This document shows, piece by piece, positions 1-64,000 of a stretch of 64,000 bases of DNA. The translations under genes were made by a program, and so were the position numbers. Position 1 is the first letter of the stretch, and each line of letters begins with the position of its first letter. The DNA comes from Candidatus Eiseniibacteriota bacterium (GTDB taxonomy: Bacteria; Eisenbacteria; RBG-16-71-46; SZUA-252). The DNA lies in NCBI GenBank assembly GCA_963703225.1, contig OY969801.1, positions 2,196,669 through 2,260,668 of the forward strand, given 5' to 3'. Below the pieces are notes generated by a model. That model saw only the letters and a program-made list of their open reading frames with translations. It did not search any database and was not told the DNA's origin.

Positions 1-43
1 AGGACCAGGGACGCGCGTCAAGCCACGCCCGAGGCGACAGGCT

Positions 44-2377
44 CTACCCCTCGGCGGAAAGCCCGTATTCCTCGGGGCGGATGTCGAGTTTCTTGATCTT
101 GTACAGAAGCGTGGTGCGCTTCATCCCGCCCAGGCTCCTCGCGGCTTCCGATTGGTTTCCTCGGTGCGTGCGGAGCGCGTTCAGGATCATGTCGCGCTCC
201 TCCGCGGAGATGCCTCGTCCGCCCCCGCGCGAGCCGGACGGCGCCCGCGGCGCTGAGACACGCCCGCCGGATTGAATCTGGACCGATTCGGCGCGAACCC
301 TCTCGCCGTCCTGGGCCAACGCCACGGCGCGATCGATGACGTTTCGCAGCTCCCGCACATTGCCCGGCCAGCCATGCGCGACGAGGCGGGCCCAGACCCC
401 ATCGCCCAGGGCGACATGCTTTCGCGCTTGGGTGCAGGCGCGCTCCAGGAAGTGGCGGCCGATCAACTCGATGTCCCCCGGCCGCTCCCGTAGCGGCGGG
501 ACCTCGAGGCGGATTCCGTTCAGACGGTAGTAGAGGTCGTCGCGGAAGAGGCCCCGGCGGACGAGCCCCGCCAGATCCCGCGTCGAGGCGGCGATCACCC
601 GCACGTCGACCTGGCGCACCCCCATCCCGCCCACACGGCGGAGCTCCCCCATCTCGATCACGCGCAGAAGCTTTGCCTGCGCCGCGGTCAAAAGCTCGCT
701 CACCTCATCCAGGAAGATCACGCCGCGATGGGCAGTCTCAAAGAGCCCCGCCCGAGCCCGGTCGCCCCCCGAGGCGGACGCAGGGTCCTTCCCGAATAGC
801 TCCGTGTCGAGCTGGCCGTCCGGGAGCGGGCCGCAATGACCGACCACGAAGACCTGGTTTCCCCGGTCGCTGAGGGCGTGTGCCGCCCTGGCCAATGCTT
901 CCTTGCCGGTTCCGCTCTCGCCCAGGATGAATATCGGCAGTCGGCTGTTCGACGCGCGCTCGAGAATTCGTACGAGATCGATCACGCGCGGATCCTGGGT
1001 CACGATCCCGAGACGGAAGCAATCGGGGTCGGCTCCCTGCGGGATCTCCTCGAGCCGCGCGGGCGTGACGACGGTGATCGCGGGCGGCGCTGAGGTGCCA
1101 ACCTCCACGCCCAACACCTTCTCGATCCGCTCGACCCAGCGTTCCAGCTTCATCGACATCGCGAGGCTCCGCGCTTCCCAGAGATAGTCGCGGGCCGCGC
1201 GGCGCTCTTCCACGTCGCCGCCGGCGAGGAGAACCTCTCCCGCCCAGACCAGAAGCCGGGTCAGCTCGTAGAGAGCCTCGAGCTTGCGGAGGAGTGCTAC
1301 GCCCTCGTGCGCCGTCCGGATGGCCTTCTCGCGGTGGGCGAGCTGGAGGTGGGCCATCGACATGACGCGGAAGGTGGCAGCCTCCTCGAACCGGTCGTTG
1401 ATCTTCCGCGCGATCCGAAGCCCGCGCTCGCACGTGATGAGCGCGCGGTTGGGCTCCCCGATCCGCACGTGGATCTCCGCGATTCTCCGGCTCAGCTCGG
1501 GGACGAGATCCCCCTCCGGGGCCAGCTTCTCCGCGATGACGAGGGCTGGGTCGTAGCTCTCGATGGCGGACTGGTTCTCGTGTCGGTCGAGGGCGAGATC
1601 ACCCAGGTACTCGAGCGCGATCACCTGCTCGCGCTCAAACCCGTGCTCTTCGGCCTCGGAGAGGGCGCCGCGCACCTGCCCGTCGGCCTTGCCCAGCTCT
1701 CCGCGGATGCGTAGGAGATACCCGTGGAAGAGGCGCGCCTGCACCTTCCCCCGCGAGTGTCCCCTTTCGCCGAATAGCGTCCGCGCGCGCGCCAGCCCCT
1801 GCTCGGCCTCATCCAGCAGACCGAGCTTGGCCTGCGTGATGCTCAGGTTTAGGGAGAACGACGCCTCTTCGTGGTAGAGGCCGGCCTCGCGAGCCTGAAG
1901 CTGCCCGCGCGAGAACTCGCCCACGGCCCGGTAGAGCTCTCCGGCGCCCAGGAAGCAGAGACCGAGCAGGTTCCGCGAGCGCAGCATCCCCGCCGTGTCC
2001 TCGAATTCCCACCGGCTGATGTGATAGGCGGCGCGGAAGTGCTCTTCCGCGCGCGACGGCCGGCCGATCCGCCACACGGCGCGGCCGGCGGCGATGTGGA
2101 ATTCGAGAAGCGCCCGCTTGTCATCGGGGTGGAGCGCGTAGAGCTCGCTCAGCTTCTTCTCGGCGATCTCAGCGACTTCCTTCCACCGTCCCAGCCCCAG
2201 AAGCGCGCGGCAGCGCGCGAGCAGCAGCGGGATCTCCAGCGCCCTGGGGAGGGGCCCCGATGTCTTGGCTTCCGCGATCGCGTCCAGGACCGCGGAGAAC
2301 CGAGCATGGGCGAGGAGATCGTCGATTTGCTGGAGAAAGCCGGCGGATTCGCTCCGCGGCTTCTTGTCGTCGATCAT
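44..2377 (-). CDS. TPR-repeat / sigma54-type AAA+ / Fis-HTH transcriptional regulator (GAFTGA motif degenerate)
   Basis: 777-aa ORF. About 420 aa of helical TPR-like repeats, then Walker A GESGTGKE, Walker B IFLDEV, FRDDLYYRLN and WPGNVREL motifs, and a C-terminal HTH GNQSEAARSLGGMKRTTL. FGKDPASASGG stands where GAFTGA is expected. Confidence 0.9.
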   Translation of the reverse strand: MIDDKKPRSESAGFLQQIDDLLAHARFSAVLDAIAEAKTSGPLPRALEIPLLLARCRALLGLGRWKEVAEIAEKKLSELYALHPDDKRALLEFHIAAGRAVWRIGRPSRAEEHFRAAYHISRWEFEDTAGMLRSRNLLGLCFLGAGELYRAVGEFSRGQLQAREAGLYHEEASFSLNLSITQAKLGLLDEAEQGLARARTLFGERGHSRGKVQARLFHGYLLRIRGELGKADGQVRGALSEAEEHGFEREQVIALEYLGDLALDRHENQSAIESYDPALVIAEKLAPEGDLVPELSRRIAEIHVRIGEPNRALITCERGLRIARKINDRFEEAATFRVMSMAHLQLAHREKAIRTAHEGVALLRKLEALYELTRLLVWAGEVLLAGGDVEERRAARDYLWEARSLAMSMKLERWVERIEKVLGVEVGTSAPPAITVVTPARLEEIPQGADPDCFRLGIVTQDPRVIDLVRILERASNSRLPIFILGESGTGKEALARAAHALSDRGNQVFVVGHCGPLPDGQLDTELFGKDPASASGGDRARAGLFETAHRGVIFLDEVSELLTAAQAKLLRVIEMGELRRVGGMGVRQVDVRVIAASTRDLAGLVRRGLFRDDLYYRLNGIRLEVPPLRERPGDIELIGRHFLERACTQARKHVALGDGVWARLVAHGWPGNVRELRNVIDRAVALAQDGERVRAESVQIQSGGRVSAPRAPSGSRGGGRGISAEERDMILNALRTHRGNQSEAARSLGGMKRTTLLYKIKKLDIRPEEYGLSAEG

Positions 2378-2386
2378 GGGACCTCA

Positions 2387-2408
2387 GGGATGGGCCCCCG
2401 CCCATCCC
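2387..2408. terminator. Perfect 9-bp GC-rich hairpin between the small ORF and the regulator
   Basis: gggatgggc-cccc-gcccatccc. No U-tract, so it may be a processing or stability hairpin rather than an intrinsic terminator. Confidence 0.4.
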
Positions 2409-2429
2409 GGGGTGGAGCTACGTGAAATA

Positions 2430-2735
2430 TCAGCGCAACGTGATCCGGATCCAGACGCGGACGTACGACAGCCAGATGAGGCGCGCGTTGGTGATCGCAC
2501 CCACCTTGGTCGTGTCGCTTCCTGGGACCTTCTGGACCTGGTTCATCGACCGAGTCTGCTTCGGCGTCGGGCTTGGCTGATCGTCGGCCGTTGGATCACC
2601 ATCGGGATAGGGTGGACCGTGCGGCACATACGTCCGCGCGCTCGACACGTTCGGGATCCCGAGGAGACAGGCGAGCGTCAACGCCGCGCCTGCCCACGGA
2701 AGGGCCCGAATGCCGTCCCGATGCTGAGACTTCAT
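2430..2735 (-). CDS. Small secreted protein / peptide precursor (101 aa)
   Basis: ATG at 2735 preceded by a GGAGGA RBS. N-terminal signal-peptide-like segment (MKSQHRDGIRALPWAGAALTLACLLGIPNVSSA), Pro/Asp-rich middle, basic-aromatic C-terminus. Confidence 0.7.
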   Translation of the reverse strand: MKSQHRDGIRALPWAGAALTLACLLGIPNVSSARTYVPHGPPYPDGDPTADDQPSPTPKQTRSMNQVQKVPGSDTTKVGAITNARLIWLSYVRVWIRITLR

Positions 2736-3109
2736 CGAGATCTCCTCCGCGTCTCCGGCAGAAGACCATCGGATTCGTGGTGGGGACCCACCGCTCCGGG
2801 TAGTTGAGTCGTCCATCGTGCACGCTCCTGAACGAAGCCGTCAAACCGCTCCGCTCGCTCCGACATTGCTGATTTCTGGGGAATGAACGTCGCCGGAATC
2901 CTGCTGCGCGCGCCGTACCCCGGGGATGGGCCGAAATCGCGCTTTTGTGTGGTTGTGGAAGCCATGCGCACCCTTTCCGTGGGCAGGCACTCCGGCTACG
3001 TACCGATAATCTAGCAGAGTCTGGGGCCAAATGCAAGCCCAAAAAGGCGTTAGGGATTGATTCAGAGGCCATTTGGGGGGTGGCCAAATCCCAGCCGGTA
3101 GGCCGTATG

Positions 3110-3118
3110 TGATATAAT
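3110..3118 (+). promoter_or_regulatory. Extended -10 promoter element for the GGDEF gene
   Basis: TG-A-TATAAT about 50 nt upstream of ATG 3168, in an AT-rich divergent intergenic region. Confidence 0.5.
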
Positions 3119-3167
3119 TGGTATCTGTTCCCGACCTTCCGCGCGCCCGCATCCGAGATCTAGGGGA

Positions 3168-4619
3168 ATGAACGAGGCACACCGCATCCGGACCGCCTTC
3201 CTGTCATCGCTCTCGCTCCACGAGGCTTCCCCCGAAGACCGGAAGCGCTTGATCGAGTTGACGCTGGCCGGGATGGAGGACGAGCGCCGCGACCTGCTCG
3301 CCTTTGAGGTCGCCGAGCGACTTCTGGATGTCGGCGCGCTCGAGCGGGTGGACCGCTTCCAGCGCGACGGAAAGCCGTACATCCGATATCGAATCCCCGC
3401 TTCGGGCGAGACGTTTCTCCTCCAGGCACCCTACGACGTTCCCGGCGGAACGTTGGTCCGGGCCTCCCGGCCCCATTGGCATGCACGAAGCCGGCTTCTC
3501 TATCGGAGTCTCTCCCACCTGATCGCCGTCGAGCGGAAGCTCTTTTCCCGCGACGAGCGAAATCTGGAATATCTCCAGACCGACGTGTCGGAGATTCTCC
3601 GCACGATTCTCGCCTCCGCGCGCCAGGTGCTCGAATGCGACGAGACGCGTCTCTACTCTCTGGCGCGCGGCACCGAGGACGCCCGATACCTCCAGCCGGT
3701 GAGCGAGGGCGAGCCGTGGAACCGCGCGCTCGCCGAGGAGTGGGTCGCGAAACGCGGGCTTCCGCTGTACGTGGCCGACATGGCGGAGGCGGGCGCGGTC
3801 CAGACCATGGTCGACGCCGAGGCGATGGACGCGACCATGCACCTCGCGATCGCCCCCTTCCAGCCCAAGCCTGACCCCGGGGCGATGCGCTCCGTGGCCA
3901 TGGCTCGCGTCGGGGAGCCGGGTTCGCCCTTCCTCTTCGTTCTGGAGGCCTGGAGCAAGACGCCCGGATTTTTCACCGACGAGCGGATCGGCATCCTGAC
4001 CGTCGTCGCCGAGCACGCCACCGACCTCCTGCTCACGCTCAAGAAGCTGGGGATGCTCGTCATGGTCGATGAGCTCACCGGCATCTACAACCGGCCCTAC
4101 TTCGGGCGCCAGCTCGACCACGAGATCGCGCGCGCGTACCGGGAGGAGCGGCCGATGTCGCTCATCATCGCGGATATCGACGATTTCAAGAAGGTGAACG
4201 ACACCTACGGCTACGAGGCGGGCAACGCCGTGCTGCGCGAGCTATCCCAGACGCTCGCCTCGAGCGTCCGCCCATTCGACACGGTGGCGCGGTGGGGAGG
4301 CGAGGAATTCGCGCTGATCCTGAGCGCGGAGACGACGAAAGCGGAGGCCAAGGAGATTTGCGAGCGCCTCCGGCTCAAGGCGCAGAGCATGGCGATCGTC
4401 GTGCCCGGACTGGACGGGCGGGAGAATACCGTCCGGGTGACCGTGAGCTTGGGAGGGGCGATGTTCCCCGCCGACGTGCCGGTCACGTGGGATCGCTCCC
4501 GCGGGCTCGACCGACCTCAGCGGGAGAAGCTCGCCCACGAGCTCTGGACCCGCGCGAACATGCATCTGCGGATCGCCAAGGAGCGGGGCAAGAACCAGGT
4601 CGTCTACGCCGGCGAGTAA
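3168..4619 (+). CDS. Diguanylate cyclase (GAF-like sensor + GGDEF)
   Basis: DELTGIYNR, DIDDFKKVNDTYG, RxxD I-site (RPFD), RWGGEEF and AKERGKNQ motifs. Confidence 0.92.
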   Translation: MNEAHRIRTAFLSSLSLHEASPEDRKRLIELTLAGMEDERRDLLAFEVAERLLDVGALERVDRFQRDGKPYIRYRIPASGETFLLQAPYDVPGGTLVRASRPHWHARSRLLYRSLSHLIAVERKLFSRDERNLEYLQTDVSEILRTILASARQVLECDETRLYSLARGTEDARYLQPVSEGEPWNRALAEEWVAKRGLPLYVADMAEAGAVQTMVDAEAMDATMHLAIAPFQPKPDPGAMRSVAMARVGEPGSPFLFVLEAWSKTPGFFTDERIGILTVVAEHATDLLLTLKKLGMLVMVDELTGIYNRPYFGRQLDHEIARAYREERPMSLIIADIDDFKKVNDTYGYEAGNAVLRELSQTLASSVRPFDTVARWGGEEFALILSAETTKAEAKEICERLRLKAQSMAIVVPGLDGRENTVRVTVSLGGAMFPADVPVTWDRSRGLDRPQREKLAHELWTRANMHLRIAKERGKNQVVYAGE

Positions 4620-5686
4620 CCCGACACCAACGCCGCGGCAAACTCGGACGGCTCGAAGGGGAGCAGGTCCTCCATTCCTTCGCCGACGCCAATCCATCGG
4701 ATCGGGATCCTCAGGGAAGCCGCCACCGCAAGAACGATCCCGCCTTTGGCGGTCCCGTCCAGCTTGGTAATCGCAACGCCCGTGATCGCGAGCGCGCGGT
4801 CGAACTCCCGCGCCTGATTGAGTCCGTTCTGCCCCACCGACGCGTCGAGCACCAGCAGCGTCTCGTGGGGAGCGCCCGGGATCGCCCGCTCGATGACCCG
4901 CCTGATCTTCGCCAGCTCGGCCATGAGGTTGGCCTGAACGTGGAGCCGCCCCGCCGTATCCACGATCACCCGATCGACGTTTCGGCTCTTGGCGCGCGCC
5001 ATGCCGTCGAACGCCACCGCGGCGGGATCGGCGCCCGGCTTTTGTTGGACGATCTCCACCCCCGCCCGCTCGGCCCAGATCGTGAGCTGGTCTCCGGCCG
5101 CGGCCCGGAACGTGTCGCACGCCACCAGGAGCACCGACTCCCCCGCCTGCTTGTATCGGTTGGCCAGCTTCGCGATGGTCGTCGTCTTGCCGCTTCCGTT
5201 GACCCCGATCACGAGCGTCACGTGGGGGCGCGGTGCCGCGGAGGGGACCGTGCTCTCGGGGCGCGCGATGTCGGAGGGGACCGTGGTTTGGGGGCGCGCG
5301 ATGCCGGAGGGGACCGTGGCTTCGGGGCGCGCGATGCCGGAGGGGACCGTGGTTTGGGGGCGCGCGGTTGCAGAGGGGACCGTTTCTCTTGCTTCCCGTG
5401 TCCCCGGAGGCATCGCGCGCCCCGACCCCTCGAGCAGCACCTGCACCGCATCGCGCATCGCGTCCAGAGGCTCCGCACTCGACCCATCCGCGATCCGCCG
5501 CTTCACATCCTCGAGAAGCCGCTCCGTGGTCGCGGGCCCCACGTCGGCTCGGAGAAGCGCCGTCTCGAGCGCGTCGTAATCCGCCTCGGTGAGCGCCCGT
5601 CCCGGCTGAAACACCGCGGCCACCCCGCCGAAGAGCGCGTCGCGCGTCTTCTCCAGGCCCTTCCGGATTTTGTCGAGGAACGACAC
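4604..5686 (-). CDS. ftsY: Signal recognition particle receptor FtsY, with an internal tandem repeat
   Basis: [22 protein letters not shown] and [10 protein letters not shown] motifs. GTG start, no N-terminal acidic domain. Confidence 0.96.
5225..5386 (-). repeat. 33-bp in-frame tandem repeat x5 (11 aa, TVPSxxARPx) inside ftsY
   Basis: gaggggaccg recurs at 5241, 5274, 5307, 5340 and 5373. Protein reads [54 protein letters not shown]. Confidence 0.95.
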
Positions 5687-5695
5687 GGTGGGGCG

Positions 5696-8600
5696 TTACG
5701 ACTCGACCGGGGTGAGCTCCTCGGGAGCCGCCTCGGCGACGGCCGGGCGCTCCCGATTCCAGCGGACCGAGACCAGCTTGGAAACGCCCGGCTCCTCCAT
5801 CGTGACGCCATAGAGGCAATCGGCCACTTCCATCGTCTTTTTGTTGTGAGTCACGACGATGAACTGCGTCTTGGCGCTGAAATCGCGGAGAAGCTGGACG
5901 AACCGGTCGATGTTGGCATCGTCGAGCGGAGCGTCGACTTCGTCCAGGATGCAAAACGGGCTCGGCTTGACCAGGTAGATCGCGAAGAGGAGCGCGATCG
6001 CGGTCAGCGCCTTCTCCCCGCCCGAGAGGAGGGATAAGGACTGCGGTTTCTTTCCGCGGGGGCGCGCGAGGATCTCGATCTCGGCTTCCAGCGGATCGTC
6101 GCCCGTCAAGAGCAGCGCCGCCTCGCCGCCCTCGAAGAGGGTCGTAAAGACGGTCCGGAAGTTCTCGTCCACCCGGGCGAACGTCTCCGTGAAGAGGGTG
6201 GAGGCGGTCACGTTGATCTTCTCGATCGCTTCGAGGAGCGACTGGCGGGCATCCTCCAGATCCTTCCGCTGGCCGCTCAAGAACCGGAGCCGCTCGCGGC
6301 GCTCGTCGTAGTCTTGGACCGCGAGCAAATTGACCGGTCCGATCGACCGGAGCTTCTCGCTCAGGTGGCGGAGCCGCCGCTCCCGCTCTTCTCGCGACGC
6401 GCCCGGCGCCAGCGGCGCGTTGCCTGCGTCCGCGGGGCCGGACATCTCCCGATCGACGATCGTCTCGTCGGGGATGCGTCCTTCCTCGGCTTCGAGGTCA
6501 GCCTCTTCGATCTCGACGAGGGCGCTTTCCCCATCCCCGGTGGTCTCGGCCGCCGCTTCCGACGAAGGAGGAACGTAGGCGCCCAGGTCGACCTCGTATT
6601 CGTTCGCGATCCTCTCGACCAGGCGGCGCAGCTCCCCGTCCGCCTCGGCCTGCTCCAGCTCGGCGCGGTGGAGGCGGTCGGTCAGCTCGGCGTGTCCGCG
6701 GCGAAGCTCCCGCGTGCGCGACTCCACGTCGTCCGCGAGCCCCTTCACCTCGCCGAAGCGCTCGCGGGACCGCTGGAGAATGATCTCCCGTTCCGTCTTT
6801 CGCTCGATTTCCTGGGCCAGCTCACCCTCGCGCTGGGCGCAGAGCGCCTCGGTCTCCTGGATCCGTCGCTCCGTCTGGGTCGCCTCTTCGTCCCGGCTCT
6901 TGATGTCCCGCTCAGCCTCGTCCGCGCTGGCGCGGAGCCGCTCGATCTCCCGCAGGCTCGATTCCACCGCCGCCCGAGACCGGCTCGCCTCGATTCGGGC
7001 CTCGGCGTGCAAGGCGACCGACCGCTCCCGTTCCAGCTCCATGGCGCGGACCTCCGCCTCGTCCTGGGAGAGGATGGTGTCGACGCGTCCCCGCTCCTCG
7101 TCCGCGCTCTGAAGCGCCACGAGGGCCTGCTCGGCTTCCTTGAGCGCGCGCTCGAGGTCGGCCTCGACCGCGGCAAGCGAAGTCCCGAGGGAGGTCCCGG
7201 CCTGCACCATCGCGTCGCCGCGAATGGAAAGCTCGACCCGACGCGATTCGTGGGACCGGTGGGTTTGCTCCGTTGCCGCCAGACGCCGGTTGGCTTCCTC
7301 CTGCTCGGCGAACGCGGCGGCCCGCGCCGCGCGGGTCTGTTCCGAGATCTTCACGGTTCCCGCAAGCGCGGCCGCGGAGCGCTCGATCTCCGTCGCGAGG
7401 ACGGTCAACTCGTCCTCTCGGCGCAGCACCGAGCCGGCGCGGGTCGATCCGCTTCCGCCCTGGAAGATCCCCGGGCCCACGACCCGCTCGCCCCGCCGAG
7501 TGACGAAGTGGAGTCGTTCGCCTGCGAAGCGCTCGTTGAGCTTGAGCCCCGCCTCGATCGATTCCACCACCACGACGCCCGAGAGCAGAAACGAGGCGAG
7601 GGCGACAAAGCCGGGCTCGAACCGGACGTGGTCGAGGAGCGGACCCAGGACGCCCGGAGCGTTGCTCACCTCGTCCGGGATCGGCGCCATGCGGGAACGG
7701 GAGAGCCGATCGAGGGAGATGAACGTCGCCCTCCCCTCTCCGCTCGCCTCCAGCGCTTGGAGCGCCGCGAGCGCCGCCTCCGTCCGCTCGGCGACGACGA
7801 ACTGGACCGCCTCGCCGAGCCCCGCCTCGAGCGCGACCAGCCACTCTCCCGACGCGTGGAGCACGTCCCCCACCGTTCCCAGGATCCGCGCGGGACGCGA
7901 GGGGCCCGCGACCAGCCAGCGGACGCTGGCGTCATAGCCCTCGTAGCGCTCCTTGAGCTCGCGGAGCGTGGCGTGGCGTGCCTCGAGGGCCGCGTGGGCC
8001 TCCCGAGCGCGAATCTCCGACTCGTCCTGCTCCAGGACCTTCGCCTCGGCCACCGCGATCGCGGCGACCGCCGAGGCGACCACCTCCCTGGCGCGGGCCA
8101 CTTCCCCCGCGGCCTCCGCCATCAAGCGCTCGGCACCCTCGATCCCGGAGCGGAGCGTCTCCTCATCGCGCGAGAGCGACGCACGCTGCTGCGCCAACTC
8201 GTCCCGGCGCGCCTCGAGATCCTGGCGCTTCTCCTTCCAGGCGCGAGCCGAGCTCTCCTGGACGACGCGGGCCTCGAAGAGGTCGAGCGAAAGCTGCTTC
8301 CGTTCGGCGAGGGCGGCGCGGCGCTGGTCGAGGACCGGGCCGATCTCGGCGAGCCTGGTCTCGAGCCGGCGCTCTTCCGAGTCTCGGTCGGCCTGGGCCT
8401 GCTCGAGGCGCTCGCGCTCGGCGGCGATCCGGCCCGCGTGGGCGCGGACTTCTTCGACGCTCGCCTTGAGCCGGCTCGATTCGGAGCGGGCGTGGTCCAG
8501 CTTCTCGACGAGCCCGGATCGGCGCTCGCGGAGGACGGCGACCTCGTTCAGGAGCGCCGCTCCCCTGGCCTCGTGCTCGCTCAGCGCCTCCTGCGCCAGC

Positions 8601-9452
8601 CGCACTTCCCCCTCGCGCTTCAACAGCTCGAGCTTGTGCTCTTCCAGCTCCGCCTCGTGCCTCGCGAGCACGCCGCCCATGGAAGCGCGCTTGTTTTCCA
8701 CCCCGGCGCGCTCCGCGCGGAGCGTGCCCGTCTCCTTCCCGACCCGGTCGAACTCCTCCTTCGCCAAGCCGAGGTCGATCGCCGCGGATCGATTCGCGCA
8801 GGCGACCGTAGCGCCTCGCCTTCCCCACCTGCCGCGCGAGGGAGCGGACCTCCCGCTCGATCTCGGTGATGATGTCGCTCACGCGGGTGAGATCGGTCGT
8901 CGTGAGATCGAGCTTTTGGAGCGCCTCTTTCTTTCGCGTCTTGTACCGCATGATGCCCGCCGCTTCCTCGAAGAGGAACCGGCGATGCCCGCTCTCGTCC
9001 GAGAGGACGTTGTCCACCATCCCTCGCTCGATCAGCGAATAGGCATGGGACCCCATCCCGGTGTCGAGGAAGAGGTCGCGCACGTCGCGAAGCCGGCAGG
9101 GGTTTCGATTGATCGAGTATTCGCTCTGCCCGCTCCGAAAGGTCCGCCGCGCGATCATCACCTCGGTGTATTCCGAAGGGAGGACGCCGCGGTTGTTGAC
9201 CATGGTGAGCGAGACCTCCGCCATGCCGAGGGGCTTCCGCTGGGCCGACCCCGTGAAGATGACGTCTTCCAACGTGTCCCCGCGCAGATGCCGCATGTTC
9301 TGCTCGCCCAGGACCCACCGGATCGCCTCCACGATGTTCGTCTTCCCGCTCCCGTTCGGCCCGACCACCGCGGTGATGCCGGGGCCGAACTCGACCCGAA
9401 CGCGCTGCGGGAAGGACTTGAACCCCAGGATGTCGAGCCGGCTCAGGAACAC
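5696..9452 (-). CDS. smc: Chromosome segregation protein SMC (one +1 frameshift near 8783, probably an assembly error)
   Basis: N-terminal GFKSF and GPNGSGKTN in ORF 8163-9452. Coiled coil, hinge, LSGGEKAL and CILDEVDAPLD in ORF 5696-8767. Removing one base at 8782-8783 fuses the two. Confidence 0.93.
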
Positions 9453-9455
9453 GGA

Positions 9456-11046
9456 TTACCTCGGCGTGGAGGGATAGGCCTGGGCGCGATCGACCCAGCC
9501 GTTGTCGAGGAGCCATTGGGCGTGCGCCCGGGCCTCGGCCTCGGTCGCGAAGTGCCCCACGAACACGCGGTAATACCCCGACGAGTTCGCGGCGGACTCA
9601 TACCAGGCGTCGGCCCCGCGCAGCCGTAGCTGACGCACCAGCTCCTGCACCTTCTCCTCCGATTTGAAGGAAGCAACGTGGACTCGAAACGGCGTGTCGG
9701 GCGTGGGAGCGGTGGGCGGGATGCCCCGCGCATCGGACGTCGGCGCGCCCGGCGTCTCACCGCCCGCCGTCGTCGACGGAGGCGGCGCGGGCTCGACTTG
9801 CGAAGGGGGCAGCGTCGGCTCGGAATTGGCGTCCGGCGGGGGCGTGGCCTCCGGCTGGACGGGCAGCACCCGCTCCGTTCCGGCGGGGAGCGTCTCCCCG
9901 TCCAGCGGGACGTCCGGGCGGCGCAGGACGACGACCCCGATGCTCGCGGCCACCAGGGCGCCCACGGCGATCCCCGCGATCAGCCCCGCGCGCGACCGGC
10001 GTCGGGGCCGTCGGTAGGTCGTGCCGCCGAGCCGGACCTCCCGGTCGAGAACGGCGGCGAGGTCGTGATCGTCCGGCTCGTCGACGGACTCGGGCCGGAC
10101 CCGAGGGTCAACGCGATGCCGAGCGGGCGAGGGCCGGTCCGCTCGAGACGCGGGAGTCGGCGCCATCGGCGCAGGCCCCGCCGCGGGCTCGTGCGCGGTC
10201 CGCGTCGGCGGCGCTCCGGGAGCGGACGACGCTTCGGGCGCGGGCGACGCTGCGGGAGCGGGAGCGGCCGATAGAGGGGCGGCCGGCGTCTCTTCCGGCG
10301 GCCTCTCCGCCCGAAACCTCCTCGGCTCGGCGGTCGGCTCAATCCCGACACAGCCGATGATCGGCGCGTCCGAGCCCCACAATTCCAGAAAGGCGTCCTT
10401 CAGCTCGGCTCGGCCGATCCGCTCGATGGAGGCGGCCAGGAGCACGCCGTCCATCCGCTTGGAGAGCCGCCCGACAAAGCCCCGCCGATCGAGAAGCGGC
10501 GCGACGAAGAACGTGACGTCGACGTGGGAGGCCAGGCCGCGCGCGGCCCGCTCCCAGTCGGGGTGGTCGACGATGCGGTCCGGGTCGGGAGGATGGCTCC
10601 CCGGGCCGATGAGCCAGAGGCCGTCCGCGACGATCTCCCAGGCCACGCGCCGGAACGAGCAGCCGTACTCGAGCACGTCGAGGAGCCCCTCGTTCGGGTG
10701 AGGGCGGGGGCGGACGACGGTGGGATTCCAGAAGTCGAGATCGACGACGCGCGATCCGAAGCCCCCGTCGGCTCCACTCCCGCGCGATGGCGAGCCCGGT
10801 CGTGAAGCACTCGGGGTCATCGGGGAATCCAGCCAGAAGGAGGGTGCGGAGCGTCAACGATTGTCGGGTCTCGACCAGGCCGTCCACCACCGCCGCGAGG
10901 TCCGGAGGCGCGAGAACGCGGAGGAGGGCGGAGAGGTTGGCGCCGCTGGGGACCGGCTCGACGTGAGAGGTCCCGAGGAGCGGCAGATTGACCTCGCGCG
11001 CAAAGCTCTGGGGATCGGCGTAGCGCTCGACGTCCGTCTGAATCAC
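9456..11046 (-). CDS. Degenerate MinD/BY-kinase-like domain + TM + SPOR domain protein (frameshift near 10750)
   Basis: ORF 10339-11046 (..REWSRRGLRIA) continues as VVDLDF..EGLLDVL in ORF 9456-10820 after removing one base. TM helix, Pro-rich linkers, C-terminal FRVHVASFKS..YYRVFVGHFATEAEA SPOR motif. Confidence 0.75.
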
Positions 11047-12478
11047 CCGATTCCCCTCCCTTCCGCTAGCGCCCGGACGAGCGACACGATCAGCCGCGGA
11101 ACCTCTTGCTTCGAGACGGTCCGCATGTCGAGGAGCAGGCGGTCCGATTCGACGCGCCCCAGTACCGGATCGGGGCCGAGCCGAAGCGCGCGAGCCAGAT
11201 CCGCAATCTTCCCCCGCGGCGCGCGGATCGCCACTGCGTAGGACGCGACGCGCGCGAGCGGCATCGATCCGCCACCGACCTCGGCGGTGCAGGCTATCAC
11301 CTCCGGGACGGTCTTTACAGCTGTTCCGCGGCCAGCCCGCGCGCCACGCGGCGTGCGCGCGCGCGGACGCTCGCCGCGGGCTCCCCGAGCATTCGAAGCA
11401 CGGGCACCGTGCTCTGAAGCCGCTCCGGATCGCGGTAGAGGCGAAGCGTGGCCTCGAGCGCCGCGAGCGTCAGCTTGTCGACGCGGAGCGCGCGGGCCAT
11501 CGGGTTCGCCCGGCACGCGTCGATGATCTTTCGATTCCCGGCGAGGATCCCCGCCTGGGGCCCGCCGAGGAGCTTGTCGCCGCTCGCGCACGCGATCGAC
11601 ACCCCCGCAGCCAGCGCGTCGCGCAGGAGCGGTTCCTCGGGAAGCCCGAGCGGCCTCAGGTCGATCAGGGCGCCGCTCCCCACGTCCTCGAAGAGCGGGA
11701 TCTTCCGGCGCCGCGCGAGGCGGACGAGCTCGGGCCGCGTGGCCCCCTCCTCGAAGCCGACGAGGGCAAAATTGCTCCGATGAACGCGGAGAATGATCCC
11801 GGTCTTCGGTCCGATGGCGCGCTCGTAGTCGCGGAGCCGGGTCCGGTTGGTGGTCCCGACTTCGCGGAGCTCTGCCCCGGCCCGCTCCAGAATGTCGGGG
11901 ATTCGAAACTCGCCACCGATCTCCACCAGCTCCCCGCGCGAGATGACCGCCTGCCGGCCCGCGGACAGCGTGTTCAGGCCGAGGAGCATCGCCGATGCGT
12001 TGTTGTTCAAAACGAGCGCCGCCTGCGCCCCCAGAATTTCACGGAGGAGCGGCTCCAGGTGGGCCATCCGGGATCCACGGCCCCCCGTGGCCAGGTCCAG
12101 CTCCAGATTCGAGTAGGAGCGCGCCGCGTCGACCACGGCGCGGACCGCCTCCTCCGCGAGCGGGGCGCGGCCGAGATTCGTATGGAGGATCACGCCGGTC
12201 GCGTTGATCACGGGCCTGAGGCTCGGTCGGAGCCGCGCCTCGGCTCGGCGGCGCGCCTCCTCGGCCAGGGGGGCGGACGCGTCGTCCGGACTCCCCTCGC
12301 CTTTCCGGATCGCGGAGCGCCGCTCGGCGAGCGTCTCGCGCACGGCGGAGACGACCACGCCCCGCGGCGCCCGGGAGAGAAGCTCTCGAAGCGCCGGCGA
12401 CCCGAGCAGCGATTCCACCGACGGGATCGCGCGAAGCCGCGCGCGATCGGCGTTCCGCCGCGCCTCGCCCGGGCTCAC
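11043..12478 (-). CDS. selA: L-seryl-tRNA(Sec) selenium transferase (one -1 frameshift near 11320-11330)
   Basis: INATGVILHTNLGRAPL, SRGELVEIGGEFRIPD, SGDKLLGGPQAG. The C-terminal part (VGGGSMP..LLDMRTV) lies in another frame ending at 11043. Confidence 0.9.
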
Positions 12479-13190
12479 GCGGGTCCTCCCAGGTAAGCGG
12501 CCTGGACGGAGGGGTTGGCCAGGAGCGCGTCGGCTCGGTCGGAGAGGCGCACCTCGCCCGTCTCGAGGACGTAGCCGCGGTCCGCGACCGCGAGCGCCAT
12601 CCGCGCGTTCTGCTCCACCAGCACGATGGTGGTCCCCTGGCCGCGGATTTCCCGGATCACGCCGAAGATCTCGCGCACGAGGATCGGCGCGAGACCGAGC
12701 GAGGGTTCGTCCATCAGAAGAAGCTTGGGGCGAGCCATCAGGGCCCGACCGATCGCGAGCATCTGCTGCTCCCCTCCGCTCAGGTGCCCGAGGCCTGCCG
12801 CCGTCGCTCTTCGAGCCGCGGAAAGAGACGGAAGACGCGCTTCAGATCCTCCGTGATCCCGGCCCGGTCGCGGCGAAGGTAGGCGCCCAGATCCAGATTA
12901 TCCCCCACCGTGAGGTTGGCGAATACGATTCGTCCCTCCGGCACGTGCGAAATTCCCAGCTTCACGATCTCGTGGGCGGGACGGCCGGCGATCGACGCGC
13001 CCCGGTAGCGAATCGATCCGCGGCTCGGTTTCAAGAGGCCCGAGATCGCTCGAAGCGTGGTGCTCTTGCCGGCGCCGTTGGCGCCCACCAGCGTCACGAT
13101 CTGCCCCTCTTCGACCGTGATGGAGATCCCCTTCAGCGCGTGGATCGCGCCGTAGTGGACGTGGGTTTCCGTGAGCTCGAGGAGCGTCAC
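12475..13190 (-). CDS. livF: Branched-chain amino acid ABC transporter ATPase (frameshift near 12784)
   Basis: GANGAGKST and HVPEGR. The signature GT-LSGGEQQML is split by one missing base. LLLMDEPSLGL follows. Confidence 0.92.
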
Positions 13191-13957
13191 GGTCCCTCTC
13201 CGAGATAGGCCTCGATCACCTTGGGGTCGCGCCGGATTCGATCGGGGTCCCCTTCGGCGATCTTGACGCCGTAGTCGAGCACGGTGATCCGCTGGCAGAT
13301 TCCCATCACGACCTTCATGTCGTGCTCGATCAGGAGTACGGTCAGATCGTAGAACTCCCGGGCATGATCGATGAGCTTCATCAGCGCCTGGGTTTCCTGC
13401 GGGTTGAGCCCCGCGGCCGGCTCGTCCAGAAGGAGCAGCCGCGGCTCCGCCGCGAGCGCCCGCGCGATCTCCAGGCGCCGCTGCTCCCCGTAGGGAAGAT
13501 GGCGAGCGGTCTGGTCGCGATATTTCTCGAGCGCGAAGGTGTGCAGGAGCGCGTCCGAGCGCATGAGGATGTCGTTTTCCTCGTCGACCGACCGGGTCGT
13601 CGAGAGCACGCTGTCGATGAGCCCCACCCCCGCGTGGGTGTGGCAGGCGATCCGAACGTTGTCGAGGCAGGTCAGGTCGGCGAAGAGGCGCGGGCTTTGA
13701 AAGGTCCGCGCCACCCCGTGACGCGCGATGGTCGACGTGGCCTGCCCCTGGATCTGCCTTCCCTCGAAGACGATGGTCCCCCGGGACGGGGCGTAGACGC
13801 CGGTGATCAGATTGAACACGGTCGTCTTTCCCGCCCCGTTGGGGCCGATCAGCCCCGCCAGGATTCCCTGCGGGAGCGAGAGCTCGAGGTCCGAGACCGC
13901 CTTGAGGCCGCCAAACGTGCACGTGACGTTTCGCAGCTCGAGAAGCGCGTCGCTCAC
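13187..13957 (-). CDS. livG: Branched-chain amino acid ABC transporter ATPase
   Basis: [38 protein letters not shown]. Confidence 0.95.
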
Positions 13958-14961
13958 GGGTTCTCCGCCGCGGGCCGCCGGCCGAACCGTGCGAGCAACT
14001 TCCGAAGCGAGATCTCGCGCCGTCCCAAAATGCCCTGCGGGCGCGCGATCATCAGCACGATCAAGAGCAGCGAGTAGATGATGAGCCGCTCGGCGCTCGC
14101 GAAGCGGAGAGCCTCCGGGAGCGCGGTCAAGAGCGCCGCGCCGAGCAACGATCCGGAAAGGCTCCCCATCCCACCCAGCACCACCATCACGATGACCTCG
14201 ATCGACTTCATGAACGTGAAGCTGTTGGTGTGGAGGTAGGTGTAGTGGGCGAACAAGGCCCCGGCGACACCGGCGAAGAAGGCCGCGATCACGAACGCGA
14301 ACACCTTGTAGCGGGTCGTCGGGACGCCGAGGGCTTCGGCCGCGATCTCATCTTCGCGAATCGCGAGGAACGCCCGGCCGTGGTAGGAACGCATGAGGTT
14401 TCGGATGACCACGAAGGTCACGACCACGCCGCCGAGCACCCAGGCAAGATTGGTGCGGGCCGGAACGCCGGCAAAGCCGCGGGCCCCCCCGACGGCGTCG
14501 ACGTTCAGGATCACGACCCGGATGATCTCGCCGAAGCCGAGGGTCACGATCGCCAGGTAGTCGCCGCGGAGCCGCATCGAGGGAAGACCCACCAAGAATC
14601 CCGCGGCGGCGCTGACCGCGCCTCCGACCAGGATCGCGAGCAAGAACGGGCCCGCCGCCGCCAGGCCGCCCTCTCCGGTTTCGACTCCGAACAGCCGAGG
14701 AACGGCGTAGACGGTGAAGGCGGCCGACGTGTAGGCGCCCACGGCCATGAAGCCCGCGTGCCCGATCGAGAACTGCCCGGTGATCCCGTTTACGAGATTC
14801 AAGCTGAGCGCCAGAATGGCGTTCAGCCCACAGAGAACCAAAATTCTGTAGATGTAGGGGTTGACGGTCTGGACCAAGGCCCGGTCGATCGCCCAGACCG
14901 CGAGGATCGCGCCCGCGGTCCAGAGAAGGCGGAGCCCGAGCCTAAACCTTCTCCGCGACAT
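13954..14961 (-). CDS. livM: Branched-chain amino acid ABC transporter permease
   Basis: [40 protein letters not shown]. Confidence 0.95.
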
Positions 14962-15847
14962 TCCTGCCCAGAAGCCCGGCGGGCTTGATCAGAAGGACGA
15001 GGATCAGGATCACGAACGCGATCCCGTCCCGGTAGGTGGAGGAGATGTAGCCGACCACGAGGTACTCCGAGACCCCCATCAGCAATCCGCCGATCACAGC
15101 GCCTGGGATGCTCCCGATCCCTCCGAGCACCGCCGCGACAAACGCCTTGATCCCCGGCATGATGCCCATCAGGGGCTCAATCTTGGGATTGGTGAGCCCC
15201 ACCAGGACGCCGGCCGCGGCCGCCAGCGCCGATCCGATCGCGAACGTGATGGTGATGATCCGGTTGACCGGGATGCCCATGAGGCTCGCGGCGTCCCGGT
15301 TGAACGCCACGGCGCGCATCGCCTTTCCGGTCCGGGTCTTCTGGACGAACAGCGTGAGCGCCACCATGAGCAGAATGGAGACCAGCACCACGGTGATCTG
15401 GTGATTCGTGACCACGACCCCCTGGATCAGCTCCACCCGCCGTGGCGCGATCAGCTGCGGGAAAAACTTGGGATCGGCGCCGAAAATGCGGATGCCGAGG
15501 TTCTCCAGGAGGAGGGAAACCCCGATCGCCGTGATCAGCGCGGTGAGGCGGGAAGAGCGCCGGACCGGCCGGTACGCGAAGAACTCGATGGCCATCCCGA
15601 GGAGGGCGCAGATGACCATCGCACCGAGGAGGACCAGGAGCGCCGCGAGCGGCGAGGCGTTCACCCCCCCGGCGCCGGTCCAGAGCGCCAAGAAATAGGC
15701 CGCGAAGGCCCCCACCATGTAGATGTCGCCGTGCGCGAAGTTGATGAGGCGGAGGATCCCGTAGACCATCGTGTAGCCGAGCGCGATCAGGGCGTAGATG
15801 CTCCCCCACGCGATCCCGTTCGCCAGCTGCTGGAGAAGCTCCTGCAC
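14942..15847 (-). CDS. livH: Branched-chain amino acid ABC transporter permease
   Basis: YALIALGYTMVYG..INFAHG, GKAMRAVA, KAFVAAVLGGIGS. GTG start chosen at 15847. Confidence 0.94.
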   Translation of the reverse strand: MQELLQQLANGIAWGSIYALIALGYTMVYGILRLINFAHGDIYMVGAFAAYFLALWTGAGGVNASPLAALLVLLGAMVICALLGMAIEFFAYRPVRRSSRLTALITAIGVSLLLENLGIRIFGADPKFFPQLIAPRRVELIQGVVVTNHQITVVLVSILLMVALTLFVQKTRTGKAMRAVAFNRDAASLMGIPVNRIITITFAIGSALAAAAGVLVGLTNPKIEPLMGIMPGIKAFVAAVLGGIGSIPGAVIGGLLMGVSEYLVVGYISSTYRDGIAFVILILVLLIKPAGLLGRNVAEKV

Positions 15848-15875
15848 GTGGGGGGCGGGCTCTTCCGAGGTCGGT

Positions 15876-17070
15876 CTAGGGCTCGACCGCCGCCTTGAAC
15901 TTGTACGCTCGGTTCTCGATGCCGAGAAATACCGCCGGCTTGACCGCGTTTCGCGACGCGTCGAGCGAGATTCGTCCGGTGACACCCGGGAAGTCCTTGG
16001 TTGCCGCGATGATGTCGCGAAGCTTGGCGCGCGCCGCCTTCTGCTTCTCCGACCGGGCGCCGCAGAGCTCCCTGAATGCGGCCGGATCTTCCTGGCGCAA
16101 GCGATCCAGGGCGTTGGTCAGCACGCCCGCGGCGTCGTAGGCGAGCGCGGCGAGCCCGTCCGGGCTCGCGTTGTATCGCGCGCGATACTCCTTCACGAAT
16201 TTCTGGATCGCCGGATTGGGATCCTGGTCCCAGTAGTGGTTCACGAAGTAGGAGCCGTTCAGGGCGTCCTGCGGCGATCTCGAGCAGGCGATCGGAAACC
16301 CATCCGTCCCCACCCAGGAACGGAACGTCGAGCCCCAGCTCACGAGCCTGCCGCGCGATCAATCCCACCTCGGTGTAGTACCCCGGCACCATCAGGAACT
16401 GCGGATGCTTCGACTTGATGACCGTGAGCTGCGCCTTGAAATCCTGATCGCCTTCGGAGTAGGCCTCGTCCGCCACGATGGTTCCACCCAGGGCCTGGAA
16501 CGCCTGGGAGAAGTAGTTCGCGAGCCCGACGCTGTAGTCGTTCTTGTTGTCCCGGAAGACCGCCGCCTTGGTGAACCCGAGGGTGCTCCGCCCGAACTTG
16601 GCGATCATCTGGCCCTGGAACGGGTCGATGAAGCAGACGCGGGAGATGTAATCCCCCAGCTCGGTCACCTTGGGGTTGGTCGAGGAAGGGGTGATCATGG
16701 GGACGCCCGCCTTCTGGCAGATGGGAGCCGCCGCCATGCTCCGGCTGGACGCGACCTCTCCCAGAACCGCGATCACGCCGTCCTGATCCACCAGCTTGTT
16801 CACCGCAGTCGCCGCCTCTTCCGGCTTGGATTGGTCGTCTTCGACGATCACGCGAACCTTGACGCCGCCGATCCCGCCGCCGGCGTTGACGTTGTCCATG
16901 TAGAGCTCGATCCCATTCTTGGTCGAGGTCCCGAACGTGGCGGTTGTTCCCGTCAGCGAGCCGTACTCGCCGATGACGATCTCGTTTTGGCGCTTGGCGC
17001 AGCCCAGGAACAGGGCCGAGACAGCCGCGAGGGCGATTACCGCGCGATAGGCCATCCGATGCCGGATCAT
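15876..17070 (-). CDS. livK: Branched-chain amino acid ABC substrate-binding lipoprotein (frameshift near 16273)
   Basis: Lipobox LFLGC, EDDQSKPEEA, SRVCFIDPFQG. The C-terminal half (ALAYDA..FPGVTG.I) is in ORF 15876-16343; removing one base fuses them. Confidence 0.88.
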
Positions 17071-17160
17071 CCTCGATCCTCCATGGCGTAAGTGTTTGAT
17101 AACCCAGGGACTTTCATGCGTGTCGACCCGGCGCCACCCTAGCCGATCGACTCCCCGGTT

Positions 17161-18657
17161 TCAAGGCTCAACCGGCGCTTCCTCGAGGGGAACCGCCTTC
17201 CCAGAGCGGATCACGAGCCGCTCGGGATAAGCTGGAACGACCGGGCGGAGCGCGCGCAGCGTGCGGCCTTCGTCCGTTTCGTAGACCTGGCTCCGGAGTG
17301 CCTGGCGAAGCTGCGACGCGGTGACGCATCCAGACTCGATCGCCCGGTTGATCGCCAGCCCGCTCAAGTAACCCCGGACCGACATGCGGGTGGGCGAGTC
17401 CTTGAACGTCCGCTCATATCGCGTTTGGAACGAATCGCGCGGCGCGCCGTCGAGCGCGTAGTCGCCCATGAAGATCACGGCCCCTTCCAGGCCGTCCCGT
17501 CCCTCCGGATTCAGCCCGTCCGGGTCGAGCGATTGGAACCCAAACACACGGGCGCGGGGCGGGGGCCAGGCCGACGCGAGCTGGGCGCCCACGTTTCCCA
17601 TCAAGCGCGGCGACCCCACAAGAACGAGCGCCGTGGGTCGGAGCGCGCGGAGATTCTGAAGCGGCTTGGTCACGTCGGCCTCGTCCTCGGCCACCCGCTC
17701 GATTCCAAGGACCCGCACCGCCGCGAAGTCGCACGCCGCGGCGACGTCGGCGGCCTGGACGGAGTCCTCCTCCGTCCGGGCGGCGAGGATGGCGATCGAG
17801 GAGTGAGGCGATTCCCCAGCGAGATGGCGCGCGAGGGCCGCCGCCGTCGCGCTCGGGCCGATGTGAAGCTGGAAGACCCCGTCGCCAAGAATCGCGAGCC
17901 GCTCGTTCGTGGCCGAAGGGGAGATGAGGATCGCGCCCAGGACCTGCGTGGCGGCCGCGAGCGGCGCGGTGTTGACACTGAAGATCTCGCCGACCAACAC
18001 CGAAACACCGTGGTCTTTCAATAGCCAGCGCGATTTCCGCGCTCCGACCAGAGGATCTCCCTCCGAATCGTGGAGAATCAGGTGGAGCGTCGGGGCCCAC
18101 TCACGGTTGTGCTCGTCCAGCGCGAGGCGAAAGCCGTTCACAAAGGTCTTGCCGAAGCGTTCGTAGCGCCCGGTGAGCGGGACCACCACGCCGATCCGGG
18201 TGAGGCCCTGCGCCGCGCGCTTGATCGCGACCGAATCGAGCGGGCAGTCACCCATCCCTTCCACGATCGACTGGAGTTTCTTCCGCTCCGCGCCTGTCGG
18301 CCCGACGGCGAGCCCGACCCGGGCGGCCCAGGAGCGCTCGGCGGCCCGCGTCATCGGATCGAACCTGGACACTTCGGGGGTCGAGGCGTACTCGATCGCC
18401 CACCCCGCGACGGCCGGGTCTTTGGGATGCTCCAAGATCCGGGCCTTCAGCTCCCCAGCCCGATTTCCCGGGTATCGTTTGGTCGGCGTCGCACGCGCCG
18501 TCGAGTCGGATCGCGCGGCGGGGGCGCCGGGCGCGGTCTCCCCGCCGGTCAGAACGCCCGCCATCGCGGCCGCGCACAGGAGGACAAGGATTGTCGCCGG
18601 CGCGCGCCGCCGCGCGTCGGGATGGCGGCCTGTCCGCGACAGACTAGCGCGCGCCAT
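17161..18657 (-). CDS. LppC/penicillin-binding-protein-activator-like periplasmic binding protein type 1
   Basis: N-terminal hydrophobic segment, RIGVVVPLTGRYERFG, LILHDSEGDP, LISPSAT (Peripla_BP_6-like). Confidence 0.75.
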   Translation of the reverse strand: MARASLSRTGRHPDARRRAPATILVLLCAAAMAGVLTGGETAPGAPAARSDSTARATPTKRYPGNRAGELKARILEHPKDPAVAGWAIEYASTPEVSRFDPMTRAAERSWAARVGLAVGPTGAERKKLQSIVEGMGDCPLDSVAIKRAAQGLTRIGVVVPLTGRYERFGKTFVNGFRLALDEHNREWAPTLHLILHDSEGDPLVGARKSRWLLKDHGVSVLVGEIFSVNTAPLAAATQVLGAILISPSATNERLAILGDGVFQLHIGPSATAAALARHLAGESPHSSIAILAARTEEDSVQAADVAAACDFAAVRVLGIERVAEDEADVTKPLQNLRALRPTALVLVGSPRLMGNVGAQLASAWPPPRARVFGFQSLDPDGLNPEGRDGLEGAVIFMGDYALDGAPRDSFQTRYERTFKDSPTRMSVRGYLSGLAINRAIESGCVTASQLRQALRSQVYETDEGRTLRALRPVVPAYPERLVIRSGKAVPLEEAPVEP

Positions 18658-19165
18658 GGAGGGCCGCGTGCTCCAGCGCCAGCTGGACGTAGTGATCGGC
18701 GGATTGGCGGAGTCGCTGATGGATCTCCGGTGGGATGGGACCGCGTACCACACCGGGGACCCCCGCGACGAAGGAGCGGGGCGGCACGATCGTTCCCTCC
18801 CGCACCACGCACCCCGCCGCGACCAGCGATTCCTCGCCGATCTCGGAATCGTCGAGCACGATCGCCCCCATGCCGATCAAGCACCGGTCGTGGATCGTGG
18901 CGCCGTGGAGGATTGCCCGATGGCCGGCCGTCACCTCTCGCCCCACCGATAGCCCCGATCTCCCCGTCGTCGTGTGGAGGATGCAGCCGTCCTGGATGTT
19001 GGTGCGGGCGCCGATCACGATCGGCCCCACGTCCCCCCGGAGGACCGACCCGTACCAGACGGACGCCTCTTCCCCCAATACGACGTCGCCCACCACGAGA
19101 GCGGTGGGCGCGACAAAAGCGGAGGCCGGCACGATCGGCGTCCGACCGCGGAGAGATGCGATCAC
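18644..19165 (-). CDS. Gamma carbonic anhydrase family (PaaY-like) hexapeptide protein
   Basis: VWYGSVLRGD, NIQDGCILH, GHRAILHG, LIGMGAIVLD. Confidence 0.95.
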   Translation of the reverse strand: MIASLRGRTPIVPASAFVAPTALVVGDVVLGEEASVWYGSVLRGDVGPIVIGARTNIQDGCILHTTTGRSGLSVGREVTAGHRAILHGATIHDRCLIGMGAIVLDDSEIGEESLVAAGCVVREGTIVPPRSFVAGVPGVVRGPIPPEIHQRLRQSADHYVQLALEHAALHGAR

Positions 19166-19190
19166 GCGCCCTGCCGAGCGGGCGACGCGA

Positions 19191-19706
19191 CTAGAGCTCC
19201 TCGGGGTTCCACTTTCCGAAATCCTCCGGGTTCATCTCTTCGAGATAGCGGCGCAGCTCCTCCGCCTTTTCCTCGGGGGATTTCTCGGGAGGCGTCGCGG
19301 CGCCGGGCTGGCGAGCCGATTTCTGGAACACCGCGTCCACGACGAAGATCGGCACGCGGGTGCGGAGCGCGACGGCGATCGAATCGCTGGGACGCGCGTC
19401 GACCGGAACCGCGCCATTGCCGCCGTCCAAATAGATGTTGGCGAAGAAGGTGGTGTCCTTGAGGTCGGTGATCACGACGCGCGAAACCTTCGCCTTGAGC
19501 GACTCGATGACGCTCACCAGAAGGTCGTGCGTGAGGGGCCGCTGGTATCGCTTCCCGACCAGCTCCATGTGGATCGCGGTCGCTTCGTTCGGCCCGATCC
19601 AGATCGGGAGCACGCGATTCCCCTCGATCTCTTGAAGAATGACGACCGGGCTCTTGGATCGCTCGTCGATGGCCAGGCCGCCCACGCGTACGGGGATCAT
19701 GCTCAT
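19191..19706 (-). CDS. Bifunctional nuclease family (DUF151) protein
   Basis: LPIWIG..EA, RPLTHDL, DARPSDSIAVALR. Confidence 0.93.
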   Translation of the reverse strand: MSMIPVRVGGLAIDERSKSPVVILQEIEGNRVLPIWIGPNEATAIHMELVGKRYQRPLTHDLLVSVIESLKAKVSRVVITDLKDTTFFANIYLDGGNGAVPVDARPSDSIAVALRTRVPIFVVDAVFQKSARQPGAATPPEKSPEEKAEELRRYLEEMNPEDFGKWNPEEL

Positions 19707-19711
19707 GGCCG

Positions 19712-21067
19712 CTACTGCGATCCCTCCGTTGCACCCGTCTTTCCGGAATCGGGGGCCGCCGGCGTCCCTCCGTTACCGCCCGGTCCCTCTTCTTCGTCGA
19801 GCTCGGGCGCCGGTTTTTCCATGTTGTCGATCATCCACTTCGCGGATCCGGCGAGATCGGAGTCCGGATGCTCCTTCAGGAACTTCTCGAACTCATCGCG
19901 CGCGAGCTCATACTCGCCCAGTTCCTCCGCGTAGGTGAAGCCTATCATGAACTGAGCCTGGATCGAGACGCGTTCCTGGGGGTAGCGTTGGATCAAAGAG
20001 CGGTAGAGATCAATCCGCTCGAGCGGCGTGACCGCCGCCTGCGCTTCCTTGAAAAAGTCTTCGGCGGTCTTTCCGGGCGAGAGCGCGACACGGATCGAGT
20101 CGTCGAAGATGGTCGCCTCCTTCATCATCGAATCCGTGAGGGCCTTTCCGTATTGCTCGCGCTGATCGGAGCGGAGCCTCGAGGCGATCCGCGGCCGCAC
20201 CGACTCGATCGGTTGAGCCGTCTTCTCCTCGCGGGTCTCGACGCGGATCAGGTGCCAGCTCTTCGGGCCCTTCAAGGGCTGGCTCGCTTGATCGATCGGG
20301 AGCGCGTACGCCGCCGCCACGATCGTCGGCGCCTTTCCAATTCCGGGCACGAGGTCGGTGTCCCGCACGACCCATCCCAGAAGGCCGCCCGTCCCGCGGG
20401 TGGCCTGATCGGTGGAGTACTTGGCGCAGGTGGCGTCCCACAGCGCTCCCTTGACGAGCGCGCGGCGAACCTCGGCCGCCTTGGCCTTCGTGGCGAGCTG
20501 AATGTGCCGCACGCGGGCGCGGGCGGGGATGGCGAACTCCTGAGCATGGGAGTCGTAGTAGCTCTGGATCGCCGAATCGGGGACCGCCGGCAGCGCCGAG
20601 GTCTTCCAATCGTAGAAGCGCCGGATCAGAAGGTCCCTGGCCGACTGCTGGAGCGAGGCCTGGTAGAGGGAATCCTTCTCGAGCCCGGCCTTTTGGGCGG
20701 CGTCGTACATCGCCTCCTGCATCACCACGCGCGACACCACGTCGCGATACCCGTCGGGTTGGCGAAGCTGAGTCTGAAGCCCGGCCGGTGCCGTGGCGAT
20801 GAGGGAATCGATCTCATGGCGCGTGATCTTCCGCGAACCCACCACGGCCACGATCGGACCCAACGTGTCGGGTTGGGCGGGATGCCAGACGCGCGAGCCG
20901 GAGGGCCCGCCCGCCCGGGACGCGGCGCCGTTTCCGTCGGCCGGCTTGGGCCCCTTGGAGCAGCCGGCCATGGCCAGAAGAAGAAGGGAGCCAATCGCGG
21001 CGGCCGCACCCCAGCGCGAGGCCGCGGCGCAGCGCCTGGTACCGTTCGGGGCGTGGGCGGAGTTCAT
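19712..21067 (-). CDS. PpiC-type peptidyl-prolyl isomerase lipoprotein with C-terminal TPR-like helix pair
   Basis: Lipobox LAMAGC, ARVRHIQL, AKYSTD..TRGTGGLLGW, WHLIRVE. C-terminal AQFMIGFTYAEEL..FEKFLKEHPDS. Confidence 0.85.
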   Translation of the reverse strand: MNSAHAPNGTRRCAAASRWGAAAAIGSLLLLAMAGCSKGPKPADGNGAASRAGGPSGSRVWHPAQPDTLGPIVAVVGSRKITRHEIDSLIATAPAGLQTQLRQPDGYRDVVSRVVMQEAMYDAAQKAGLEKDSLYQASLQQSARDLLIRRFYDWKTSALPAVPDSAIQSYYDSHAQEFAIPARARVRHIQLATKAKAAEVRRALVKGALWDATCAKYSTDQATRGTGGLLGWVVRDTDLVPGIGKAPTIVAAAYALPIDQASQPLKGPKSWHLIRVETREEKTAQPIESVRPRIASRLRSDQREQYGKALTDSMMKEATIFDDSIRVALSPGKTAEDFFKEAQAAVTPLERIDLYRSLIQRYPQERVSIQAQFMIGFTYAEELGEYELARDEFEKFLKEHPDSDLAGSAKWMIDNMEKPAPELDEEEGPGGNGGTPAAPDSGKTGATEGSQ

Positions 21068-21507
21068 TTCCGTACGACCCACACCTTCACGGGCGCCTCG
21101 ACGTCCTGGAAGAGATGGACAGGCACTTCGAACACGCCGAGTGCCTTGAGCGGCTCGGCGAGCCGAATGTTCTTTCGCTCGATCGCGAAGCCTTCCGCCT
21201 TCAGCGCGTCCTGGATGTCCACCACCGTCACCGAGCCGTAGAGCTGGTCCTCTTCCCCGACCTGCGCGCTGAACTGGAGCGAGACCGCGGCCAGACGGTT
21301 CCGGAGCGCCTCCGCGGCCTGGCGCTGCTTCTGCTCCAGGGAGACCCGCGCCCGCTCTCGATCCTTGAAGACCGCCTGGGAGTTTCCGACCGCGGCGATC
21401 GCCTTCTTGCGGGGAAGCAGAAAGTTGCGGGCATACCCGTCCGCGACGCGCACCGAAGCGCCCCGCTTTCCGAGCCCGCCGATGTCTTCGAGAAGAATGA
21501 CCTCCAT
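21064..21507 (-). CDS. rplI: 50S ribosomal protein L9
   Basis: MEVILLEDI..V.VADGYARNFLLP, LYGSVT. Confidence 0.98.
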   Translation of the reverse strand: MEVILLEDIGGLGKRGASVRVADGYARNFLLPRKKAIAAVGNSQAVFKDRERARVSLEQKQRQAAEALRNRLAAVSLQFSAQVGEEDQLYGSVTVVDIQDALKAEGFAIERKNIRLAEPLKALGVFEVPVHLFQDVEAPVKVWVVRK

Positions 21508-21516
21508 CGTCCCTCC

Positions 21517-22506
21517 TTAGGTATCGTCGCCGCCCTGGCCGAGCGGGTCGCTGGGACCCGGGACGGCGCGGCGGCGGAAATCGTACCACGCGTCGAAAAA
21601 GCCGATTCCCAGGAACGCGAACACGAGAACCGGCATCAAAAGAATGAGAATCAGGATCGCGGCCTGAATCATCCAGCGAAGCTGGAACGCGATCGACATG
21701 AATCGCGCCACCGCGAATCCCTGAATGGTGTAGGCCACCGCGAGCGGGAACGCGAGATTCACCCCCGCTTCCACCGCCGGTTTCCATCGCGTCACGATCA
21801 GGACCAGCGCGAGGGCCACGGCCCACGCCCCGGCCGGGTGCACCCTCCAGGTCGAGAATTCCCCGAACGAGGGGAATCCCTCCTCGTCCTGGAAGAGGAC
21901 CGAGGCGAGCCAGCAGTTGATCGCCATCACGAGCACCCACTTGATCGCGAAGAGCGACGGCAGGAGCAGCGTCCAGATCTTTCCTGTCTGCTCCAGCGCC
22001 CGCTCAAAATCGGCCGCCGAGAGCCCGAGCGTCTGCGAGACGCGATGCTCGCTCTCCAGGCGGCGCACTTCCTCGATCCGTAGCGCCAGAACGTGGCTCA
22101 ACTCGTCGAGCCCGCCGAAGATGAGGTAGGCGGCTCCGACGGCCAGGACCGGCGACGCCGAGAGCACGAGCGCCGTCGAGGCCCGCACGCCCCGGCGCGC
22201 GCAGGCCGCGAGGCAGAGCCCCGATGCCGCGAGGACCGCGACGAAGAAAAGGCGCGACGGCTCCTGGAGCCCCGCGGCATAGACCGCGCCGAGCGTCGCC
22301 GTGGCCGCGAGCGCCCCAAGCAGGAGGCCGACACGACGCGCGAGCCAGAGAATGCCCACCGGGAGAAGGCCGTATCCCCACGGGATCGGGGCCGGCACGT
22401 CGCTCGATGCGGCGGCGATCAGCCCCGCGCCGAGGAGAAGCGCGCCGAGAGCGCGGACGGCCTCCAGTGGGGCGGCCGGCCGGCCCGAATCAGCGGTATT
22501 GCTCAC
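21517..22506 (-). CDS. DUF2232 (YybS-like) membrane protein
   Basis: Multi-TM ORF between rpsR and rplI with the typical C-terminal [14 protein letters not shown]. Confidence 0.8.
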
Positions 22507-22732
22507 TGGTGAACGGCAGGAGCGCCAGGATGCGCGCGCGCTTCACGGCCTCGGTGATCTGCGCCTGATGGCGGGCGCAGGTGCCCGAGATGCGCCGCGG
22601 CACGATCTTTCCGCGGTCGGTGATGAACCGCGTGAGCCGCCGGTCATCCTTGTAATCGATCCGATCCACCTTGTCGAAGCAGAGCTTGCAGAACTTGCGT
22701 CGAAACGATCTAGGTTCGCCGTCGCGAGCCAT
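22490..22732 (-). CDS. rpsR: 30S ribosomal protein S18 (Zn-binding form)
   Basis: [44 protein letters not shown]. Confidence 0.98.
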
Positions 22733-22792
22733 TCACACCTCCTATGATTCGGTTGTTTCGATTGGCACAGAACGAAACGCCGCGCCCGGCGT

Positions 22793-23167
22793 TTACTCGA
22801 TGACCGCGGGGGCGGCCATCGCCGGCCGCTCCGCCCCTTCCTCGGGGCCCTTGACGGCCCCTTCGGGGGGCTTGGGCGATTCCTTGGGCGCGACGATCGT
22901 GAGATGCCGGAGCACGCTCTCGTTGAGCCGGAAGCGCCGGTCCATCTCGGCGATCAACTCCGGCGGGCTCTTGTGCTTGACGTGGACGTAGGTGCCGTCC
23001 CGCCGCTTCCGGATGACGTAGGCGAGCTTGCGCTTTCCCCAGCGCTGCACTTCGATCACCTCGCCGCCGGCCTGGGCGATGGGCTGGGTGACCCGCTCCA
23101 CCTCCTCGTTCACCCGCGCCTCCTCGAGGCTCGGGTCGAAGATTACGGTCGTCTCGTACAGTTTCAT
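22793..23167 (-). CDS. rpsF: 30S ribosomal protein S6
   Basis: YETTVIFDP, WGKRKLAYVI, LNESVLRHL. Confidence 0.97.
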   Translation of the reverse strand: MKLYETTVIFDPSLEEARVNEEVERVTQPIAQAGGEVIEVQRWGKRKLAYVIRKRRDGTYVHVKHKSPPELIAEMDRRFRLNESVLRHLTIVAPKESPKPPEGAVKGPEEGAERPAMAAPAVIE

Positions 23168-23174
23168 CGTTTCC

Positions 23175-23753
23175 TCACTCTTCCGTGGTATCGCGACCGA
23201 ACCGGTTCCACCGGTTCATCGCCTGGGTCAACCCGAGCGCGGCCGCGTCGAACGCGCAGTCCGCCGCGGCCTCGATCACTACGTTGAGGCTCTCCCGCTC
23301 CGCATCCTGAAACGGCGAGAGCACGAACTCCGGCAGATCCGCCGACGGCGGCGCCGGTCCGACACCGATCCGGAGCCTCGGAAATTCCGTGGACCCGGTG
23401 GCTTCCACAATCGACTCGAGGCCCTGGTGGCCGCCCGCGCCGCCGCCCGCGCGGAGCCTCAAGGTCCCGAGCGGGAGGTAGACATCGTCGTACACGACCA
23501 GGATTTCCTGTGCGATCCAGCCATCGGCGAGCAGATCGCGGATCGCCGCCCCGCTCCGATTCATGTACTGCTGCGGCTTCACGAGACGCACCGTGTGCCG
23601 CCCGGCTCTCCCCTCCGCTCGCAGGGTGCCGGCCCCCCGGGACCAGCCCGAGAAACGTCCCAGGCGCCCGACCAGCGCGTCCACCGCCATGAAGCCGGCA
23701 TTGTGGCGCGTGCCCTCGTATTCCCCGCCGGGGTTCCCGAGGCCGACGACCAC
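23175..23753 (-). CDS. pth: Peptidyl-tRNA hydrolase
   Basis: VGLGNPG.EY.GTRHNAGF, KPQQYMNRSG, GGHQGLESI, RLRIGVG. Confidence 0.97.
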   Translation of the reverse strand: MVVGLGNPGGEYEGTRHNAGFMAVDALVGRLGRFSGWSRGAGTLRAEGRAGRHTVRLVKPQQYMNRSGAAIRDLLADGWIAQEILVVYDDVYLPLGTLRLRAGGGAGGHQGLESIVEATGSTEFPRLRIGVGPAPPSADLPEFVLSPFQDAERESLNVVIEAAADCAFDAAALGLTQAMNRWNRFGRDTTEE

Positions 23754-23763
23754 CTTGGCCTCG

Positions 23764-24432
23764 CTAACCTTCCTTGCCTCCCTCCGCTTCCGGTTCCTCT
23801 TCCTTCTTCTCCTTCACCAGCTCGGGCTCCGCCGGGGCTGCTTCCTCCGCCGGCTTCACTTCCTCGAGAATCGTCGGCGGCACGACGGCCGCGATCGCGC
23901 GGTCCGCATCGGTCTTGATGACGACCCGTTCCGCCTTGATGTCGCTCACGTGGAGCGAGTCGCCAATGTTGAGCGCGCTCACCTCCACCTCCAGCCGCGA
24001 CGGGATGTCCGCAGGCAGACACTCCACTTCCACTTCGCGGAGCAAGTGCTCGAGAATTCCCCCGCCGTCTTTGACGCCGATCGGGGTGCCGATGAGGACG
24101 ATCGGAACCTCGACGATGATCCGTTCGGTGAGCGAGATGTGCTGGAGATCCAGGTGCAGGATGACCCCCGCGACCGGGTCGCGCTGGATCTCGCGGATCA
24201 GCGCCTTCCGATCCGACCCGGCGTCTCCCTCCACCTTGAGATCGACGATGACGTTGGACCCCTCCGCCCGGCCGATGACCTCCTCCAGCTCGCGGAGGCC
24301 CACGATGAGGGGAATCGGGTCCTCGCCCCGACCGTAGTAGACGGCGGGTATCCGACCCGCCTGTCGGAGCTTTCTCGCGACGCCTTTGCCGACGTCCGAC
24401 CGGCGCGCGCTCTTCAGCGATAACATGGCCAT
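23764..24432 (-). CDS. rplY: 50S ribosomal protein L25 (long Ctc form)
   Basis: GKGVARKLRQAGRIPAVYYG, IQRDPV..ILHLD, GVKDGGGIL, LNIGDSLHVSD. Confidence 0.97.
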   Translation of the reverse strand: MAMLSLKSARRSDVGKGVARKLRQAGRIPAVYYGRGEDPIPLIVGLRELEEVIGRAEGSNVIVDLKVEGDAGSDRKALIREIQRDPVAGVILHLDLQHISLTERIIVEVPIVLIGTPIGVKDGGGILEHLLREVEVECLPADIPSRLEVEVSALNIGDSLHVSDIKAERVVIKTDADRAIAAVVPPTILEEVKPAEEAAPAEPELVKEKKEEEPEAEGGKEG

Positions 24433-24463
24433 GGTGCTGCTTCCTCCATTTTGCTTCCGCGTG

Positions 24464-25477
24464 TCAGATGAACAGCGAGCTCAGCGATTCCTCATCATGG
24501 ATGCGGCGGATCGCCTCGCCCAAGAGCTCCGCCACGGAGAGCACCCGGATCTTGGAAGGGAGCCGGGCCGGCTCGTGCGGATAGCTGTCGGTGATGATCA
24601 ACTCCTTGATCACCGAGGCCGCGATCCGCTCCTTGGCGTCGCCGCAAAGCACGCCGTGCGTGCACGCGGCGTAAATTTCGCGCGCTCCCGAGTCTTGAAG
24701 TGCGCGCGCGGCTTCGACGAGCGTCGAACCGGTGCTCACAATGTCGTCGAAGATCACGACGTTCTTCCCATCCACTTCCCCGATGACGTTCATCATCTCC
24801 ACCGCGTCGGGCCGCGGGCGTCGCTTGTCGACGATCGCGAGGCTCGCGCTCAGACGCTTGGCGTAGGCGCGGGCCATCTTCACGCTCCCGATGTCCGGCG
24901 CCACGACCACGACGTTCGGGATCTGGAGTCGTAGGAAATAGTCCACCAGAACCGGCGCGGCGTAGAGGTGATCGAACGGGATGTCGAAGAACCCCTGAAT
25001 CTGCGCCGAATGAAGATCCATCGTCATCACCCGGTCCGCGCCCGCGGTGGTGATCAGGTTCGCCACGAGCTTCGCGGTGATCGGGACCCGCGGCTGGTCC
25101 TTCCGATCCTGCCGCTGGAATCCGAAATACGGGATGACCGCGGTCACGCGCCGGGCCGAAGCCCGACGGACGGCATCGATCATGACCAGGAGCTCCATCA
25201 AGTTCGTGGCCGGCGCGAAGGTGGGCTGGAACACGAAGATGTCGGAGCCCCGGATGTTCTCGTTGATCTTGACGAATGTCTCTCCGTCGGCGAACTGGTC
25301 GACGATCGCGTCGCCCAACTCGATCTGGAGGTAGTCGCAAATCGCGCCGGCGAGCGGCCGGTTGGCGTTCCCGCTAAAGAGGCGCAGGCGCGTTTCGGCC
25401 GAGCGCAGCCGGGGCGGCTCGGGCTGCCCTTTCACCGACGGTACCGCGCGCCGGTCGGTAGCTAGCTTCACCGTCAT
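24464..25477 (-). CDS. prs: Ribose-phosphate pyrophosphokinase
   Basis: FADGETFV, PYFGFQRQDRK, MDLHSAQIQGFF, VAPDIG, DDIVSTGST. GGAGG RBS before ATG 25477. Confidence 0.98.
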   Translation of the reverse strand: MTVKLATDRRAVPSVKGQPEPPRLRSAETRLRLFSGNANRPLAGAICDYLQIELGDAIVDQFADGETFVKINENIRGSDIFVFQPTFAPATNLMELLVMIDAVRRASARRVTAVIPYFGFQRQDRKDQPRVPITAKLVANLITTAGADRVMTMDLHSAQIQGFFDIPFDHLYAAPVLVDYFLRLQIPNVVVVAPDIGSVKMARAYAKRLSASLAIVDKRRPRPDAVEMMNVIGEVDGKNVVIFDDIVSTGSTLVEAARALQDSGAREIYAACTHGVLCGDAKERIAASVIKELIITDSYPHEPARLPSKIRVLSVAELLGEAIRRIHDEESLSSLFI

Positions 25478-25504
25478 CGCGACCTCCTGGGATCGATGCC
25501 GAAC

Positions 25505-25544
25505 AAAAAAGACCCGAAGACCGATTGACGGCTTCGTCAATCGG
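25505..25544 (-). terminator. Probable intrinsic terminator/attenuator between tRNA-Gln and prs
   Basis: 10-bp perfect stem ccgattgacg/cgtcaatcgg, followed on the minus strand, 10 nt further on, by a T6 run. Confidence 0.5.
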
Positions 25545-25699
25545 GCCCGAGGCGCCGCGCGGCGCTCGCTGGACCGGAGGAACAAGCCTCCGGGGCCCGG
25601 CGATCGAGGTCAATTGTCTTGGGTCTCATGAGGCGGCCGCACCCGGCGGTCCGCCGTCCTGCCCTACATGTTACAACAAGAGCGCCCCGCGCGACGTGG

Positions 25700-25774
25700 T
25701 GGTTGGGGCGGGAGGATTCGAACCTCCGAATGGGAGATCCAAAGTCTCCTGGCTTACCACTTGCCGACGCCCCA
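25700..25774 (-). tRNA. tRNA-Gln(TTG)
   Basis: Cloverleaf. Anticodon arm ggaga-CTTTGGA-tctcc, TTCGAAT T-loop, encoded CCA. Confidence 0.97.
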
Positions 25775-25837
25775 ATCCGTCATCGCGAGGGAATTCCTTT
25801 CCCCGAGCCGGGCGCCGGCACCGCGTCTGCCAACCGC

Positions 25838-26128
25838 CTAAAGCACCGTGCCGATCAGGGAAGGCTGCTTTGCGCGCTCCCTTTGGTATTCGTCGAGGAT
25901 CCGATCCTCGATGAACTTTCTGGTCTCGTTGTTGATCGGATGCGCGACGTCCTGATAGGTCCCATCCGGCCGCTTTCGGCTCGGCATGGCTACGAACATC
26001 CCATTCGTTCCTTCGATGATCTTGAGGCCTCGGATTACGAATGCGTCATTGAACGTCATGCTCGCAAAGGCTTTCAGCTTGTCGTCATCCCTGAGCGATA
26101 TGCGGACTTCAGTAATCTCGAGTGTCAT
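25838..26128 (-). CDS. spoVG: SpoVG family nucleic-acid-binding protein
   Basis: EITEVRI..KLKAFASMTF..FVIRGLKIIEG.NGMFVAMPSRK..YQDVAHPIN. Confidence 0.97.
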   Translation of the reverse strand: MTLEITEVRISLRDDDKLKAFASMTFNDAFVIRGLKIIEGTNGMFVAMPSRKRPDGTYQDVAHPINNETRKFIEDRILDEYQRERAKQPSLIGTVL

Positions 26129-26237
26129 ACCGTCTCACCCGCCTCGAGTTCCGGACCCCGATCCCTCGAAGTCCCTAGGAGCCCCATCCAGGACTCTGGC
26201 CACGCACCGCACTGCCAACGTCGCCCGGACAATGAGA

Positions 26238-27134
26238 TCACGCAACTGGTGCTACGGTGACGCCACGTTCCAGAGTACGAACCACGCGAACCTCAGCGCC
26301 CCGGCCTGCGATTCCCTTCGCGGCCGTTATCGCTTCGTCGAGCGAGCGAACGACGCCGTAGATCGTCGATCCGCTCCCCGACAGCAGCGCTTTCATCGCG
26401 CCGCCGCCGATGATTGCGCGCTTCAGTTCGGCGAGACTTGGAAATTCGGGAAGGACAACGTCCTCGAAAACGTTGTGCATCGCGCTCGCAACCGCGCCCC
26501 ACTCCCGGCTACCCAGCGCTGACGCGAGGACAGTAGCGCCGCTCGGCCCCGGTGTCAAATGATTTCTGGCCCGACCGTATGCCCAAGTCGTTGAAACACA
26601 GATAGGTGGGCTCACGAGCACCGCCCAGAAGGGCTCCACCGGACAAAGTTGTCTCAGTTGATCGCCCCGGCCCGTCCCGCGAGCGGTCCCACCTCTGACA
26701 AAAAATGGCGCATCGGCGCCGAGGCGCGCCGCCAATACTTCCTGGTCCCCGGCCGAGAGGTCGAGGCCGAACAGACGGGCCGCGCCTGCCAAAAATCCGG
26801 CCGCGTCACTGCTTCCGCCGCCGAGTCCGGCGCCAACCGGTATACGTTTGGTGAGTGTCGCCTGGATTCCGGATAATTTCGATCCAGCTGTCCGTTCACG
26901 GAGAAGCTCCCAGGCCCTCTCCACCAGGTTGGGCCCGTTCGAAGGGATCGGGATACCCCGCGTCTCCAGGGTGAAGCCGGGCGGGCCGGGCCTCAGGATC
27001 AACTCATCTTCGAGGTTCACGGTCTGGAGGATGGTGTCGATCTCGTGGTAGCCGTCCGCCCGACGGCCCAGGATCCACAAGCCCAGATTGATCTTGGCCG
27101 GGCAGCGCACCCGGACCCCAGCAGGCTCTCCCAC
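26238..27134 (-). CDS. ispE: 4-diphosphocytidyl-2-C-methyl-D-erythritol kinase
   Basis: PAKINLGL..ADGYHEI, KRIPVGAGLGGGSSDAA, LGADAPFF, LSGSGST. Confidence 0.97.
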   Translation of the reverse strand: MGEPAGVRVRCPAKINLGLWILGRRADGYHEIDTILQTVNLEDELILRPGPPGFTLETRGIPIPSNGPNLVERAWELLRERTAGSKLSGIQATLTKRIPVGAGLGGGSSDAAGFLAGAARLFGLDLSAGDQEVLAARLGADAPFFVRGGTARGTGRGDQLRQLCPVEPFWAVLVSPPICVSTTWAYGRARNHLTPGPSGATVLASALGSREWGAVASAMHNVFEDVVLPEFPSLAELKRAIIGGGAMKALLSGSGSTIYGVVRSLDEAITAAKGIAGRGAEVRVVRTLERGVTVAPVA

Positions 27135-27137
27135 CGT

Positions 27138-28043
27138 CTATCCGCGCGGCCAGGTCAGGATGGCAACGACCACGGCCGCCCAGAGGATCACGTTGAGAAG
27201 CGTTGCCCGGTCGCTCAGCAAATGCTCGGAGGGGTCTCCCCCCTTGTCCTGGGCATACATCAAATAGAGATAACGAAAGATGCCGTACAAAACGAACGGG
27301 ATCGTCAAATAAATCGGCCGGCCGTCGAACTTGGCCAGGGTCTCGGGCGAGATGGTGTAGACGGCATAGGCGAGCACCGTGGCGCCCGTGACCACCGCGA
27401 CGAGCTGATCCAGAAGCTTCGCGTTGTAGAGGCCGAGCGCCCCGCGGTGGCGCGACGCGTCCGCCTCCAGCACGGTCAGCTCGTGGCGCCGCTTCCCGAT
27501 CGCGAGGAAGAGCGCGAGGAAAAAGGCGCAGACCAGGAGCCACGGGCTGAGCTCGATCGTCTCGGAGCCGGCGTGCGCGCGGTCGCGCATCAGCTCCACG
27601 CCGGCCACGGCGCGGAGCACAAATCCCAGCGCGATCGCGACCACGTCGAGGAGCACGACCTGTTTCCAGAACAGGGAATAGAGGAGCGTGAGCACGACGT
27701 AACCCACCGCGCACGCGCCGAAGCGGGGACCCAGGAGAAAACAGCCGCCGATCCCCAGCGCCAGGAACGCGACCGCGAACGCGGAGGCCGCGACCGGGGA
27801 GAGTGTTCCGGAGGCGACCGGGCGAGCCCGCTTCTCGGGGTGGAGCCGATCGCGCTCGACGTCGAGCACATCATTGAGCATGTAGACGCCTGAGACCGCG
27901 ATCGAGAACGCGAAAAATCCGGCGATAGCGGCGAGCACGAAAGGCGGCTCGAGGATCTTCAGCGTGAAGACCAGTCCGGCGAACAGAACCAGATTCTTGG
28001 TCCACTGGTAGAGCCGCATCGAGCGGACCACCTCACGGATCAT
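27138..28043 (-). CDS. UbiA-family prenyltransferase, decaprenyl-phosphate phosphoribosyltransferase-like
   Basis: MRLYQWTKNL, YMLNDVLDVERDRLHPEKRARPVASG, KRRHEL, TIPFVLYGIFRY. Confidence 0.88.
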   Translation of the reverse strand: MIREVVRSMRLYQWTKNLVLFAGLVFTLKILEPPFVLAAIAGFFAFSIAVSGVYMLNDVLDVERDRLHPEKRARPVASGTLSPVAASAFAVAFLALGIGGCFLLGPRFGACAVGYVVLTLLYSLFWKQVVLLDVVAIALGFVLRAVAGVELMRDRAHAGSETIELSPWLLVCAFFLALFLAIGKRRHELTVLEADASRHRGALGLYNAKLLDQLVAVVTGATVLAYAVYTISPETLAKFDGRPIYLTIPFVLYGIFRYLYLMYAQDKGGDPSEHLLSDRATLLNVILWAAVVVAILTWPRG

Positions 28044-28615
28044 CTTCGCGCCATCTCCTCGGCCCGCTCGCAGCAGAGGTGGCCCACCGCGAGGTGCACT
28101 TCCTGGATGCGCGGGGTAGACCGGCTCGGGACGACCAGGCAGAGGTCGCATCTTCGGGCGAACGAGGCGCCGCCCGCGCCGGTCATGCCGATCACCCTGA
28201 GGCCGCGCGCGCGCGCCGCGCGGACGGCGGCCAGGATGTTGGGCGAACGGCCGCTCGTGGTGAGCGCCACGAGGAGATCGCCGCGTCGGCCGAGCGCTTC
28301 GATCTGGCGCGCATACACGCGCTCGAAGCCGTAGTCGTTTCCGACCGAGGTGAGGATCGAGCTGTCGGTGGTGAGGGCGACGGCCGGCAGGGCACGGCGC
28401 TCCCGCTCGAAGCGCCCGACCAGCTCCGCGGCAAAGTGCTGCGCTTCGGCGGCGCTGCCGCCGTTGCCGCAGAAGAATATCGTCCGTCCCCGCCGAAGCG
28501 TGGCGCCGAAGAGACGCGCCATCCGCTCCACACCGGCCCCGTCGCGCGCGAGCGTTTCCAGGAGGAGCCGCGCGCCCTCCTCGAGGCCACGACGAATCGG
28601 GCTCGGCCGCTTCAC
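28040..28615 (-). CDS. gmhA: Phosphoheptose isomerase (SIS domain)
   Basis: FCGNGGSAAEAQHFAAEL, GNDYGF, TTSGRSPNI, TPRIQEVH. Confidence 0.93.
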   Translation of the reverse strand: MKRPSPIRRGLEEGARLLLETLARDGAGVERMARLFGATLRRGRTIFFCGNGGSAAEAQHFAAELVGRFERERRALPAVALTTDSSILTSVGNDYGFERVYARQIEALGRRGDLLVALTTSGRSPNILAAVRAARARGLRVIGMTGAGGASFARRCDLCLVVPSRSTPRIQEVHLAVGHLCCERAEEMARR

Positions 28616-29472
28616 GCCGCCTCGCCCTCCACTGCTTTCCGGGACGCGAGGTAGTGGTGGAGGGCCTCCTCCCACCGCGGAGGGCTTTCCCCGGTGAGCG
28701 CGCGATACCGGGCGCCCGAGAGGACCGAGTATTTCGGCCGCGCCGCCGGCCGCGGGAATCGCTCGGAGGTGGTCGGCTGGATGGTCGCGGAGGATCCCAG
28801 ATAGCGACCGATCTCTACGGCGAAGCCATACCACGTGGTCTGTCCGGAATTGGTCACGTGGACCGTCCCCGTCGATCCGCGCCGGAGCAGAAGCTCGATC
28901 CCGTGCGCGAGATCCCGGGCGTAGGTGGGGGAGCCGCGCTGGTCGTCGACCACCTCGAGCCCTTCCCCGCGCCCCAGCTTGGTCGCGATCGTGTCGACGA
29001 AGTTCTTGCCCCCATGCCCGAAGAGCCACGAAGTCCGCACGACGAGGTGACGCGCGCCGGAAGCGCGCACCTCCTCCTCGCCGGCCAGCTTCGATCGGCC
29101 GTAGACGTTGATCGGGTTTGGAGAATCCTCTTCCAGGTAGGGGGCGCCCTTGGTGCCGTCGAACACGTAGTCGGTGCTCACGTAGACGATCGCGGCGCCC
29201 CGCTCGCGGGCGAGGTCGGCGACCGTCCGCGTCGCGTCCCGGTTCACGGCCATCGCCTTGTCGGGTTCCGACTCGCAGCCGTCCACGTTCGTCATCGCGG
29301 CGGCGTGGACGATCGCGTCGAACTCGATCCCCTGGGCGGCCGCCCGTATCCGCGCCGCGTCGGTGAGGTCGGCCTCGCCCCTTCCCCAGAGGAGCAGCGA
29401 GTGGGCCTTGCCCAGCCTCTCCGAGAGGGCTCTGCCCAGAATCCCGTTCGCTCCCGTGATCAGTACGCGCAT
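28612..29472 (-). CDS. rfbD: dTDP-4-dehydrorhamnose reductase
   Basis: ITGANGILG, STDYVFDG, YGRSKLAGE, VVDDQRGSPT, RPKYSVL. Confidence 0.96.
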   Translation of the reverse strand: MRVLITGANGILGRALSERLGKAHSLLLWGRGEADLTDAARIRAAAQGIEFDAIVHAAAMTNVDGCESEPDKAMAVNRDATRTVADLARERGAAIVYVSTDYVFDGTKGAPYLEEDSPNPINVYGRSKLAGEEEVRASGARHLVVRTSWLFGHGGKNFVDTIATKLGRGEGLEVVDDQRGSPTYARDLAHGIELLLRRGSTGTVHVTNSGQTTWYGFAVEIGRYLGSSATIQPTTSERFPRPAARPKYSVLSGARYRALTGESPPRWEEALHHYLASRKAVEGEAA

Positions 29473-29478
29473 GGTCCG

Positions 29479-30543
29479 CTACAGCACGTCCACCAGGCTC
29501 GAATCGCCCAGCATGAACCGGTAGGCCGAAGGCTTCCGCTGGGAGCGCTGGATGCGAACTTCCTTGCCGATCAGGGATGCCTCGATCCGGACCGGCACGT
29601 CCTCGATGACGCAGCGCTCGAGGACGATCGAGTGCTCGATCTCGCTGTTTCGGACGCGGACGTCATCGTAGATCGAGGAGAAGGGACCGATGTAGGCGTT
29701 CTCGATCACGCAGCGCTCTCCCAGCGTGAGTGGGCCGCGGAGGATCGAATTTTTCACGACGGTCCCCGGCGCCACGATCACCTCGCCCTCGGCTTTTGTC
29801 TGGGCGTCCAGCTCGCCGCGGATCGATCGCTTGGCGCGCGAGAGGACCATCCGGTTCGCCTCCAGAATGTCCTCCAGCTTCCCCGTGTCCTTCCACCATC
29901 CGCCGATGATGTGGTGGCGGACTTCCCGTCCGTGATCGATGAGGTACTGGATCGCGTCGGTGATCTCCAGCTCGTTCCGGAACGAGGGGCGGATGCCGTC
30001 GACCGCCTCGAAGATGGTCGGGTCGAACATGTAGACGCCGACCAGGGCGAGATCCGATTTGGGTTGCTTGGGCTTTTCGACCAGTCGCTTGATCCGGTCC
30101 CCGTCGAGCTCCGCGACGCCGAACTCCTCGGGGTGGGGTACGTGGGCGAGGAGGATTTGGCTGTTGGGGCGATCGCGCCGGAACTCCTCGACGAGCGGCG
30201 TGATCCCGTCGAGGATCAGGTTGTCCCCGAGGTACATCACAAACGTGTCGTCCCCCAGAAACGCGCGCGAAACCTTGACCGCGTGCGCCAGCCCCAGCGG
30301 CGCGTCCTGCCGGATATAGGTCGTCTTGACCCCAAAGGCCGAGCCGTCGCCCACCGCCGCGCGGATCTCCGCTTCGGTATCCCCCACGACGATTCCCACG
30401 TCCGAGATTCCCGCCGCCCGGATCGCCTCGATCCCGTAGAAGAGGATCGGCTTGTTGGCGATCGGGACGAGCTGCTTGGCGCTCGTGTGGGTGATCGGCC
30501 GAAGCCGCGTCCCTTTCCCGCCGCTCAGGATGAGCGCCTTCAT
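29479..30543 (-). CDS. rfbA: Glucose-1-phosphate thymidylyltransferase (long form)
   Basis: MKALILSGGKGTRLRPIT..KQLVPIANKP, QDAPLGLAHAV, RNELEITDA, WWKDTG. Confidence 0.95.
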   Translation of the reverse strand: MKALILSGGKGTRLRPITHTSAKQLVPIANKPILFYGIEAIRAAGISDVGIVVGDTEAEIRAAVGDGSAFGVKTTYIRQDAPLGLAHAVKVSRAFLGDDTFVMYLGDNLILDGITPLVEEFRRDRPNSQILLAHVPHPEEFGVAELDGDRIKRLVEKPKQPKSDLALVGVYMFDPTIFEAVDGIRPSFRNELEITDAIQYLIDHGREVRHHIIGGWWKDTGKLEDILEANRMVLSRAKRSIRGELDAQTKAEGEVIVAPGTVVKNSILRGPLTLGERCVIENAYIGPFSSIYDDVRVRNSEIEHSIVLERCVIEDVPVRIEASLIGKEVRIQRSQRKPSAYRFMLGDSSLVDVL

Positions 30544-30580
30544 CGTGCCCGCTCGGCTCTCTGGTGTTCCCATCGCGCGG

Positions 30581-33261
<2,681 letters not shown>

Positions 33262-33262
<1 letters not shown>

Positions 33263-33786
33263 CAGTGTGGTTCCGGGCCTTCCGCTCCGCCGTAGGTCAC
33301 GAGATCCCGCACGATGCTCCAGTCAAAGCCTCGCCGGACGAGTGCGCCGGCGATCCTCCGCGCGCGGTCGGGCGCCTCCCGCCGTCGGTGCCTCCGCTCC
33401 AATTCCGCGATCGCGGCCCGGGCCCGTCCTTCCTCCGTATCGAGCGCGCGCTCCGCGAGGTCGGGGTCCTCGTGGAGCAGCGCGTCGATCTCTTCGATCA
33501 GCGGCGCCGGGATGCCCCGCCGCTTCAGCTTGAGGGCCAGCAGACGGCGCCCCTGAGGCCGACGCGGAATCTCCGCGCGCAGGAACGAGCGGACGAACGC
33601 GCGATCGTCCAGAAGCGAGACGCGGCGAAGCCGCTCGACGGCGTGCTCCACCGCGTCCTGAACAAAGCCGCGCTCGAGGAGCCGGTCCACCACTTCCCGC
33701 TCGGTGCGTGGTCCCTGCTCCAGCATCCGGAGGGCCGCTTCCTTGGCGGCATCCTCCGACGAAGTCCTCTCCGTCCGGCGCGGCAC
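33262..33786 (-). CDS. recX: Regulatory protein RecX
   Basis: Directly after recA. RTEREVVDRL, LLDDRAF, LVRRGFDW. Start uncertain (GTG 33786 or ATG 33858). Confidence 0.85.
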
Positions 33787-33790
33787 TGAG

Positions 33791-34900
33791 TCAGATCCGG
33801 ACTCGGCGTTCTCCCCGAGCTTCCGGCGTCGCCGTGGCCGGAGCGGCCGCCGCGCCATCCGAGGCCGGCCGCGTGAGTCCGAGCGCCTCGCGGAGCTTCG
33901 CCTCCAGCTCGGCGGCGGCGTCGGGGTGTTCCTTCAGCCAAAGGCGGGCGTTCTCGCGCCCTTGCCCGATCCTCTCTTCTCCGTACGAGAACCAGGTCCC
34001 GCTCTTCTGAACCAGGTTCTTCTCGACCGCGAGGTCGATGAGCTCGCCCTGCCGGGAGATCCCCTCGTTGAAGAGGATGTCGAACTCCGCCTCCTTGAAC
34101 GGCGCCGCGACCTTGTTCTTCACCACCTTCACCTTCACGCGGCTGCCGATGTTGTTATCGCCCTCTTTGATGGCCCCGATCCGGCGAATATCCATGCGGA
34201 TCGATGCGTAGAACTTGAGCGCGCGGCCTCCGGTCGTCGTCTCGGGATTCCCGAACATGACGCCGATCTGCATGCGGATCTGATTGATGAAGACGACCGT
34301 CGTCTTGGACTTGGAGATCGTGCCGGTCAGCTTGCGGAGCGCCTGGGACATGAGGCGCGCCTGAAGACCCATGTGCGAGTCTCCCATCTCCCCCTCGATC
34401 TCCGCCTTGGGGACGAGCGCGGCCACCGAGTCGATCACGATGATGTCGACGGCGCCGCTGCGGACGAGATGCTCCGCGATCTCCAGCGCTTCCTCGCCCG
34501 TGTCGGGCTGGGACACGTGGAGGCCGTCGATGTCGACCCCGATTCGCTTCGCGTAGTTCGCGTCCAGCGCGTGCTCGGCGTCGATGAAGACCGCGTTCCC
34601 GCCCGCCCGCTGTGCCTGCGCGATGATGGTGAGCGCGAGGGTCGTCTTTCCCGAGGACTCGGGGCCGTAGATCTCGATGACGCGCCCGCGGGGCACGCCG
34701 CCGACGCCGAGCGCCGCGTCGAGCAGGATCGAGCCGGTCGAGATCGCCTCGATTTGGACGCGCGCGGAGTCCTCCCCCAGCTTCATGATCGCGCCCTTTC
34801 CGAACTGGCGCTCGATCTGCTGTACAGCGAGTTCGAGCGCCTTGGAGCGCTCCTTGCTCATTTCCCTGGCCGCTGAGCCCGTGGACGTGTTCCCTGCCAT
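33791..34900 (-). CDS. recA: Recombinase RecA
   Basis: [52 protein letters not shown]. Confidence 0.99.
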
Positions 34901-34979
34901 GTCGCGATTCCCCCTGATCTGTTTCTGGCGGTCCGTTCCGGGACGCCTGGTTCGGGTCGGGGCGAAAAAGAGTGTTGGG

Positions 34980-35588
34980 TCACGGCTCCGGGTCCGTGCC
35001 GGCGCGCGGTGGAGTCGGGCTGGCGCCACCGGTTACCCGGAGGTGAATTTCCTGAAGCGGAGTATACCGGGCTCCGGATGGATGTAGTTCACTTTTCATC
35101 ACGCAGATACGGTCGAGCGCCGACGCGGAGGGCGGCTGCGGCAGCGCGACTTCCCGGAGCCGTTCGAGGCCCTTCGCCCCGTCCCGAACTCGGGCAAGGG
35201 TCAGGTGGGGCCGGACCGGCTTGTCGGGCGGGTCGAACCCCTTCCGGTTCAGAGCCTCGTTCACCGTCCGGGCGAGTGCTGTGACCTCATCGGCCCCTTC
35301 GGCCAGGCCCACCCAGAGCACCCGAGGGCGCGCGATGTTCGGAAACGCCCCCAGCCCGCCGAGCCGAGCGACCGGCGCCACGACCGGAGCGGCACTCGAC
35401 TCCACCGAATCGCAGACCCGCCGGACTCCCGAATCCCCCAAGTCTCCGAGGAATCGGATCGTGAGATGGAGGTTCTCCGGTTTCACCCAGGAGAGCCCGC
35501 TCATCCCAGGCGCAAGGTCGCGGCCAAACGCCCCGAGAAACTCGGCCCACCCAGCCGGAATCATCAGAGCGACGAAGGTGCGGGTCAC
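34980..35588 (-). CDS. thpR: RNA 2',3'-cyclic phosphodiesterase (2'-5' RNA ligase family)
   Basis: Two HxT motifs ([14 protein letters not shown]), WV..ENLH. Confidence 0.94.
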
Positions 35589-35609
35589 GGCGCCTCGGTC
35601 ACCAATCCC

Positions 35610-36854
35610 TTACGACGGAGCGCGGGAGAGGTGGCGCCGCGCGAGATCGAGCGCGTAGGCGGAGGATCGCGCCGTGACCTCCTCGCGGGTCCCGCCAAGG
35701 ACGTGCCGGACGCTCCGGGTGCCTTTGGAGGAGGCGATACCAAGATAGACCAGACCCACCGGCTTCTCCGCGCTCCCGCCGCCGGGACCGGCGATTCCAG
35801 TGCTGGAAAGCGCGAGGTTCGATTCGAATCGTTTCCGCGCGCCGGTCGCCATTTCCTCGGCGACCTCCGCGCTCACCGCGCCTTGGCGCTCGATGGTGGT
35901 GGCCTTCACACCCAATAGCTCCTGCTTCGCGCGGTTTGAATACGCCACGACCCCGCCGAGAAAGTAGCGGGAGGCGCCCGGCGTGCTTACGATCAGAGCC
36001 CCCAGGCCGCCCCCGGTGAACGACTCGGCCGTGGCGATCGTGAGCTTTCGCTCCACCAGGAGCCCGCCGACGACGGCGGAGAGCGTCGTCCCGGCCCCGC
36101 CGTAGACGTGCTCGCCCGCAAGCTCGCGGATCCTTTGCTCGCACCGATCGATCGCGTCGGCCAGCCAGGCCGTGTCGGGCGAGACCGCCGCCAGGGTGAC
36201 GTCGACGCCCGACGAATGTGGGAGGTATCCGATCTTGACCATCGTCTCCTCGGCCTCGACGGCCTGGAACCGCTCGGCCAGGGCGGACTCGGAAATTCCC
36301 ACCGTCCGGATGACCCGCCGCGCCAGCGACGGCCCGGCGCGGCCGGCGCGGAGAAAGGGGATGACATACTGATCCAGCATCGCCTCCGCCTCGGCCGGCA
36401 CGCCGGGCAGGAAGAAGTACTCGGATTCCGCGTGGCTGAAATGAAGTCCTGGCGCGAGCCCGCGCGGGTTCTCGATGATCTTGGCCCCTTTGGGAACCAA
36501 CGCCTGCGATTCGTTGATCGCCGGCATCTCGACTCCCCGCTCTCGGAATCTGGCGCGGATCTTGTCGAGCACGGTCTCGTCGAGCACGAGCCGGCGCCGA
36601 AAGACCGTGGCGATCGCCTTTCGGGTGAGGTCGTCGGGTGTGGCGCCGAGGCCGCCAGTCACGACGATGACGGAGGCCCGGTGCTCCGCCGTTCGGAAAG
36701 CCTCGCCCATCCGCGCCGCGTCGTCGCCCACCGACGTCTGGTAGAAGACCTCGATCCCGATCGACGCGAGCTGCTCCACGATCCGAACTGAATTGGTTTC
36801 GCGCACGAGACCGTGAAGCAGCTCGGTCCCGATCGTGATGATCTCGGCGCTCAT
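35610..36854 (-). CDS. cinA: Competence/damage-inducible protein CinA (MocF + PncC)
   Basis: EIITIGTELLHG, TGGLGATPDDLTR, LPGVPAE, AESFTGG, STGIAGPGGG. Confidence 0.96.
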   Translation of the reverse strand: MSAEIITIGTELLHGLVRETNSVRIVEQLASIGIEVFYQTSVGDDAARMGEAFRTAEHRASVIVVTGGLGATPDDLTRKAIATVFRRRLVLDETVLDKIRARFRERGVEMPAINESQALVPKGAKIIENPRGLAPGLHFSHAESEYFFLPGVPAEAEAMLDQYVIPFLRAGRAGPSLARRVIRTVGISESALAERFQAVEAEETMVKIGYLPHSSGVDVTLAAVSPDTAWLADAIDRCEQRIRELAGEHVYGGAGTTLSAVVGGLLVERKLTIATAESFTGGGLGALIVSTPGASRYFLGGVVAYSNRAKQELLGVKATTIERQGAVSAEVAEEMATGARKRFESNLALSSTGIAGPGGGSAEKPVGLVYLGIASSKGTRSVRHVLGGTREEVTARSSAYALDLARRHLSRAPS

Positions 36855-37309
36855 AGCGCGAGGACGTGGAGGGCCACGCGCGTGAGCACGTTCGCGACGA
36901 GGGCGGCGAGGATGTCGTCGACCATGACCCCCCAACCCCCCGGGAGGCGCTGGCTCTGGCGTATTGGGAAGGGTTTCCAGACGTCGAGGAGCCGGAACAG
37001 GAGGAACGCGATGCCGAGGACGATCCACGGCCTGGCACCCAACGGGATGCCCCAGACCGTCAGAAGCATGCCCGCGATCTCGTCGATCACGATCGGGGAC
37101 GCGTCCCGGCCCAGCGTGCGCTCCGCCTCGCCCGATGCCCAGACGCCGACCAGCGTCACGCCGAGAATAACCCCGCCGAACATCCAAAATTCGAGCCGCG
37201 CGGAGTAGTAGAGGAAGAGAGCGACGAGGAGCGACGCCCAGGTGGCGGGCGCGAGGGGGAGGCGGCCGACGCCGAAGCCCGTCGCGAGCCAGACGGCGAG
37301 GCGCCGCAT
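36851..37309 (-). CDS. pgpA: Phosphatidylglycerophosphatase A
   Basis: APATWAS, DASPIVIDEIAG, FRLLDVWKPFPI, GGWGVMVDDILA. Confidence 0.95.
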   Translation of the reverse strand: MRRLAVWLATGFGVGRLPLAPATWASLLVALFLYYSARLEFWMFGGVILGVTLVGVWASGEAERTLGRDASPIVIDEIAGMLLTVWGIPLGARPWIVLGIAFLLFRLLDVWKPFPIRQSQRLPGGWGVMVDDILAALVANVLTRVALHVLAL

Positions 37310-37313
37310 ACGC

Positions 37314-37892
37314 CTACCCGAGCGTCTTCAGGACGAGCTTACACGCAAGCTTGAGTGTGTCGAACACCCCGGTCCCCCGAAGCGCCACCGCCTCGTAGAA
37401 CGGGACTCCCTTCGGGTTCAGCTCCTTCTCCATGTCGGGGATCGACACGACGCGCGGCAGGTCCCGCTTGTTGTACTGGATCACGAGCGGAACCCTTTCG
37501 GCGGACAGGCCGTGCTCCGAGAGATTGTCCTGCATGTTCACGAGACTCTCGATGTTCGCGTCAAACCGATCGATCTGGGAGTCGGCCACGAAGACGATCC
37601 CGTCGACGCCCTTCAAGATCAGCTTTCGGCTCGCGTTGTAGTAGACCTGGCCGGGAACCGTGTAGAGGTGAAATCGCGTCCGAAAACCCCGGATCTGCCC
37701 CAGCTCGAGCGGGAGGAAGTCGAAGAAAAGCGTCCGGTCCATCTCGGTCGCGAGAGAGATCATCTTCCCGCGCGTATCTTGTGGAACCCTGGAATAGATG
37801 TGCTGGAGGTTGGTGGTCTTTCCGCAAAGGCCGGGACCGTAGTAGACGATCTTGCAGTTGATCTCGCGGGACGAGTAGTTGATGAGCGACAC
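37314..37892 (-). CDS. mglA: Small Ras-like GTPase MglA
   Basis: [42 protein letters not shown]. Confidence 0.97.
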
Positions 37893-37906
37893 GAAGCCCT
37901 CGGGCC

Positions 37907-38410
37907 TTATTCCTTGAAGAGGCTATCGATCTCGCTCTCGGCCTCGGCCGCGAAGTCCGCTCCGAGAGTCGTCGCGGCGACATCCTCGTTCTGGTACTGG
38001 AGCTTGTTGAACAGCTTGTTCAGCACAGCGGTCAGCTCGTCCCCCGCCCTCCGCGCCTTCAACCGCACCAGCCCCAGCGAGGTTTTCTTGTCGAAGAGCA
38101 CGACCAGGATGACCCGATTCGCAATCATCGAGAGATAGAGGCTCTCGTCCTGGCCCTGGTGGACCAGGGTTGCGAAGTCCTTCTCGCCGACCATCTTTGC
38201 CAGCTCCGCGTTGGCCCCGAAGTCGGCCGCGGCGAGGGAGGAGAATGAGGTGACGTCGAACCCGGGCGGCTCACCGAGCGAGTTGATGAGCTGACCCGTC
38301 TTGTCGATCAACATCACACTGCGGGCGGTGGAGCTTCGCATCAACGTCTGGAGGATGGAATTAATCGACCAGAAGTCTTCCTCGAAGAGCGCCCAATTTC
38401 CCTTGACCAT
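37907..38410 (-). CDS. mglB: Roadblock/LC7 GAP protein MglB
   Basis: Upstream of mgl[37 protein letters not shown]. Confidence 0.93.
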
Positions 38411-38545
38411 AGGTCCTCGGCTCCCTGGACACTTAGGCCATGCGGCGCTGCGGCCGACCCTGGCGCACGCGAGATTAGGGGTGTCCTGCCCTAGCCCCGC
38501 GTCACGACGACGGCGAGACCGATATCCCCTACACCCACGACTGAT

Positions 38546-38568
38546 CCGCGCGGGGTAGCCCCGCGCGG
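38546..38568. terminator. 10-bp perfect inverted repeat downstream of recR
   Basis: ccgcgcgggg-tag-ccccgcgcgg. No U-tract. Confidence 0.35.
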
Positions 38569-38645
38569 GGCTCCCTCAAGGAATTTTGCCGAAACCTAGC
38601 ACGATCCCCCTGACCGTCAAGGAGAAAGTGCCGAAAGTGGCGAAT

Positions 38646-39248
38646 TTATATCTCCTTGCGGCCGCTCAGAGCCCGGGCAAGGGTGACCTGGTCGGAGAAC
38701 TCGAGGTCGGAGCCCATCGGAACCCCGCGCGCGATCCGCGTAATCTTGAGCTTCGGCTCTGATTGGAGGATGCGGGCGATGTAGAGCGCGGTCGCCTCTC
38801 CCTGCGCGGTCGGATTGGTGGCGACGATCACCTCCGCCACTCCCTCGGCGCGGACCCGCGCGACCAACTCTTTAAGCCGAAGCTGGTCGGGCCCGATCCC
38901 GTCGACGGGTGAGAGGGCGCCCTTCAGGACGTGGTAGCGCCCTTTGAATTCCCCGGTCCGCTCGAGCGCCAGAACGTCCATCGGCTGCTCGACGACGCAG
39001 AGGAGGGATGCGTCGCGGCGGGTGTCGGCGCAAAGCGCGCAGGGATCGGTTTCCGTCACGTTGCCGCAGATGGCGCAGTCGTGGACGTTGGCCTTGAGGT
39101 CGACGATCGCGGAGGCGAGCCGCTTGGAATCGACCTCGGGAGAGCGGAGCAGGTGGAACGCGATCCGCTGGGCCGATTTTCTCCCGACGCCAGGAAGGCG
39201 GGTCAGCTCCCCGATGAGGGCCTCGAGAAGAGCGCTCGAGAACTGCAT
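38646..39248 (-). CDS. recR: Recombination mediator RecR
   Basis: LPGVGRKSAQR, C4 Zn finger CAICGNV..C.LC, YHVLKGALSP, EGEATA-like motif, RIARGVPMG. Confidence 0.98.
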   Translation of the reverse strand: MQFSSALLEALIGELTRLPGVGRKSAQRIAFHLLRSPEVDSKRLASAIVDLKANVHDCAICGNVTETDPCALCADTRRDASLLCVVEQPMDVLALERTGEFKGRYHVLKGALSPVDGIGPDQLRLKELVARVRAEGVAEVIVATNPTAQGEATALYIARILQSEPKLKITRIARGVPMGSDLEFSDQVTLARALSGRKEI

Positions 39249-39253
39249 CCGGG

Positions 39254-39565
39254 CTAGAAGAGACCCGGCGGGAGGCCCAGGCCGCCGGTGACCCGGCCCA
39301 TCTCCTCTTCGACCATCCGGGTGACCTTGGTTCGGGCGTCCTTGAGCGCGGCCAGTACGAGATCCTCGAGCAGGTCGGCTTCCTCGGGGTTGACCACGGC
39401 GGGGTCGATGGCGACCGCGGTGACCTCCTGGGCGCCGTTCATGGTGACCTTCACCTTCCCGCCGCCGGAAGATCCGATCAACTCGCGGGTCTTCAGCTCC
39501 GCCTGCACCTCAGCCATCTTGGCTTGAAGCGCCTGCGCCTGCTTCATCATCTGCTGGATGTTCAT
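39254..39565 (-). CDS. ybaB: YbaB/EbfC nucleoid-associated protein
   Basis: MMKQAQALQ..GSSGGGKVKV..LEDLVLAA, in dnaX-ybaB-recR synteny. Confidence 0.96.
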   Translation of the reverse strand: MNIQQMMKQAQALQAKMAEVQAELKTRELIGSSGGGKVKVTMNGAQEVTAVAIDPAVVNPEEADLLEDLVLAALKDARTKVTRMVEEEMGRVTGGLGLPPGLF

Positions 39566-41307
39566 GACGCTCCACTCCCCTGCGGGCCGGGCTTCAAGAT
39601 CTCCCCGTCAAAGAGCTCCACGATTCGCTGCACCAGGGCGTCGGGGCCCTCCGTGGGGTCGCCCCCCTCTTCGTCGTCGATGTCGGCCGGCACGGCGGCG
39701 GGCCGCACCCTGAAACCCTCGCCCGAGACCGCCTGGTCGCTGCTCACGCAGAGGAGGGTGGTGCCCTGCCCATAGAGCCGCTCGAATTCCTGATTCAGGA
39801 TCTCACGATTCTCCTTCATCTCGAGCATGGCCCGATGAAACGCGTGCTCCGGCGCAAGGGCTACCCGCACGTTCGATCCCGCGAGGCCGAGGAAGAGCCC
39901 CTCCTCCAGGCAGGTGCCGAGAAGGAGCTTTCGCTCTTTCACCCGATCGACGGCTTGCCGCCATCGCACGACCGCGTCCCCATCGGTCGCGGGCTCGATG
40001 GTCGCCTGGGCACGCTCGGCTCGAGGTGGGGGCTCCTCCGACGCGGGTCGGGGAACCGGCCGAGGCGCCGGCGCTGGAGGCGCAGGCGTGGGCTGCCGGG
40101 GTGAAGCCGTCGCGCGGCCCGGCGTCGGCGGCGGGGCCGTCCCGACGGGCGCTCCGCCGAGCCGCTGCTCGAGCGCTTCGAGCCGGCCGATCAGCTCCCC
40201 CACGTCGCTCGCGCTGGGGAGCGTGCAAAGCTCGACCAAACAGACCTCGATGAGAACCCGCGGCGCCTCCGCGCGGCGGAGCTGCCCGCGGCTCTCCAGT
40301 AGGAGCGAAAGCATCGCGCTCAGGTCGGTCGAGCGAAAGCGGGGTGCCTGGGCGGCGTAGCGGTCGCGATCCGCCGGAGCAGCCTCGATCAGCTTCGTGA
40401 GCGAGGGATCGACCGCCAACAGCAAGAGCTGTCTCAGGTGATGGGTCAGCCCGTCCGCGATCTCCTCGACGTCCATTCCGCCGTCGTAGAGCCGGTCGAG
40501 CGTCTCCAGCGCCCGCTTGGCGTCGCGCCCGGCGATCGCCTCTCCCAGATCGAAGAAGGCGTCGAGCCCGCCGAGGCCGAGCGCCTGGGCGACGACCGCC
40601 GCGGTGACCCCCTCGGGCGAGACCGCGAGCGCCTGGTCGAGCCGGCTCAGCGCGTCCCGGACACTGCCCTCCGACGCCCGGCTGATCATCCCGGCCGCGT
40701 CCTCGTCCAACGGGATCCGTTCCGCCTGGGCAATCTTCAAGAGGTGCGCCGCGATCTCCTCGGCTCGGAGCCTCCGAAACTCGAACACCTGGCACCGCGA
40801 CGCAATCGTGTCGGGGACTTCGAGCGCTTCCGTCGTGGCGAAGACGAAGCGGACGTGCGCCGGCGGCTCCTCGAGCGTTTTCAGAAGCGCGTTCCAGGCG
40901 AACTCGGTGAGCTGGTGCGCCTCATCGATGATGTAGACCTTCGACTTCCCGCCCGATGGAGCGTACTTGACGTTTTCTCGGAGGTTTCGGATCTCCTCGA
41001 TGCCGCGATTGCTGGCGCCGTCGATCTCGAGGACGTCCATCGAAGTGCCGGCCGTGATCTCGACGCAGGAGGGACACTCGTTGCAGGGCTCCGCCTCGCC
41101 TTCGCGGCGCTTGGCGCAATTGAGCGCCTTGGCGACGAGGCGTGCCGAGGTGGTCTTGCCGCTCCCTCGCGGCCCGGCGAAAAGATAGGCGTGCGCGACC
41201 CGGTTGGCGGCGACCGCTCGCTCGAGCGTGGTCCGGATTGGATCCTGCCCGACCAGGTCGGCAAAGCGCTGCGGCCTGTACTTTCGCGCGAGTGCGAGGT
41301 GGGACAC
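39562..41307 (-). CDS. dnaX: DNA polymerase III subunit gamma/tau
   Basis: LARKYRPQRF, GPRGSGKTT, EIDGASNRG, IIDEAHQL, LLKTLEEPP. Confidence 0.98.
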   Translation of the reverse strand: MSHLALARKYRPQRFADLVGQDPIRTTLERAVAANRVAHAYLFAGPRGSGKTTSARLVAKALNCAKRREGEAEPCNECPSCVEITAGTSMDVLEIDGASNRGIEEIRNLRENVKYAPSGGKSKVYIIDEAHQLTEFAWNALLKTLEEPPAHVRFVFATTEALEVPDTIASRCQVFEFRRLRAEEIAAHLLKIAQAERIPLDEDAAGMISRASEGSVRDALSRLDQALAVSPEGVTAAVVAQALGLGGLDAFFDLGEAIAGRDAKRALETLDRLYDGGMDVEEIADGLTHHLRQLLLLAVDPSLTKLIEAAPADRDRYAAQAPRFRSTDLSAMLSLLLESRGQLRRAEAPRVLIEVCLVELCTLPSASDVGELIGRLEALEQRLGGAPVGTAPPPTPGRATASPRQPTPAPPAPAPRPVPRPASEEPPPRAERAQATIEPATDGDAVVRWRQAVDRVKERKLLLGTCLEEGLFLGLAGSNVRVALAPEHAFHRAMLEMKENREILNQEFERLYGQGTTLLCVSSDQAVSGEGFRVRPAAVPADIDDEEGGDPTEGPDALVQRIVELFDGEILKPGPQGSGAS

Positions 41308-41333
41308 GAGGCGCTCCTAACGGGTCAGGGGCT

Positions 41334-41515
41334 GCCCCGGAGCCTGGAAGACGGCCCCCCCGCTTCTGGCTCGGGTCAGTTGGATCCGCGGCACATCGAG
41401 GCGATCACTGACCGCTGCTACCTTCCGGTCCTGACGGAGTTCGTGACTCTCGATTGCGCGGGAACTGGCCGTCAACGCCAAGCCACGAGAGGGCCAAAGT
41501 CCTGGCTCCGAGGCC
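41334..41515 (-). ncRNA. ffs: Signal recognition particle RNA (extended, about 180 nt)
   Basis: Helix-8 motif TCAGGACCGGAAGGTAGCAGC on the minus strand. Nested pairing continues out to GCCTCGGAGCCAGGA/TCCAGGCTCCGGGGC. Directly upstream of dnaX. Confidence 0.9.
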
Positions 41516-41544
41516 TTGGGTCGGTTCCCCTACTGGAACAGTTT

Positions 41545-41620
41545 TGGTGGAGATGACCGGGATCGAACCGGTGACCTCCTCGTTGCGAACGAGGCGCTCT
41601 CCCAACTGAGCTACATCCCC
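41545..41620 (-). tRNA. tRNA-Ala(CGC)
   Basis: Anticodon arm cctcg-TTCGCAA-cgagg, G3:U70 pair, CCA. Confidence 0.97.
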
Positions 41621-41643
41621 ACGGCATTGGGCGACTGCGATAC

Positions 41644-41733
41644 TGGCGGAGAGAGAGGGATTCGAACCCTCGAAGCACTTTCATGCTTACACGGTTTCCA
41701 ACCGTGCTCCTTCAGCCACTCGGACATCTCTCC
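41644..41733 (-). tRNA. tRNA-Ser(GGA)
   Basis: cacgg-TTGGAAA-ccgtg, long variable arm, CCA. Confidence 0.97.
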
Positions 41734-41779
41734 GGGAAGCTAAGGTGCACGCGCGCTCCTTCGCGCGGTGTCCATTCAA

Positions 41780-41869
<90 letters not shown>

Positions 41870-41894
41870 GCGGGGGAGAGTACGCGATCCGGAC

Positions 41895-42380
41895 CTACTT
41901 TTCCAGGCGGTTCATGGCGCGGCGGCGACTCTGAAAGAACGCTTCCAACACCGCGCCGCACTCCTCGGCGAGCACGCCCGGCAACACCTCGGCGCGGTGG
42001 TTCAAGCGGAGGTCTTGCGGCACCATGGCGAGCGAGCCGCACGCGCCCGCCTTTGGATCGCGGGCGCCGTAGACGATCCGCGCGATCCGCGCCAGCACCG
42101 ACGCGCCGGCGCACATGTGGCAGGGTTCCAGGGTGACGTAGAGGGTCGCTTCGTCCAGACGCCAGGTCTTGACCGTCTGCGCGGCCGCCCCGATCGCGAG
42201 AATCTCGGCGTGCGCCGTGGGATCCTGGGTCGACTCGACGCGGTTATGGCCGCGACCCACGATCCGGTTATCCCACACGACCACCGCGCCCACCGGCACT
42301 TCGCCCTCGGCGGCGGCCTCCCGCGCCTCGGCGAGCGCCGCTTCCATGAAGCGCTCGTCGGACGGGGTCTGCCCGATCAC
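41895..42380 (-). CDS. tadA: tRNA adenosine(34) deaminase
   Basis: EVPVGAVVV, DPTAHAEI, LYVTLEPCHMCAGA, DPKAGACGS. Confidence 0.97.
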   Translation of the reverse strand: MIGQTPSDERFMEAALAEAREAAAEGEVPVGAVVVWDNRIVGRGHNRVESTQDPTAHAEILAIGAAAQTVKTWRLDEATLYVTLEPCHMCAGASVLARIARIVYGARDPKAGACGSLAMVPQDLRLNHRAEVLPGVLAEECGAVLEAFFQSRRRAMNRLEK

Positions 42381-43066
42381 TTTTGAGGGAATTTCTTGAA
42401 CGCCAAGCGGATCAGGTCGCCCGCGACGTCCTCATAACGAGGAGGATCGGTCGCCTTCCGCGACTGGATGTATCCCGTTTCGTCGTAGGTGACGGAACCG
42501 CTGGAGACATCCACCTCCTGGGCAAAGCGCTGCTCGCGCGGGTCCTTCTCCCACGTCTTCTTGAAGGTCTTCAGGTCGAAGAGGGCGAATTGGAGGCCGA
42601 CGGTCGTGTTCGACTCTCCCCGGCCGATCACGTTCACCCGAACGTTCTCCCACTCCGCGACTTTGACAAAGAGAATCGCGTCCACCTGTAAGAGCGAATC
42701 CAGCCCCTCGACCGAGGTCGAGTCGAGGGTGCCGTACTTGGCCCACCGATCGGTCAGCTTCATGGAGCGATCGAGCATGCTCCGAGACTCGAGAATCCGC
42801 TCGGTGTCCGTGGGATGAAGGAACCGGGCCCGTTCGGGGGGCACCCCCTTCAGGCGTTCGCGGATCAGATCTCCCATGATCTTGGTCGCGCCGAGATCCG
42901 CGGAGCCGTTGAGGATCGGCATGATCGCCACGCGGATCGGTGGGGCCGGCGGAGCCTGCGGGGCCTTGTCGCTTGCCTTGTCCTCCTTCGCGGCGATCGA
43001 TGCGACGGCCAAAAGGGCGAGCGCGGCAAGCGCCGCGATGGAACGCGTGGACCGATGCTGGAACAT
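42377..43066 (-). CDS. Exported hypothetical protein (alpha/beta fold, DUF799/CsgG-like)
   Basis: Signal peptide and GAGGTG RBS before ATG 43066. The RVAIMPILNGS motif is only reminiscent of that family. Confidence 0.6.
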   Translation of the reverse strand: MFQHRSTRSIAALAALALLAVASIAAKEDKASDKAPQAPPAPPIRVAIMPILNGSADLGATKIMGDLIRERLKGVPPERARFLHPTDTERILESRSMLDRSMKLTDRWAKYGTLDSTSVEGLDSLLQVDAILFVKVAEWENVRVNVIGRGESNTTVGLQFALFDLKTFKKTWEKDPREQRFAQEVDVSSGSVTYDETGYIQSRKATDPPRYEDVAGDLIRLAFKKFPQK

Positions 43067-43131
43067 GATCTTCACCTCAGCGGGGCGACTCACGGCGTGG
43101 GGAATGGAGGCGGCGCTTCTGTTTGATTATG

Positions 43132-43208
43132 TGGCGCGCCCAGGAGGATTTGAACCCCCAACCTTCTGATCCGTAGTCAGACACTCTATCCAGTTGAGCT
43201 ATGGGCGC
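43132..43208 (-). tRNA. tRNA-Arg(ACG)
   Basis: tctga-CTACGGA-tcaga, CCA. Confidence 0.97.
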
Positions 43209-43235
43209 GCGCGACTGCTTTCCCGGGACCCGAGA

Positions 43236-43327
43236 TGGCGGAGAGGAGAGGATTCGAACCTCCGGACCGGTTTTACCCGATCAACCGCTTAGCAGGCGGC
43301 TGCCTTCAGCCACTCGGCCACCTCTCC
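43236..43327 (-). tRNA. tRNA-Ser(GCT)
   Basis: Anticodon loop CTGCTAA, long variable arm, CCA. Confidence 0.97.
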
Positions 43328-43381
43328 CCAGGCATGCAATCCTATTCAGCCGTAGCATGATAGCCGGGGTGGTACCGCCGG

Positions 43382-44329
43382 TCAAGGCGGCGCGGCCGGG
43401 CGCCCTCCCGAGAGATCCCATGCAGGCTCCACGTGGATCGTCACTTCCACCAGTTGCGGAAATTGACGCTGCAGATCCTCCTTAACCCCGTGGGCCAGGG
43501 CATGGCTCTCCCTCACCGACATGTCTGGCGCGACCTCCAGGTGCATGTCGGCGACGTAGTAGATACCCATTTTCCGCATGAGAAGTTTCTCCACTTTGTA
43601 GACCCCCGGCCGGGCCTCCGCGACCCGTCTCGCGTCTTCCACCAGGTAGCGGGCGGGGCTCGTGTCCATCAGCTCCTGGACCGCGGGATGGAGCTGCCGC
43701 CACCCCGTCAGAATGATGATCCCGCTCGCGAAGAGCGCGGCCCAGCTGTCGGCGGCCTCGAACCGCTTGCCGCCGACCAGCGCGAGGGCGATCCCGATCG
43801 CCGCCGCCCCGGAGGTGATCGCGTCCGCGCGGTGGTGCCAGGCATCGGTGCGGACGGCATGGCTCCCCGTCTCCCGCCCGACCCGGGACACGAACCGAAA
43901 CATGATTTCTTTGATCACCACGACGCCGATGACGACCGCGAGCGTGAAGGGGGCTGGGCCTTGGTGCGGAATCACGATCTGGTGGACCGACTCCGTGGCG
44001 ATCCCCACGCCCGCGCCGATCAGGAGGATCGCCACGAACGCGGCGGCGAGCGGCTCCGCCTTTCCGTGTCCGTACGGGTGGTCGGCGTCGGGCGGACGGG
44101 ACGCGACGTCGAGCCCGCCCCAGACGACGAGCGATCCCACCGAATCGCCGAGTGACTCCACCGCGTCGGCGACCAGGGCTTGGCTGTGTCCGAAAATTCC
44201 CGCCGCGAGCTTGCCCAGCCCCAGGAGGAGATTGACGGCGAGGCCGACGAGGCTGGAGCGCTTGCCTCGAACGTAGGGATTGGGGCTGGCGGGGCGTCCC
44301 GCGCGGACTTTGGAAGGCGGCTCGATCAT
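43382..44329 (-). CDS. Cation diffusion facilitator (FieF-like) transporter
   Basis: SQALVADAVES, PPDADHPYGHGKAE, DAWHHRADAITS, C-terminal VTIHVEP. Confidence 0.93.
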   Translation of the reverse strand: MIEPPSKVRAGRPASPNPYVRGKRSSLVGLAVNLLLGLGKLAAGIFGHSQALVADAVESLGDSVGSLVVWGGLDVASRPPDADHPYGHGKAEPLAAAFVAILLIGAGVGIATESVHQIVIPHQGPAPFTLAVVIGVVVIKEIMFRFVSRVGRETGSHAVRTDAWHHRADAITSGAAAIGIALALVGGKRFEAADSWAALFASGIIILTGWRQLHPAVQELMDTSPARYLVEDARRVAEARPGVYKVEKLLMRKMGIYYVADMHLEVAPDMSVRESHALAHGVKEDLQRQFPQLVEVTIHVEPAWDLSGGRPAAPP

Positions 44330-44332
44330 TTC

Positions 44333-45601
44333 TTATCGAAGTCGGTGCGCGAGCTCGACGGGGTCTACGTACACCGTGAAGCCTTCCTTCTCCACCCGCT
44401 CGAGATAGATCGACTGCGGTGCGTCGGCGTGATCGTACCGGAATCCGCCCACCTTGCCGAACTCAAAGCCCGCGCCCCATCCCGAAGTATCGCCGATGAC
44501 GGTTCCCGTCGGATCGTCAATGTGGCCGTTCCTAAGAGTGAAAATGTTCAGGAACGTGAGCTCCCATCCGGTCAGACCGATCTCCTGGCCCGACTTGGAC
44601 ATCGTGGTAGGCGTATTGGGAGTGCTCGGAGGTGGTACCAAACGTGATGAGAGGCTGAAGGATATCCACGATCCAACCGAATCGCTTCGCCGCGGAGGGA
44701 TTTCTCGGCACGCGCCGGGAGCGCCAAATCGACGTGGAATGCACCTCCCCAGTGCGAATCCTTGGCGATCGGGTCAGGCTGACTTGTATCGATAGTACGT
44801 TATCGTCGCGTCGTTGTCGAAATTGATGGCCGAAGAACCGTAACTGGCGTCGATGCGCGTTCGGACGAAGCGGTCAATCCAAGGGATAAACCCGGGGTAG
44901 TCGATCGAATTGTAGGGCGTGATCCGGATCAGCAGTCCGTGGTCTCGCTCGTCCGCCTCGCCGTATCCCGCGAGCCCGTCCAGGGTCACGCTGGCGGGAA
45001 ACAAGTCCACCTGGATCGACTTCCAGGTTTGCCCCAACGACACGTCGGCGTAGCGGCTAATCAGAGGGAGATCGAACCCGGCGACCCGTCCCAGGTTCTC
45101 GAGTAGCTCCGCCACGCTGAAGCCGACGCCGATGGCCTGAATCTTCTCGGTGCTGGTGAATACGCCGATGATATTTCCATCGACGTCTGTCGCGACGCTC
45201 TTCCCGTAGTTAAGCTCGAGACCGCCGACATACTTGATGGGCTTCCCCGCCATGTAGAGGCCGATCCCCCAGTAGCCCAGGGTGATCTGATCGGAAGTGA
45301 AAGAGACGTCGTCCGCGAGATCCGGAACAAGTTGGTTCTTCCCGTGCTCGTATCGAATTCCGCGGTGATATCCGAAGAGCGCCGGATTCACCCAACCGTT
45401 CGGGTCTCCACCCCAGAACACGGCCACGCCGGCCCGCCCCATTCCCCAGGCGCGGGCCGAGGGGTCGATGAGGGTCGCTTGTGCCCCGGAAAACGCGGCT
45501 CCTTGGGCGCGGGCTTCGGTTGGCGCGATGATCGGTAGGATCATGAGGGCGCCGAGGATTCGAAGTGTGAAGCCAAATGCAACCGTGTGCGTCGTTCGCA
45601 T
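44333..45601 (-). pseudogene. PorV/FadL-like outer-membrane beta-barrel protein, broken by about 3 frameshifts
   Basis: Signal peptide then DPSARAWGMGRAGVAVFWGGDPNGWVNPA. Coding-like sequence continues through three frames (breaks near 44794, 44690, 44600) to ..GFRYDHADAPQSIYL..VYVDPV. Confidence 0.6.
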
Positions 45602-45708
45602 GGAGAGCGCCTCAGTGAGCCTGCGAAAGGCAGACGAGTAGTCTGCAACAGGCCGCCGGCGATCACAACCGAAACGTAGCTTCGATCGTGCACAGCGCAC
45701 GATCCTGC

Positions 45709-45736
45709 TTGCATCTACTCCCGGCAGTTGTATGTT
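45709..45736 (+). promoter_or_regulatory. Sigma70-like promoter for the Arg-rich gene
   Basis: TTGCAT-16 nt-TATGTT about 110 nt upstream of the ATG. Confidence 0.45.
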
Positions 45737-45846
45737 GTGTTTGAGGGCGCCATTGGATCCAACGCCCTTGTGATCATCCCGCACGGCGACGTCCGCACAT
45801 GCAGGGGACGCCGTCAAACGCTGAACCGATGCACGGGAGGTCGATG

Positions 45847-46173
45847 ATGGCAGCAAGAAGAAGAAGGAGAAAGGCGAAGAAAGCTGTCCGGAAGACCGTA
45901 CGGCGGGTAAGAAGGCGGAAGCGCGTGGCCAAGCGCAGGGTTCGCAGGGTCGTGCGCAAGACCGTCCGCCGGAGGAGAGTCAAGAAGGCCGTTCGCCGGC
46001 GCAGGACCCGTCGCGCGGTGCGGAAGACTGTCCGCCGGAGGCGAGTCAAGAAGGCCGTCCGGCGCCGGAGAGTGAAGCGGGTTGTCCGCAAGGCAGTCCG
46101 CCGTCGCAGAAGGGCCAAGAAGGCCATCTCGGCCATGATGGAAGGCGGGCCCGAGGGCGGCGGGATGTTCTAG
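45847..46173 (+). CDS. Extremely basic Arg/Lys repeat protein (protamine / histone H1 / Hc2-like)
   Basis: 108 aa with 43 Arg and 16 Lys, about 22-aa repeat VRKTVRRRRVKKAVRRRRxxRx. GGGAGG RBS upstream, terminator downstream, synonymous codon variation between repeats. Confidence 0.8.
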   Translation: MAARRRRRKAKKAVRKTVRRVRRRKRVAKRRVRRVVRKTVRRRRVKKAVRRRRTRRAVRKTVRRRRVKKAVRRRRVKRVVRKAVRRRRRAKKAISAMMEGGPEGGGMF

Positions 46174-46203
46174 CCCGACTCATCCAGATATCGGAATCAA
46201 AGG

Positions 46204-46238
46204 CCGCCGATCGGGAAACCGGTCGGCGGTTCTTTGTT
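46204..46238 (+). terminator. Intrinsic terminator after the Arg-rich gene
   Basis: ccgccgatcgg-GAAA-ccggtcggcgg followed by ttctttgtt. Confidence 0.85.
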
Positions 46239-47097
46239 AGGTTTTGGGGCCGCTCGCGGCCGCGGAGGCCGATCGAATCGCCGCACTTCCCCCAGCGAGA
46301 ACCTTGCCGAGAAAGGCATGCACCACGGTGTTGAATTGGTCCGGCCGCTGCAGCGGCGCGAAATGGCTCACGCCCGGCAGGAGGATCAATTCCGCCCCGG
46401 GGATGGTCCGGGCCAGATATTCAGCATGCTCCGGCTTGATGAACTCGTCGTTCTCGCTTTGTACGATCGCGACGGGCACATGGATCTCCGCCAAATCGCT
46501 TGCCGAATAGTTGGGCTGCGTCTTCATCATCTCGCCGACCGCATCGGAGAACGCGCCGAATTGATCCGGCGTGGCCGACAGAAGGGAATAGTCCTTGGCG
46601 TGGCGATTGAAGCACCGTTGGAGGATCGGGCCGAACACGACCTCCCTGGTGCCGCTGGGGTCCATATTGCAGCCAAAGAAGAATACGCCCGCGATACGCG
46701 CGGGCGCCTTCATCGCCAGGATCAAAGCGATGCACGCGCCGTCGCTCCAGCCGACGACGGCTGCCCTTCCCACGTGCAATGCGTCCATCACGGCTAGAAC
46801 GTCGGATGCCATCAACTCGTACGTGTAGGACCGCGAGTCGCGTGTGCTGCGGCCGTGCCCGCGGCTATCGATGAGGACGAGGCGATAGCCAGAGCTGACC
46901 AGCATGGGAACCTGATATCCCCAATTGCCACTGTGGCCGAGGCCACCGTGCAGCAAGATTACGGGAGGGCCCGACCCATACGACGCGTACCAGATTCGAG
47001 CGCCGTCGTGGTCCACGTAGCCCTGATCGCTGCTGGCCGGCAAGGGCGCCGCACCCTGTGCTGCGAACTTCGTGAGGTCGTCGTCGAAGGATTCCAT
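46237..47097 (-). CDS. Alpha/beta hydrolase
   Basis: VILLHGGLG, IDSRGHGRS, nucleophile elbow GWSDGA, LPGVSHFAPLQ. ATG 47097 chosen as start. Confidence 0.93.
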   Translation of the reverse strand: MESFDDDLTKFAAQGAAPLPASSDQGYVDHDGARIWYASYGSGPPVILLHGGLGHSGNWGYQVPMLVSSGYRLVLIDSRGHGRSTRDSRSYTYELMASDVLAVMDALHVGRAAVVGWSDGACIALILAMKAPARIAGVFFFGCNMDPSGTREVVFGPILQRCFNRHAKDYSLLSATPDQFGAFSDAVGEMMKTQPNYSASDLAEIHVPVAIVQSENDEFIKPEHAEYLARTIPGAELILLPGVSHFAPLQRPDQFNTVVHAFLGKVLAGGSAAIRSASAAASGPKT

Positions 47098-47143
47098 GTT
47101 GAGTCTGGCCGGGCCCCAGTGCCGAAGACCTGACCGATTGAAT

Positions 47144-47202
47144 TGGCGGAGGGGGTAGGATTCGAACCCACGGTGCCTTTCAGCACAGCGGTTTTCAAGA
47201 CC
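47144..47202 (-). pseudogene. 3' half of tRNA-Ser(TGA), att-site duplication
   Basis: Runs from GGTCTTGAAA through CCA. Matches 54688-54746 except for 2 substitutions in the variable arm (GTGCT-GAAA-GGCAC vs GTGCC-GCAA-GGCAC). Confidence 0.95.
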
Positions 47203-47320
47203 TATCACTCCCGGGAGAGCATCGACGAACATCGACGAGAAGCCACCATTTCCGCATAAGTTACCCCTCACACTCCAACGATCATTCTCTCCCATGTTTG
47301 CCCTTGCGTGCTCGTGTTTT

Positions 47321-47342
47321 GGTGACCGCTAGGTGACCGCGC
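47321..47342. repeat. Tandem 11-bp-period arm-type site (ggtgaccgc x2)
   Basis: ggtgaccgcta-ggtgaccgcgc, about 120 bp inside the att duplicate. A 10-bp tandem atcgacgaac-atcgacgaga also lies at 47221-47240. Confidence 0.65.
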
Positions 47343-47403
47343 ACTCTCGAGCGCGTTGTCTGCGTCGCCGCCCGAGTCATGGGTCTTGTTGCAGAAGCCG
47401 CGG

Positions 47404-47646
47404 TCAGGGTCGCCCGTCCGGACCACGCCGCCAATCCGGCGTGAACACGAAGTAGTGGCCGAGCACCAGCTCGGCGGGCAGCCCGTTCAACCGGCACAGG
47501 AGCCACGTGTGGTAGGCGTGCTCCCGGCAGAACAGGCCGAAATCGAGCCCGCCACCGTCGACTATCCGCGACAGCTCGGTGTAGAGGTGGTTCAGCTGCC
47601 GCTTCACAGCGCGAGTCAGGATCCTCCGAGTCAGGCCCTCCGTCAC
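47404..47646 (-). CDS. Small hypothetical protein, probably a phage-like remnant
   Basis: 80-aa ORF whose GTG overlaps the stop of an upstream truncated frame ending IGTEYGIVIEEL*. Confidence 0.45.
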   Translation of the reverse strand: MTEGLTRRILTRAVKRQLNHLYTELSRIVDGGGLDFGLFCREHAYHTWLLCRLNGLPAELVLGHYFVFTPDWRRGPDGRP

Positions 47647-47680
47647 AGCTCCTCGATCACGATGCCGTACTCGGTTCCGA

Positions 47681-48712
47681 TCACCGCTTGACCTCCCAGG
47701 GCCGCGCCTGACGGTCGAGATCGGCGGCGACCCGAGCGTAGGGCATGCCCGAGATGGACAGAACCGACTTCGACTCTGGCATCAGCGTCACGTATTTTGC
47801 CGTCGTGCCGCCTCGAAAGTCTCTCACCAGGAGGCGGCCGAGCCTCCGCCAGCCGCGGTCGCCGAGCCTGCCGCTGAGCGCGCGACGGAATGCGTTGGCC
47901 ACGATGTCCGCCAGGCGCAGCCCCGAACTCGCTCGCGAGTCCTCAAAGCGCAGATCCGCCATGATCTTTCGGATGTCGCTGGAGTGGAACGGTCCGGCGC
48001 GGCCCGCCGGCATTCCCCTCTGGAGGTGATCAGGCGCTTTCGGCAGCGTGGGATTCTGGAAGGGGGCCATCGCGGAGTAGTCGAACCCCTTGAGGGAGAT
48101 CAAGCCCTCGCGAAGGGAGATCGTCTGAACCATTGGCATCACGATGTCGGTCCACGTCCGCTCGTAGTCCGTCGGCTTGCTCTCCTTCGCGTCGAGGCGC
48201 CACGAGAAGTTGCCGAGCGACTTCGGCTCGGTCTGGACGAAGCGAATCTCGCCCGCCTGCAGCGTGTTCCAGACGGCCTGCGTCAGCAGCGCTGACTGGG
48301 TGTACAGGGGAACGGAGATCGCCTCGACGCGGGAGGCGAGCGCACGGGCGTCCTCCCGCGCGGACTCCTTGAACTCCGGCCGGTCAGTCGAAGCGCGAAT
48401 CTTCTCCGCCTGCCCCCGTCTGTGCGCCTCGATATCGGCTTTGGTGTGCCGACCCATGTCGATCACGACGACGGTCAGCATCACATTGAAGTTGGTCAGA
48501 TGGGTGACCACCTTGTCGACCTGGCGCTCCGACAGCTGGCTACCCTTCGGCTCCACCTTGCCGAGCCTCCAGCCGGAGACGATCCGCTCGAACCCCGTCA
48601 GGACGACCTGCAGATCCTTCTCCCCGACGGCCAGCGCGGCGACGCAGCAGATGGACGGCGAGCCGTCGGACGGGAACGCGAAAGGGCCCGACTCGTCTAT
48701 GAAGATGTGCAA
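47681..48712 (-). CDS. DUF3800 (RNase H-like fold) protein
   Basis: N-terminal IFIDESG, C-terminal SGLRLADIVANAF. TTG start. Confidence 0.8.
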   Translation of the reverse strand: MHIFIDESGPFAFPSDGSPSICCVAALAVGEKDLQVVLTGFERIVSGWRLGKVEPKGSQLSERQVDKVVTHLTNFNVMLTVVVIDMGRHTKADIEAHRRGQAEKIRASTDRPEFKESAREDARALASRVEAISVPLYTQSALLTQAVWNTLQAGEIRFVQTEPKSLGNFSWRLDAKESKPTDYERTWTDIVMPMVQTISLREGLISLKGFDYSAMAPFQNPTLPKAPDHLQRGMPAGRAGPFHSSDIRKIMADLRFEDSRASSGLRLADIVANAFRRALSGRLGDRGWRRLGRLLVRDFRGGTTAKYVTLMPESKSVLSISGMPYARVAADLDRQARPWEVKR

Positions 48713-48770
48713 CAGCCCCCCGTCAACGCACCTTCACGATCACGCGGCTTCCCCTCGAACGACCGCACCT

Positions 48771-49035
48771 TCATTCCTCCCACAGACCTCGGCCTTCCTT
48801 CCTCGCCTTCTTCTCCAGCTTCCGAAACTCTCATCAGCTTGTTCGGGTGTACCGATTCGGGGGTGTCCACACCGATCAGCCGCACCGTCTCGGTCTTGCT
48901 CCCGATCTTCACCTTGATTGTGTCGCCATCGACGACCCTGACGACCTTGCCCCGCTCAGCGGCGTGCGCGAGTACCGGCAGCAGGACCGCTAACGCAAGT
49001 AGCGACCGAAGGAGCCGCCGCGAACCCGGGCTCAC
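48771..49035 (-). pseudogene. Thermonuclease (SNase) gene with a large internal deletion
   Basis: Signal peptide and VVRVVDGDTIKV..VRLIGVDTPESVHPNK join directly (near 48840) to the out-of-frame C-terminus EFRKLEKKARKEGRGLWEE*. Confidence 0.8.
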
Positions 49036-49064
49036 GCCGGCATTTGCCGTCGAGGATTGCAAGT

Positions 49065-49832
49065 TTAGTCCCCGCTCTTCGTTGTGCTGAGGGGCTGTGC
49101 CTTGGGTTCCAGGTCGGCCGCCGTAAACTTGCTCGAGAATTTTCGAGCCTCTTCTAGAACCGGTTCAGTAGGAGCTTCCATCACGCGCCCATCAGCGAGA
49201 CGAACCCGAGCAACGTACCCTATGGACGCGTAGTGCGCCTGGACATCATTCTCTGAGTACAGGTTCCACTCCCCAATAAGCTCCCTTGTGCCGACACTCG
49301 CGTCACCGACCTCCACGAAACTGAGGGTCCTCACATGATTCCCCCAGATGTCGAAGGTGAGAAAGTTCACCTGTACCGCCCTGATCGAATCCTTGACTGT
49401 GACTCTGAATCTGCTGCGATAGCGATATCCGTTTGCATAGAGCGTGGTTACTCCTGGAGTCCCCTCGAGATCTACCGGAATTACGCGGAAGTGCACGGCT
49501 ATCCACTCGCGCCTAAGCGAGGAGTTCTTGGCGACGGCAATCCCAAGTCCCAAATTAGTGGTTATGCTGCCGCCGTCGGCACGTGTAACGGTGGCACCTG
49601 CACTTTCGGATTTGGGCGCGACCGGTGCTTGAGCGGAGGACGACGTGTCCTTCTTGTGACGGATTGAAAGCAGATTCTCCGACGCGAAGCTTCGCACCGC
49701 CAGGTCGGCAATGACCAGAACCGTCACCGCCCCGGTGAGGATGGACAGAACGGTCGCAGTCCGGACCTTTGTCGCCGGAATGAGGCGAGTCAGCACATAG
49801 AGGCCGAGAACGATGCCAATCTCTTGAATCAT
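49065..49832 (-). CDS. Membrane-anchored hypothetical protein
   Basis: 255 aa, two N-terminal hydrophobic segments, beta-rich C-terminal domain, AGGAG RBS. Confidence 0.75.
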   Translation of the reverse strand: MIQEIGIVLGLYVLTRLIPATKVRTATVLSILTGAVTVLVIADLAVRSFASENLLSIRHKKDTSSSAQAPVAPKSESAGATVTRADGGSITTNLGLGIAVAKNSSLRREWIAVHFRVIPVDLEGTPGVTTLYANGYRYRSRFRVTVKDSIRAVQVNFLTFDIWGNHVRTLSFVEVGDASVGTRELIGEWNLYSENDVQAHYASIGYVARVRLADGRVMEAPTEPVLEEARKFSSKFTAADLEPKAQPLSTTKSGD

Positions 49833-49971
49833 GGTCGCTCCTTTGGAGCTTGTGCAGAGCGCTCCCTCGACCTAGCGAGTGTCCGACGCGCCCCTGTCGA
49901 GATGACTTCGACCAACTGATGGCAGATCAGTATCACGGTAAGGATTGATGTGCTCGGCGCGAAACCAGGAG

Positions 49972-50805
49972 TCAGCCTCGCCATCTTTTACGCCGCTGAA
50001 GTGCTGTCGTGTACCGGCACTGCGGATATGACGTGCAGCCCATGAACTTTCCCCTCGGACCCTTGATGGTGCGCAGCGGACTGCCGCACCTTGGGCAGAC
50101 GCCCGGCTCTGCGGTGGGCGTCGGGTTGAAGTCGCCGGGGACGACATCGCCCTCAGAAAGATGTTCCAGCAGGAGAGCTTGTAGCTGCGGCAATTCGATG
50201 ATCGAAATGGCCTTCCCCTTGATCCATTCCTGCGCCTGCGGCGACACCTTGCCCGTAGTAACCACGAAGGCTGACGACGCTTCCGTTGCGTGCATCGTTC
50301 CGTAGAGGTCTCTTAGGATCGGCTCACCAACGGAACCCTTCACCCGCTTACATTGGATGATCGACTTCTTCCCCTCGCGGGTCGCGTAGGCGTCCACCCC
50401 TCCATCACCGGTATACGGTGTGCGGGCCACTTCGTATCCCATGCGCTCGAATAGCTGGCAAACCAGTTCCTCAAAGTCCCTCGGGTCCATGGCCCGTACA
50501 AACTCCGGCAGTCGGATTTGTGCTAGCCACTCGGCCCGCCGCCGCCGGTGTTCGGCAGCCCGTGCTCGCGCTTCCTCCTCCTGGCGGAGCCGGGCTTCCT
50601 CGACACATTGCGGGCATAACGTCGGCACTGCTGCAGCACCCCGAAGGCCGTGGGCGCAGGGTTCAATCGCACGAGCGCGCCTTCCCCGTTGCTCTCTCCA
50701 GGCCCTTTCAATTGGGGAGAAGAGTACGGCGCCCAAGAATGGCACTACGATCCAGAGGATCCAAGGGCCGCCCAGCACATAGCCCAGTACCTTCCCGAAA
50801 TCCAT
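49972..50805 (-). CDS. Mrr-family restriction endonuclease with N-terminal TM and C-terminal topoisomerase-type Zn ribbon
   Basis: MDPRDFEELVCQLFERMGY, GDGGVDA, IQCKR, C-terminal CPRCG..GKFMGCTSYPQC. N-terminal TM and CAHG..CPQC. Confidence 0.9.
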   Translation of the reverse strand: MDFGKVLGYVLGGPWILWIVVPFLGAVLFSPIERAWREQRGRRARAIEPCAHGLRGAAAVPTLCPQCVEEARLRQEEEARARAAEHRRRRAEWLAQIRLPEFVRAMDPRDFEELVCQLFERMGYEVARTPYTGDGGVDAYATREGKKSIIQCKRVKGSVGEPILRDLYGTMHATEASSAFVVTTGKVSPQAQEWIKGKAISIIELPQLQALLLEHLSEGDVVPGDFNPTPTAEPGVCPRCGSPLRTIKGPRGKFMGCTSYPQCRYTTALQRRKRWRG

Positions 50806-50860
50806 GCCCCAGTCTATACCCAGGCCACAGTCTGGGTGGAATGGCCGAACACGGGGCTAG

Positions 50861-50995
50861 CCTCACCCTCTCAGCCCTGAGCTTCGCGTGGGACTCCGCG
50901 CCGGGTGGGGATGACCTGAGGCGGGCCGGCGGACAGGCAAGGCGACCGGGGGAACCCCGCCCCCGGGGTGATCTCGCGTCCTCGTGGCAATCCGC
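50861..50995 (+). repeat. Dispersed direct repeat, copy 1 (about 135 bp)
   Basis: Core agccc-N-gag-ttcgc-tgggactccgcgccgggtgg-ga-gacctgaggcgggcc shared with 52794-52870 and 54234-54362. Confidence 0.92.
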
Positions 50996-51108
50996 CGCAG
51001 TAGGTGGGGCCGCGACGGGCTCCGCCGTGCCTGCGCCGGGTGAGGGGACGCCAACCTGGATCCCGGGCCGGGTTGACTCCCGGCGGCTGCTGGGTGTTTG
51101 CTTTCGAG

Positions 51109-51777
51109 ATGGAGAATTACGAACCCTGCGCTGAGTGCGGGGGAATCCATCTCCCCGGGCGCCGCCGCTGCCCGCGCTGCGGTAAGGTGCACGTCGTAGG
51201 GCCGCCAGATCCCGCCCGTGTCCGGTACCTCGCTCTTGACTACGAGTGCCCGGCACCGGTCCTGCGCCTCGAGTATCCGCTCCTGCCGTCGGCGATGGGC
51301 CGGACGGCCATCGTTCCAGCGGTGGACAAATCCGGCCGGGAGCCGAGCGAGCGCTTTCAGGGGGCACTCTTTGCTCACGCCTTGACCGAGCTGTCTGGAT
51401 ATCACGTTCACGTCGGGTTCGGCCCGAAGGAACACCGCGCGGGCGACGAGGATTGCGTCGTGCGCTGGCAGGTCGACGAGGACTTCGACTTTTCCCCGGT
51501 TCAACTCAAGCGCCTCGTATCCGCCGAGACAAACGCCTCGGCCGATCTGGAGCGCGACGTGAACCGGAAGCTGGAGGGAGTCATCGCTCCGACGCTGCAC
51601 TTCGTTTGGACGATCAACCGCGAGATGCTCCTGAAGCCTCGGGAGCTGCGGCTCCCTGGGCTCCAGGTCGCGGGCGTCTGGATCCTCAACTCCGCCGGCC
51701 CCGACGGGACGCGCTGGCACCTCCATGGCGACTTCGTCCACCGCATCGTCGGCCTTGAGCTCCCATACCCGCAATGA
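51109..51777 (+). CDS. Zn-ribbon + putative PD-(D/E)xK-type nuclease
   Basis: N-terminal CAEC..CPRC and a GDEDC..PVQLK motif resembling D..D..QxK nuclease sites. Family assignment is inference. Confidence 0.6.
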   Translation: MENYEPCAECGGIHLPGRRRCPRCGKVHVVGPPDPARVRYLALDYECPAPVLRLEYPLLPSAMGRTAIVPAVDKSGREPSERFQGALFAHALTELSGYHVHVGFGPKEHRAGDEDCVVRWQVDEDFDFSPVQLKRLVSAETNASADLERDVNRKLEGVIAPTLHFVWTINREMLLKPRELRLPGLQVAGVWILNSAGPDGTRWHLHGDFVHRIVGLELPYPQ

Positions 51778-52511
51778 GGGATCCGCACGTCGAGTCCATC
51801 ATCTACCGTCTGGAGGACCCCGACGTATTCTTCGAGGGGGTCCGCGACCTGCCTGTCGACAACCCCGATTTCCGCGGCCTCCTGTCAGACGGTACGCTCA
51901 CGCTCAGGCCGAAAGCCCATTTTTCCACCGTAGAGGAGGCCCGTGTCCCCGCTGACGCGTTCGTGCGGGCTTGGGAGATTTCGGGAGGCCTGGCGCTGGG
52001 TCATCCCGGATTCCAATTCCGCTTCGAGGCCGCCGAAGCCGTAGGCATGGATCCCGACACGGGCAAACCCGTGGATCAATTCACAGCGGTCGTCCCGGCC
52101 GTGGTGACCGCCACTCTCCATGTCCAGGTGCCGAAGGGCACCTACCCGCCTCCCCCTCAGGTCTCGCGCGCCGATCCAGACGCAGAAGCAATGTGGAACC
52201 GGTTCAGCGGGTATCTCGAGGGAAAGGAGCCGCTTCTGGGTATGGCCTACGCCTGCCTCACGATTCTCGAGCGCGGCGAGCATAGAAGGGACGCGGCCGC
52301 CCGGCTCTCGATCAGCCTCGCGGTCTTGAGCAAGTTGGGCAATCTGAGTTCTGCCCGAGGAGACAAGCGGAGCGCGCGGAAGTGGCATCCCCGAAATTCC
52401 CCGCTCACCCCAGATGAGGAAGCTTGGGTTCGGGCCGCCATTCAGGCAATCATCAAGCATCTCCTGACACGGATGTCGGGCCAGAAGCTCTCGATGAGCG
52501 ATGTTCTATAG
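51774..52511 (+). CDS. Hypothetical protein translationally coupled (ATGA) to the upstream nuclease-like gene, possibly HEPN-like
   Basis: 245 aa. Helical C-terminal half with an Rx5H-like RSARKWH motif. Confidence 0.7.
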   Translation: MRDPHVESIIYRLEDPDVFFEGVRDLPVDNPDFRGLLSDGTLTLRPKAHFSTVEEARVPADAFVRAWEISGGLALGHPGFQFRFEAAEAVGMDPDTGKPVDQFTAVVPAVVTATLHVQVPKGTYPPPPQVSRADPDAEAMWNRFSGYLEGKEPLLGMAYACLTILERGEHRRDAAARLSISLAVLSKLGNLSSARGDKRSARKWHPRNSPLTPDEEAWVRAAIQAIIKHLLTRMSGQKLSMSDVL

Positions 52512-52559
52512 CTTTCAGTTTGGTTTCAGGGCCTCTGGACTCGCTGTAAGGCCTCGGCC

Positions 52560-52965
52560 ATGAGTTCCAAGGGCGGCAGTGCCAGTAAGGGCGGCGAGGA
52601 GGCGAAGCGCGGCAAGATCTCCGAGAAGCGGATTCCGTTCGAGTCGGGCGATTTCTATCTCATCATCGCGCGGCGGGCGCTGGAGGAGGCGCTGCCCCCC
52701 CGACGGCGTCCATCTCGGCGGGTGGACTTTCAGCGAGGAGCCGCTCGTCGAGAAGCTGCCGTCGGATCACTTCCGGTTCGCGGTGACGTGGGCCCTCACC
52801 AACGCAGCCCGGAGGTTCGCATGGGACTCCGCGCCGGGTGGGGAGGACCTGAGGCGGGCCGGGCAGACAATCTCTACACTTTCTGGGCCGCTCCCCATGA
52901 GCCGCCCTACGAATGGAGAATCCCAACGAACGCGCGAGGGCTCCACGAGCCAAAGCTGGGGGTAG
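52560..52965 (+). pseudogene. Short hypothetical gene with a frameshift in a C7 run, reading into repeat copy 2
   Basis: MSSKGG..RRALEEALPP then, in the +1 frame after 52695-52701, DGVHLGGWTFSEEPLVEKLPSDHFRFAVTWALTNAARRFAWDSAPGGEDLRRA. Confidence 0.45.
52794..52870 (+). repeat. Dispersed direct repeat, copy 2 (core only)
   Basis: cctcacc..cagcccggaggttcgcatgggactccgcgccgggtggggaggacctgaggcgggccgggcagacaa. Confidence 0.92.
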
Positions 52966-52985
52966 CCCGTCCCCAACCCTGTTGC

Positions 52986-53015
52986 TGGACAACCCGTTAA
53001 CGGGGTGGGTACACT
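52986..53015 (+). promoter_or_regulatory. Promoter of the FRG gene with a palindrome in the spacer
   Basis: TGGACA-18 nt-TACACT. The spacer holds the perfect 12-bp palindrome cccgttaacggg. Confidence 0.45.
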
Positions 53016-53022
53016 GCCCGGC

Positions 53023-54045
53023 ATGAAAAATCCGCCACGAGAGCCAACCCTCATCGATCTCATCGAATCGGGCGAGGCTAATGACGGCATCGTCCAGGTG
53101 CAGGTGAAAACCTGGCCCGCCTTTGTGGAATACGTGAGGCTTCTTGGAATCAACCCCAGCTTCATTTGGCGGGGACAGCGTAGAAGTGATTGGGACCTGA
53201 CGGCTCTGCTCTATCGAGAGCAAGCGCTGGGTGGACTCGGAGTCCCTCGGGACAAGGAAGGGGAGGCAATGATGTACCGCCACCTCGAGGCGTTCAAACG
53301 TGCGGCTCGTGGTCGCCGAGGGCCGAATCCTCCACCTCTTGCGAACGAGAACGACTGGTGGGCCCTTGGCCAACACTACGGCCTCGCAACTCCCCTGATC
53401 GACTGGACGGGGTCCCCGTTTGCCGCCGCGTACTTCGCGTTCTACGAGAGTGTTCCTAAGGATGAGACTCCGGAGCGGGCTATCTTTGCGCTGGATCGTG
53501 CCACCGTGAGGCGAGAGTGGATGGACCGCTGGACCGAGATCGTGTTGCGGGAACGGGCCCACATTCAGATGCAGCGCCGCGCGACTGACAAAGCAGCGCT
53601 CACTATGAGCACGACGTTCAAGGGACCGGGGCAAATTCAGGATGAGCTTGAGGAAGAGGAACGAGAGGCGCGAGTGGAGGAGCAGAGGCGCAGAGAGCGG
53701 CATCGCAGCGAGAATCCGCTCATGGACTTCGTCGAGCCCCTGGGGGATGAGAATACCCGGCTCGTGAATCAGAACGGCATGTTCACGCGAACGCAGGACG
53801 GGGTGGATGTCGGGGCGTACGTCAAGAGGATGTTTGCCGGGCGCGACGACACGATCCTCTTCAAGATCACAATCCCAAATTCGGAGCGCGAGACCGCGAT
53901 GTGTGCGCTCAACCAGATGAATATCAACCACGCGACGCTCTTCCCAGATCTGTATGGCGCAGGGACGTTCTGCAATATGCGGTGGAAGATTCCGGGCTAC
54001 GCCGACCTCTACGACGTTCCAATACCGCCCGAGTTCGTGGCTTAG
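53023..54045 (+). CDS. FRG domain protein
   Basis: FIWRGQ..W.L, WWALGQHYGLATPLIDWTGSPFAAAYFAF, RLVNQNGMFT, LNQMNINHATLFPDLYG. Confidence 0.93.
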   Translation: MKNPPREPTLIDLIESGEANDGIVQVQVKTWPAFVEYVRLLGINPSFIWRGQRRSDWDLTALLYREQALGGLGVPRDKEGEAMMYRHLEAFKRAARGRRGPNPPPLANENDWWALGQHYGLATPLIDWTGSPFAAAYFAFYESVPKDETPERAIFALDRATVRREWMDRWTEIVLRERAHIQMQRRATDKAALTMSTTFKGPGQIQDELEEEEREARVEEQRRRERHRSENPLMDFVEPLGDENTRLVNQNGMFTRTQDGVDVGAYVKRMFAGRDDTILFKITIPNSERETAMCALNQMNINHATLFPDLYGAGTFCNMRWKIPGYADLYDVPIPPEFVA

Positions 54046-54233
54046 CATTCCTCCTCCAGCGACTTCATGTGGCGCTCGAACTCCTCCCGGTTGAACCGAA
54101 GCGTCAGCTTGACCCCGCCCAACGCGGTTCGGTCTCTCCTCTCCCGACATCTAGGTAACGGAAAATCTTCGGCACCGACGCGGAAGGAAAATCTGTGGGG
54201 CGTCGCTTACGTGTTTGGGGCACGAGGAAGTCG

Positions 54234-54362
54234 ACCCTCTTAGCCCAGAGGTTCGCATGGGACTCCGCGCCGGGTGGTGAGGACCTGAGGCGGGCCAGCG
54301 GGCAGGCAAAGCGACCGAGGACCCTTCTCCCCGGGTGATCGCCCGTCGTGGGGGCAATCCGC
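54234..54362 (+). repeat. Dispersed direct repeat, copy 3 (about 130 bp)
   Basis: Colinear with copy 1 from accctct to ggcaatccgc, with about 9 mismatches in the first 83 nt. Confidence 0.92.
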
Positions 54363-54608
54363 TTCCTATCGAGGCATAGCTACCCCTAGAATTAGGTTCA
54401 GAGCGGTAGGGAGGCATCCAAGTACGGCTACAGACACGCCCCGCATCCACTCCGGGGGTAAGTCGCTCATTCGTCGCGGGAATGTCGCGGATCGAAATGG
54501 TGACTTTCTCCAATACTGGTGCGGGTTGTCGCGGTGTCGCGTTTCATTTGGAGGAGTGAGAAGAAAGGAGAGCAGGGGGAGCAGAAACAGGGTGGGCCTG
54601 GGCGGTTA

Positions 54609-54630
54609 GGTTACCGAATGGTGACCGCAG
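54609..54630. repeat. Tandem 11-bp-period arm-type site at the other island end
   Basis: ggttaccgaat-ggtgaccgcag, same orientation as 47321-47342. Confidence 0.6.
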
Positions 54631-54687
54631 CCTGTAGATCGCTAGCGAGGACCTGATCTTCGAGGAACCGCAATTCATTGCAGGTCA

Positions 54688-54775
54688 TGGCGGAGGGGGT
54701 AGGATTCGAACCCACGGTGCCTTGCGGCACAGCGGTTTTCAAGACCGCCGCCTTAAACCACTCGGCCACCCCTCC
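54688..54775 (-). tRNA. tRNA-Ser(TGA), intact
   Basis: gcggt-CTTGAAA-accgc, variable arm, TTCGAAT, CCA. Confidence 0.97.
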
Positions 54776-54940
54776 GCGCGCTGCAGTGCAGCATCTTAGC
54801 TGAAACGACGGCGGTGGCGCTCGCGGGCAACAACGCTTATGCCGCGCATACGCGGGACGATTTGGGGCCGACTTGCTCGCGCGGAAGTATCCGAGGGCGA
54901 ATCGCATTGACATCGTCAGGCCCGCGACACCGCAGCGCGC

Positions 54941-56965
54941 CTACTGAAGTACCGCGATCCGTCCTGTGAGCGCTCCGTCGGGTGTATCCACTCGGTAGAA
55001 GTACACGCCGGAAGAGACGCCACCGCCACCCGCCCCACCTACGTCGATCCTCACTTCGTGGAATCCAGCCGGCAGCACGCATCGCGGGAGGAGCGCCCGT
55101 ACCAGCCGCCCCTGAAGGTCGAAGAGCTGCACACCGACCGTTCCTGGCCGCGATGTCTTGAACGTCAATGTGCCTGCCGGGTTCAGGGGATTGGGGACGA
55201 CCAAAGCACCGCCGGTACGTCGGGGCGGCTCCACAAGCCGCACCAGGTCGGAGCCCCCGAACCGCTGCCCCGTTATCAGCGATCCCGTTACCGCCACTTC
55301 ATTCACCCCCGGCACGAGGTGAGGCAGCAGTGCATCTCGGCTGAACTTGAGCATCAGCTCTGGAATCCCGTCCTTGTCGAAGTCCCCTCCCGCTCTGGGT
55401 CTCGCCTCTGCGGGCACGGACCCCGCGAGGCGAACGGAGGAGATGTCGACGGCCTGCGGGTCGAACTCGCTGGACTCGATGTAGGCGGTCAGCCGGGCGC
55501 CGCCTCCCGATGCGTGGATCACGTTCGGGTCCAGATTCAGTGCGGCCGCGAGCAAGGCGCGTGGCGTGCCCAGGACAAACGCGCGTCCGGCGTCCGGCCC
55601 TCCGCTGTCGCTCCCGTGCGCTCCCACGACCAGGTCCGCGCGACCGTCGTCGTCCACGTCGCCAGCCGTCCCGACGGAGGAGCCGAAGAAATCGTCCGCG
55701 GGCGCCGTGAGCACGAGATCGGGAGAGGCGTCGGCGCTCGGGCCACCGAGGTAGACGCACACGCGACCCGGTCGCTCCGAGCCGGCGACAAAGTGGGACG
55801 ATCCCGCGAGGATGTCGGCGTAACCGTCTCCGTCCACGTCCCCCGCGGTTCCCACCGAAACTCCGAAGAAGAGGGAGGGCGGCTCTCCAGCAAGCGTGAG
55901 GTCCGCCAGGGCGTCTGCTGCGGGCCCCCCGTAGTACACGTACGCGCGTCCCGCCTTTTCTCCGTCGTCACTGTTGAAGGGCGCGCCCACCATGATGTCG
56001 GCGTATCCATCACTGTTCACGTCTCCCGCTGTCCCAACAGAGGACCCGAACTGGTCGGCCTCCCCGGCTCCGGTGAGAACGAGATCCGCCGTTGCGTCCG
56101 CACCGGGACCGCCAAAGTACACGTAGGCACGGCCTGCGTCCCCCCCGCCCGAGGCGTTCGTCGGAGCGCCTACGATGAGGTCAGCGTATCCATCACCGTT
56201 CACGTCCCTCGCCGCTCCGACCGAGGCGCCGAAGTGATCGCCTTCGACTTCGCCGCTGAGAACGAGGTCAGGCACGGCGTCGGCGCGCGGCCCGCCGAAA
56301 TACACGTAGGCGCTACCCGCCAGGCCCTCCCCCGGTTGACAGACTCTTCCAAAGATGTCGCAAGGGTCGGCCGGCGCGCCGACGATAACGTCGTCATAGC
56401 CGTCCCCGTTCCAGTCCCCGGCGGCCCCCACGGCGACCCCGAACCCCTCCGATGCCACCATCCGCGTGAGGACAAGGTCGGCGACGACGTCCGGAGGCGT
56501 ACCCCCGTAGTATACGTAGGCTCGATCACTCGCGCCCACGATCACGTCGGCATAGCCGTCCCCGTTCACGTCGCCGGCTGCGGCGACGGCGGCCCCAAGC
56601 CCGAGTCCCGCCGACGTGCCGGTGAACGCTATGCCTGCTACTCCGTCGGTACGGGGGCCACCGTAATACAGGTAAGCTCGCCCCGCCTGGCTGCCACCGG
56701 CATCGTTTCCGTGCGCACCGATGATCACGTCGGCGTAGCCGTCCCCGTTCACGTCGCCGGCCGCGGCGACGGCCGAGCCCAGGTCGTCGCCGGCGGCCTC
56801 GCCCGTCACGACGAACAGGGTGTCGACGGAGATCGCCTGGACCTCAGGCGCGCCCGCAAACAGGAGGAGGCCTACCGTGATCGGGAAAAGTGCGGCGGCG
56901 CCTGGGGCCGGCCCGAGGCGATAGTCGGTTCGACAATGCAATAGGAACGTGCGCATCGCAGCCAT
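54941..56965 (-). CDS. Secreted FG-GAP (integrin beta-propeller) repeat protein with FlgD-Ig/T9SS-type C-terminal domain
   Basis: About 7 repeats of FGxxVxxAGDVNGDGYADxIVGA..GRAYVYxGG. C-terminal PNPLNP..LFDLQGRLVR..SSGVYFYRV. AAAGGAG RBS before ATG 56965. Confidence 0.9.
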   Translation of the reverse strand: MAAMRTFLLHCRTDYRLGPAPGAAALFPITVGLLLFAGAPEVQAISVDTLFVVTGEAAGDDLGSAVAAAGDVNGDGYADVIIGAHGNDAGGSQAGRAYLYYGGPRTDGVAGIAFTGTSAGLGLGAAVAAAGDVNGDGYADVIVGASDRAYVYYGGTPPDVVADLVLTRMVASEGFGVAVGAAGDWNGDGYDDVIVGAPADPCDIFGRVCQPGEGLAGSAYVYFGGPRADAVPDLVLSGEVEGDHFGASVGAARDVNGDGYADLIVGAPTNASGGGDAGRAYVYFGGPGADATADLVLTGAGEADQFGSSVGTAGDVNSDGYADIMVGAPFNSDDGEKAGRAYVYYGGPAADALADLTLAGEPPSLFFGVSVGTAGDVDGDGYADILAGSSHFVAGSERPGRVCVYLGGPSADASPDLVLTAPADDFFGSSVGTAGDVDDDGRADLVVGAHGSDSGGPDAGRAFVLGTPRALLAAALNLDPNVIHASGGGARLTAYIESSEFDPQAVDISSVRLAGSVPAEARPRAGGDFDKDGIPELMLKFSRDALLPHLVPGVNEVAVTGSLITGQRFGGSDLVRLVEPPRRTGGALVVPNPLNPAGTLTFKTSRPGTVGVQLFDLQGRLVRALLPRCVLPAGFHEVRIDVGGAGGGGVSSGVYFYRVDTPDGALTGRIAVLQ

Positions 56966-57126
56966 GGAACGCTCCTTTCCGCAAAGGCCGGAGCGGGGGA
57001 CCGGATCTGGAGGGACGCTGGCGCCGGATCGGAACGCGTCACCTGGGGGAGGTGTACGCGCCTCCAACAATCGATTCTAACATCCCGCCGATCATACGCC
57101 CACCTAACCCAACGGCATCGGAGTGC

Positions 57127-57146
57127 TGCTACAGTTTTGCTACAGT
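57127..57146. repeat. Tandem 11-bp-period repeat (tgctacagt x2), arm-site-like
   Basis: tgctacagttt-tgctacagt. An inverted-orientation relative (tgtagt x2) lies at 57381-57398. Confidence 0.55.
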
Positions 57147-57193
57147 CTCAATGCTCCCAAAGACGCCCCACCAGCTACCGCGGGCTCCGGACG

Positions 57194-57234
57194 CGAGAAC
57201 GCCCCGCAGGGCCCAACCCCTTGGGGCGTTCTCG
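57194..57234. terminator. 12-bp perfect inverted repeat next to the 5' tRNA half
   Basis: cgagaacgcccc-17 nt-ggggcgttctcg. Confidence 0.5.
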
Positions 57235-57289
57235 AACAGCTTGAGCGAAGCGGACTTGGCCGGCCCCCGGCATCCCGGGCCATATCGAA

Positions 57290-57328
57290 TTTCAAGACCG
57301 CCGCCTTAAACCACTCGGCCACCCCTCC
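57290..57328 (-). pseudogene. 5' half of tRNA-Ser(TGA)
   Basis: 39 nt identical to 54737-54775 (plus 4 shared upstream nt), ending exactly at the last base of the anticodon loop. Confidence 0.95.
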
Positions 57329-57458
57329 GCGCTTGCGACGCAACAGGATATGCGATCCCCCTAGAACATGCACGGAGCGGTGTAGTCTACGATGTAGTTT
57401 CCCGCACGGAAAACCGCGTCCGCGTAGAGCCAGGCGGCCGACCGCGAGATCGACGACT

Positions 57459-57974
57459 TCATGACCGTCCCACGCTCGCGCCCAGGGTGACGAGAAGCTC
57501 GTCCAGTTGCTCGAACGTCTCTCCCATCGCATCCGCCGCCCCGGTGCCGGCGGCGTCGAGAGCTTCCTTCGAGGGATAGAACTCGCGCATGACCAGCAAC
57601 GTCTTGCCGCCTTTTTCCGCGAAGGTCACCGTCGTGACGGAACCCTCGTCACTTTCCTCATTGGTCCAGACGAGGCGCGAGTGCGGTGCTACTTCCTTGT
57701 ACGTGCCGAAGAACGCCGACTGTGAGTCCCCGTGTGCGAACTCCAAACGGTACCTGCCCCCGACACGAACATCCATTTCGCAGGAAAGCAGGGACATTCC
57801 CATCGACTTCGGCACCCACCACTGCCTGAACAGCTCGGGCTTGGTCCACGCCTCGAACACGAGGCGCGCCGGGCCGTTGAAGGTTCGTGTAACGACTAAC
57901 TCCCGCTCGGACTTCCGTTCCACCGTCGTGCGGTTCTCCATGGGGGTAGGCTCACTCTCTCTTCTTGCGTCCAT
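57459..57974 (-). CDS. SRPBCC (Aha1/START-like) family protein
   Basis: ELVVTRTFNGPARLVFEAWTKPELFRQWW, CEMDVRVGGRYR, EQLDELL. Confidence 0.93.
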   Translation of the reverse strand: MDARRESEPTPMENRTTVERKSERELVVTRTFNGPARLVFEAWTKPELFRQWWVPKSMGMSLLSCEMDVRVGGRYRLEFAHGDSQSAFFGTYKEVAPHSRLVWTNEESDEGSVTTVTFAEKGGKTLLVMREFYPSKEALDAAGTGAADAMGETFEQLDELLVTLGASVGRS

Positions 57975-58317
57975 CGACCTTCTCCTTCCGTTTTAGTTCC
58001 TCAACAACTCTGTCCAGCTCGTCGAAGCGTGCATCCCAGAGCTGGCGGTACCTCTTGATCCATGCCGACTCTTCCTCCAGTCGGCGCAGGCCGAGCTTGC
58101 AGGTCCGCACGCGCCCGACCTTCTCCGTGGTGACGAGACCCGCCTGCTCCAAGACGCCGACGTGCTTCTTCATGCCCGTCAGGGTCATGTGGAATTTCTC
58201 GGCAAGGTCCGTGATCGAAGCGTCCGCACGCCCGAGCTGCTCCAGAACGCCGCGTCGGGTGGCGTCCGAGAGCGCTGCGAACGAGGCATCGAAGCCGGTC
58301 CGGACATACTGAACCAT
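57952..58317 (-). CDS. ArsR/SmtB family transcriptional regulator
   Basis: FAALSDATRRGVL, KHVGVLEQAGLV, GRVRTCKL, WDARFDELD. Confidence 0.94.
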   Translation of the reverse strand: MVQYVRTGFDASFAALSDATRRGVLEQLGRADASITDLAEKFHMTLTGMKKHVGVLEQAGLVTTEKVGRVRTCKLGLRRLEEESAWIKRYRQLWDARFDELDRVVEELKRKEKVDGRKKRE

Positions 58318-58329
58318 GTGGTTCAGTAT
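58306..58329. promoter_or_regulatory. ArsR autoregulatory operator (11-2-11 perfect palindrome over the start codon)
   Basis: atactgaacca-tg-tggttcagtat. Confidence 0.8.
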
Positions 58330-58530
58330 ATAACACGGAAAAGCAGCATGCAAGGGGAGGCTGAGCGCGCGCTGCGCGGCGCACGCGCGCGCTGAAGTTC
58401 CCTCGAGGCGCCGTCGCGGCACAACTCCTCTTGAGCCGGTGACATCTGTCCTGCATGATTACCGCTAGGATGCCACCCACGCCAGCGGCGCGGTGGAACA
58501 AGAATCGGCCCGCACGCTTCGTAAGTCACG

Positions 58531-60318
58531 GTGAGACAAGTGAAACCGACCGATACCCGAAATCCCGATTACTTCCATAAGGTCGTCGATTGCCAGTGGG
58601 CCTGCCCCGCGCACACGAACGTGCCGGAATATATCCGGATGATTGCCCAAGGGCGCTACACCGACGCCTATATGCTGAACCGGGAGTCCAACGTGTTTCC
58701 CGGCATCCTGGGCCGCACCTGCGACCGTCCCTGCGAGCCCGCCTGCCGGCGCGGGCGGCTCGAGGGAGATAAACCCGTAGCCATTTGCCGGCTCAAGCGG
58801 GTGGCCGCCGACCTCAAAGGCGAGATCGGCCATCTCTTGCCCAAAGCTCCGGCCCAGAAGAACGGGAAGCGGGTGGCTCTGATCGGAGCCGGTCCGGCAT
58901 CCCTGACCGTGGCCAACGATCTGATGCCCTTGGGCTACGGCGTGGTGCTTTTCGAAAAATACGACAAGCCCGGAGGGCTGATGCGCACCAACATCCCCTC
59001 CTTCCGCCTCCCCGAGAAGGTGCTCCAGGAGGAGTCCGATGCGATCTTGGACATGGGGGTCGACGTTCGTTACAAGTCCCCGGTCACGAGTATGCGGACG
59101 CTCCTAGAGGAACGATTCGACGCCGTCTTCGTCGGCAGCGGCGCCCCCCGCGGCAAGGATCTGCAGCTCCCAGGACGCTCCGAGGCGGCCCCCAACATCC
59201 ACATCGGTATCGACTGGCTCGAATCGCTCGCGTTCAAGCACATCGACAAGATCGGCGAGCGGGTATTGATCATCGGTGTCGGCAACACCGCTATGGACTG
59301 CTGCCGCTCGGCGCGACGATTGGGGGGCCGGGATATCAAGGTGATGGCCCGCCGCCCGCGGGGTTTCTTCAAAGCTTCCCCTTGGGAGCTAGAAGATGCC
59401 GAAGAGGAGGGAATTGAAATCCTCGTCAACCACGCCCCGAAGCGTTTCGTGCTGGAAGGTGGGAAACTGGTCGGAATGGAATTCGAGCGGTTGGAGTGGG
59501 ACACCGACGCCAGACATTCGAGGACAGCCGATCCCGTCATTCTCCCTTGCGATGACGTGATCCTGGCCATCGGTCAGGAGGCGGCCTTTCCCTGGATCGA
59601 GCGGGATATCGGCATCGAATTCGGCGAGCAAGGCCTCCCCGTCGTGGATGAGTCCACCTTTATGTCCACCCGGCCCGGCGTCTTCTTCGGGGGCGACGCG
59701 CCCTGGGGCCCGAAGAACATCATTTGGGCCGTCGCCCACGGGCACGAAGCCGCTATCTCCATTCATCAGTATGCGCACGGCGAGCCGTTGACCCTCCGGC
59801 CGCCCCGCGGTCTGAATCTAACGAGTCAGAAGATGGGAATATCGGAGTGGAGCTATTCCAACGACTTCAATCCTGTGCTGCGCCAGAAGATGAAGCATGT
59901 CGATCTGGCGAAGCGCTTTCGGGAATTGTCCATCGAGGTGGAGCTCGGCTTCACGCCCGAGCAGGCCGCCCGCGAAGTAGAGCGCTGTCTAAATTGCGAC
60001 GTGCAGACCGTTTTTGCCGCTCCGCGCTGCATCGAGTGCGATGCCTGCATCGACGTCTGCCCCGTCCACTGCCTGACCATCGCCCGCGACGGCGAGGAGA
60101 AGGATCTGAGGAACCGGCTCACGGCCCCCGCCATCAACCCCGAGCAGGCCCTCTTTGTCTCCGAAGAGCTGCCCCAGACGAAACGGCTGATGCTCAAAGA
60201 TGAGAATATCTGCGTGCATTGCGGACTCTGCGCCGAGCGTTGTCCCACCGCTGCCTGGGACATGCAAAAGTCGGATGTCCTCCTGCCCTACGCTGGGAAC
60301 CGCACATGCCCGAAGTGA
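58531..60318 (+). CDS. GltD/SudA-like FAD/NAD(P) oxidoreductase with Fe-S clusters and C-terminal 2[4Fe-4S] ferredoxin
   Basis: CQWACPAH, GRTCDRPCEPAC, IGAGPAS, IGVGNTAMDC, CIECDACIDVCP, CVHCGLCAERCP. Confidence 0.92.
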   Translation: MRQVKPTDTRNPDYFHKVVDCQWACPAHTNVPEYIRMIAQGRYTDAYMLNRESNVFPGILGRTCDRPCEPACRRGRLEGDKPVAICRLKRVAADLKGEIGHLLPKAPAQKNGKRVALIGAGPASLTVANDLMPLGYGVVLFEKYDKPGGLMRTNIPSFRLPEKVLQEESDAILDMGVDVRYKSPVTSMRTLLEERFDAVFVGSGAPRGKDLQLPGRSEAAPNIHIGIDWLESLAFKHIDKIGERVLIIGVGNTAMDCCRSARRLGGRDIKVMARRPRGFFKASPWELEDAEEEGIEILVNHAPKRFVLEGGKLVGMEFERLEWDTDARHSRTADPVILPCDDVILAIGQEAAFPWIERDIGIEFGEQGLPVVDESTFMSTRPGVFFGGDAPWGPKNIIWAVAHGHEAAISIHQYAHGEPLTLRPPRGLNLTSQKMGISEWSYSNDFNPVLRQKMKHVDLAKRFRELSIEVELGFTPEQAAREVERCLNCDVQTVFAAPRCIECDACIDVCPVHCLTIARDGEEKDLRNRLTAPAINPEQALFVSEELPQTKRLMLKDENICVHCGLCAERCPTAAWDMQKSDVLLPYAGNRTCPK

Positions 60319-62195
60319 ATTCCCGCGTAAACGATTTCGCCTTCAAGCTGGCCAACGTCAACGGCACTGGCTCGGCCTCCGCGAACGGGCTGCTGATGCA
60401 GGCGATCTTTCGGATGGGGATTCCCGTCTCCGGCAAGAACCTCTTTCCGTCCAACATACAGGGGCTCCCCACCTGGTATGAAATCCGGGTGAACAAGAAC
60501 GGCCGGACCGCCCGGGCGTTGGAATATGACTTGATCGTCGCCATGAACGCTCAGACGTACGCGCGCGACGTCAAGGAAGTTCGCCCGGGGGGCTACCTGC
60601 TCTTCGACTCGACTTGGCCTCTCGAAAAGGGCCTCCAGCGTCCGGACGTGACCTTCTTGGGCGTTCCGTTCGCTCAGCTCTGCGTCGAACACTTCCAAGA
60701 GCCGCGCGAGCGGATCCTCATGAAGAACATAGCCTACACGGGCAGCGTGATCGCCCTTCTGGACATCGAGCTGAGCGTGGCCGAAGAGCTCCTGCAGGAA
60801 ACGTTCGGTAAGAAGAAGGCCCTGCTCGAGTCCAACCACAAAGCGTTGAGGCTGGGCTATGACTCCGCCAAGCAAGACCTCGAGTGCCCCCTCCCGTTCC
60901 GGGTGCAGAGGATGAACGCCAACGGCGATAAGATCTTGATCGACGGAAACACAGCCACCGCCCTGGGAGCGCTTTATGCGGGCTGCACGGTCGCGGCCTG
61001 GTATCCGATTACGCCCGCGACCTCCGTGATGGAGTCGTTCAAGAGCCTGTGCGAGCGCTACCGCAAAGACCCCCAAACCGGGAAGAACAACTTCGCGATT
61101 CTGCAGGCCGAAGACGAGCTCGCGGCCATCGGCATCGTCATCGGCGCGGGCTGGGCCGGCGCCCGTGCCTTCACCTCCACTGCAGGGCCGGGCGTTTCCT
61201 TGATGAACGAGTTCCTTGGGCTCGCCTACTACGCAGAAATCCCGGCGGTCCTGGTGGACGTGCAACGGGTCGGCCCCTCCACCGGAATGCCGACCCGAAC
61301 CCAGCAGGCCGACCTGCTCCTCTGCGCCTACGCATCCCACGGCGATACCAAGCATATCTTGTTATTCCCGGCCCATCCGGCCGAGTGTTTCGAGTTCGCC
61401 GTGAAATCGTTCGACCTGGCCGAGAAATTCCAGACGCCGGTGATTCTAATGAGTGATCTGGATATCGGGATGAACGACTGGGTGGTGCCTCGCTTATCCT
61501 GGGACAACAGCTACAAACCCGACCGCGGGCGCGTGCTCTCCGCCGAGCAGATCGAGAAACTGACCGCCTTCCACCGCTACTCGGACGAGGACGAAAATTT
61601 CGTGACGCCCCGCACTCTTCCGGGGGTCTCTCCCAAAGGGGCGTATCTGACGCGCGGCTCCGGACATAACCGGCTGGGCGGCTACACCGAGCTGCCCGAA
61701 GAGTATCAGGATGTTGTCGACCGGCTCGCCAAGAAGCACCGTGCCGCGGCCCAGTTCATTCCTCCTCCGGTCATCGACTTGTCCCGGAGCTCGCATGGGA
61801 AGCGGAAGGGGAAAGCGCCGTTCTCCCTCGTTACCCTGGGCGGGTGCGACGCGGCCGTCCGCGAGGCCCTCGATCTGTTGTCGGAGCAGGGAATCCCCGG
61901 CGACTACATGCGCATCCGCGGCTTCCCGTTCGGTGCCGAGGTGGAAACGTTCTTGAACGCCCACAACGTCAATTACATCGTAGAACAGAACCGCGACCAC
62001 CAGCTGAAGTCCCTGATCGCACTGGAAACGAACGTCCCCAAGGAAAAGCTCGAGTCGTTGCTCTATTACGGCGGCTATCCCCTGAGTGCCGGTCAAGTCG
62101 TGGAGGGCTTCCTGTCGGCCATCGGAAGACAGGATGGTGAAACCGCGCGCCGTCTCGGGGGCATGCCGAAGGCCCTGAGCGGGGCCGAAGGATGA
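60306..62195 (+). CDS. korA: 2-oxoacid:acceptor oxidoreductase, alpha subunit
   Basis: NVNGTGSAS, YPITPATS, QAEDELAAIG, TSTAGPGVSLM, QRVGPSTGMPTR. Confidence 0.93.
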   Translation: MPEVNSRVNDFAFKLANVNGTGSASANGLLMQAIFRMGIPVSGKNLFPSNIQGLPTWYEIRVNKNGRTARALEYDLIVAMNAQTYARDVKEVRPGGYLLFDSTWPLEKGLQRPDVTFLGVPFAQLCVEHFQEPRERILMKNIAYTGSVIALLDIELSVAEELLQETFGKKKALLESNHKALRLGYDSAKQDLECPLPFRVQRMNANGDKILIDGNTATALGALYAGCTVAAWYPITPATSVMESFKSLCERYRKDPQTGKNNFAILQAEDELAAIGIVIGAGWAGARAFTSTAGPGVSLMNEFLGLAYYAEIPAVLVDVQRVGPSTGMPTRTQQADLLLCAYASHGDTKHILLFPAHPAECFEFAVKSFDLAEKFQTPVILMSDLDIGMNDWVVPRLSWDNSYKPDRGRVLSAEQIEKLTAFHRYSDEDENFVTPRTLPGVSPKGAYLTRGSGHNRLGGYTELPEEYQDVVDRLAKKHRAAAQFIPPPVIDLSRSSHGKRKGKAPFSLVTLGGCDAAVREALDLLSEQGIPGDYMRIRGFPFGAEVETFLNAHNVNYIVEQNRDHQLKSLIALETNVPKEKLESLLYYGGYPLSAGQVVEGFLSAIGRQDGETARRLGGMPKALSGAEG

Positions 62196-62202
62196 GACAG
62201 GG

Positions 62203-63252
62203 ATGCCATCGATTTCCAAACCGATAGCCGTCCACCCGGGTCTGCAAACAAACGACCTCGGGCTGACCGTTCGCGATTACGAAGGGGCGATGTCTACGCT
62301 GTGCGCCGGCTGCGGGCACGATTCGGTTACCGCTGCCTTGATCCGGGCACTCTGGGAGCTTTCCATCCAGCCGCATCGAATCGCCAAGATGAGCGGCATC
62401 GGCTGTTCGTCCAAGACCCCGACTTATTTTGCGTCCGGCGCCCATGGTTTCAACGCCGTACACGGCCGGATGCCCGCCGTGGCCACCGGCGCCGCGGCTG
62501 CCAACCGGGAGCTCCACTACATCGGAATCTCCGGAGACGGCGATTCGCTTTCGATCGGATTAGGACAGATGTCTCACGCCATCCGCCGAAATGTCCGGAT
62601 GCTCTACGTCATCGAGAACAACGGCGTCTACGGGCTGACCAAAGGGCAGTTCTCCGCCTCGGCGGATGTCGGATCGAAGTTGAAAAAGGGGGAGGGGAAC
62701 CGGATGGCGCCGATCGACCCGGTGTTTCTCGGGCTTTCCATCGGCGCGACATTTGTAGCTCGGAGTTTTTCGGGCGACAAGGAGCAGTTGGTGCCGATTC
62801 TGAAGGTCGCTTTGAAGCACCGCGGACTGGCGCTGGTGGATGTCATTTCCCCTTGCGTCACCTTCAACGACCACGAGGGCTCCACCAAGAGCTACTTGTA
62901 CACCCGCAGGCACGACAAGCCGGTCGCCCAGGCCGATTTTGTTCCGCCGGCGGAAGAGATTTCAACTCCGATCGGCAAGGGCGTCACCACAATTGCGATG
63001 CACGACGGCGGCCTCGTGCGCTTTTCAGCCGTTCCGGAAGGGTATGACCCCCGCGACCGGGCCCAAGTCTTTCACTACCTGCAGCATCAGGACCAAGGAG
63101 TGATTCCGACCGGGCTCTTGTATTTGGACGAGTCCGTCCCCGACATGCACGAAATGAACAACACAAGCGACACGCCCCTGGTCCAAGTCCCCTTCGAATT
63201 CCTCTGCCCCGGTTCTAGAGCGCTGGAGGAGCTCATGGAGGATTTTCGATGA
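62203..63252 (+). CDS. korB: 2-oxoacid:ferredoxin oxidoreductase, beta subunit
   Basis: LCAGCGHD, SGIGCSS, HGRMPAVATG, TPP motif GDGDSLSIG..ENNGVYGLTKGQ, SPCVTFN. Confidence 0.94.
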   Translation: MPSISKPIAVHPGLQTNDLGLTVRDYEGAMSTLCAGCGHDSVTAALIRALWELSIQPHRIAKMSGIGCSSKTPTYFASGAHGFNAVHGRMPAVATGAAAANRELHYIGISGDGDSLSIGLGQMSHAIRRNVRMLYVIENNGVYGLTKGQFSASADVGSKLKKGEGNRMAPIDPVFLGLSIGATFVARSFSGDKEQLVPILKVALKHRGLALVDVISPCVTFNDHEGSTKSYLYTRRHDKPVAQADFVPPAEEISTPIGKGVTTIAMHDGGLVRFSAVPEGYDPRDRAQVFHYLQHQDQGVIPTGLLYLDESVPDMHEMNNTSDTPLVQVPFEFLCPGSRALEELMEDFR

Positions 63253-63271
63253 TCATGAGGCTCTCAGCCTT

Positions 63272-63288
63272 GTGACCGGATCGTGACC
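63272..63288. repeat. Tandem 11-bp-period gtgacc repeat
   Basis: gtgaccggatc-gtgacc(att), resembling the island arm motifs. Confidence 0.4.
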
Positions 63289-63328
63289 ATTTGAGCGCCC
63301 TCTCCTGCCCTCCCGTGTCCCCCGATGG

Positions 63329-63877
63329 CTACCTTATCGGCTCATACCGCATCGCCACCGCCCCCGAGCCGAACTCTAGCCGGCTCACGAGCTTCAAGTC
63401 GATACGCCTCGATAGCCCCGCGAACAACGTCGGCCCATGGCCCGCTAGCCTGGGGTGCACCACGAATTCGTACTCATCGATCAATCCCAGCTCCGCCAAC
63501 GCCAGCGGGAGCGTCACACCCCCCGTGAATAGCCCTCTCCCCGACTCCCGCTTGAGCTTCTGAACGGCCTTGCCCAGATCCCCGCGCACGAGCTCCGCGT
63601 TCCAATCGACCCGGTCCAGGGTGCTCGACACGACGTACTTCTTTGCCACGTCGATCGTCCGGGCGAAGGGTTCCGTCCAATCAGGCATCGCGACCGTCCG
63701 CGTCGACAGCCGCCACGCTGCCTCCATCATTTCGTAGGTCACTCGGCCAAAGAGGAGGGCATCGGCCTGGGCGATGTTCTCGACCGCGTGGCGGTGCAGC
63801 TCTTGGTCCGCGATCCCCACACGATGATCGCAGCACCCGTCCAAGGTGACGTTGATGGAATACCGAAGGGGTCGCAT
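63329..63877 (-). CDS. Dihydrofolate reductase / RibD C-terminal family protein
   Basis: INVTLDG, ALLFGRVTYEMM, KYVVSSTL, GLIDEYEFVVHP..GHGPTLF. Confidence 0.93.
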   Translation of the reverse strand: MRPLRYSINVTLDGCCDHRVGIADQELHRHAVENIAQADALLFGRVTYEMMEAAWRLSTRTVAMPDWTEPFARTIDVAKKYVVSSTLDRVDWNAELVRGDLGKAVQKLKRESGRGLFTGGVTLPLALAELGLIDEYEFVVHPRLAGHGPTLFAGLSRRIDLKLVSRLEFGSGAVAMRYEPIR

Positions 63878-64000
63878 TACGCAAGAGTACCGCCGATAGG
63901 GTGGACGAACAAGGTAGCCCGCTTCAGGGCTAGGAGCCACTCACGTAACGCATGACGATGACAATTTGAGAGTGGACCGTCCGAACTACTTGTACAGCGA

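What the first reader, a model, noticed from the sequence alone, without database searches (positions are those of the whole stretch)
45700..46238. Stand-alone gene for a protamine-like protein (55% Arg+Lys)
Seen: a 108-aa ORF with 43 Arg and 16 Lys, all in the first 93 aa, built from about 22-aa repeats with Arg4-5 clusters spaced by Val/Ala/Thr, and a short acidic Gly tail (MMEGGPEGGGMF). It has a complete transcription unit: sigma70-like promoter, hairpin-rich leader of about 100 nt, GGGAGG RBS and a strong GAAA-tetraloop terminator. Repeats differ mostly at synonymous positions, arguing for selection on the protein. Known: Chlamydia Hc2 and bacterial H1-like proteins are Lys/Ala-rich, whereas Arg clusters are the hallmark of protamines. 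Inference: a DNA/RNA/polyphosphate-condensing protein for dormancy, stress or anti-phage genome shielding.
Basis: partly seen in the sequence, partly recalled or inferred. Interest (0 to 1): 0.65.

Follow-up and report, generated by a model that had tools for sequence, protein, structure and literature searches.

The report
Arginine-rich histone-H1-like protein gene
This is a real, transcribed and conserved small gene of an uncultured soil and freshwater bacterium (Candidatus Eisenbacteria) that encodes one long, extremely positively charged helix, which most likely coats DNA or another polyanion as bacterial histone-H1-like proteins do; it is an unannotated arginine-rich variant of a known kind.

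Summary
Window 45847-46173 (+) encodes a 108-aa protein with 43 Arg and 16 Lys, all in the first 93 residues, and the tail ISAMMEGGPEGGGMF. It is the most Arg/Lys-rich stretch among 23,486 open frames of the 3.1-Mb genome. A GGGAGG ribosome-binding site lies 6 nt before the ATG, and a GC hairpin follows the stop.

The gene is real:
- Relatives exist in 16 of 206 Eisenbacteria genomes and in metagenome contigs.
- N-terminus, tail design and ribosome-binding sites are conserved.
- dN/dS is 0.14 in this frame.
- A promoter-like motif (TTGCA-N15/16-TGTAnnnTG) recurs in five loci.
- The leader pairs an anti-SD with the SD.
- RNA contigs of relatives in a freshwater metatranscriptome begin at 45754/5.

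The gene is accessory: 3 of 10 genomes of the genus carry it.

No Pfam, NCBIfam, PHROG, PADLOC or PDB match reaches significance. Lys-richer relatives touch the chlamydial Hc2 model only below threshold. The family profile also retrieves HU proteins with similar basic tails.

Best reading: a tightly regulated polycation that binds DNA, or RNA or polyphosphate, like H1-type proteins. The ligand is untested. Anti-phage shielding has no support.

The parts
45630..45646 (.). Perfect inverted repeat GCAGAC-N5-GTCTGC; candidate operator about 63 nt upstream of the -35-like hexamer
   Evidence: Read directly. Conserved in G009 and in metagenome contig L135, where the divergent neighbour is a different gene. 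Its function is inferred.
45709..45738 (+). Promoter-like element: TTGCAT (45709-45714), 16-nt spacer, TGTATGTTG containing TATGTT (45731-45736)
   Evidence: Not called by the sigma-70 consensus scan. The motif TTGCA-N15/16-TGTAnnnTG is conserved in the window, G009, L135, G143, G185 and L136.
45743..45846 (+). 5' leader of about 100 nt. It contains hairpin P1 (45743-45749 with 45763-45769), an anti-SD GATCATCCCG (45772-45781) pairing with CGGGAGGTC (45834-45842), and an inner hairpin (45785-45796 with 45804-45815).
   Evidence: The consensus fold of window and G009 gives 28 pairs, 3 of them with compensatory double changes in the inner hairpin. The anti-SD:SD helix appears in the MFE folds of G009, L135 and one reconstructed RNA variant. 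MFE z-scores are not significant. RNA contigs start at 45754/5.
45835..45840 (+). Shine-Dalgarno GGGAGG, 6 nt before the ATG
   Evidence: Every family member examined has a GGAG-type SD 5-9 nt before its start codon.
45847..46173 (+). CDS, 108 aa plus TAG: a polycationic repeat protein
   Evidence: dN/dS is 0.135 against the G009 orthologue. Orthologues and relatives.
45952..46083 (+). Two full 66-nt (22-aa) repeat units, VRKTVRRRRVKKAVRRRR(T/V)(R/K)R(A/V), each made of two 11-residue sub-units
46126..46170 (+). Non-basic C-terminal tail ISAMMEGGPEGGGMF (Met-rich, two Glu, Gly/Pro)
   Evidence: Tails of the same design occur in relatives, for example DMMEGPEGTMF, AMMDETPMM, KMMEGPEGMGM, AMMEGSPEMGTP, GMMGEGGMGQMP and IMNMLEGGM.
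46202..46231 (+). Terminator-like GC hairpin (13 pairs, GAAA loop) followed by CTTTGTT
   Evidence: Equivalent hairpins follow the stop in G009, L135 and L136.

Best explanation
The gene encodes a stand-alone polycationic protein of the bacterial histone-H1-like kind. It is a roughly 100-residue helix carrying about +56 charge, made of 11-residue Arg/Lys units punctuated by Val/Ala/Thr. It ends in a short Met-rich, slightly acidic tail.

Shown here: it is a real, conserved, transcribed accessory gene with its own promoter-like element, structured leader, strong ribosome-binding site and terminator.

Inferred: the protein binds nucleic-acid phosphate backbones without sequence specificity, most likely chromosomal DNA, and bridges or compacts them as Hc1/Hc2, HU basic tails and protamines do. 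Because such a protein is potentially toxic, its synthesis is kept in check by a leader helix that occludes the Shine-Dalgarno sequence, and possibly by an upstream operator. The conserved tail may serve as a handle for a partner, a protease or self-limitation.
For: Gene reality:
- Composition is extreme and unique in the genome.
- dN/dS is 0.135 in the + frame, 0.27 in the mirror antisense frame and above 1 in the other frames.
- The start, N-terminus (MAxR(R/K)) and tail design are conserved in about 20 relatives.
- Every member has an SD before its start.
- Terminator hairpins are conserved.

Expression:
- Two RNA contigs (95% and 88% identical) from a freshwater metatranscriptome cover 45754-45967.
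- Apart from tRNAs and pieces over two other coding genes (mglA-like, dnaX), they are the only coding-gene contigs in a 20-kb stretch.
- Their depth (2-5) is similar to that of near-identical EF-Tu/ribosomal-region contigs (about 3).

Regulation: promoter motif conserved in five loci; anti-SD:SD helix with a compensating inner hairpin.

Function:
- AlphaFold2 predicts one helix over residues 2-99, mean pLDDT 89.6 for the whole model.
- Lys-richer relatives give weak Hc2 (PF07382, E=0.015) and NF038053 matches.
- The family profile retrieves HU proteins (PF00216) carrying KKAVKR-type basic tails at E about 1e-6. The same repeat style is thus fused to a bona fide DNA-binding domain.
- Established knowledge: Hc1/Hc2 and HU tails condense DNA.
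Against: - No biochemical evidence exists, and the ligand is unknown.
- All similarity to Hc2, H1-like or HU tails is below family thresholds and may be purely compositional.
- The genome already has two intact HU/IHF-type genes.
- The gene is absent from most close relatives, so it is not a core chromatin component.
- The helix prediction comes from a single sequence.
- Leader MFE values are not better than shuffles, and covariation rests on two to three distinct sequences.
- The metatranscriptome data are unstranded assembled contigs and may contain DNA.
Confidence: 0.5

Rival explanations
1. It is an RNA- or ribosome-directed polycation. It would act as an arginine-rich RNA chaperone or translation modulator, possibly binding its own structured leader for autoregulation, rather than as a chromatin protein.
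For: Arg clusters are the hallmark of arginine-rich RNA-binding motifs (established knowledge). The H1-like KPAA region of PhaF binds mRNAs upstream of the SD and activates translation (PMC12818456). The gene has a conserved structured leader with an SD-occluding helix. Its apparent RNA level is similar to that of translation genes.
Against: Patchy presence (3 of 10 genomes in the genus) argues against a core ribosomal role. No similarity to any ribosomal or RNA-chaperone family was found. The fusion partners found for the repeat style are HU DNA-binding domains.
Confidence: 0.2
2. It is a polyphosphate-granule protein. The polycation would bind polyP and organise or tether granules during starvation, as AlgP does.
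For: AlgP, an H1-like repeat protein, localises to polyP granules and spaces them (PMC9239181). The genome encodes PPK1 and PPK2. Charge density is very high.
Against: There is no linkage to ppk genes. PPK genes are near-universal, so their presence is uninformative. The PPK1 match is split over two frames in this assembly. AlgP has a folded N-terminal part and KPAA repeats, which are absent here.
Confidence: 0.12
3. It has another role for a polycation. Candidates are an intracellular toxin or growth brake of a mobile or accessory module, an antimicrobial peptide-like product, or a nitrogen-rich storage protein.
For: Distribution is accessory and patchy, and neighbours vary: OMP-like gene, CDF transporter, hydrolase, Ser/Thr kinase. 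A defence island starts about 1 kb downstream. Translational control is tight. Arg makes up 40% of residues.
Against: No signal peptide or export genes. No partner antitoxin ORF in the unit. No PADLOC, PHROG or phage hit. GC content is like the genome. The orthologue in G009 is not next to a defence island.
Confidence: 0.08
4. It is not a protein-coding gene on this strand. The open frame would be a by-product of a repeat, or the antisense 120-aa frame (45774-46136) would be the real product.
For: The antisense frame is open in all homologues and shares third codon positions with the sense frame, so it also shows dN/dS below 1 (0.27). None of the forms tried is in the 15-billion-protein collection by exact look-up.
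Against: The SD, the conserved ATG, and the conserved N- and C-termini and stop are all on the + strand in every member. The lowest dN/dS is in the + frame. The promoter motif and terminator are oriented for the + strand. The antisense frames have no SD and variable ends.
Confidence: 0.03

Closest known systems
Chlamydial histone H1-like proteins Hc2 (HctB; Pfam PF07382, NCBIfam NF038052) and Hc1 (HctA)
   Same: Small stand-alone proteins made almost only of basic residues plus Ala/Val in short tandem repeats. Repeat number varies between strains. Expression is potentially toxic and under post-transcriptional control; for hctA an sRNA is involved (my own knowledge). Lys-richer relatives of the window protein score weakly on PF07382.
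   Different: The window protein gives no hit at all, and its relatives score 15.8 bits against a cut-off of 40. It is Arg-dominated (73% of basic residues) rather than Lys/Ala pentamers. It has 9/11-residue units, a conserved Met-rich tail, and comes from a free-living FCB-group candidate phylum.
C-terminal basic tails of actinobacterial HU (HupB/Hlp/HupS type)
   Same: Repeats of the type KKAVKR(T/A)AAKKAV are retrieved by the family profile at E about 1e-6. These tails are known DNA-binding and compacting extensions (my own knowledge).
   Different: There is no HU fold (PF00216) in the window protein. The HU tails are Lys/Ala-rich and lack the Met-rich end. The similarity may be compositional.
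Pseudomonas AlgP and PhaF (KPAA-repeat H1-like regions)
   Same: Low-complexity polycationic regions that bind polyanions: DNA and polyP granules for AlgP (PMC9239181), mRNAs for PhaF (PMC12818456).
   Different: Those are Lys/Pro/Ala repeats, predicted disordered and attached to folded N-terminal domains. Here there is no Pro in the basic part, a predicted helix and no other domain.
Eukaryotic protamines
   Same: Arg4-5 clusters separated by a few neutral residues, more than 40% Arg and very high charge density.
   Different: No homology. The window protein is twice as long, contains 16 Lys, and has no Cys/Ser/Pro in its basic part. It is predicted helical in isolation and grades into Lys-rich relatives.

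Membership tests
Hc2 / HctB (Pfam PF07382; NCBIfam NF038052) | Score at or above the curated cut-off of the family model | tested here: not met
   The window protein gives no hit even at E<=10. Relatives reach 15.6-15.8 bits against a cut-off of 40 (PF07382) and 7.9-10.3 bits against 135 (NF038052).
Hc2 / HctB (Pfam PF07382; NCBIfam NF038052) | Lys/Ala-rich pentamer repeats | tested here: not met
   The units are 11 (or 9) residues, rich in Arg and Val. Arg is 73% of the basic residues.
Hc2 / HctB (Pfam PF07382; NCBIfam NF038052) | Binds and condenses DNA | not testable with these tools
   Needs EMSA, microscopy or heterologous expression.
Burkholderia-type histone H1-like protein (NCBIfam NF038053) | Score at or above the cut-off (80 bits) | tested here: not met
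   The window protein gives no hit. Relatives score 8.8-13.5 bits.
HU with basic C-terminal tail (Pfam PF00216 plus tail) | HU/IHF DNA-binding fold | tested here: not met
   No PF00216 match in the 108-aa protein. It consists of the repeat region only.
HU with basic C-terminal tail (Pfam PF00216 plus tail) | Basic K/R-A-V repeat tail | tested here: met
   Profile A5 retrieves HU-tail proteins P0005, P0006, P0008, P0009 and others at E between 1.6e-6 and 9e-4. Homology as opposed to shared composition is not resolved.
Protamines (eukaryotic sperm nuclear basic proteins) | Arg clusters of 4-6 making up about half of the protein | tested here: met
   Six R4-R5 clusters and 40% Arg.
Protamines (eukaryotic sperm nuclear basic proteins) | Sequence relationship to protamine families | tested here: not met
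   No Pfam hit of any kind. No PDB-sequence hit.
Eisenbacteria polycationic repeat family (defined here) | 82-110 aa; N-terminus MAxR(R/K); 48-57% R+K in 9/11-residue units; short Met/acid/Gly tail; own SD | tested here: met
   Alignments A1 and A5. Present in 16 of 206 genomes of the phylum by profile search, plus metagenome proteins P0002, P0003, P0004, P0014 and P0018.

The most novel reading that the evidence does not exclude
Eisenbacteria and related soil lineages carry a switchable 'bacterial protamine'. This would be an alpha-helical Arg-cluster polycation whose translation is gated by an SD-occluding leader and perhaps by its own product. When released, it would drive reversible condensation of the nucleoid, or of an RNA/polyphosphate condensate, for dormancy. 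The conserved Met-rich tail would act as the release or degradation handle. Such a domain-free, regulated charge-neutralising system would be distinct from HU, Dps and histone-fold chromatin.
Probability: 0.2. Interest if true: 0.65.

Novelty: new variant of a known kind. Interest (0 to 1): 0.4.

Why it matters
Domain-free polycationic proteins escape both gene callers and homology searches. None of the forms tried here was in a 15-billion-protein collection, and HMMER against 1.8 billion representatives found one relative. Their spread in uncultured bacteria is therefore underestimated.

This case adds a well-delimited family in a candidate phylum that has no cultured member. The family spans Arg-rich to Lys-rich forms. 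It has a conserved tail, a conserved promoter motif and a leader that appears to gate translation, and there is evidence of substantial transcription in nature.

It is a convenient test object for two questions: how Arg-based versus Lys-based polycations organise bacterial DNA, RNA or polyphosphate, and how cells keep such proteins harmless. It does not overturn a current view.

Tried and rejected
- Pfam, NCBIfam, PHROGs and PADLOC scans of the protein and relatives gave nothing above threshold.
- A PDB sequence search with the family profile gave nothing.
- A word-indexed search of 5.8 billion proteins and phmmer over 1.84 billion representatives with the single sequence each found only P0002. 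Low-complexity correction limits both.
- Exact look-up of 18 alternative sense and antisense forms found none on record. This was uninformative about annotation.
The scan with the OMP-like neighbour found nothing.
- Phage links were tested with tblastn against 50,697 phage records and a viral-contig scan. Both were negative.
- Rfam found no known RNA family in the leader.
- Conserved gene neighbourhood was rejected. Neighbours differ between the window, G009, L135, G157 and G093. G003 and G005 keep the OMP-like gene without the basic gene.
- A ribosomal-protein reading was rejected because of the patchy distribution.
- The leader as a thermodynamically exceptional fold was not supported (z = -0.2 and -0.85).
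- A fold search of the AlphaFold model was not run, because a single long helix gives meaningless matches.
- EF-Tu as an expression yardstick is only rough, because contigs from many organisms pile up on conserved genes.

Full report
**What is there**

Window 45847-46173 on the + strand is an open frame of 108 codons plus TAG. The product is MAARRRRRKAKKAVRKTVRRVRRRKRVAKRRVRRVVRKTVRRRRVKKAVRRRRTRRAVRKTVRRRRVKKAVRRRRVKRVVRKAVRRRRRAKKAISAMMEGGPEGGGMF.

It has 43 Arg and 16 Lys (54.6%), all within residues 1-93. Only two residues are acidic. Net charge is about +56. Six R4-R5 clusters are spaced by Val/Ala/Thr/Lys.

The basic part is built of 11-residue sub-units. Two full 22-aa (66-nt) units lie at 45952-46083. 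These two units are 86% identical as protein but 74% as DNA. Eleven of their 17 nucleotide differences are at third codon positions, and 9 differing codons are synonymous against 3 non-synonymous.

Among all 23,486 stop-to-stop frames of at least 70 aa in the 3.12-Mb genome, this is the most Arg/Lys-rich. The other 24 top-ranked frames are out-of-frame Arg/Pro/Ser artefacts with almost no Lys.

**Organism**

The window lies in a single-contig, 3.12-Mb genome. Its alanyl-tRNA synthetase is 70-72% identical to those of Candidatus Eisenbacteria MAGs and at most 49% identical to any other lineage listed. Eisenbacteria is a candidate phylum that, to my knowledge, has no cultured member.

**Is it a gene, and on which strand?**

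A profile of four orthologues finds relatives in 16 of 206 genomes of the phylum, covering 9 of 83 genera. Further members come from metagenome proteins and contigs: P0002, P0003, P0004, P0014, P0018, L135 and L136.

All members share these features:
- length of 82-110 aa;
- an N-terminus of the form MA-x-R-(R/K);
- 48-57% Arg+Lys in 9- or 11-residue units;
- a short non-basic tail rich in Met with one to three acidic residues and Gly/Pro, for example AMMEGGPEGGGMF, DMMEGPEGTMF, AMMDETPMM, KMMEGPEGMGM, KMMEGGEGGMM, AMMEGSPEMGTP, GMMGEGGMGQMP and IMNMLEGGM;
- a GGAG-type Shine-Dalgarno sequence 5-9 nt before the start.

Against the same-genus orthologue in G009 (74% identical protein), dN/dS is 0.135 with saturated dS. 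The mirror antisense frame necessarily shares wobble positions and gives 0.27. All other frames give values above 1. The alignment was built on the + frame protein, which favours that frame somewhat.

The antisense 120-aa frame is open in every homologue simply because Arg/Lys/Val/Ala codons have no stop-forming complements. It has no SD and no conserved ends.

The in-frame ATGs at 45799 and 45844 are not conserved in G009 or L135. The start is therefore 45847.

**Transcription unit**

The consensus scan finds no sigma-70 promoter. Even so, this segment is among the best-conserved stretches of the locus between the window and G009. The motif TTGCA(T/A/C)-N15/16-TGTAnnnTG recurs upstream of the gene in G143, G185 and the metagenome contig L136. 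This is a phylogenetic footprint of a real promoter, perhaps of a lineage-specific type.

A perfect inverted repeat, GCAGAC-N5-GTCTGC (45630-45646), lies about 63 nt further upstream. It is kept in G009 and in L135, even though in L135 the divergent neighbour is the CDF transporter rather than the OMP-like gene. It is a candidate operator.

The leader is about 100 nt long. Its consensus fold has three parts:
- a 5' hairpin (45743-45769);
- a long-range helix pairing GATCATCCCG (45772-45781) with CGGGAGGTC (45834-45842), which includes the SD;
- an inner hairpin (45785-45815) in which three pairs change on both sides between the window and G009.

The SD-occluding helix is the minimum-free-energy solution for G009, L135 and one RNA variant that I reconstructed from listed differences. 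That reconstruction is approximate. In the window's own MFE fold the SD pairs elsewhere. Folding energies are not better than shuffled controls. The structure therefore rests on conservation and a few compensatory changes from only two to three distinct sequences, and it is suggestive rather than proven.

A 13-pair GC hairpin with a GAAA loop and a weak T-run follows the stop. Equivalent hairpins follow the stop in G009, L135 and L136.

**Expression**

One freshwater metatranscriptome (X3) holds two assembled contigs, 95% and 88% identical to the window. They cover 45754-45967 and 45755-45908, that is, the leader and the first third of the CDS. Both begin at the same place, 18-19 nt after the -10-like element.

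Across 36000-55999, the other places with appreciable RNA signal are:
- tRNA genes (the same bin also holds the SRP RNA gene);
- the mglA-like gene, which is conserved in many organisms;
- one divergent contig over dnaX.

None of the immediate neighbours of the basic gene is covered.

A 99%-identical strain is present in the same run. It has contigs of depth about 3 on the EF-Tu/ribosomal-protein region. That is similar to the depth of 2-5 seen on the basic-protein gene.

This suggests a highly transcribed gene. The caveats are that the contigs are unstranded, contig depth is a poor measure of expression, and DNA carry-over cannot be excluded.

**Distribution and context**

The gene is accessory. 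Only 3 of 10 genomes of the genus have it. G003 and G005 keep the orthologous OMP-like neighbour but have no basic ORF next to it.

Neighbours differ between loci:
- In the window, an alpha/beta hydrolase lies downstream.
- In G009, a Ser/Thr kinase lies downstream.
- In L135, a CDF transporter lies upstream.
- In G093, a response regulator is adjacent.

The gene is single-copy and has the genome's GC content.

A defence island described in earlier notes of this scan starts at about 47144. There is no PADLOC or PHROG match and no phage homologue, and the orthologue in G009 has no island beside it. The anti-phage idea therefore has no support.

**What it resembles**

The window protein has no Pfam, NCBIfam or PDB-sequence match.

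The Lys-richer relatives (G093, G157) touch the chlamydial Hc2 model PF07382 at E = 0.015-0.018 (about 16 bits, cut-off 40). They touch the Burkholderia H1-like model NF038053 at E = 0.06-0.4. Both are below threshold, so membership is not met.

The ten-member family profile retrieves more family members from 5.8 billion proteins. It also retrieves a set of HU proteins (PF00216) whose C-terminal tails are KKAVKR(T/A)AAKKAV repeats, at E between 1.6e-6 and 9e-4. The same repeat style thus occurs fused to a bona fide DNA-binding domain. This is a Rosetta-stone-type hint for DNA as the ligand, although shared composition rather than common descent may explain the match.

Within the family, Arg/(Arg+Lys) runs from 0.40 to 0.77.

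Arg codons AGA/AGG make up 37% of Arg codons in the gene, against 8.4% genome-wide. This is what frequent single-step Lys (AAG) to Arg (AGG) exchange would leave behind. The first five Arg codons are all AGR in both orthologues, which also keeps the initiation region purine-rich.

AlphaFold2, run on the single sequence, predicts one uninterrupted helix over residues 2-99, with mean pLDDT 89.6 for the whole model. The spacing of non-basic residues in the Arg-rich members peaks near 3.6-3.7 residues, as expected for a narrow Val/Ala ridge on a cationic helix. The 9-mer members peak at 4.5, and the window's strongest peak is at 4.4 with a second at 3.65. A fixed amphipathic face is therefore not a family-wide constraint.

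**Mechanism proposed**

Shown: a conserved, autonomously transcribed and apparently well-expressed gene for a roughly +56 polycation, with a leader able to mask its SD.

Inferred, with about 0.5 confidence: the protein binds phosphate backbones non-specifically, most likely chromosomal DNA. The Arg clusters would give bidentate phosphate contacts. The long helix would allow bridging or charge neutralisation, as with Hc1/Hc2, HU tails and protamines.

Synthesis would be restrained by the SD-occluding helix, and possibly by a regulator at the upstream inverted repeat, because uncontrolled expression of such proteins is harmful.

The conserved Met-rich tail is unexplained. Candidates are a partner-docking or degradation handle, or a helix cap.

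**Rivals**

Published H1-like regions bind RNA (PhaF, PMC12818456) and polyphosphate granules (AlgP, PMC9239181). An RNA- or translation-directed role (0.2) or a polyP role (0.12) is therefore plausible. The genome has PPK1 and PPK2 and two intact HU/IHF-type genes. Toxin, antimicrobial or nitrogen-store roles (0.08) and a non-coding artefact (0.03) are less likely.

**Novelty and verdict**

This is not categorically new. Stand-alone and tail-borne H1-like polycations are known in Chlamydia, Bordetella, Burkholderia, Pseudomonas and Actinobacteria. Earlier notes of this scan list similar unannotated genes in other uncultured lineages, including an Arg-rich one in Acidobacteria. Those notes are unchecked and were not used as evidence.

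It is nevertheless a previously uncatalogued family with its own signature: an Arg-dominant helical 11-mer, a Met-rich tail, a conserved promoter motif and a gated leader, in a candidate phylum without cultured members. I rate it a new variant of a known kind, with interest 0.4.

Noticed in passing
window 45630-45646: Perfect inverted repeat GCAGAC-N5-GTCTGC upstream of the promoter-like element. It is conserved in G009 and in soil metagenome contig L135, where the divergent neighbour gene is different. It is a candidate operator for an unknown regulator.
   Followed up: partly
window 45847-46170: AGA/AGG make up 16 of 43 Arg codons (37%) against 8.4% genome-wide. The first five Arg codons are all AGR in both the window and G009. 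This is consistent with frequent Lys-Arg exchange and/or an unstructured initiation region.
   Followed up: partly
proteins P0005, P0006, P0008, P0009, P0016, P0020-P0023 and P0019: The family profile pulls HU proteins with long KKAVKR-type tails. It also pulls one 120-aa protein (P0019, on a 43-kb contig) in which the same repeats follow an N-terminal module containing YKSALTGRFVS. These are possible domain fusions that could inform function.
   Followed up: no
own genome G000:C1:1409327-1409595 and 860872-861346: An HU-like match is split over three frames and the PPK1 match over two frames. These are either indel errors of a long-read assembly or pseudogenes.
   Followed up: no
window 44774-45601 (-): The divergent neighbour is a 275-aa signal-peptide protein with only a weak PorV/PorQ-like match. 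It has paralogues in the genome, is 650 aa long in G003, and is missing between the CDF transporter and the basic gene in L135.
   Followed up: partly
window 37314-38410 (-): A pair resembling MglA (small Ras-like GTPase) and MglB (roadblock). The GTPase gene attracts many metatranscriptome contigs from diverse organisms.
   Followed up: no
window 33791-41470: Core DNA-metabolism neighbourhood: recA, recR, dnaX and SRP RNA (41371-41470), followed by a tRNA cluster. SMC lies at 5696-8767. The basic-protein gene therefore sits in chromosomal core DNA next to an island, not inside one.
   Followed up: no
L002 / G009:C10:800-1108 and G009:C11:327043-327351: The orthologue appears twice in G009, once at a contig start and once inside a 1.09-Mb contig, with identical scores. 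This is probably an assembly duplicate rather than two copies.
   Followed up: no

What the first reader, a model, noticed from the sequence alone, without database searches (positions are those of the whole stretch)
50861..54362. Three copies of an unexplained 77-135 bp direct repeat partition the island cargo into cassettes
Seen: copies at 50861-50995, 52794-52870 and 54234-54362, same orientation, about 89% identical over the core, lying between cargo units: Mrr | R1 | nuclease-like + partner + small ORF | R2 | FRG | R3 | att arm. They occur nowhere else in the window. The core folds as CGCC-GGGT-(GGnGAnG loop)-ACCT-GA-GGCG with the variable positions in the loop, and the long copies have a second GCGA..TCGC hairpin with variable loop. 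Several substitutions are also synonymous in two frames (+: FAWDSAPGG[D/E]DLRRA; -: ARLRSSPPGAESHA). They match no attC (no RYYYAAC/GTTRRRY), IS end, REP or ribozyme consensus I can recognise. Inference: a possibly undescribed cassette-recombination site for shuffling defence genes (integron-like logic without attC), or a structured RNA/ssDNA element, or a repeated remnant of a backbone gene.
Basis: partly seen in the sequence, partly recalled or inferred. Interest (0 to 1): 0.72.

Follow-up and report, generated by a model that had tools for sequence, protein, structure and literature searches.

The report
Conserved junction repeat between defence-gene modules
A roughly 70-135 base sequence with a 29-base nearly invariant centre (25 bases unchanged in all seven copies) sits three times, head to tail, between unrelated defence-gene modules of a small mobile island, and recurs between quite different defence genes in other soil bacteria, so it looks like a reusable module boundary whose mechanism is unknown.

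Summary
Three same-strand copies exist: R1 50861-50995, R2 52794-52870, R3 54234-54362. They share an invariant 20-mer found nowhere else in the window.

All three lie inside a 7,485-bp island (47203-54687). It sits at tRNA-Ser(TGA) between 59-bp att repeats, is absent from a 99%-identical sister strain, and encodes no recognisable recombinase.

Four further copies occur in three soil-metagenome contigs. They lie between modules unrelated to the window's cargo, which is F+G and FRG/PDC-S15. One contig carries TIR-AbiTii-ATPase, then a copy, then two unknown genes, then a copy. Others lie beside an XRE-type gene and beside a STAS gene.

Positions 0..+24 never vary and +25..+28 vary in one column. 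The arms are 60-93% identical and are replaced by unrelated sequence at copy-specific breakpoints.

There is no Rfam match, no covariation and no unusual fold energy. No reading frame explains the conservation.

My best reading, at about 35%, is a protein-recognised DNA joint where modules are exchanged, with the enzyme acting in trans. This is inferred, not shown. A small gene or leader, a decayed mobile-element end and an inert gene remnant remain open.

The parts
50861..50995 (+). R1. The profile match begins at 50832 and the invariant 20-mer is at 50889-50908. The right arm to 50995 is shared with R3. R1 lies 56 nt upstream of the divergent Mrr start (50805) and ~100 nt upstream of F.
51033..51058 (+). 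Possible degenerate half copy of the core (GCGCCGGGTGAGGGGACGCCAACCTG), just upstream of the F start. Two public short-read contigs begin at 51045, inside it.
   Evidence: weak; score in the top ~0.5% of windows
52794..52870 (+). R2. The profile match is 52763-52861 and the 20-mer is at 52822-52841. The right arm is cut off after about +47. R2 overlaps the called ORFs 52560-53000 (146 aa) and a 59-aa ORF that starts at the ATG inside the core.
54234..54362 (+). R3. The profile match begins at 54197 and the 20-mer is at 54258-54277. It is the longest copy, 152 nt after the FRG stop and 325 nt from the tRNA-Ser 3' end.
47144..47202 (-). Distal att copy: 59 nt of the tRNA-Ser 3' half, with 2 mismatches to the intact gene (island-borne variant).
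47203..54687 (.). The 7,485-bp island that carries all R copies. It is absent from sister-strain contig L012 and contains no integrase.
54688..54775 (-). Intact tRNA-Ser(TGA). Its 3' 59 nt form the proximal att copy.
49972..50805 (-). Mrr_cat + Top1 zinc-ribbon nuclease. This is the module to the left of R1.
51094..52511 (+). Module between R1 and R2: F (zinc-ribbon protein, 227-257 aa) and G (245 aa), whose coding regions overlap by 4 nt. Neither matches any family.
53005..54045 (+). Module between R2 and R3: an FRG-domain protein that matches the candidate defence family PDC-S15 (E=1e-73).

Best explanation
R is a conserved, non-coding, orientation-fixed junction element. It has a ~29-nt nearly invariant centre, TGGGACTCCGCGCCGGGTGG-N-GA-N-G-N-CCT. 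This centre is flanked by arms that differ from copy to copy.

It sits at the boundaries between self-contained gene modules, mostly defence genes. In the window it lies inside a small, mobile, integrase-less tRNA-Ser island.

I think the centre is most likely a double-stranded DNA site recognised by a protein encoded elsewhere. Modules would be joined, lost or swapped at this site, so that each exchange replaces an arm plus its cargo but regenerates the centre.

Shown:
- The repeat is real.
- The centre is conserved at the nucleotide level.
- Copies lie at module boundaries in four independent loci.
- The cargo is unrelated between loci.
- Copies within a locus are in direct orientation.
- Arm breakpoints are copy-specific.
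- The island as a whole is mobile.

Inferred:
- Recombination happens at the centre.
- It is site-specific rather than RecA-driven homologous exchange on a ~30-70-nt anchor.
- The enzyme acts in trans.
For: (1) Recurrence with different cargo.
- The three window copies bracket F+G and FRG/PDC-S15.
- Contig L004 has two direct copies, at 3500-3618 and 5787-5885.
- Its layout is TIR-AbiTii-HATPase | copy | 258-aa + 318-aa genes | copy.
- L007 has one copy between an unknown gene and an XRE-type HTH operon.
- L006 has one copy after a STAS gene.
- No cargo protein of one locus resembles any of another.

(2) Each segment between copies holds exactly one operon. Cargo can face either way relative to R. 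This argues against a promoter, leader or terminator that serves the cargo.

(3) The constraint is on nucleotides.
- Among six copies, 2 of 29 centre columns vary.
- That compares with 13 of 30 in the left arm and 7 of 12 just to the right.
- L004b was found by proximity, not by the search pattern.
- It is identical over 0..+24, although its left arm is only 14-20/31 identical to the other copies and its right arm is unrelated.
- Five degenerate third positions of the frame-c codons GGA CTC CGC GCC GGG never change, while the neighbouring CCN codon shows all four bases.

(4) Arm replacement abutting the centre.
- L004a is 97% identical to L007 over -42..+28 and then unrelated.
- L004a is 93% identical to R1 over -28..+60.
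- The right arms fall into three unrelated types that start at about +29 to +33.
- R2 is cut off at about +47.

(5) The three copies of the island are not each other's nearest relatives. In the left arm, R1 matches L004a and L007 at 26/30 but R2 and R3 at 22/30 and 21/30. The copies therefore did not arise by recent local duplication.

(6) The island is a discrete mobile unit. Sister contig L012 joins window 47202 to 54688 with a 59-nt overlap and has no R copy in 20 kb. The distal att copy carries an island-specific variant.
Against: - No recombinase, transposase or relaxase domain is found in the island or in the three homologous contigs.
- No dyad symmetry typical of tyrosine-recombinase core sites is evident by inspection.
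- There is no direct evidence of deletion or circle junctions. The served runs cover the organism at about 2x only.
- The left-arm and right-arm groupings of the seven copies are compatible with a single tree plus arm replacements. Reciprocal crossover inside the centre is not demanded.
- Ascertainment: three of the four outside copies were found with a pattern that fixed 21 centre positions. Part of their centre invariance is forced, and diverged relatives would have been missed.
- Only seven copies in four loci are known.
- The exact 20-mer is absent from the 185,579 representative genomes, apart from a coding look-alike.
Confidence: 0.35

Rival explanations
1. R is a self-contained small gene or cis-regulatory unit. 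The candidates are a short ORF (frame c: M-D-R-P-H-x-L-S-P-E-L-R-V-G-L-R-A-G-W-G-R-P...), a small RNA, or an operator for an island regulator. It would travel with defence modules because it controls or accompanies them.
For: - L004a, L006 and L007 share an ATG preceded by a purine-rich Shine-Dalgarno-like stretch (GGGGGAG in L006). Their frame reads through the centre.
- L004b has its own in-frame ATG.
- Gene callers called this frame in L010 and L011, and called ORFs through R2.
- The variable base just before the 20-mer is G, A or T but never C, giving GTG, ATG or TTG in that frame. R2 and R3 also have GGAGG/AGAGG five nt upstream of it.
- L004b and L007 share a further ~100 nt upstream at ~71% identity that could hold a promoter.
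- Four of seven copies face the start of a divergent operon.
- From memory, untested: G-L-R-A-G resembles the G-I-R-A-G of the SecM arrest peptide.
Against: - In R1 a TAG precedes the motif and a TGA follows GLRAGWG. In R3 a TGA follows GLRAGW.
- The peptide after the centre is unrelated in every copy.
- No protein in the 5.8-billion collection shares words with the short ORF.
- Degenerate third positions of the centre do not vary, which a peptide alone would not require.
- No covarying structure, no Rfam family and no terminator follows consistently.
- A leader should precede a co-oriented gene. It does so for R1 and R2, but not for R3, L004a or L007.
Confidence: 0.2
2. R is the decayed remnant of a non-autonomous mobile element, or of the protein-binding end of a larger element (transposon end, arm-type or iteron-like sites, oriT-like site). 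It would have inserted into, or been left behind in, intergenic DNA of variable regions. Module boundaries are simply where such DNA is tolerated.
For: - The position is always intergenic, whatever the orientation of the neighbours.
- A TGGGAC-like word recurs on one strand at about -60, 0 and +19 in the four outside copies, against 1.25 per kb in the window.
- CCGGGTG recurs in the R1 and R3 right arms and in the half copy at 51036.
- Contigs of independent assemblies end close to copies.
Against: - No terminal inverted repeats or target duplications are present.
- The ends are ragged and different in every copy, not sharp and shared.
- The 12-nt word CCGGGTGGGGAC is not enriched in the window: 20 found against 17 expected. 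No inverted copy lies at the island ends.
- No transposase is nearby.
- There were no hits in the plasmid collection or in viral contigs.
Confidence: 0.15
3. R is an inert scar. A piece of a coding gene (its 5' part) was duplicated each time DNA was inserted next to it, as at other insertion scars noted in this genome. Its likeness between copies would reflect shared descent, not function.
For: - Nested truncations (R3 longest, R1 lacking the far left, R2 lacking the right) look like remnants.
- Five of six variable centre columns fall in one codon phase.
- Frame c reads S-P-E-L-R-V-G-L-R-A-G-W. A putative lipoprotein gene (LVIVD-like by my unverified reading) in three Gemmatimonadales MAGs reads S-P-D-P-R-V-G-L-R-A-G-W with 33 of 37 nt identical.
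- Earlier notes on this genome describe duplicated gene ends flanking insertions.
Against: - An inert scar should decay evenly. Here the centre is invariant while the arms are 60-93% identical, including in the unbiased copy L004b.
- Frame a has no ATG, GTG or TTG between the upstream stop and the motif in L004a and L007.
- The frame-a reading of R2 has no convincing homologue: one marginal multi-stretch hit (E=1.1e-4) to a 1520-aa repetitive protein among 1.84 billion representatives, and none in the 5.8-billion set.
- The lipoprotein-gene likeness is one independent hit seeded by an exact 20-mer in 596 Gb. I estimate that one to a few GC-rich chance hits are expected.
- No copy continues into that gene.
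Confidence: 0.15
4. R is a structured single-stranded element (attC-like folded DNA or a ribozyme/riboswitch-like RNA) built on the hairpin CGCC-GGGT-loop-ACCT-GA-GGCG.
For: - The hairpin can be drawn in six of seven copies.
- Two of the variable positions lie in its loop.
Against: - Fold energies are not better than shuffles on either strand: z from -0.35 to +2.3.
- RNAalifold finds 16 pairs, none with compensatory change. Several are broken, and the covariation term is unfavourable at +1.25.
- No Rfam family matches even at E up to 10.
- I saw no RYYYAAC...GTTRRRY ends by inspection.
Confidence: 0.05

Closest known systems
Integron attC sites, especially the uniform attC repeats of sedentary chromosomal integrons (from my own knowledge: Vibrio cholerae repeats, ~120 nt, ~90% alike)
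   Same: Directly repeated, species-specific sequences of ~70-130 nt separate single-operon cassettes. These can include phage-defence genes. The copies are more alike in a short conserved part than elsewhere.
   Different: R has no integron integrase, no attI and no RYYYAAC/GTTRRRY ends. It has no long imperfect palindrome and no favourable single-strand fold. Cargo lies in either orientation. The array sits inside a tRNA-Ser island bounded by 59-bp att repeats.
pdif (XerC/XerD) modules of Acinetobacter plasmids and other Xer-exploiting elements
   Same: Short conserved sites partition accessory genes into exchangeable modules. The enzyme is encoded elsewhere in the genome.
   Different: By inspection, the R centre has no 11-6-11 dif-like dyad. 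All copies are in direct orientation rather than alternating. The conserved part is longer (29 nt plus arms).
tRNA-targeting genomic islands and their tandem arrays (for example the tycheposons of Prochlorococcus, from my own knowledge)
   Same: The host structure is a small cargo island at a tRNA gene with partial-tRNA direct repeats, present or absent between close strains.
   Different: In those arrays the internal partitions are partial tRNA (att) repeats. Here the internal repeats are unrelated to the tRNA, and the island has no integrase.
Orphan-module arrays of polymorphic toxin loci (CDI, Rhs) and 'minimal mobile elements' swapped by homologous recombination
   Same: Short conserved segments, repeated in direct orientation, flank variable modules and serve as homology for swapping.
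   Different: Those repeats are in-frame pieces of a large parent gene that is present at the locus. R has no parent gene, and its cargo is not fused in frame.

Membership tests
Integron attC / CALIN | Imperfect palindrome with R''(RYYYAAC)-L''...L'-R'(GTTRRRY) that folds as a single-strand hairpin | tested here: not met
   Fold z-scores run from -0.35 to +2.3 on both strands. There is no covariation and several pairs are broken. Inspection of the sequence shows no matching end motifs. No dedicated attC model was available.
Integron attC / CALIN | Nearby intI integrase and attI (complete integron) | tested here: not met
   No integrase domain appears in any ORF of the island or of L004, L006 or L007.
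Xer/dif (pdif) modules | 28-nt site with two 11-nt inverted arms around a 6-nt spacer, in alternating orientation along the array | tested here: not met
   By inspection of the alignment, the centre has no such dyad. All copies within a locus are direct.
MITE / REP-type dispersed repeats | Defined ends (terminal inverted repeats or a palindromic unit), target duplication, and many copies per genome | tested here: inconclusive
   No inverted terminal repeats were found and the ends are ragged. There are only 3 copies (plus a half copy) in 64 kb and none in 20 kb of the sister strain.
Any Rfam RNA family | Covariance-model score at or near the family threshold | tested here: not met
   There were no hits on any R copy at the gathering threshold or at E up to 10 (window) or E up to 1 (L004, L006, L007).
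Tyrosine-integrase tRNA island (applies to the host island, not to R) | Direct repeat of the tRNA 3' part at both ends, and an empty site in a relative | tested here: met
   There is a 59-nt repeat at 47144-47202 and 54688-54746. L012 joins the flanks with a 59-nt overlap. The distal copy carries 2 island-specific changes.
Tyrosine-integrase tRNA island (applies to the host island, not to R) | Integrase gene next to the tRNA-proximal end | tested here: not met
   The 325 nt between R3 and the tRNA, and all island ORFs, lack integrase domains.
Remnant of a protein-coding gene | An open, startable frame with homologues elsewhere | tested here: not met
   Frame a has no convincing homologue: one marginal multi-stretch hit (E=1.1e-4) to a 1520-aa repetitive protein. 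It also has no start codon in L004a or L007. Frame c has stops in R1 and R3 and no database relatives. The minus-strand frame was not searched by homology.

The most novel reading that the evidence does not exclude
R is the recombination site of an undescribed cassette system. A trans-encoded recombinase would recognise the asymmetric 29-nt centre, which is neither attC nor dif. It would insert, excise and reshuffle single-operon defence cassettes inside small integrase-less tRNA islands of uncultured soil bacteria. This would be integron-like logic built on a different site and enzyme.
Probability: 0.15. Interest if true: 0.85.

Novelty: new variant of a known kind. Interest (0 to 1): 0.55.

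Why it matters
Defence genes are known to cluster and to turn over quickly. Outside integrons and a few hotspot types, the DNA signals that let single systems be swapped are mostly unknown.

Here a short sequence with a nucleotide-level invariant centre marks the seams between unrelated defence modules. It does so in several uncultured soil bacteria, and in the window it lies inside an island that is present or absent between 99%-identical strains.

If the centre is a recombination site, it would define a new route for shuffling immune genes and give a handle (the site) for finding its enzyme. If it is instead a small gene or operator, it would be a shared control element of otherwise unrelated defence systems. 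Either way it is a concrete, testable sequence. If it turns out to be an inert scar, the finding is ordinary.

Tried and rejected
The genome-wide copy number and a search for a partner recombinase were therefore impossible.

Collection scans:
- The exact 20-mer in genome contigs gave only a coding look-alike in three orthologous Gemmatimonadales MAG loci.
- The first metagenome pattern, with 22 fixed bases, found nothing.
- The second pattern, degenerate at one codon phase, found 3 real loci and 2 chance hits in what reads as a phosphofructokinase-type gene (not checked).
- Viral contigs (two patterns) and plasmids gave nothing.

Protein-level searches:
- The joined two-frame 'H' protein found nothing.
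- Frame a of R2 against 1.84 billion representatives gave one marginal hit (E=1.1e-4) to a repetitive 1520-aa protein.
- The frame-c short ORF found nothing.
- Pfam, PADLOC and NCBIfam gave nothing for the ORFs overlapping R2 and R3 or for the unknown cargo. The R1-overlapping ORFs were not scanned.

RNA:
- Rfam (three searches), single-sequence folds and RNAalifold were all negative.

Reads:
- Only three soil runs are served. They cover the organism at about 2x, so no junction test was possible.
- The Logan contigs that do carry the island could not be delivered as DNA.

Context extension:
- L013 is identical to L004, and L009-L011 add nothing new.

Ideas considered and dropped:
- Diversity-generating retroelement template/variable repeats: there is no reverse transcriptase and the variable sites are not adenine-specific.
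- Sigma-54 or ECF promoter: the spacing does not fit and the spacer is conserved.
- Orphan toxin-tip modules: cargo is not in frame and faces either way.
- Iteron enrichment of CCGGGTGGGGAC: not significant.
- dif site and attC site: see the membership tests.

Full report
**1. The observation**

Three direct copies are present at the coordinates given.
- Pairwise identities are 89.9% (R1-R2, 69 nt), 91.2% (R2-R3, 68 nt) and 84.0% (R1-R3, 131 nt).
- The 20-mer TGGGACTCCGCGCCGGGTGG is identical in all three. With up to three mismatches allowed it occurs nowhere else in 64 kb, where 0.05 matches are expected.
- A profile HMM of the element finds no further copy in the window.
- One degenerate half copy may lie at 51033-51058. 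The 10-mer GCGCCGGGTG occurs only at the three cores and there. Its alignment score is only in the top ~0.5% of windows, so this is weak.

**2. The setting**

tRNA-Ser(TGA) lies at 54688-54775 on the minus strand. Its 3' 59 nt are repeated at 47144-47202.

A 251-kb contig of a sister strain was reached through its 99%-identical hydrolase (L012). It aligns to window 64000-54688 at 99.9% and to 47202-36261 at 99.2%. The two alignments overlap by exactly those 59 nt.

The island is therefore 47203-54687, 7,485 bp. It is present in one strain and absent in the other. L012 has no R copy in 20 kb.

The empty-site tRNA equals the intact window copy. The distal copy differs at two bases, as expected if the island brought its own att variant and crossed over in the 3' ~40 nt.

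The island encodes, in order:
- a DUF3800 protein;
- a truncated SNase-like ORF;
- an unknown 255-aa protein;
- an Mrr-type nuclease with a Top1 zinc ribbon;
- then R1, followed by F and G (no family matches);
- then R2, followed by an FRG protein that matches the candidate defence family PDC-S15 at 1e-73;
- then R3.

No integrase, transposase or relaxase domain is present.

**3. Relatives elsewhere**

The exact 20-mer in 185,579 representative genomes hits only three orthologous loci in Gemmatimonadales MAGs.
- The hits lie inside what I read as a lipoprotein gene downstream of a separate upstream gene. The family names (LVIVD-like; DUF305-like upstream) are my reading of the sequence and were not checked against any library. 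The gene reads ...SPDPRVGLRAGWM....
- The likeness is 33/37 nt at best and covers 44 profile positions.
- I count this as one independent hit. For a GC-rich 20-mer in 596 Gb I estimate that one to a few chance hits are expected, so I treat it as unresolved and probably coincidental.

A first metagenome pattern found nothing. A second, degenerate at every third base, found five contigs.
- Two are chance hits in what reads as a phosphofructokinase-type gene (not checked against any library).
- Three are real: L004, L006 and L007.
- L004 holds a second, more diverged copy that the pattern itself did not match.

This gives seven copies in four loci.

**4. What flanks them**

- L004: TIR, AbiTii and a GHKL-type ATPase (one operon), then copy a, then a 258-aa and a 318-aa gene (one operon), then copy b. 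All genes lie on the strand opposite to R.
- L007: an unknown gene, then the copy, then an XRE-type HTH gene with a partner.
- L006: a STAS gene, then the copy, then the contig end. A second assembly ends at the same place.
- An all-against-all BLASTP of cargo proteins finds no relationship between loci.

Every segment between copies holds one operon, and cargo can face either way. Four copies face the start of a divergent operon, and three follow a co-oriented gene. This fits neither a promoter or leader nor a terminator serving the cargo.

**5. Anatomy and conservation**

All copies share about -30 to +40 relative to the first base of the 20-mer. Pair-specific extensions are:
- R1/R3 to +106;
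- L004a/R1 to +60;
- L004a/L006/L007 to -42;
- L006/L007 to -60;
- L004b/L007 to about -118, at ~71% identity.

Within 0..+28, two columns vary among six copies, and a third varies in L004b. By contrast, 13 of 30 columns vary in the left arm and 7 of 12 just to the right.

There is an ascertainment caveat. Three outside copies were found with a pattern that fixed 21 of these positions. Three things are not forced by that pattern:
- the pattern's free positions are also invariant;
- the three window copies were found without it;
- L004b, found only by proximity, is identical over 0..+24 while its arms are 14-20/31 identical to the other copies or unrelated.

The constraint acts on nucleotides. 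In the frame that reads GLRAGW, five degenerate third positions never change, while the adjacent proline codon shows all four bases.

**6. Coding tests**

Frame a (FAWDSAPGG):
- It has no ATG, GTG or TTG between the upstream stop and the motif in L004a and L007.
- A joined 'H' reading of R2 and the frame-a piece had no convincing homologues. The first search gave nothing; the search of 1.84 billion representatives gave one marginal multi-stretch hit (E=1.1e-4) to a 1520-aa repetitive protein.

Frame c (…SPELRVGLRAGWG…):
- It has an ATG with a Shine-Dalgarno-like stretch in L004a, L006 and L007, and its own ATG in L004b.
- Gene callers used this frame.
- In R1 a TAG precedes the motif and a TGA follows it. 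In R3 a TGA follows GLRAGW.
- Everything after the centre is unrelated, and no database protein shares words with it.

The minus-strand frame was not searched by homology. No frame explains why the centre does not vary.

**7. RNA tests**

- No Rfam family matches, even at permissive thresholds.
- Fold energies are not better than shuffles.
- RNAalifold finds 16 pairs with no compensatory change, several broken pairs and an unfavourable covariation term.

**8. Relationships among copies**

- In the left arm, R1 is closer to L004a and L007 (26/30) than to R2 (22/30) or R3 (21/30). R2 is closest to L006 (25/30). The island's copies are therefore not recent local duplicates.
- L004a has the left arm of L006/L007 (97% to L007 up to +28) and the right arm of R1/R3 (93% to R1 up to +60). 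Identity collapses abruptly at about +29.
- These groupings are compatible with one tree plus several arm replacements. They show repeated breakage and rejoining next to the centre, not necessarily reciprocal crossover within it.

**9. Mechanism**

The centre behaves like a site read as DNA. It is asymmetric, about 29 nt long, fixed in orientation within a locus, and retained while both arms and the cargo are replaced.

I therefore favour a protein-recognised joint at which modules are exchanged, with the enzyme encoded elsewhere. RecA-driven exchange on this short anchor is the less specific variant of the same idea.

The missing recombinase, the absence of junction reads, the small sample and the ascertainment bias hold confidence to about 0.35.

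Two Logan contigs from different runs begin at window 51045, inside the possible half copy. I could not obtain their DNA, so this stays unexplained. The served runs cover the organism at about 2x.

**10. Comparison with known systems**

R works most like an attC or pdif type of module boundary. It fails the defining tests of both: no palindrome or fold, no end motifs, no integron integrase, no dif dyad and no alternating orientation.

The host island meets the tRNA-island criteria except for the integrase.

I file R as a new variant of the 'conserved site between exchangeable modules' kind, with function unproven.

Earlier notes of this scan call the genome Candidatus Eisenbacteria and describe duplicated gene ends at other insertion scars in it. 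I did not verify either. The second keeps the 'inert scar' rival alive.

Noticed in passing
window 57290-57332 and 54737-54779; L012 7310-7352 and 9863-9905: A 43-nt perfect copy of the 5' half of tRNA-Ser(TGA) lies 2.5 kb beyond the intact gene. It brackets a single FG-GAP repeat protein gene (54941-57070). The duplication is present in both the window and the sister strain, so it is an older, fixed insertion on the 5' side of the same tRNA.
   Followed up: partly
window 52560-53000, with a run of C at about 52695-52702: Two overlapping frames each read like real protein for part of the way: KRIPFESGDFYLIIARRALEEALPP, then, in another frame, DGVHLGGWTFSEEPLVEKLPSDHFRFAVTW. They switch at a run of eight C. 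This may be a frameshifted small gene that runs into R2. The same 146-aa ORF is called in independent Logan assemblies. No homologues were found.
   Followed up: partly
window 51045 (Logan contigs from ERR15459708 and ERR12036786): Two short-read contigs from different runs start at exactly the same base, inside the possible half copy of the core. A third run gives a 7,555-bp contig spanning the whole island from att to att. This could be a population variant junction or a coverage drop in 70%-GC DNA. The DNA was not obtainable.
   Followed up: no
window 46237-47097 (minus strand): The alpha/beta hydrolase next to the distal att copy has homologues at 80-85% identity in Phyllobacterium, in Dongiaceae, Terrimicrobium and Armatimonadota MAGs and in many soil contigs, and at 75-76% in Paraburkholderia. 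It is itself widely transferred. The long ORF call (352 aa) runs through the att copy and is too long.
   Followed up: partly
L001 1448-1495, L002 2312-2353, L003 5913-5975: A putative lipoprotein gene of Gemmatimonadales MAGs shares 33/37 nt and the peptide SP(D/E)xRVGLRAGW with frame c of the repeat. My LVIVD-like and DUF305-like labels for this gene and its upstream neighbour are unverified. The likeness is either chance or the distant source of the element.
   Followed up: partly
window 48697-49062 (minus strand): A 121-aa ORF matches only the first half of the staphylococcal nuclease domain, below threshold. It overlaps the next gene and is probably a truncated remnant inside the island.
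   Followed up: no
window 36261-47202 versus 54688-64000, compared with L012: The two flanks of the island differ in identity to the sister strain: 99.2% on the hydrolase side and 99.9% on the tRNA side.
   Followed up: no
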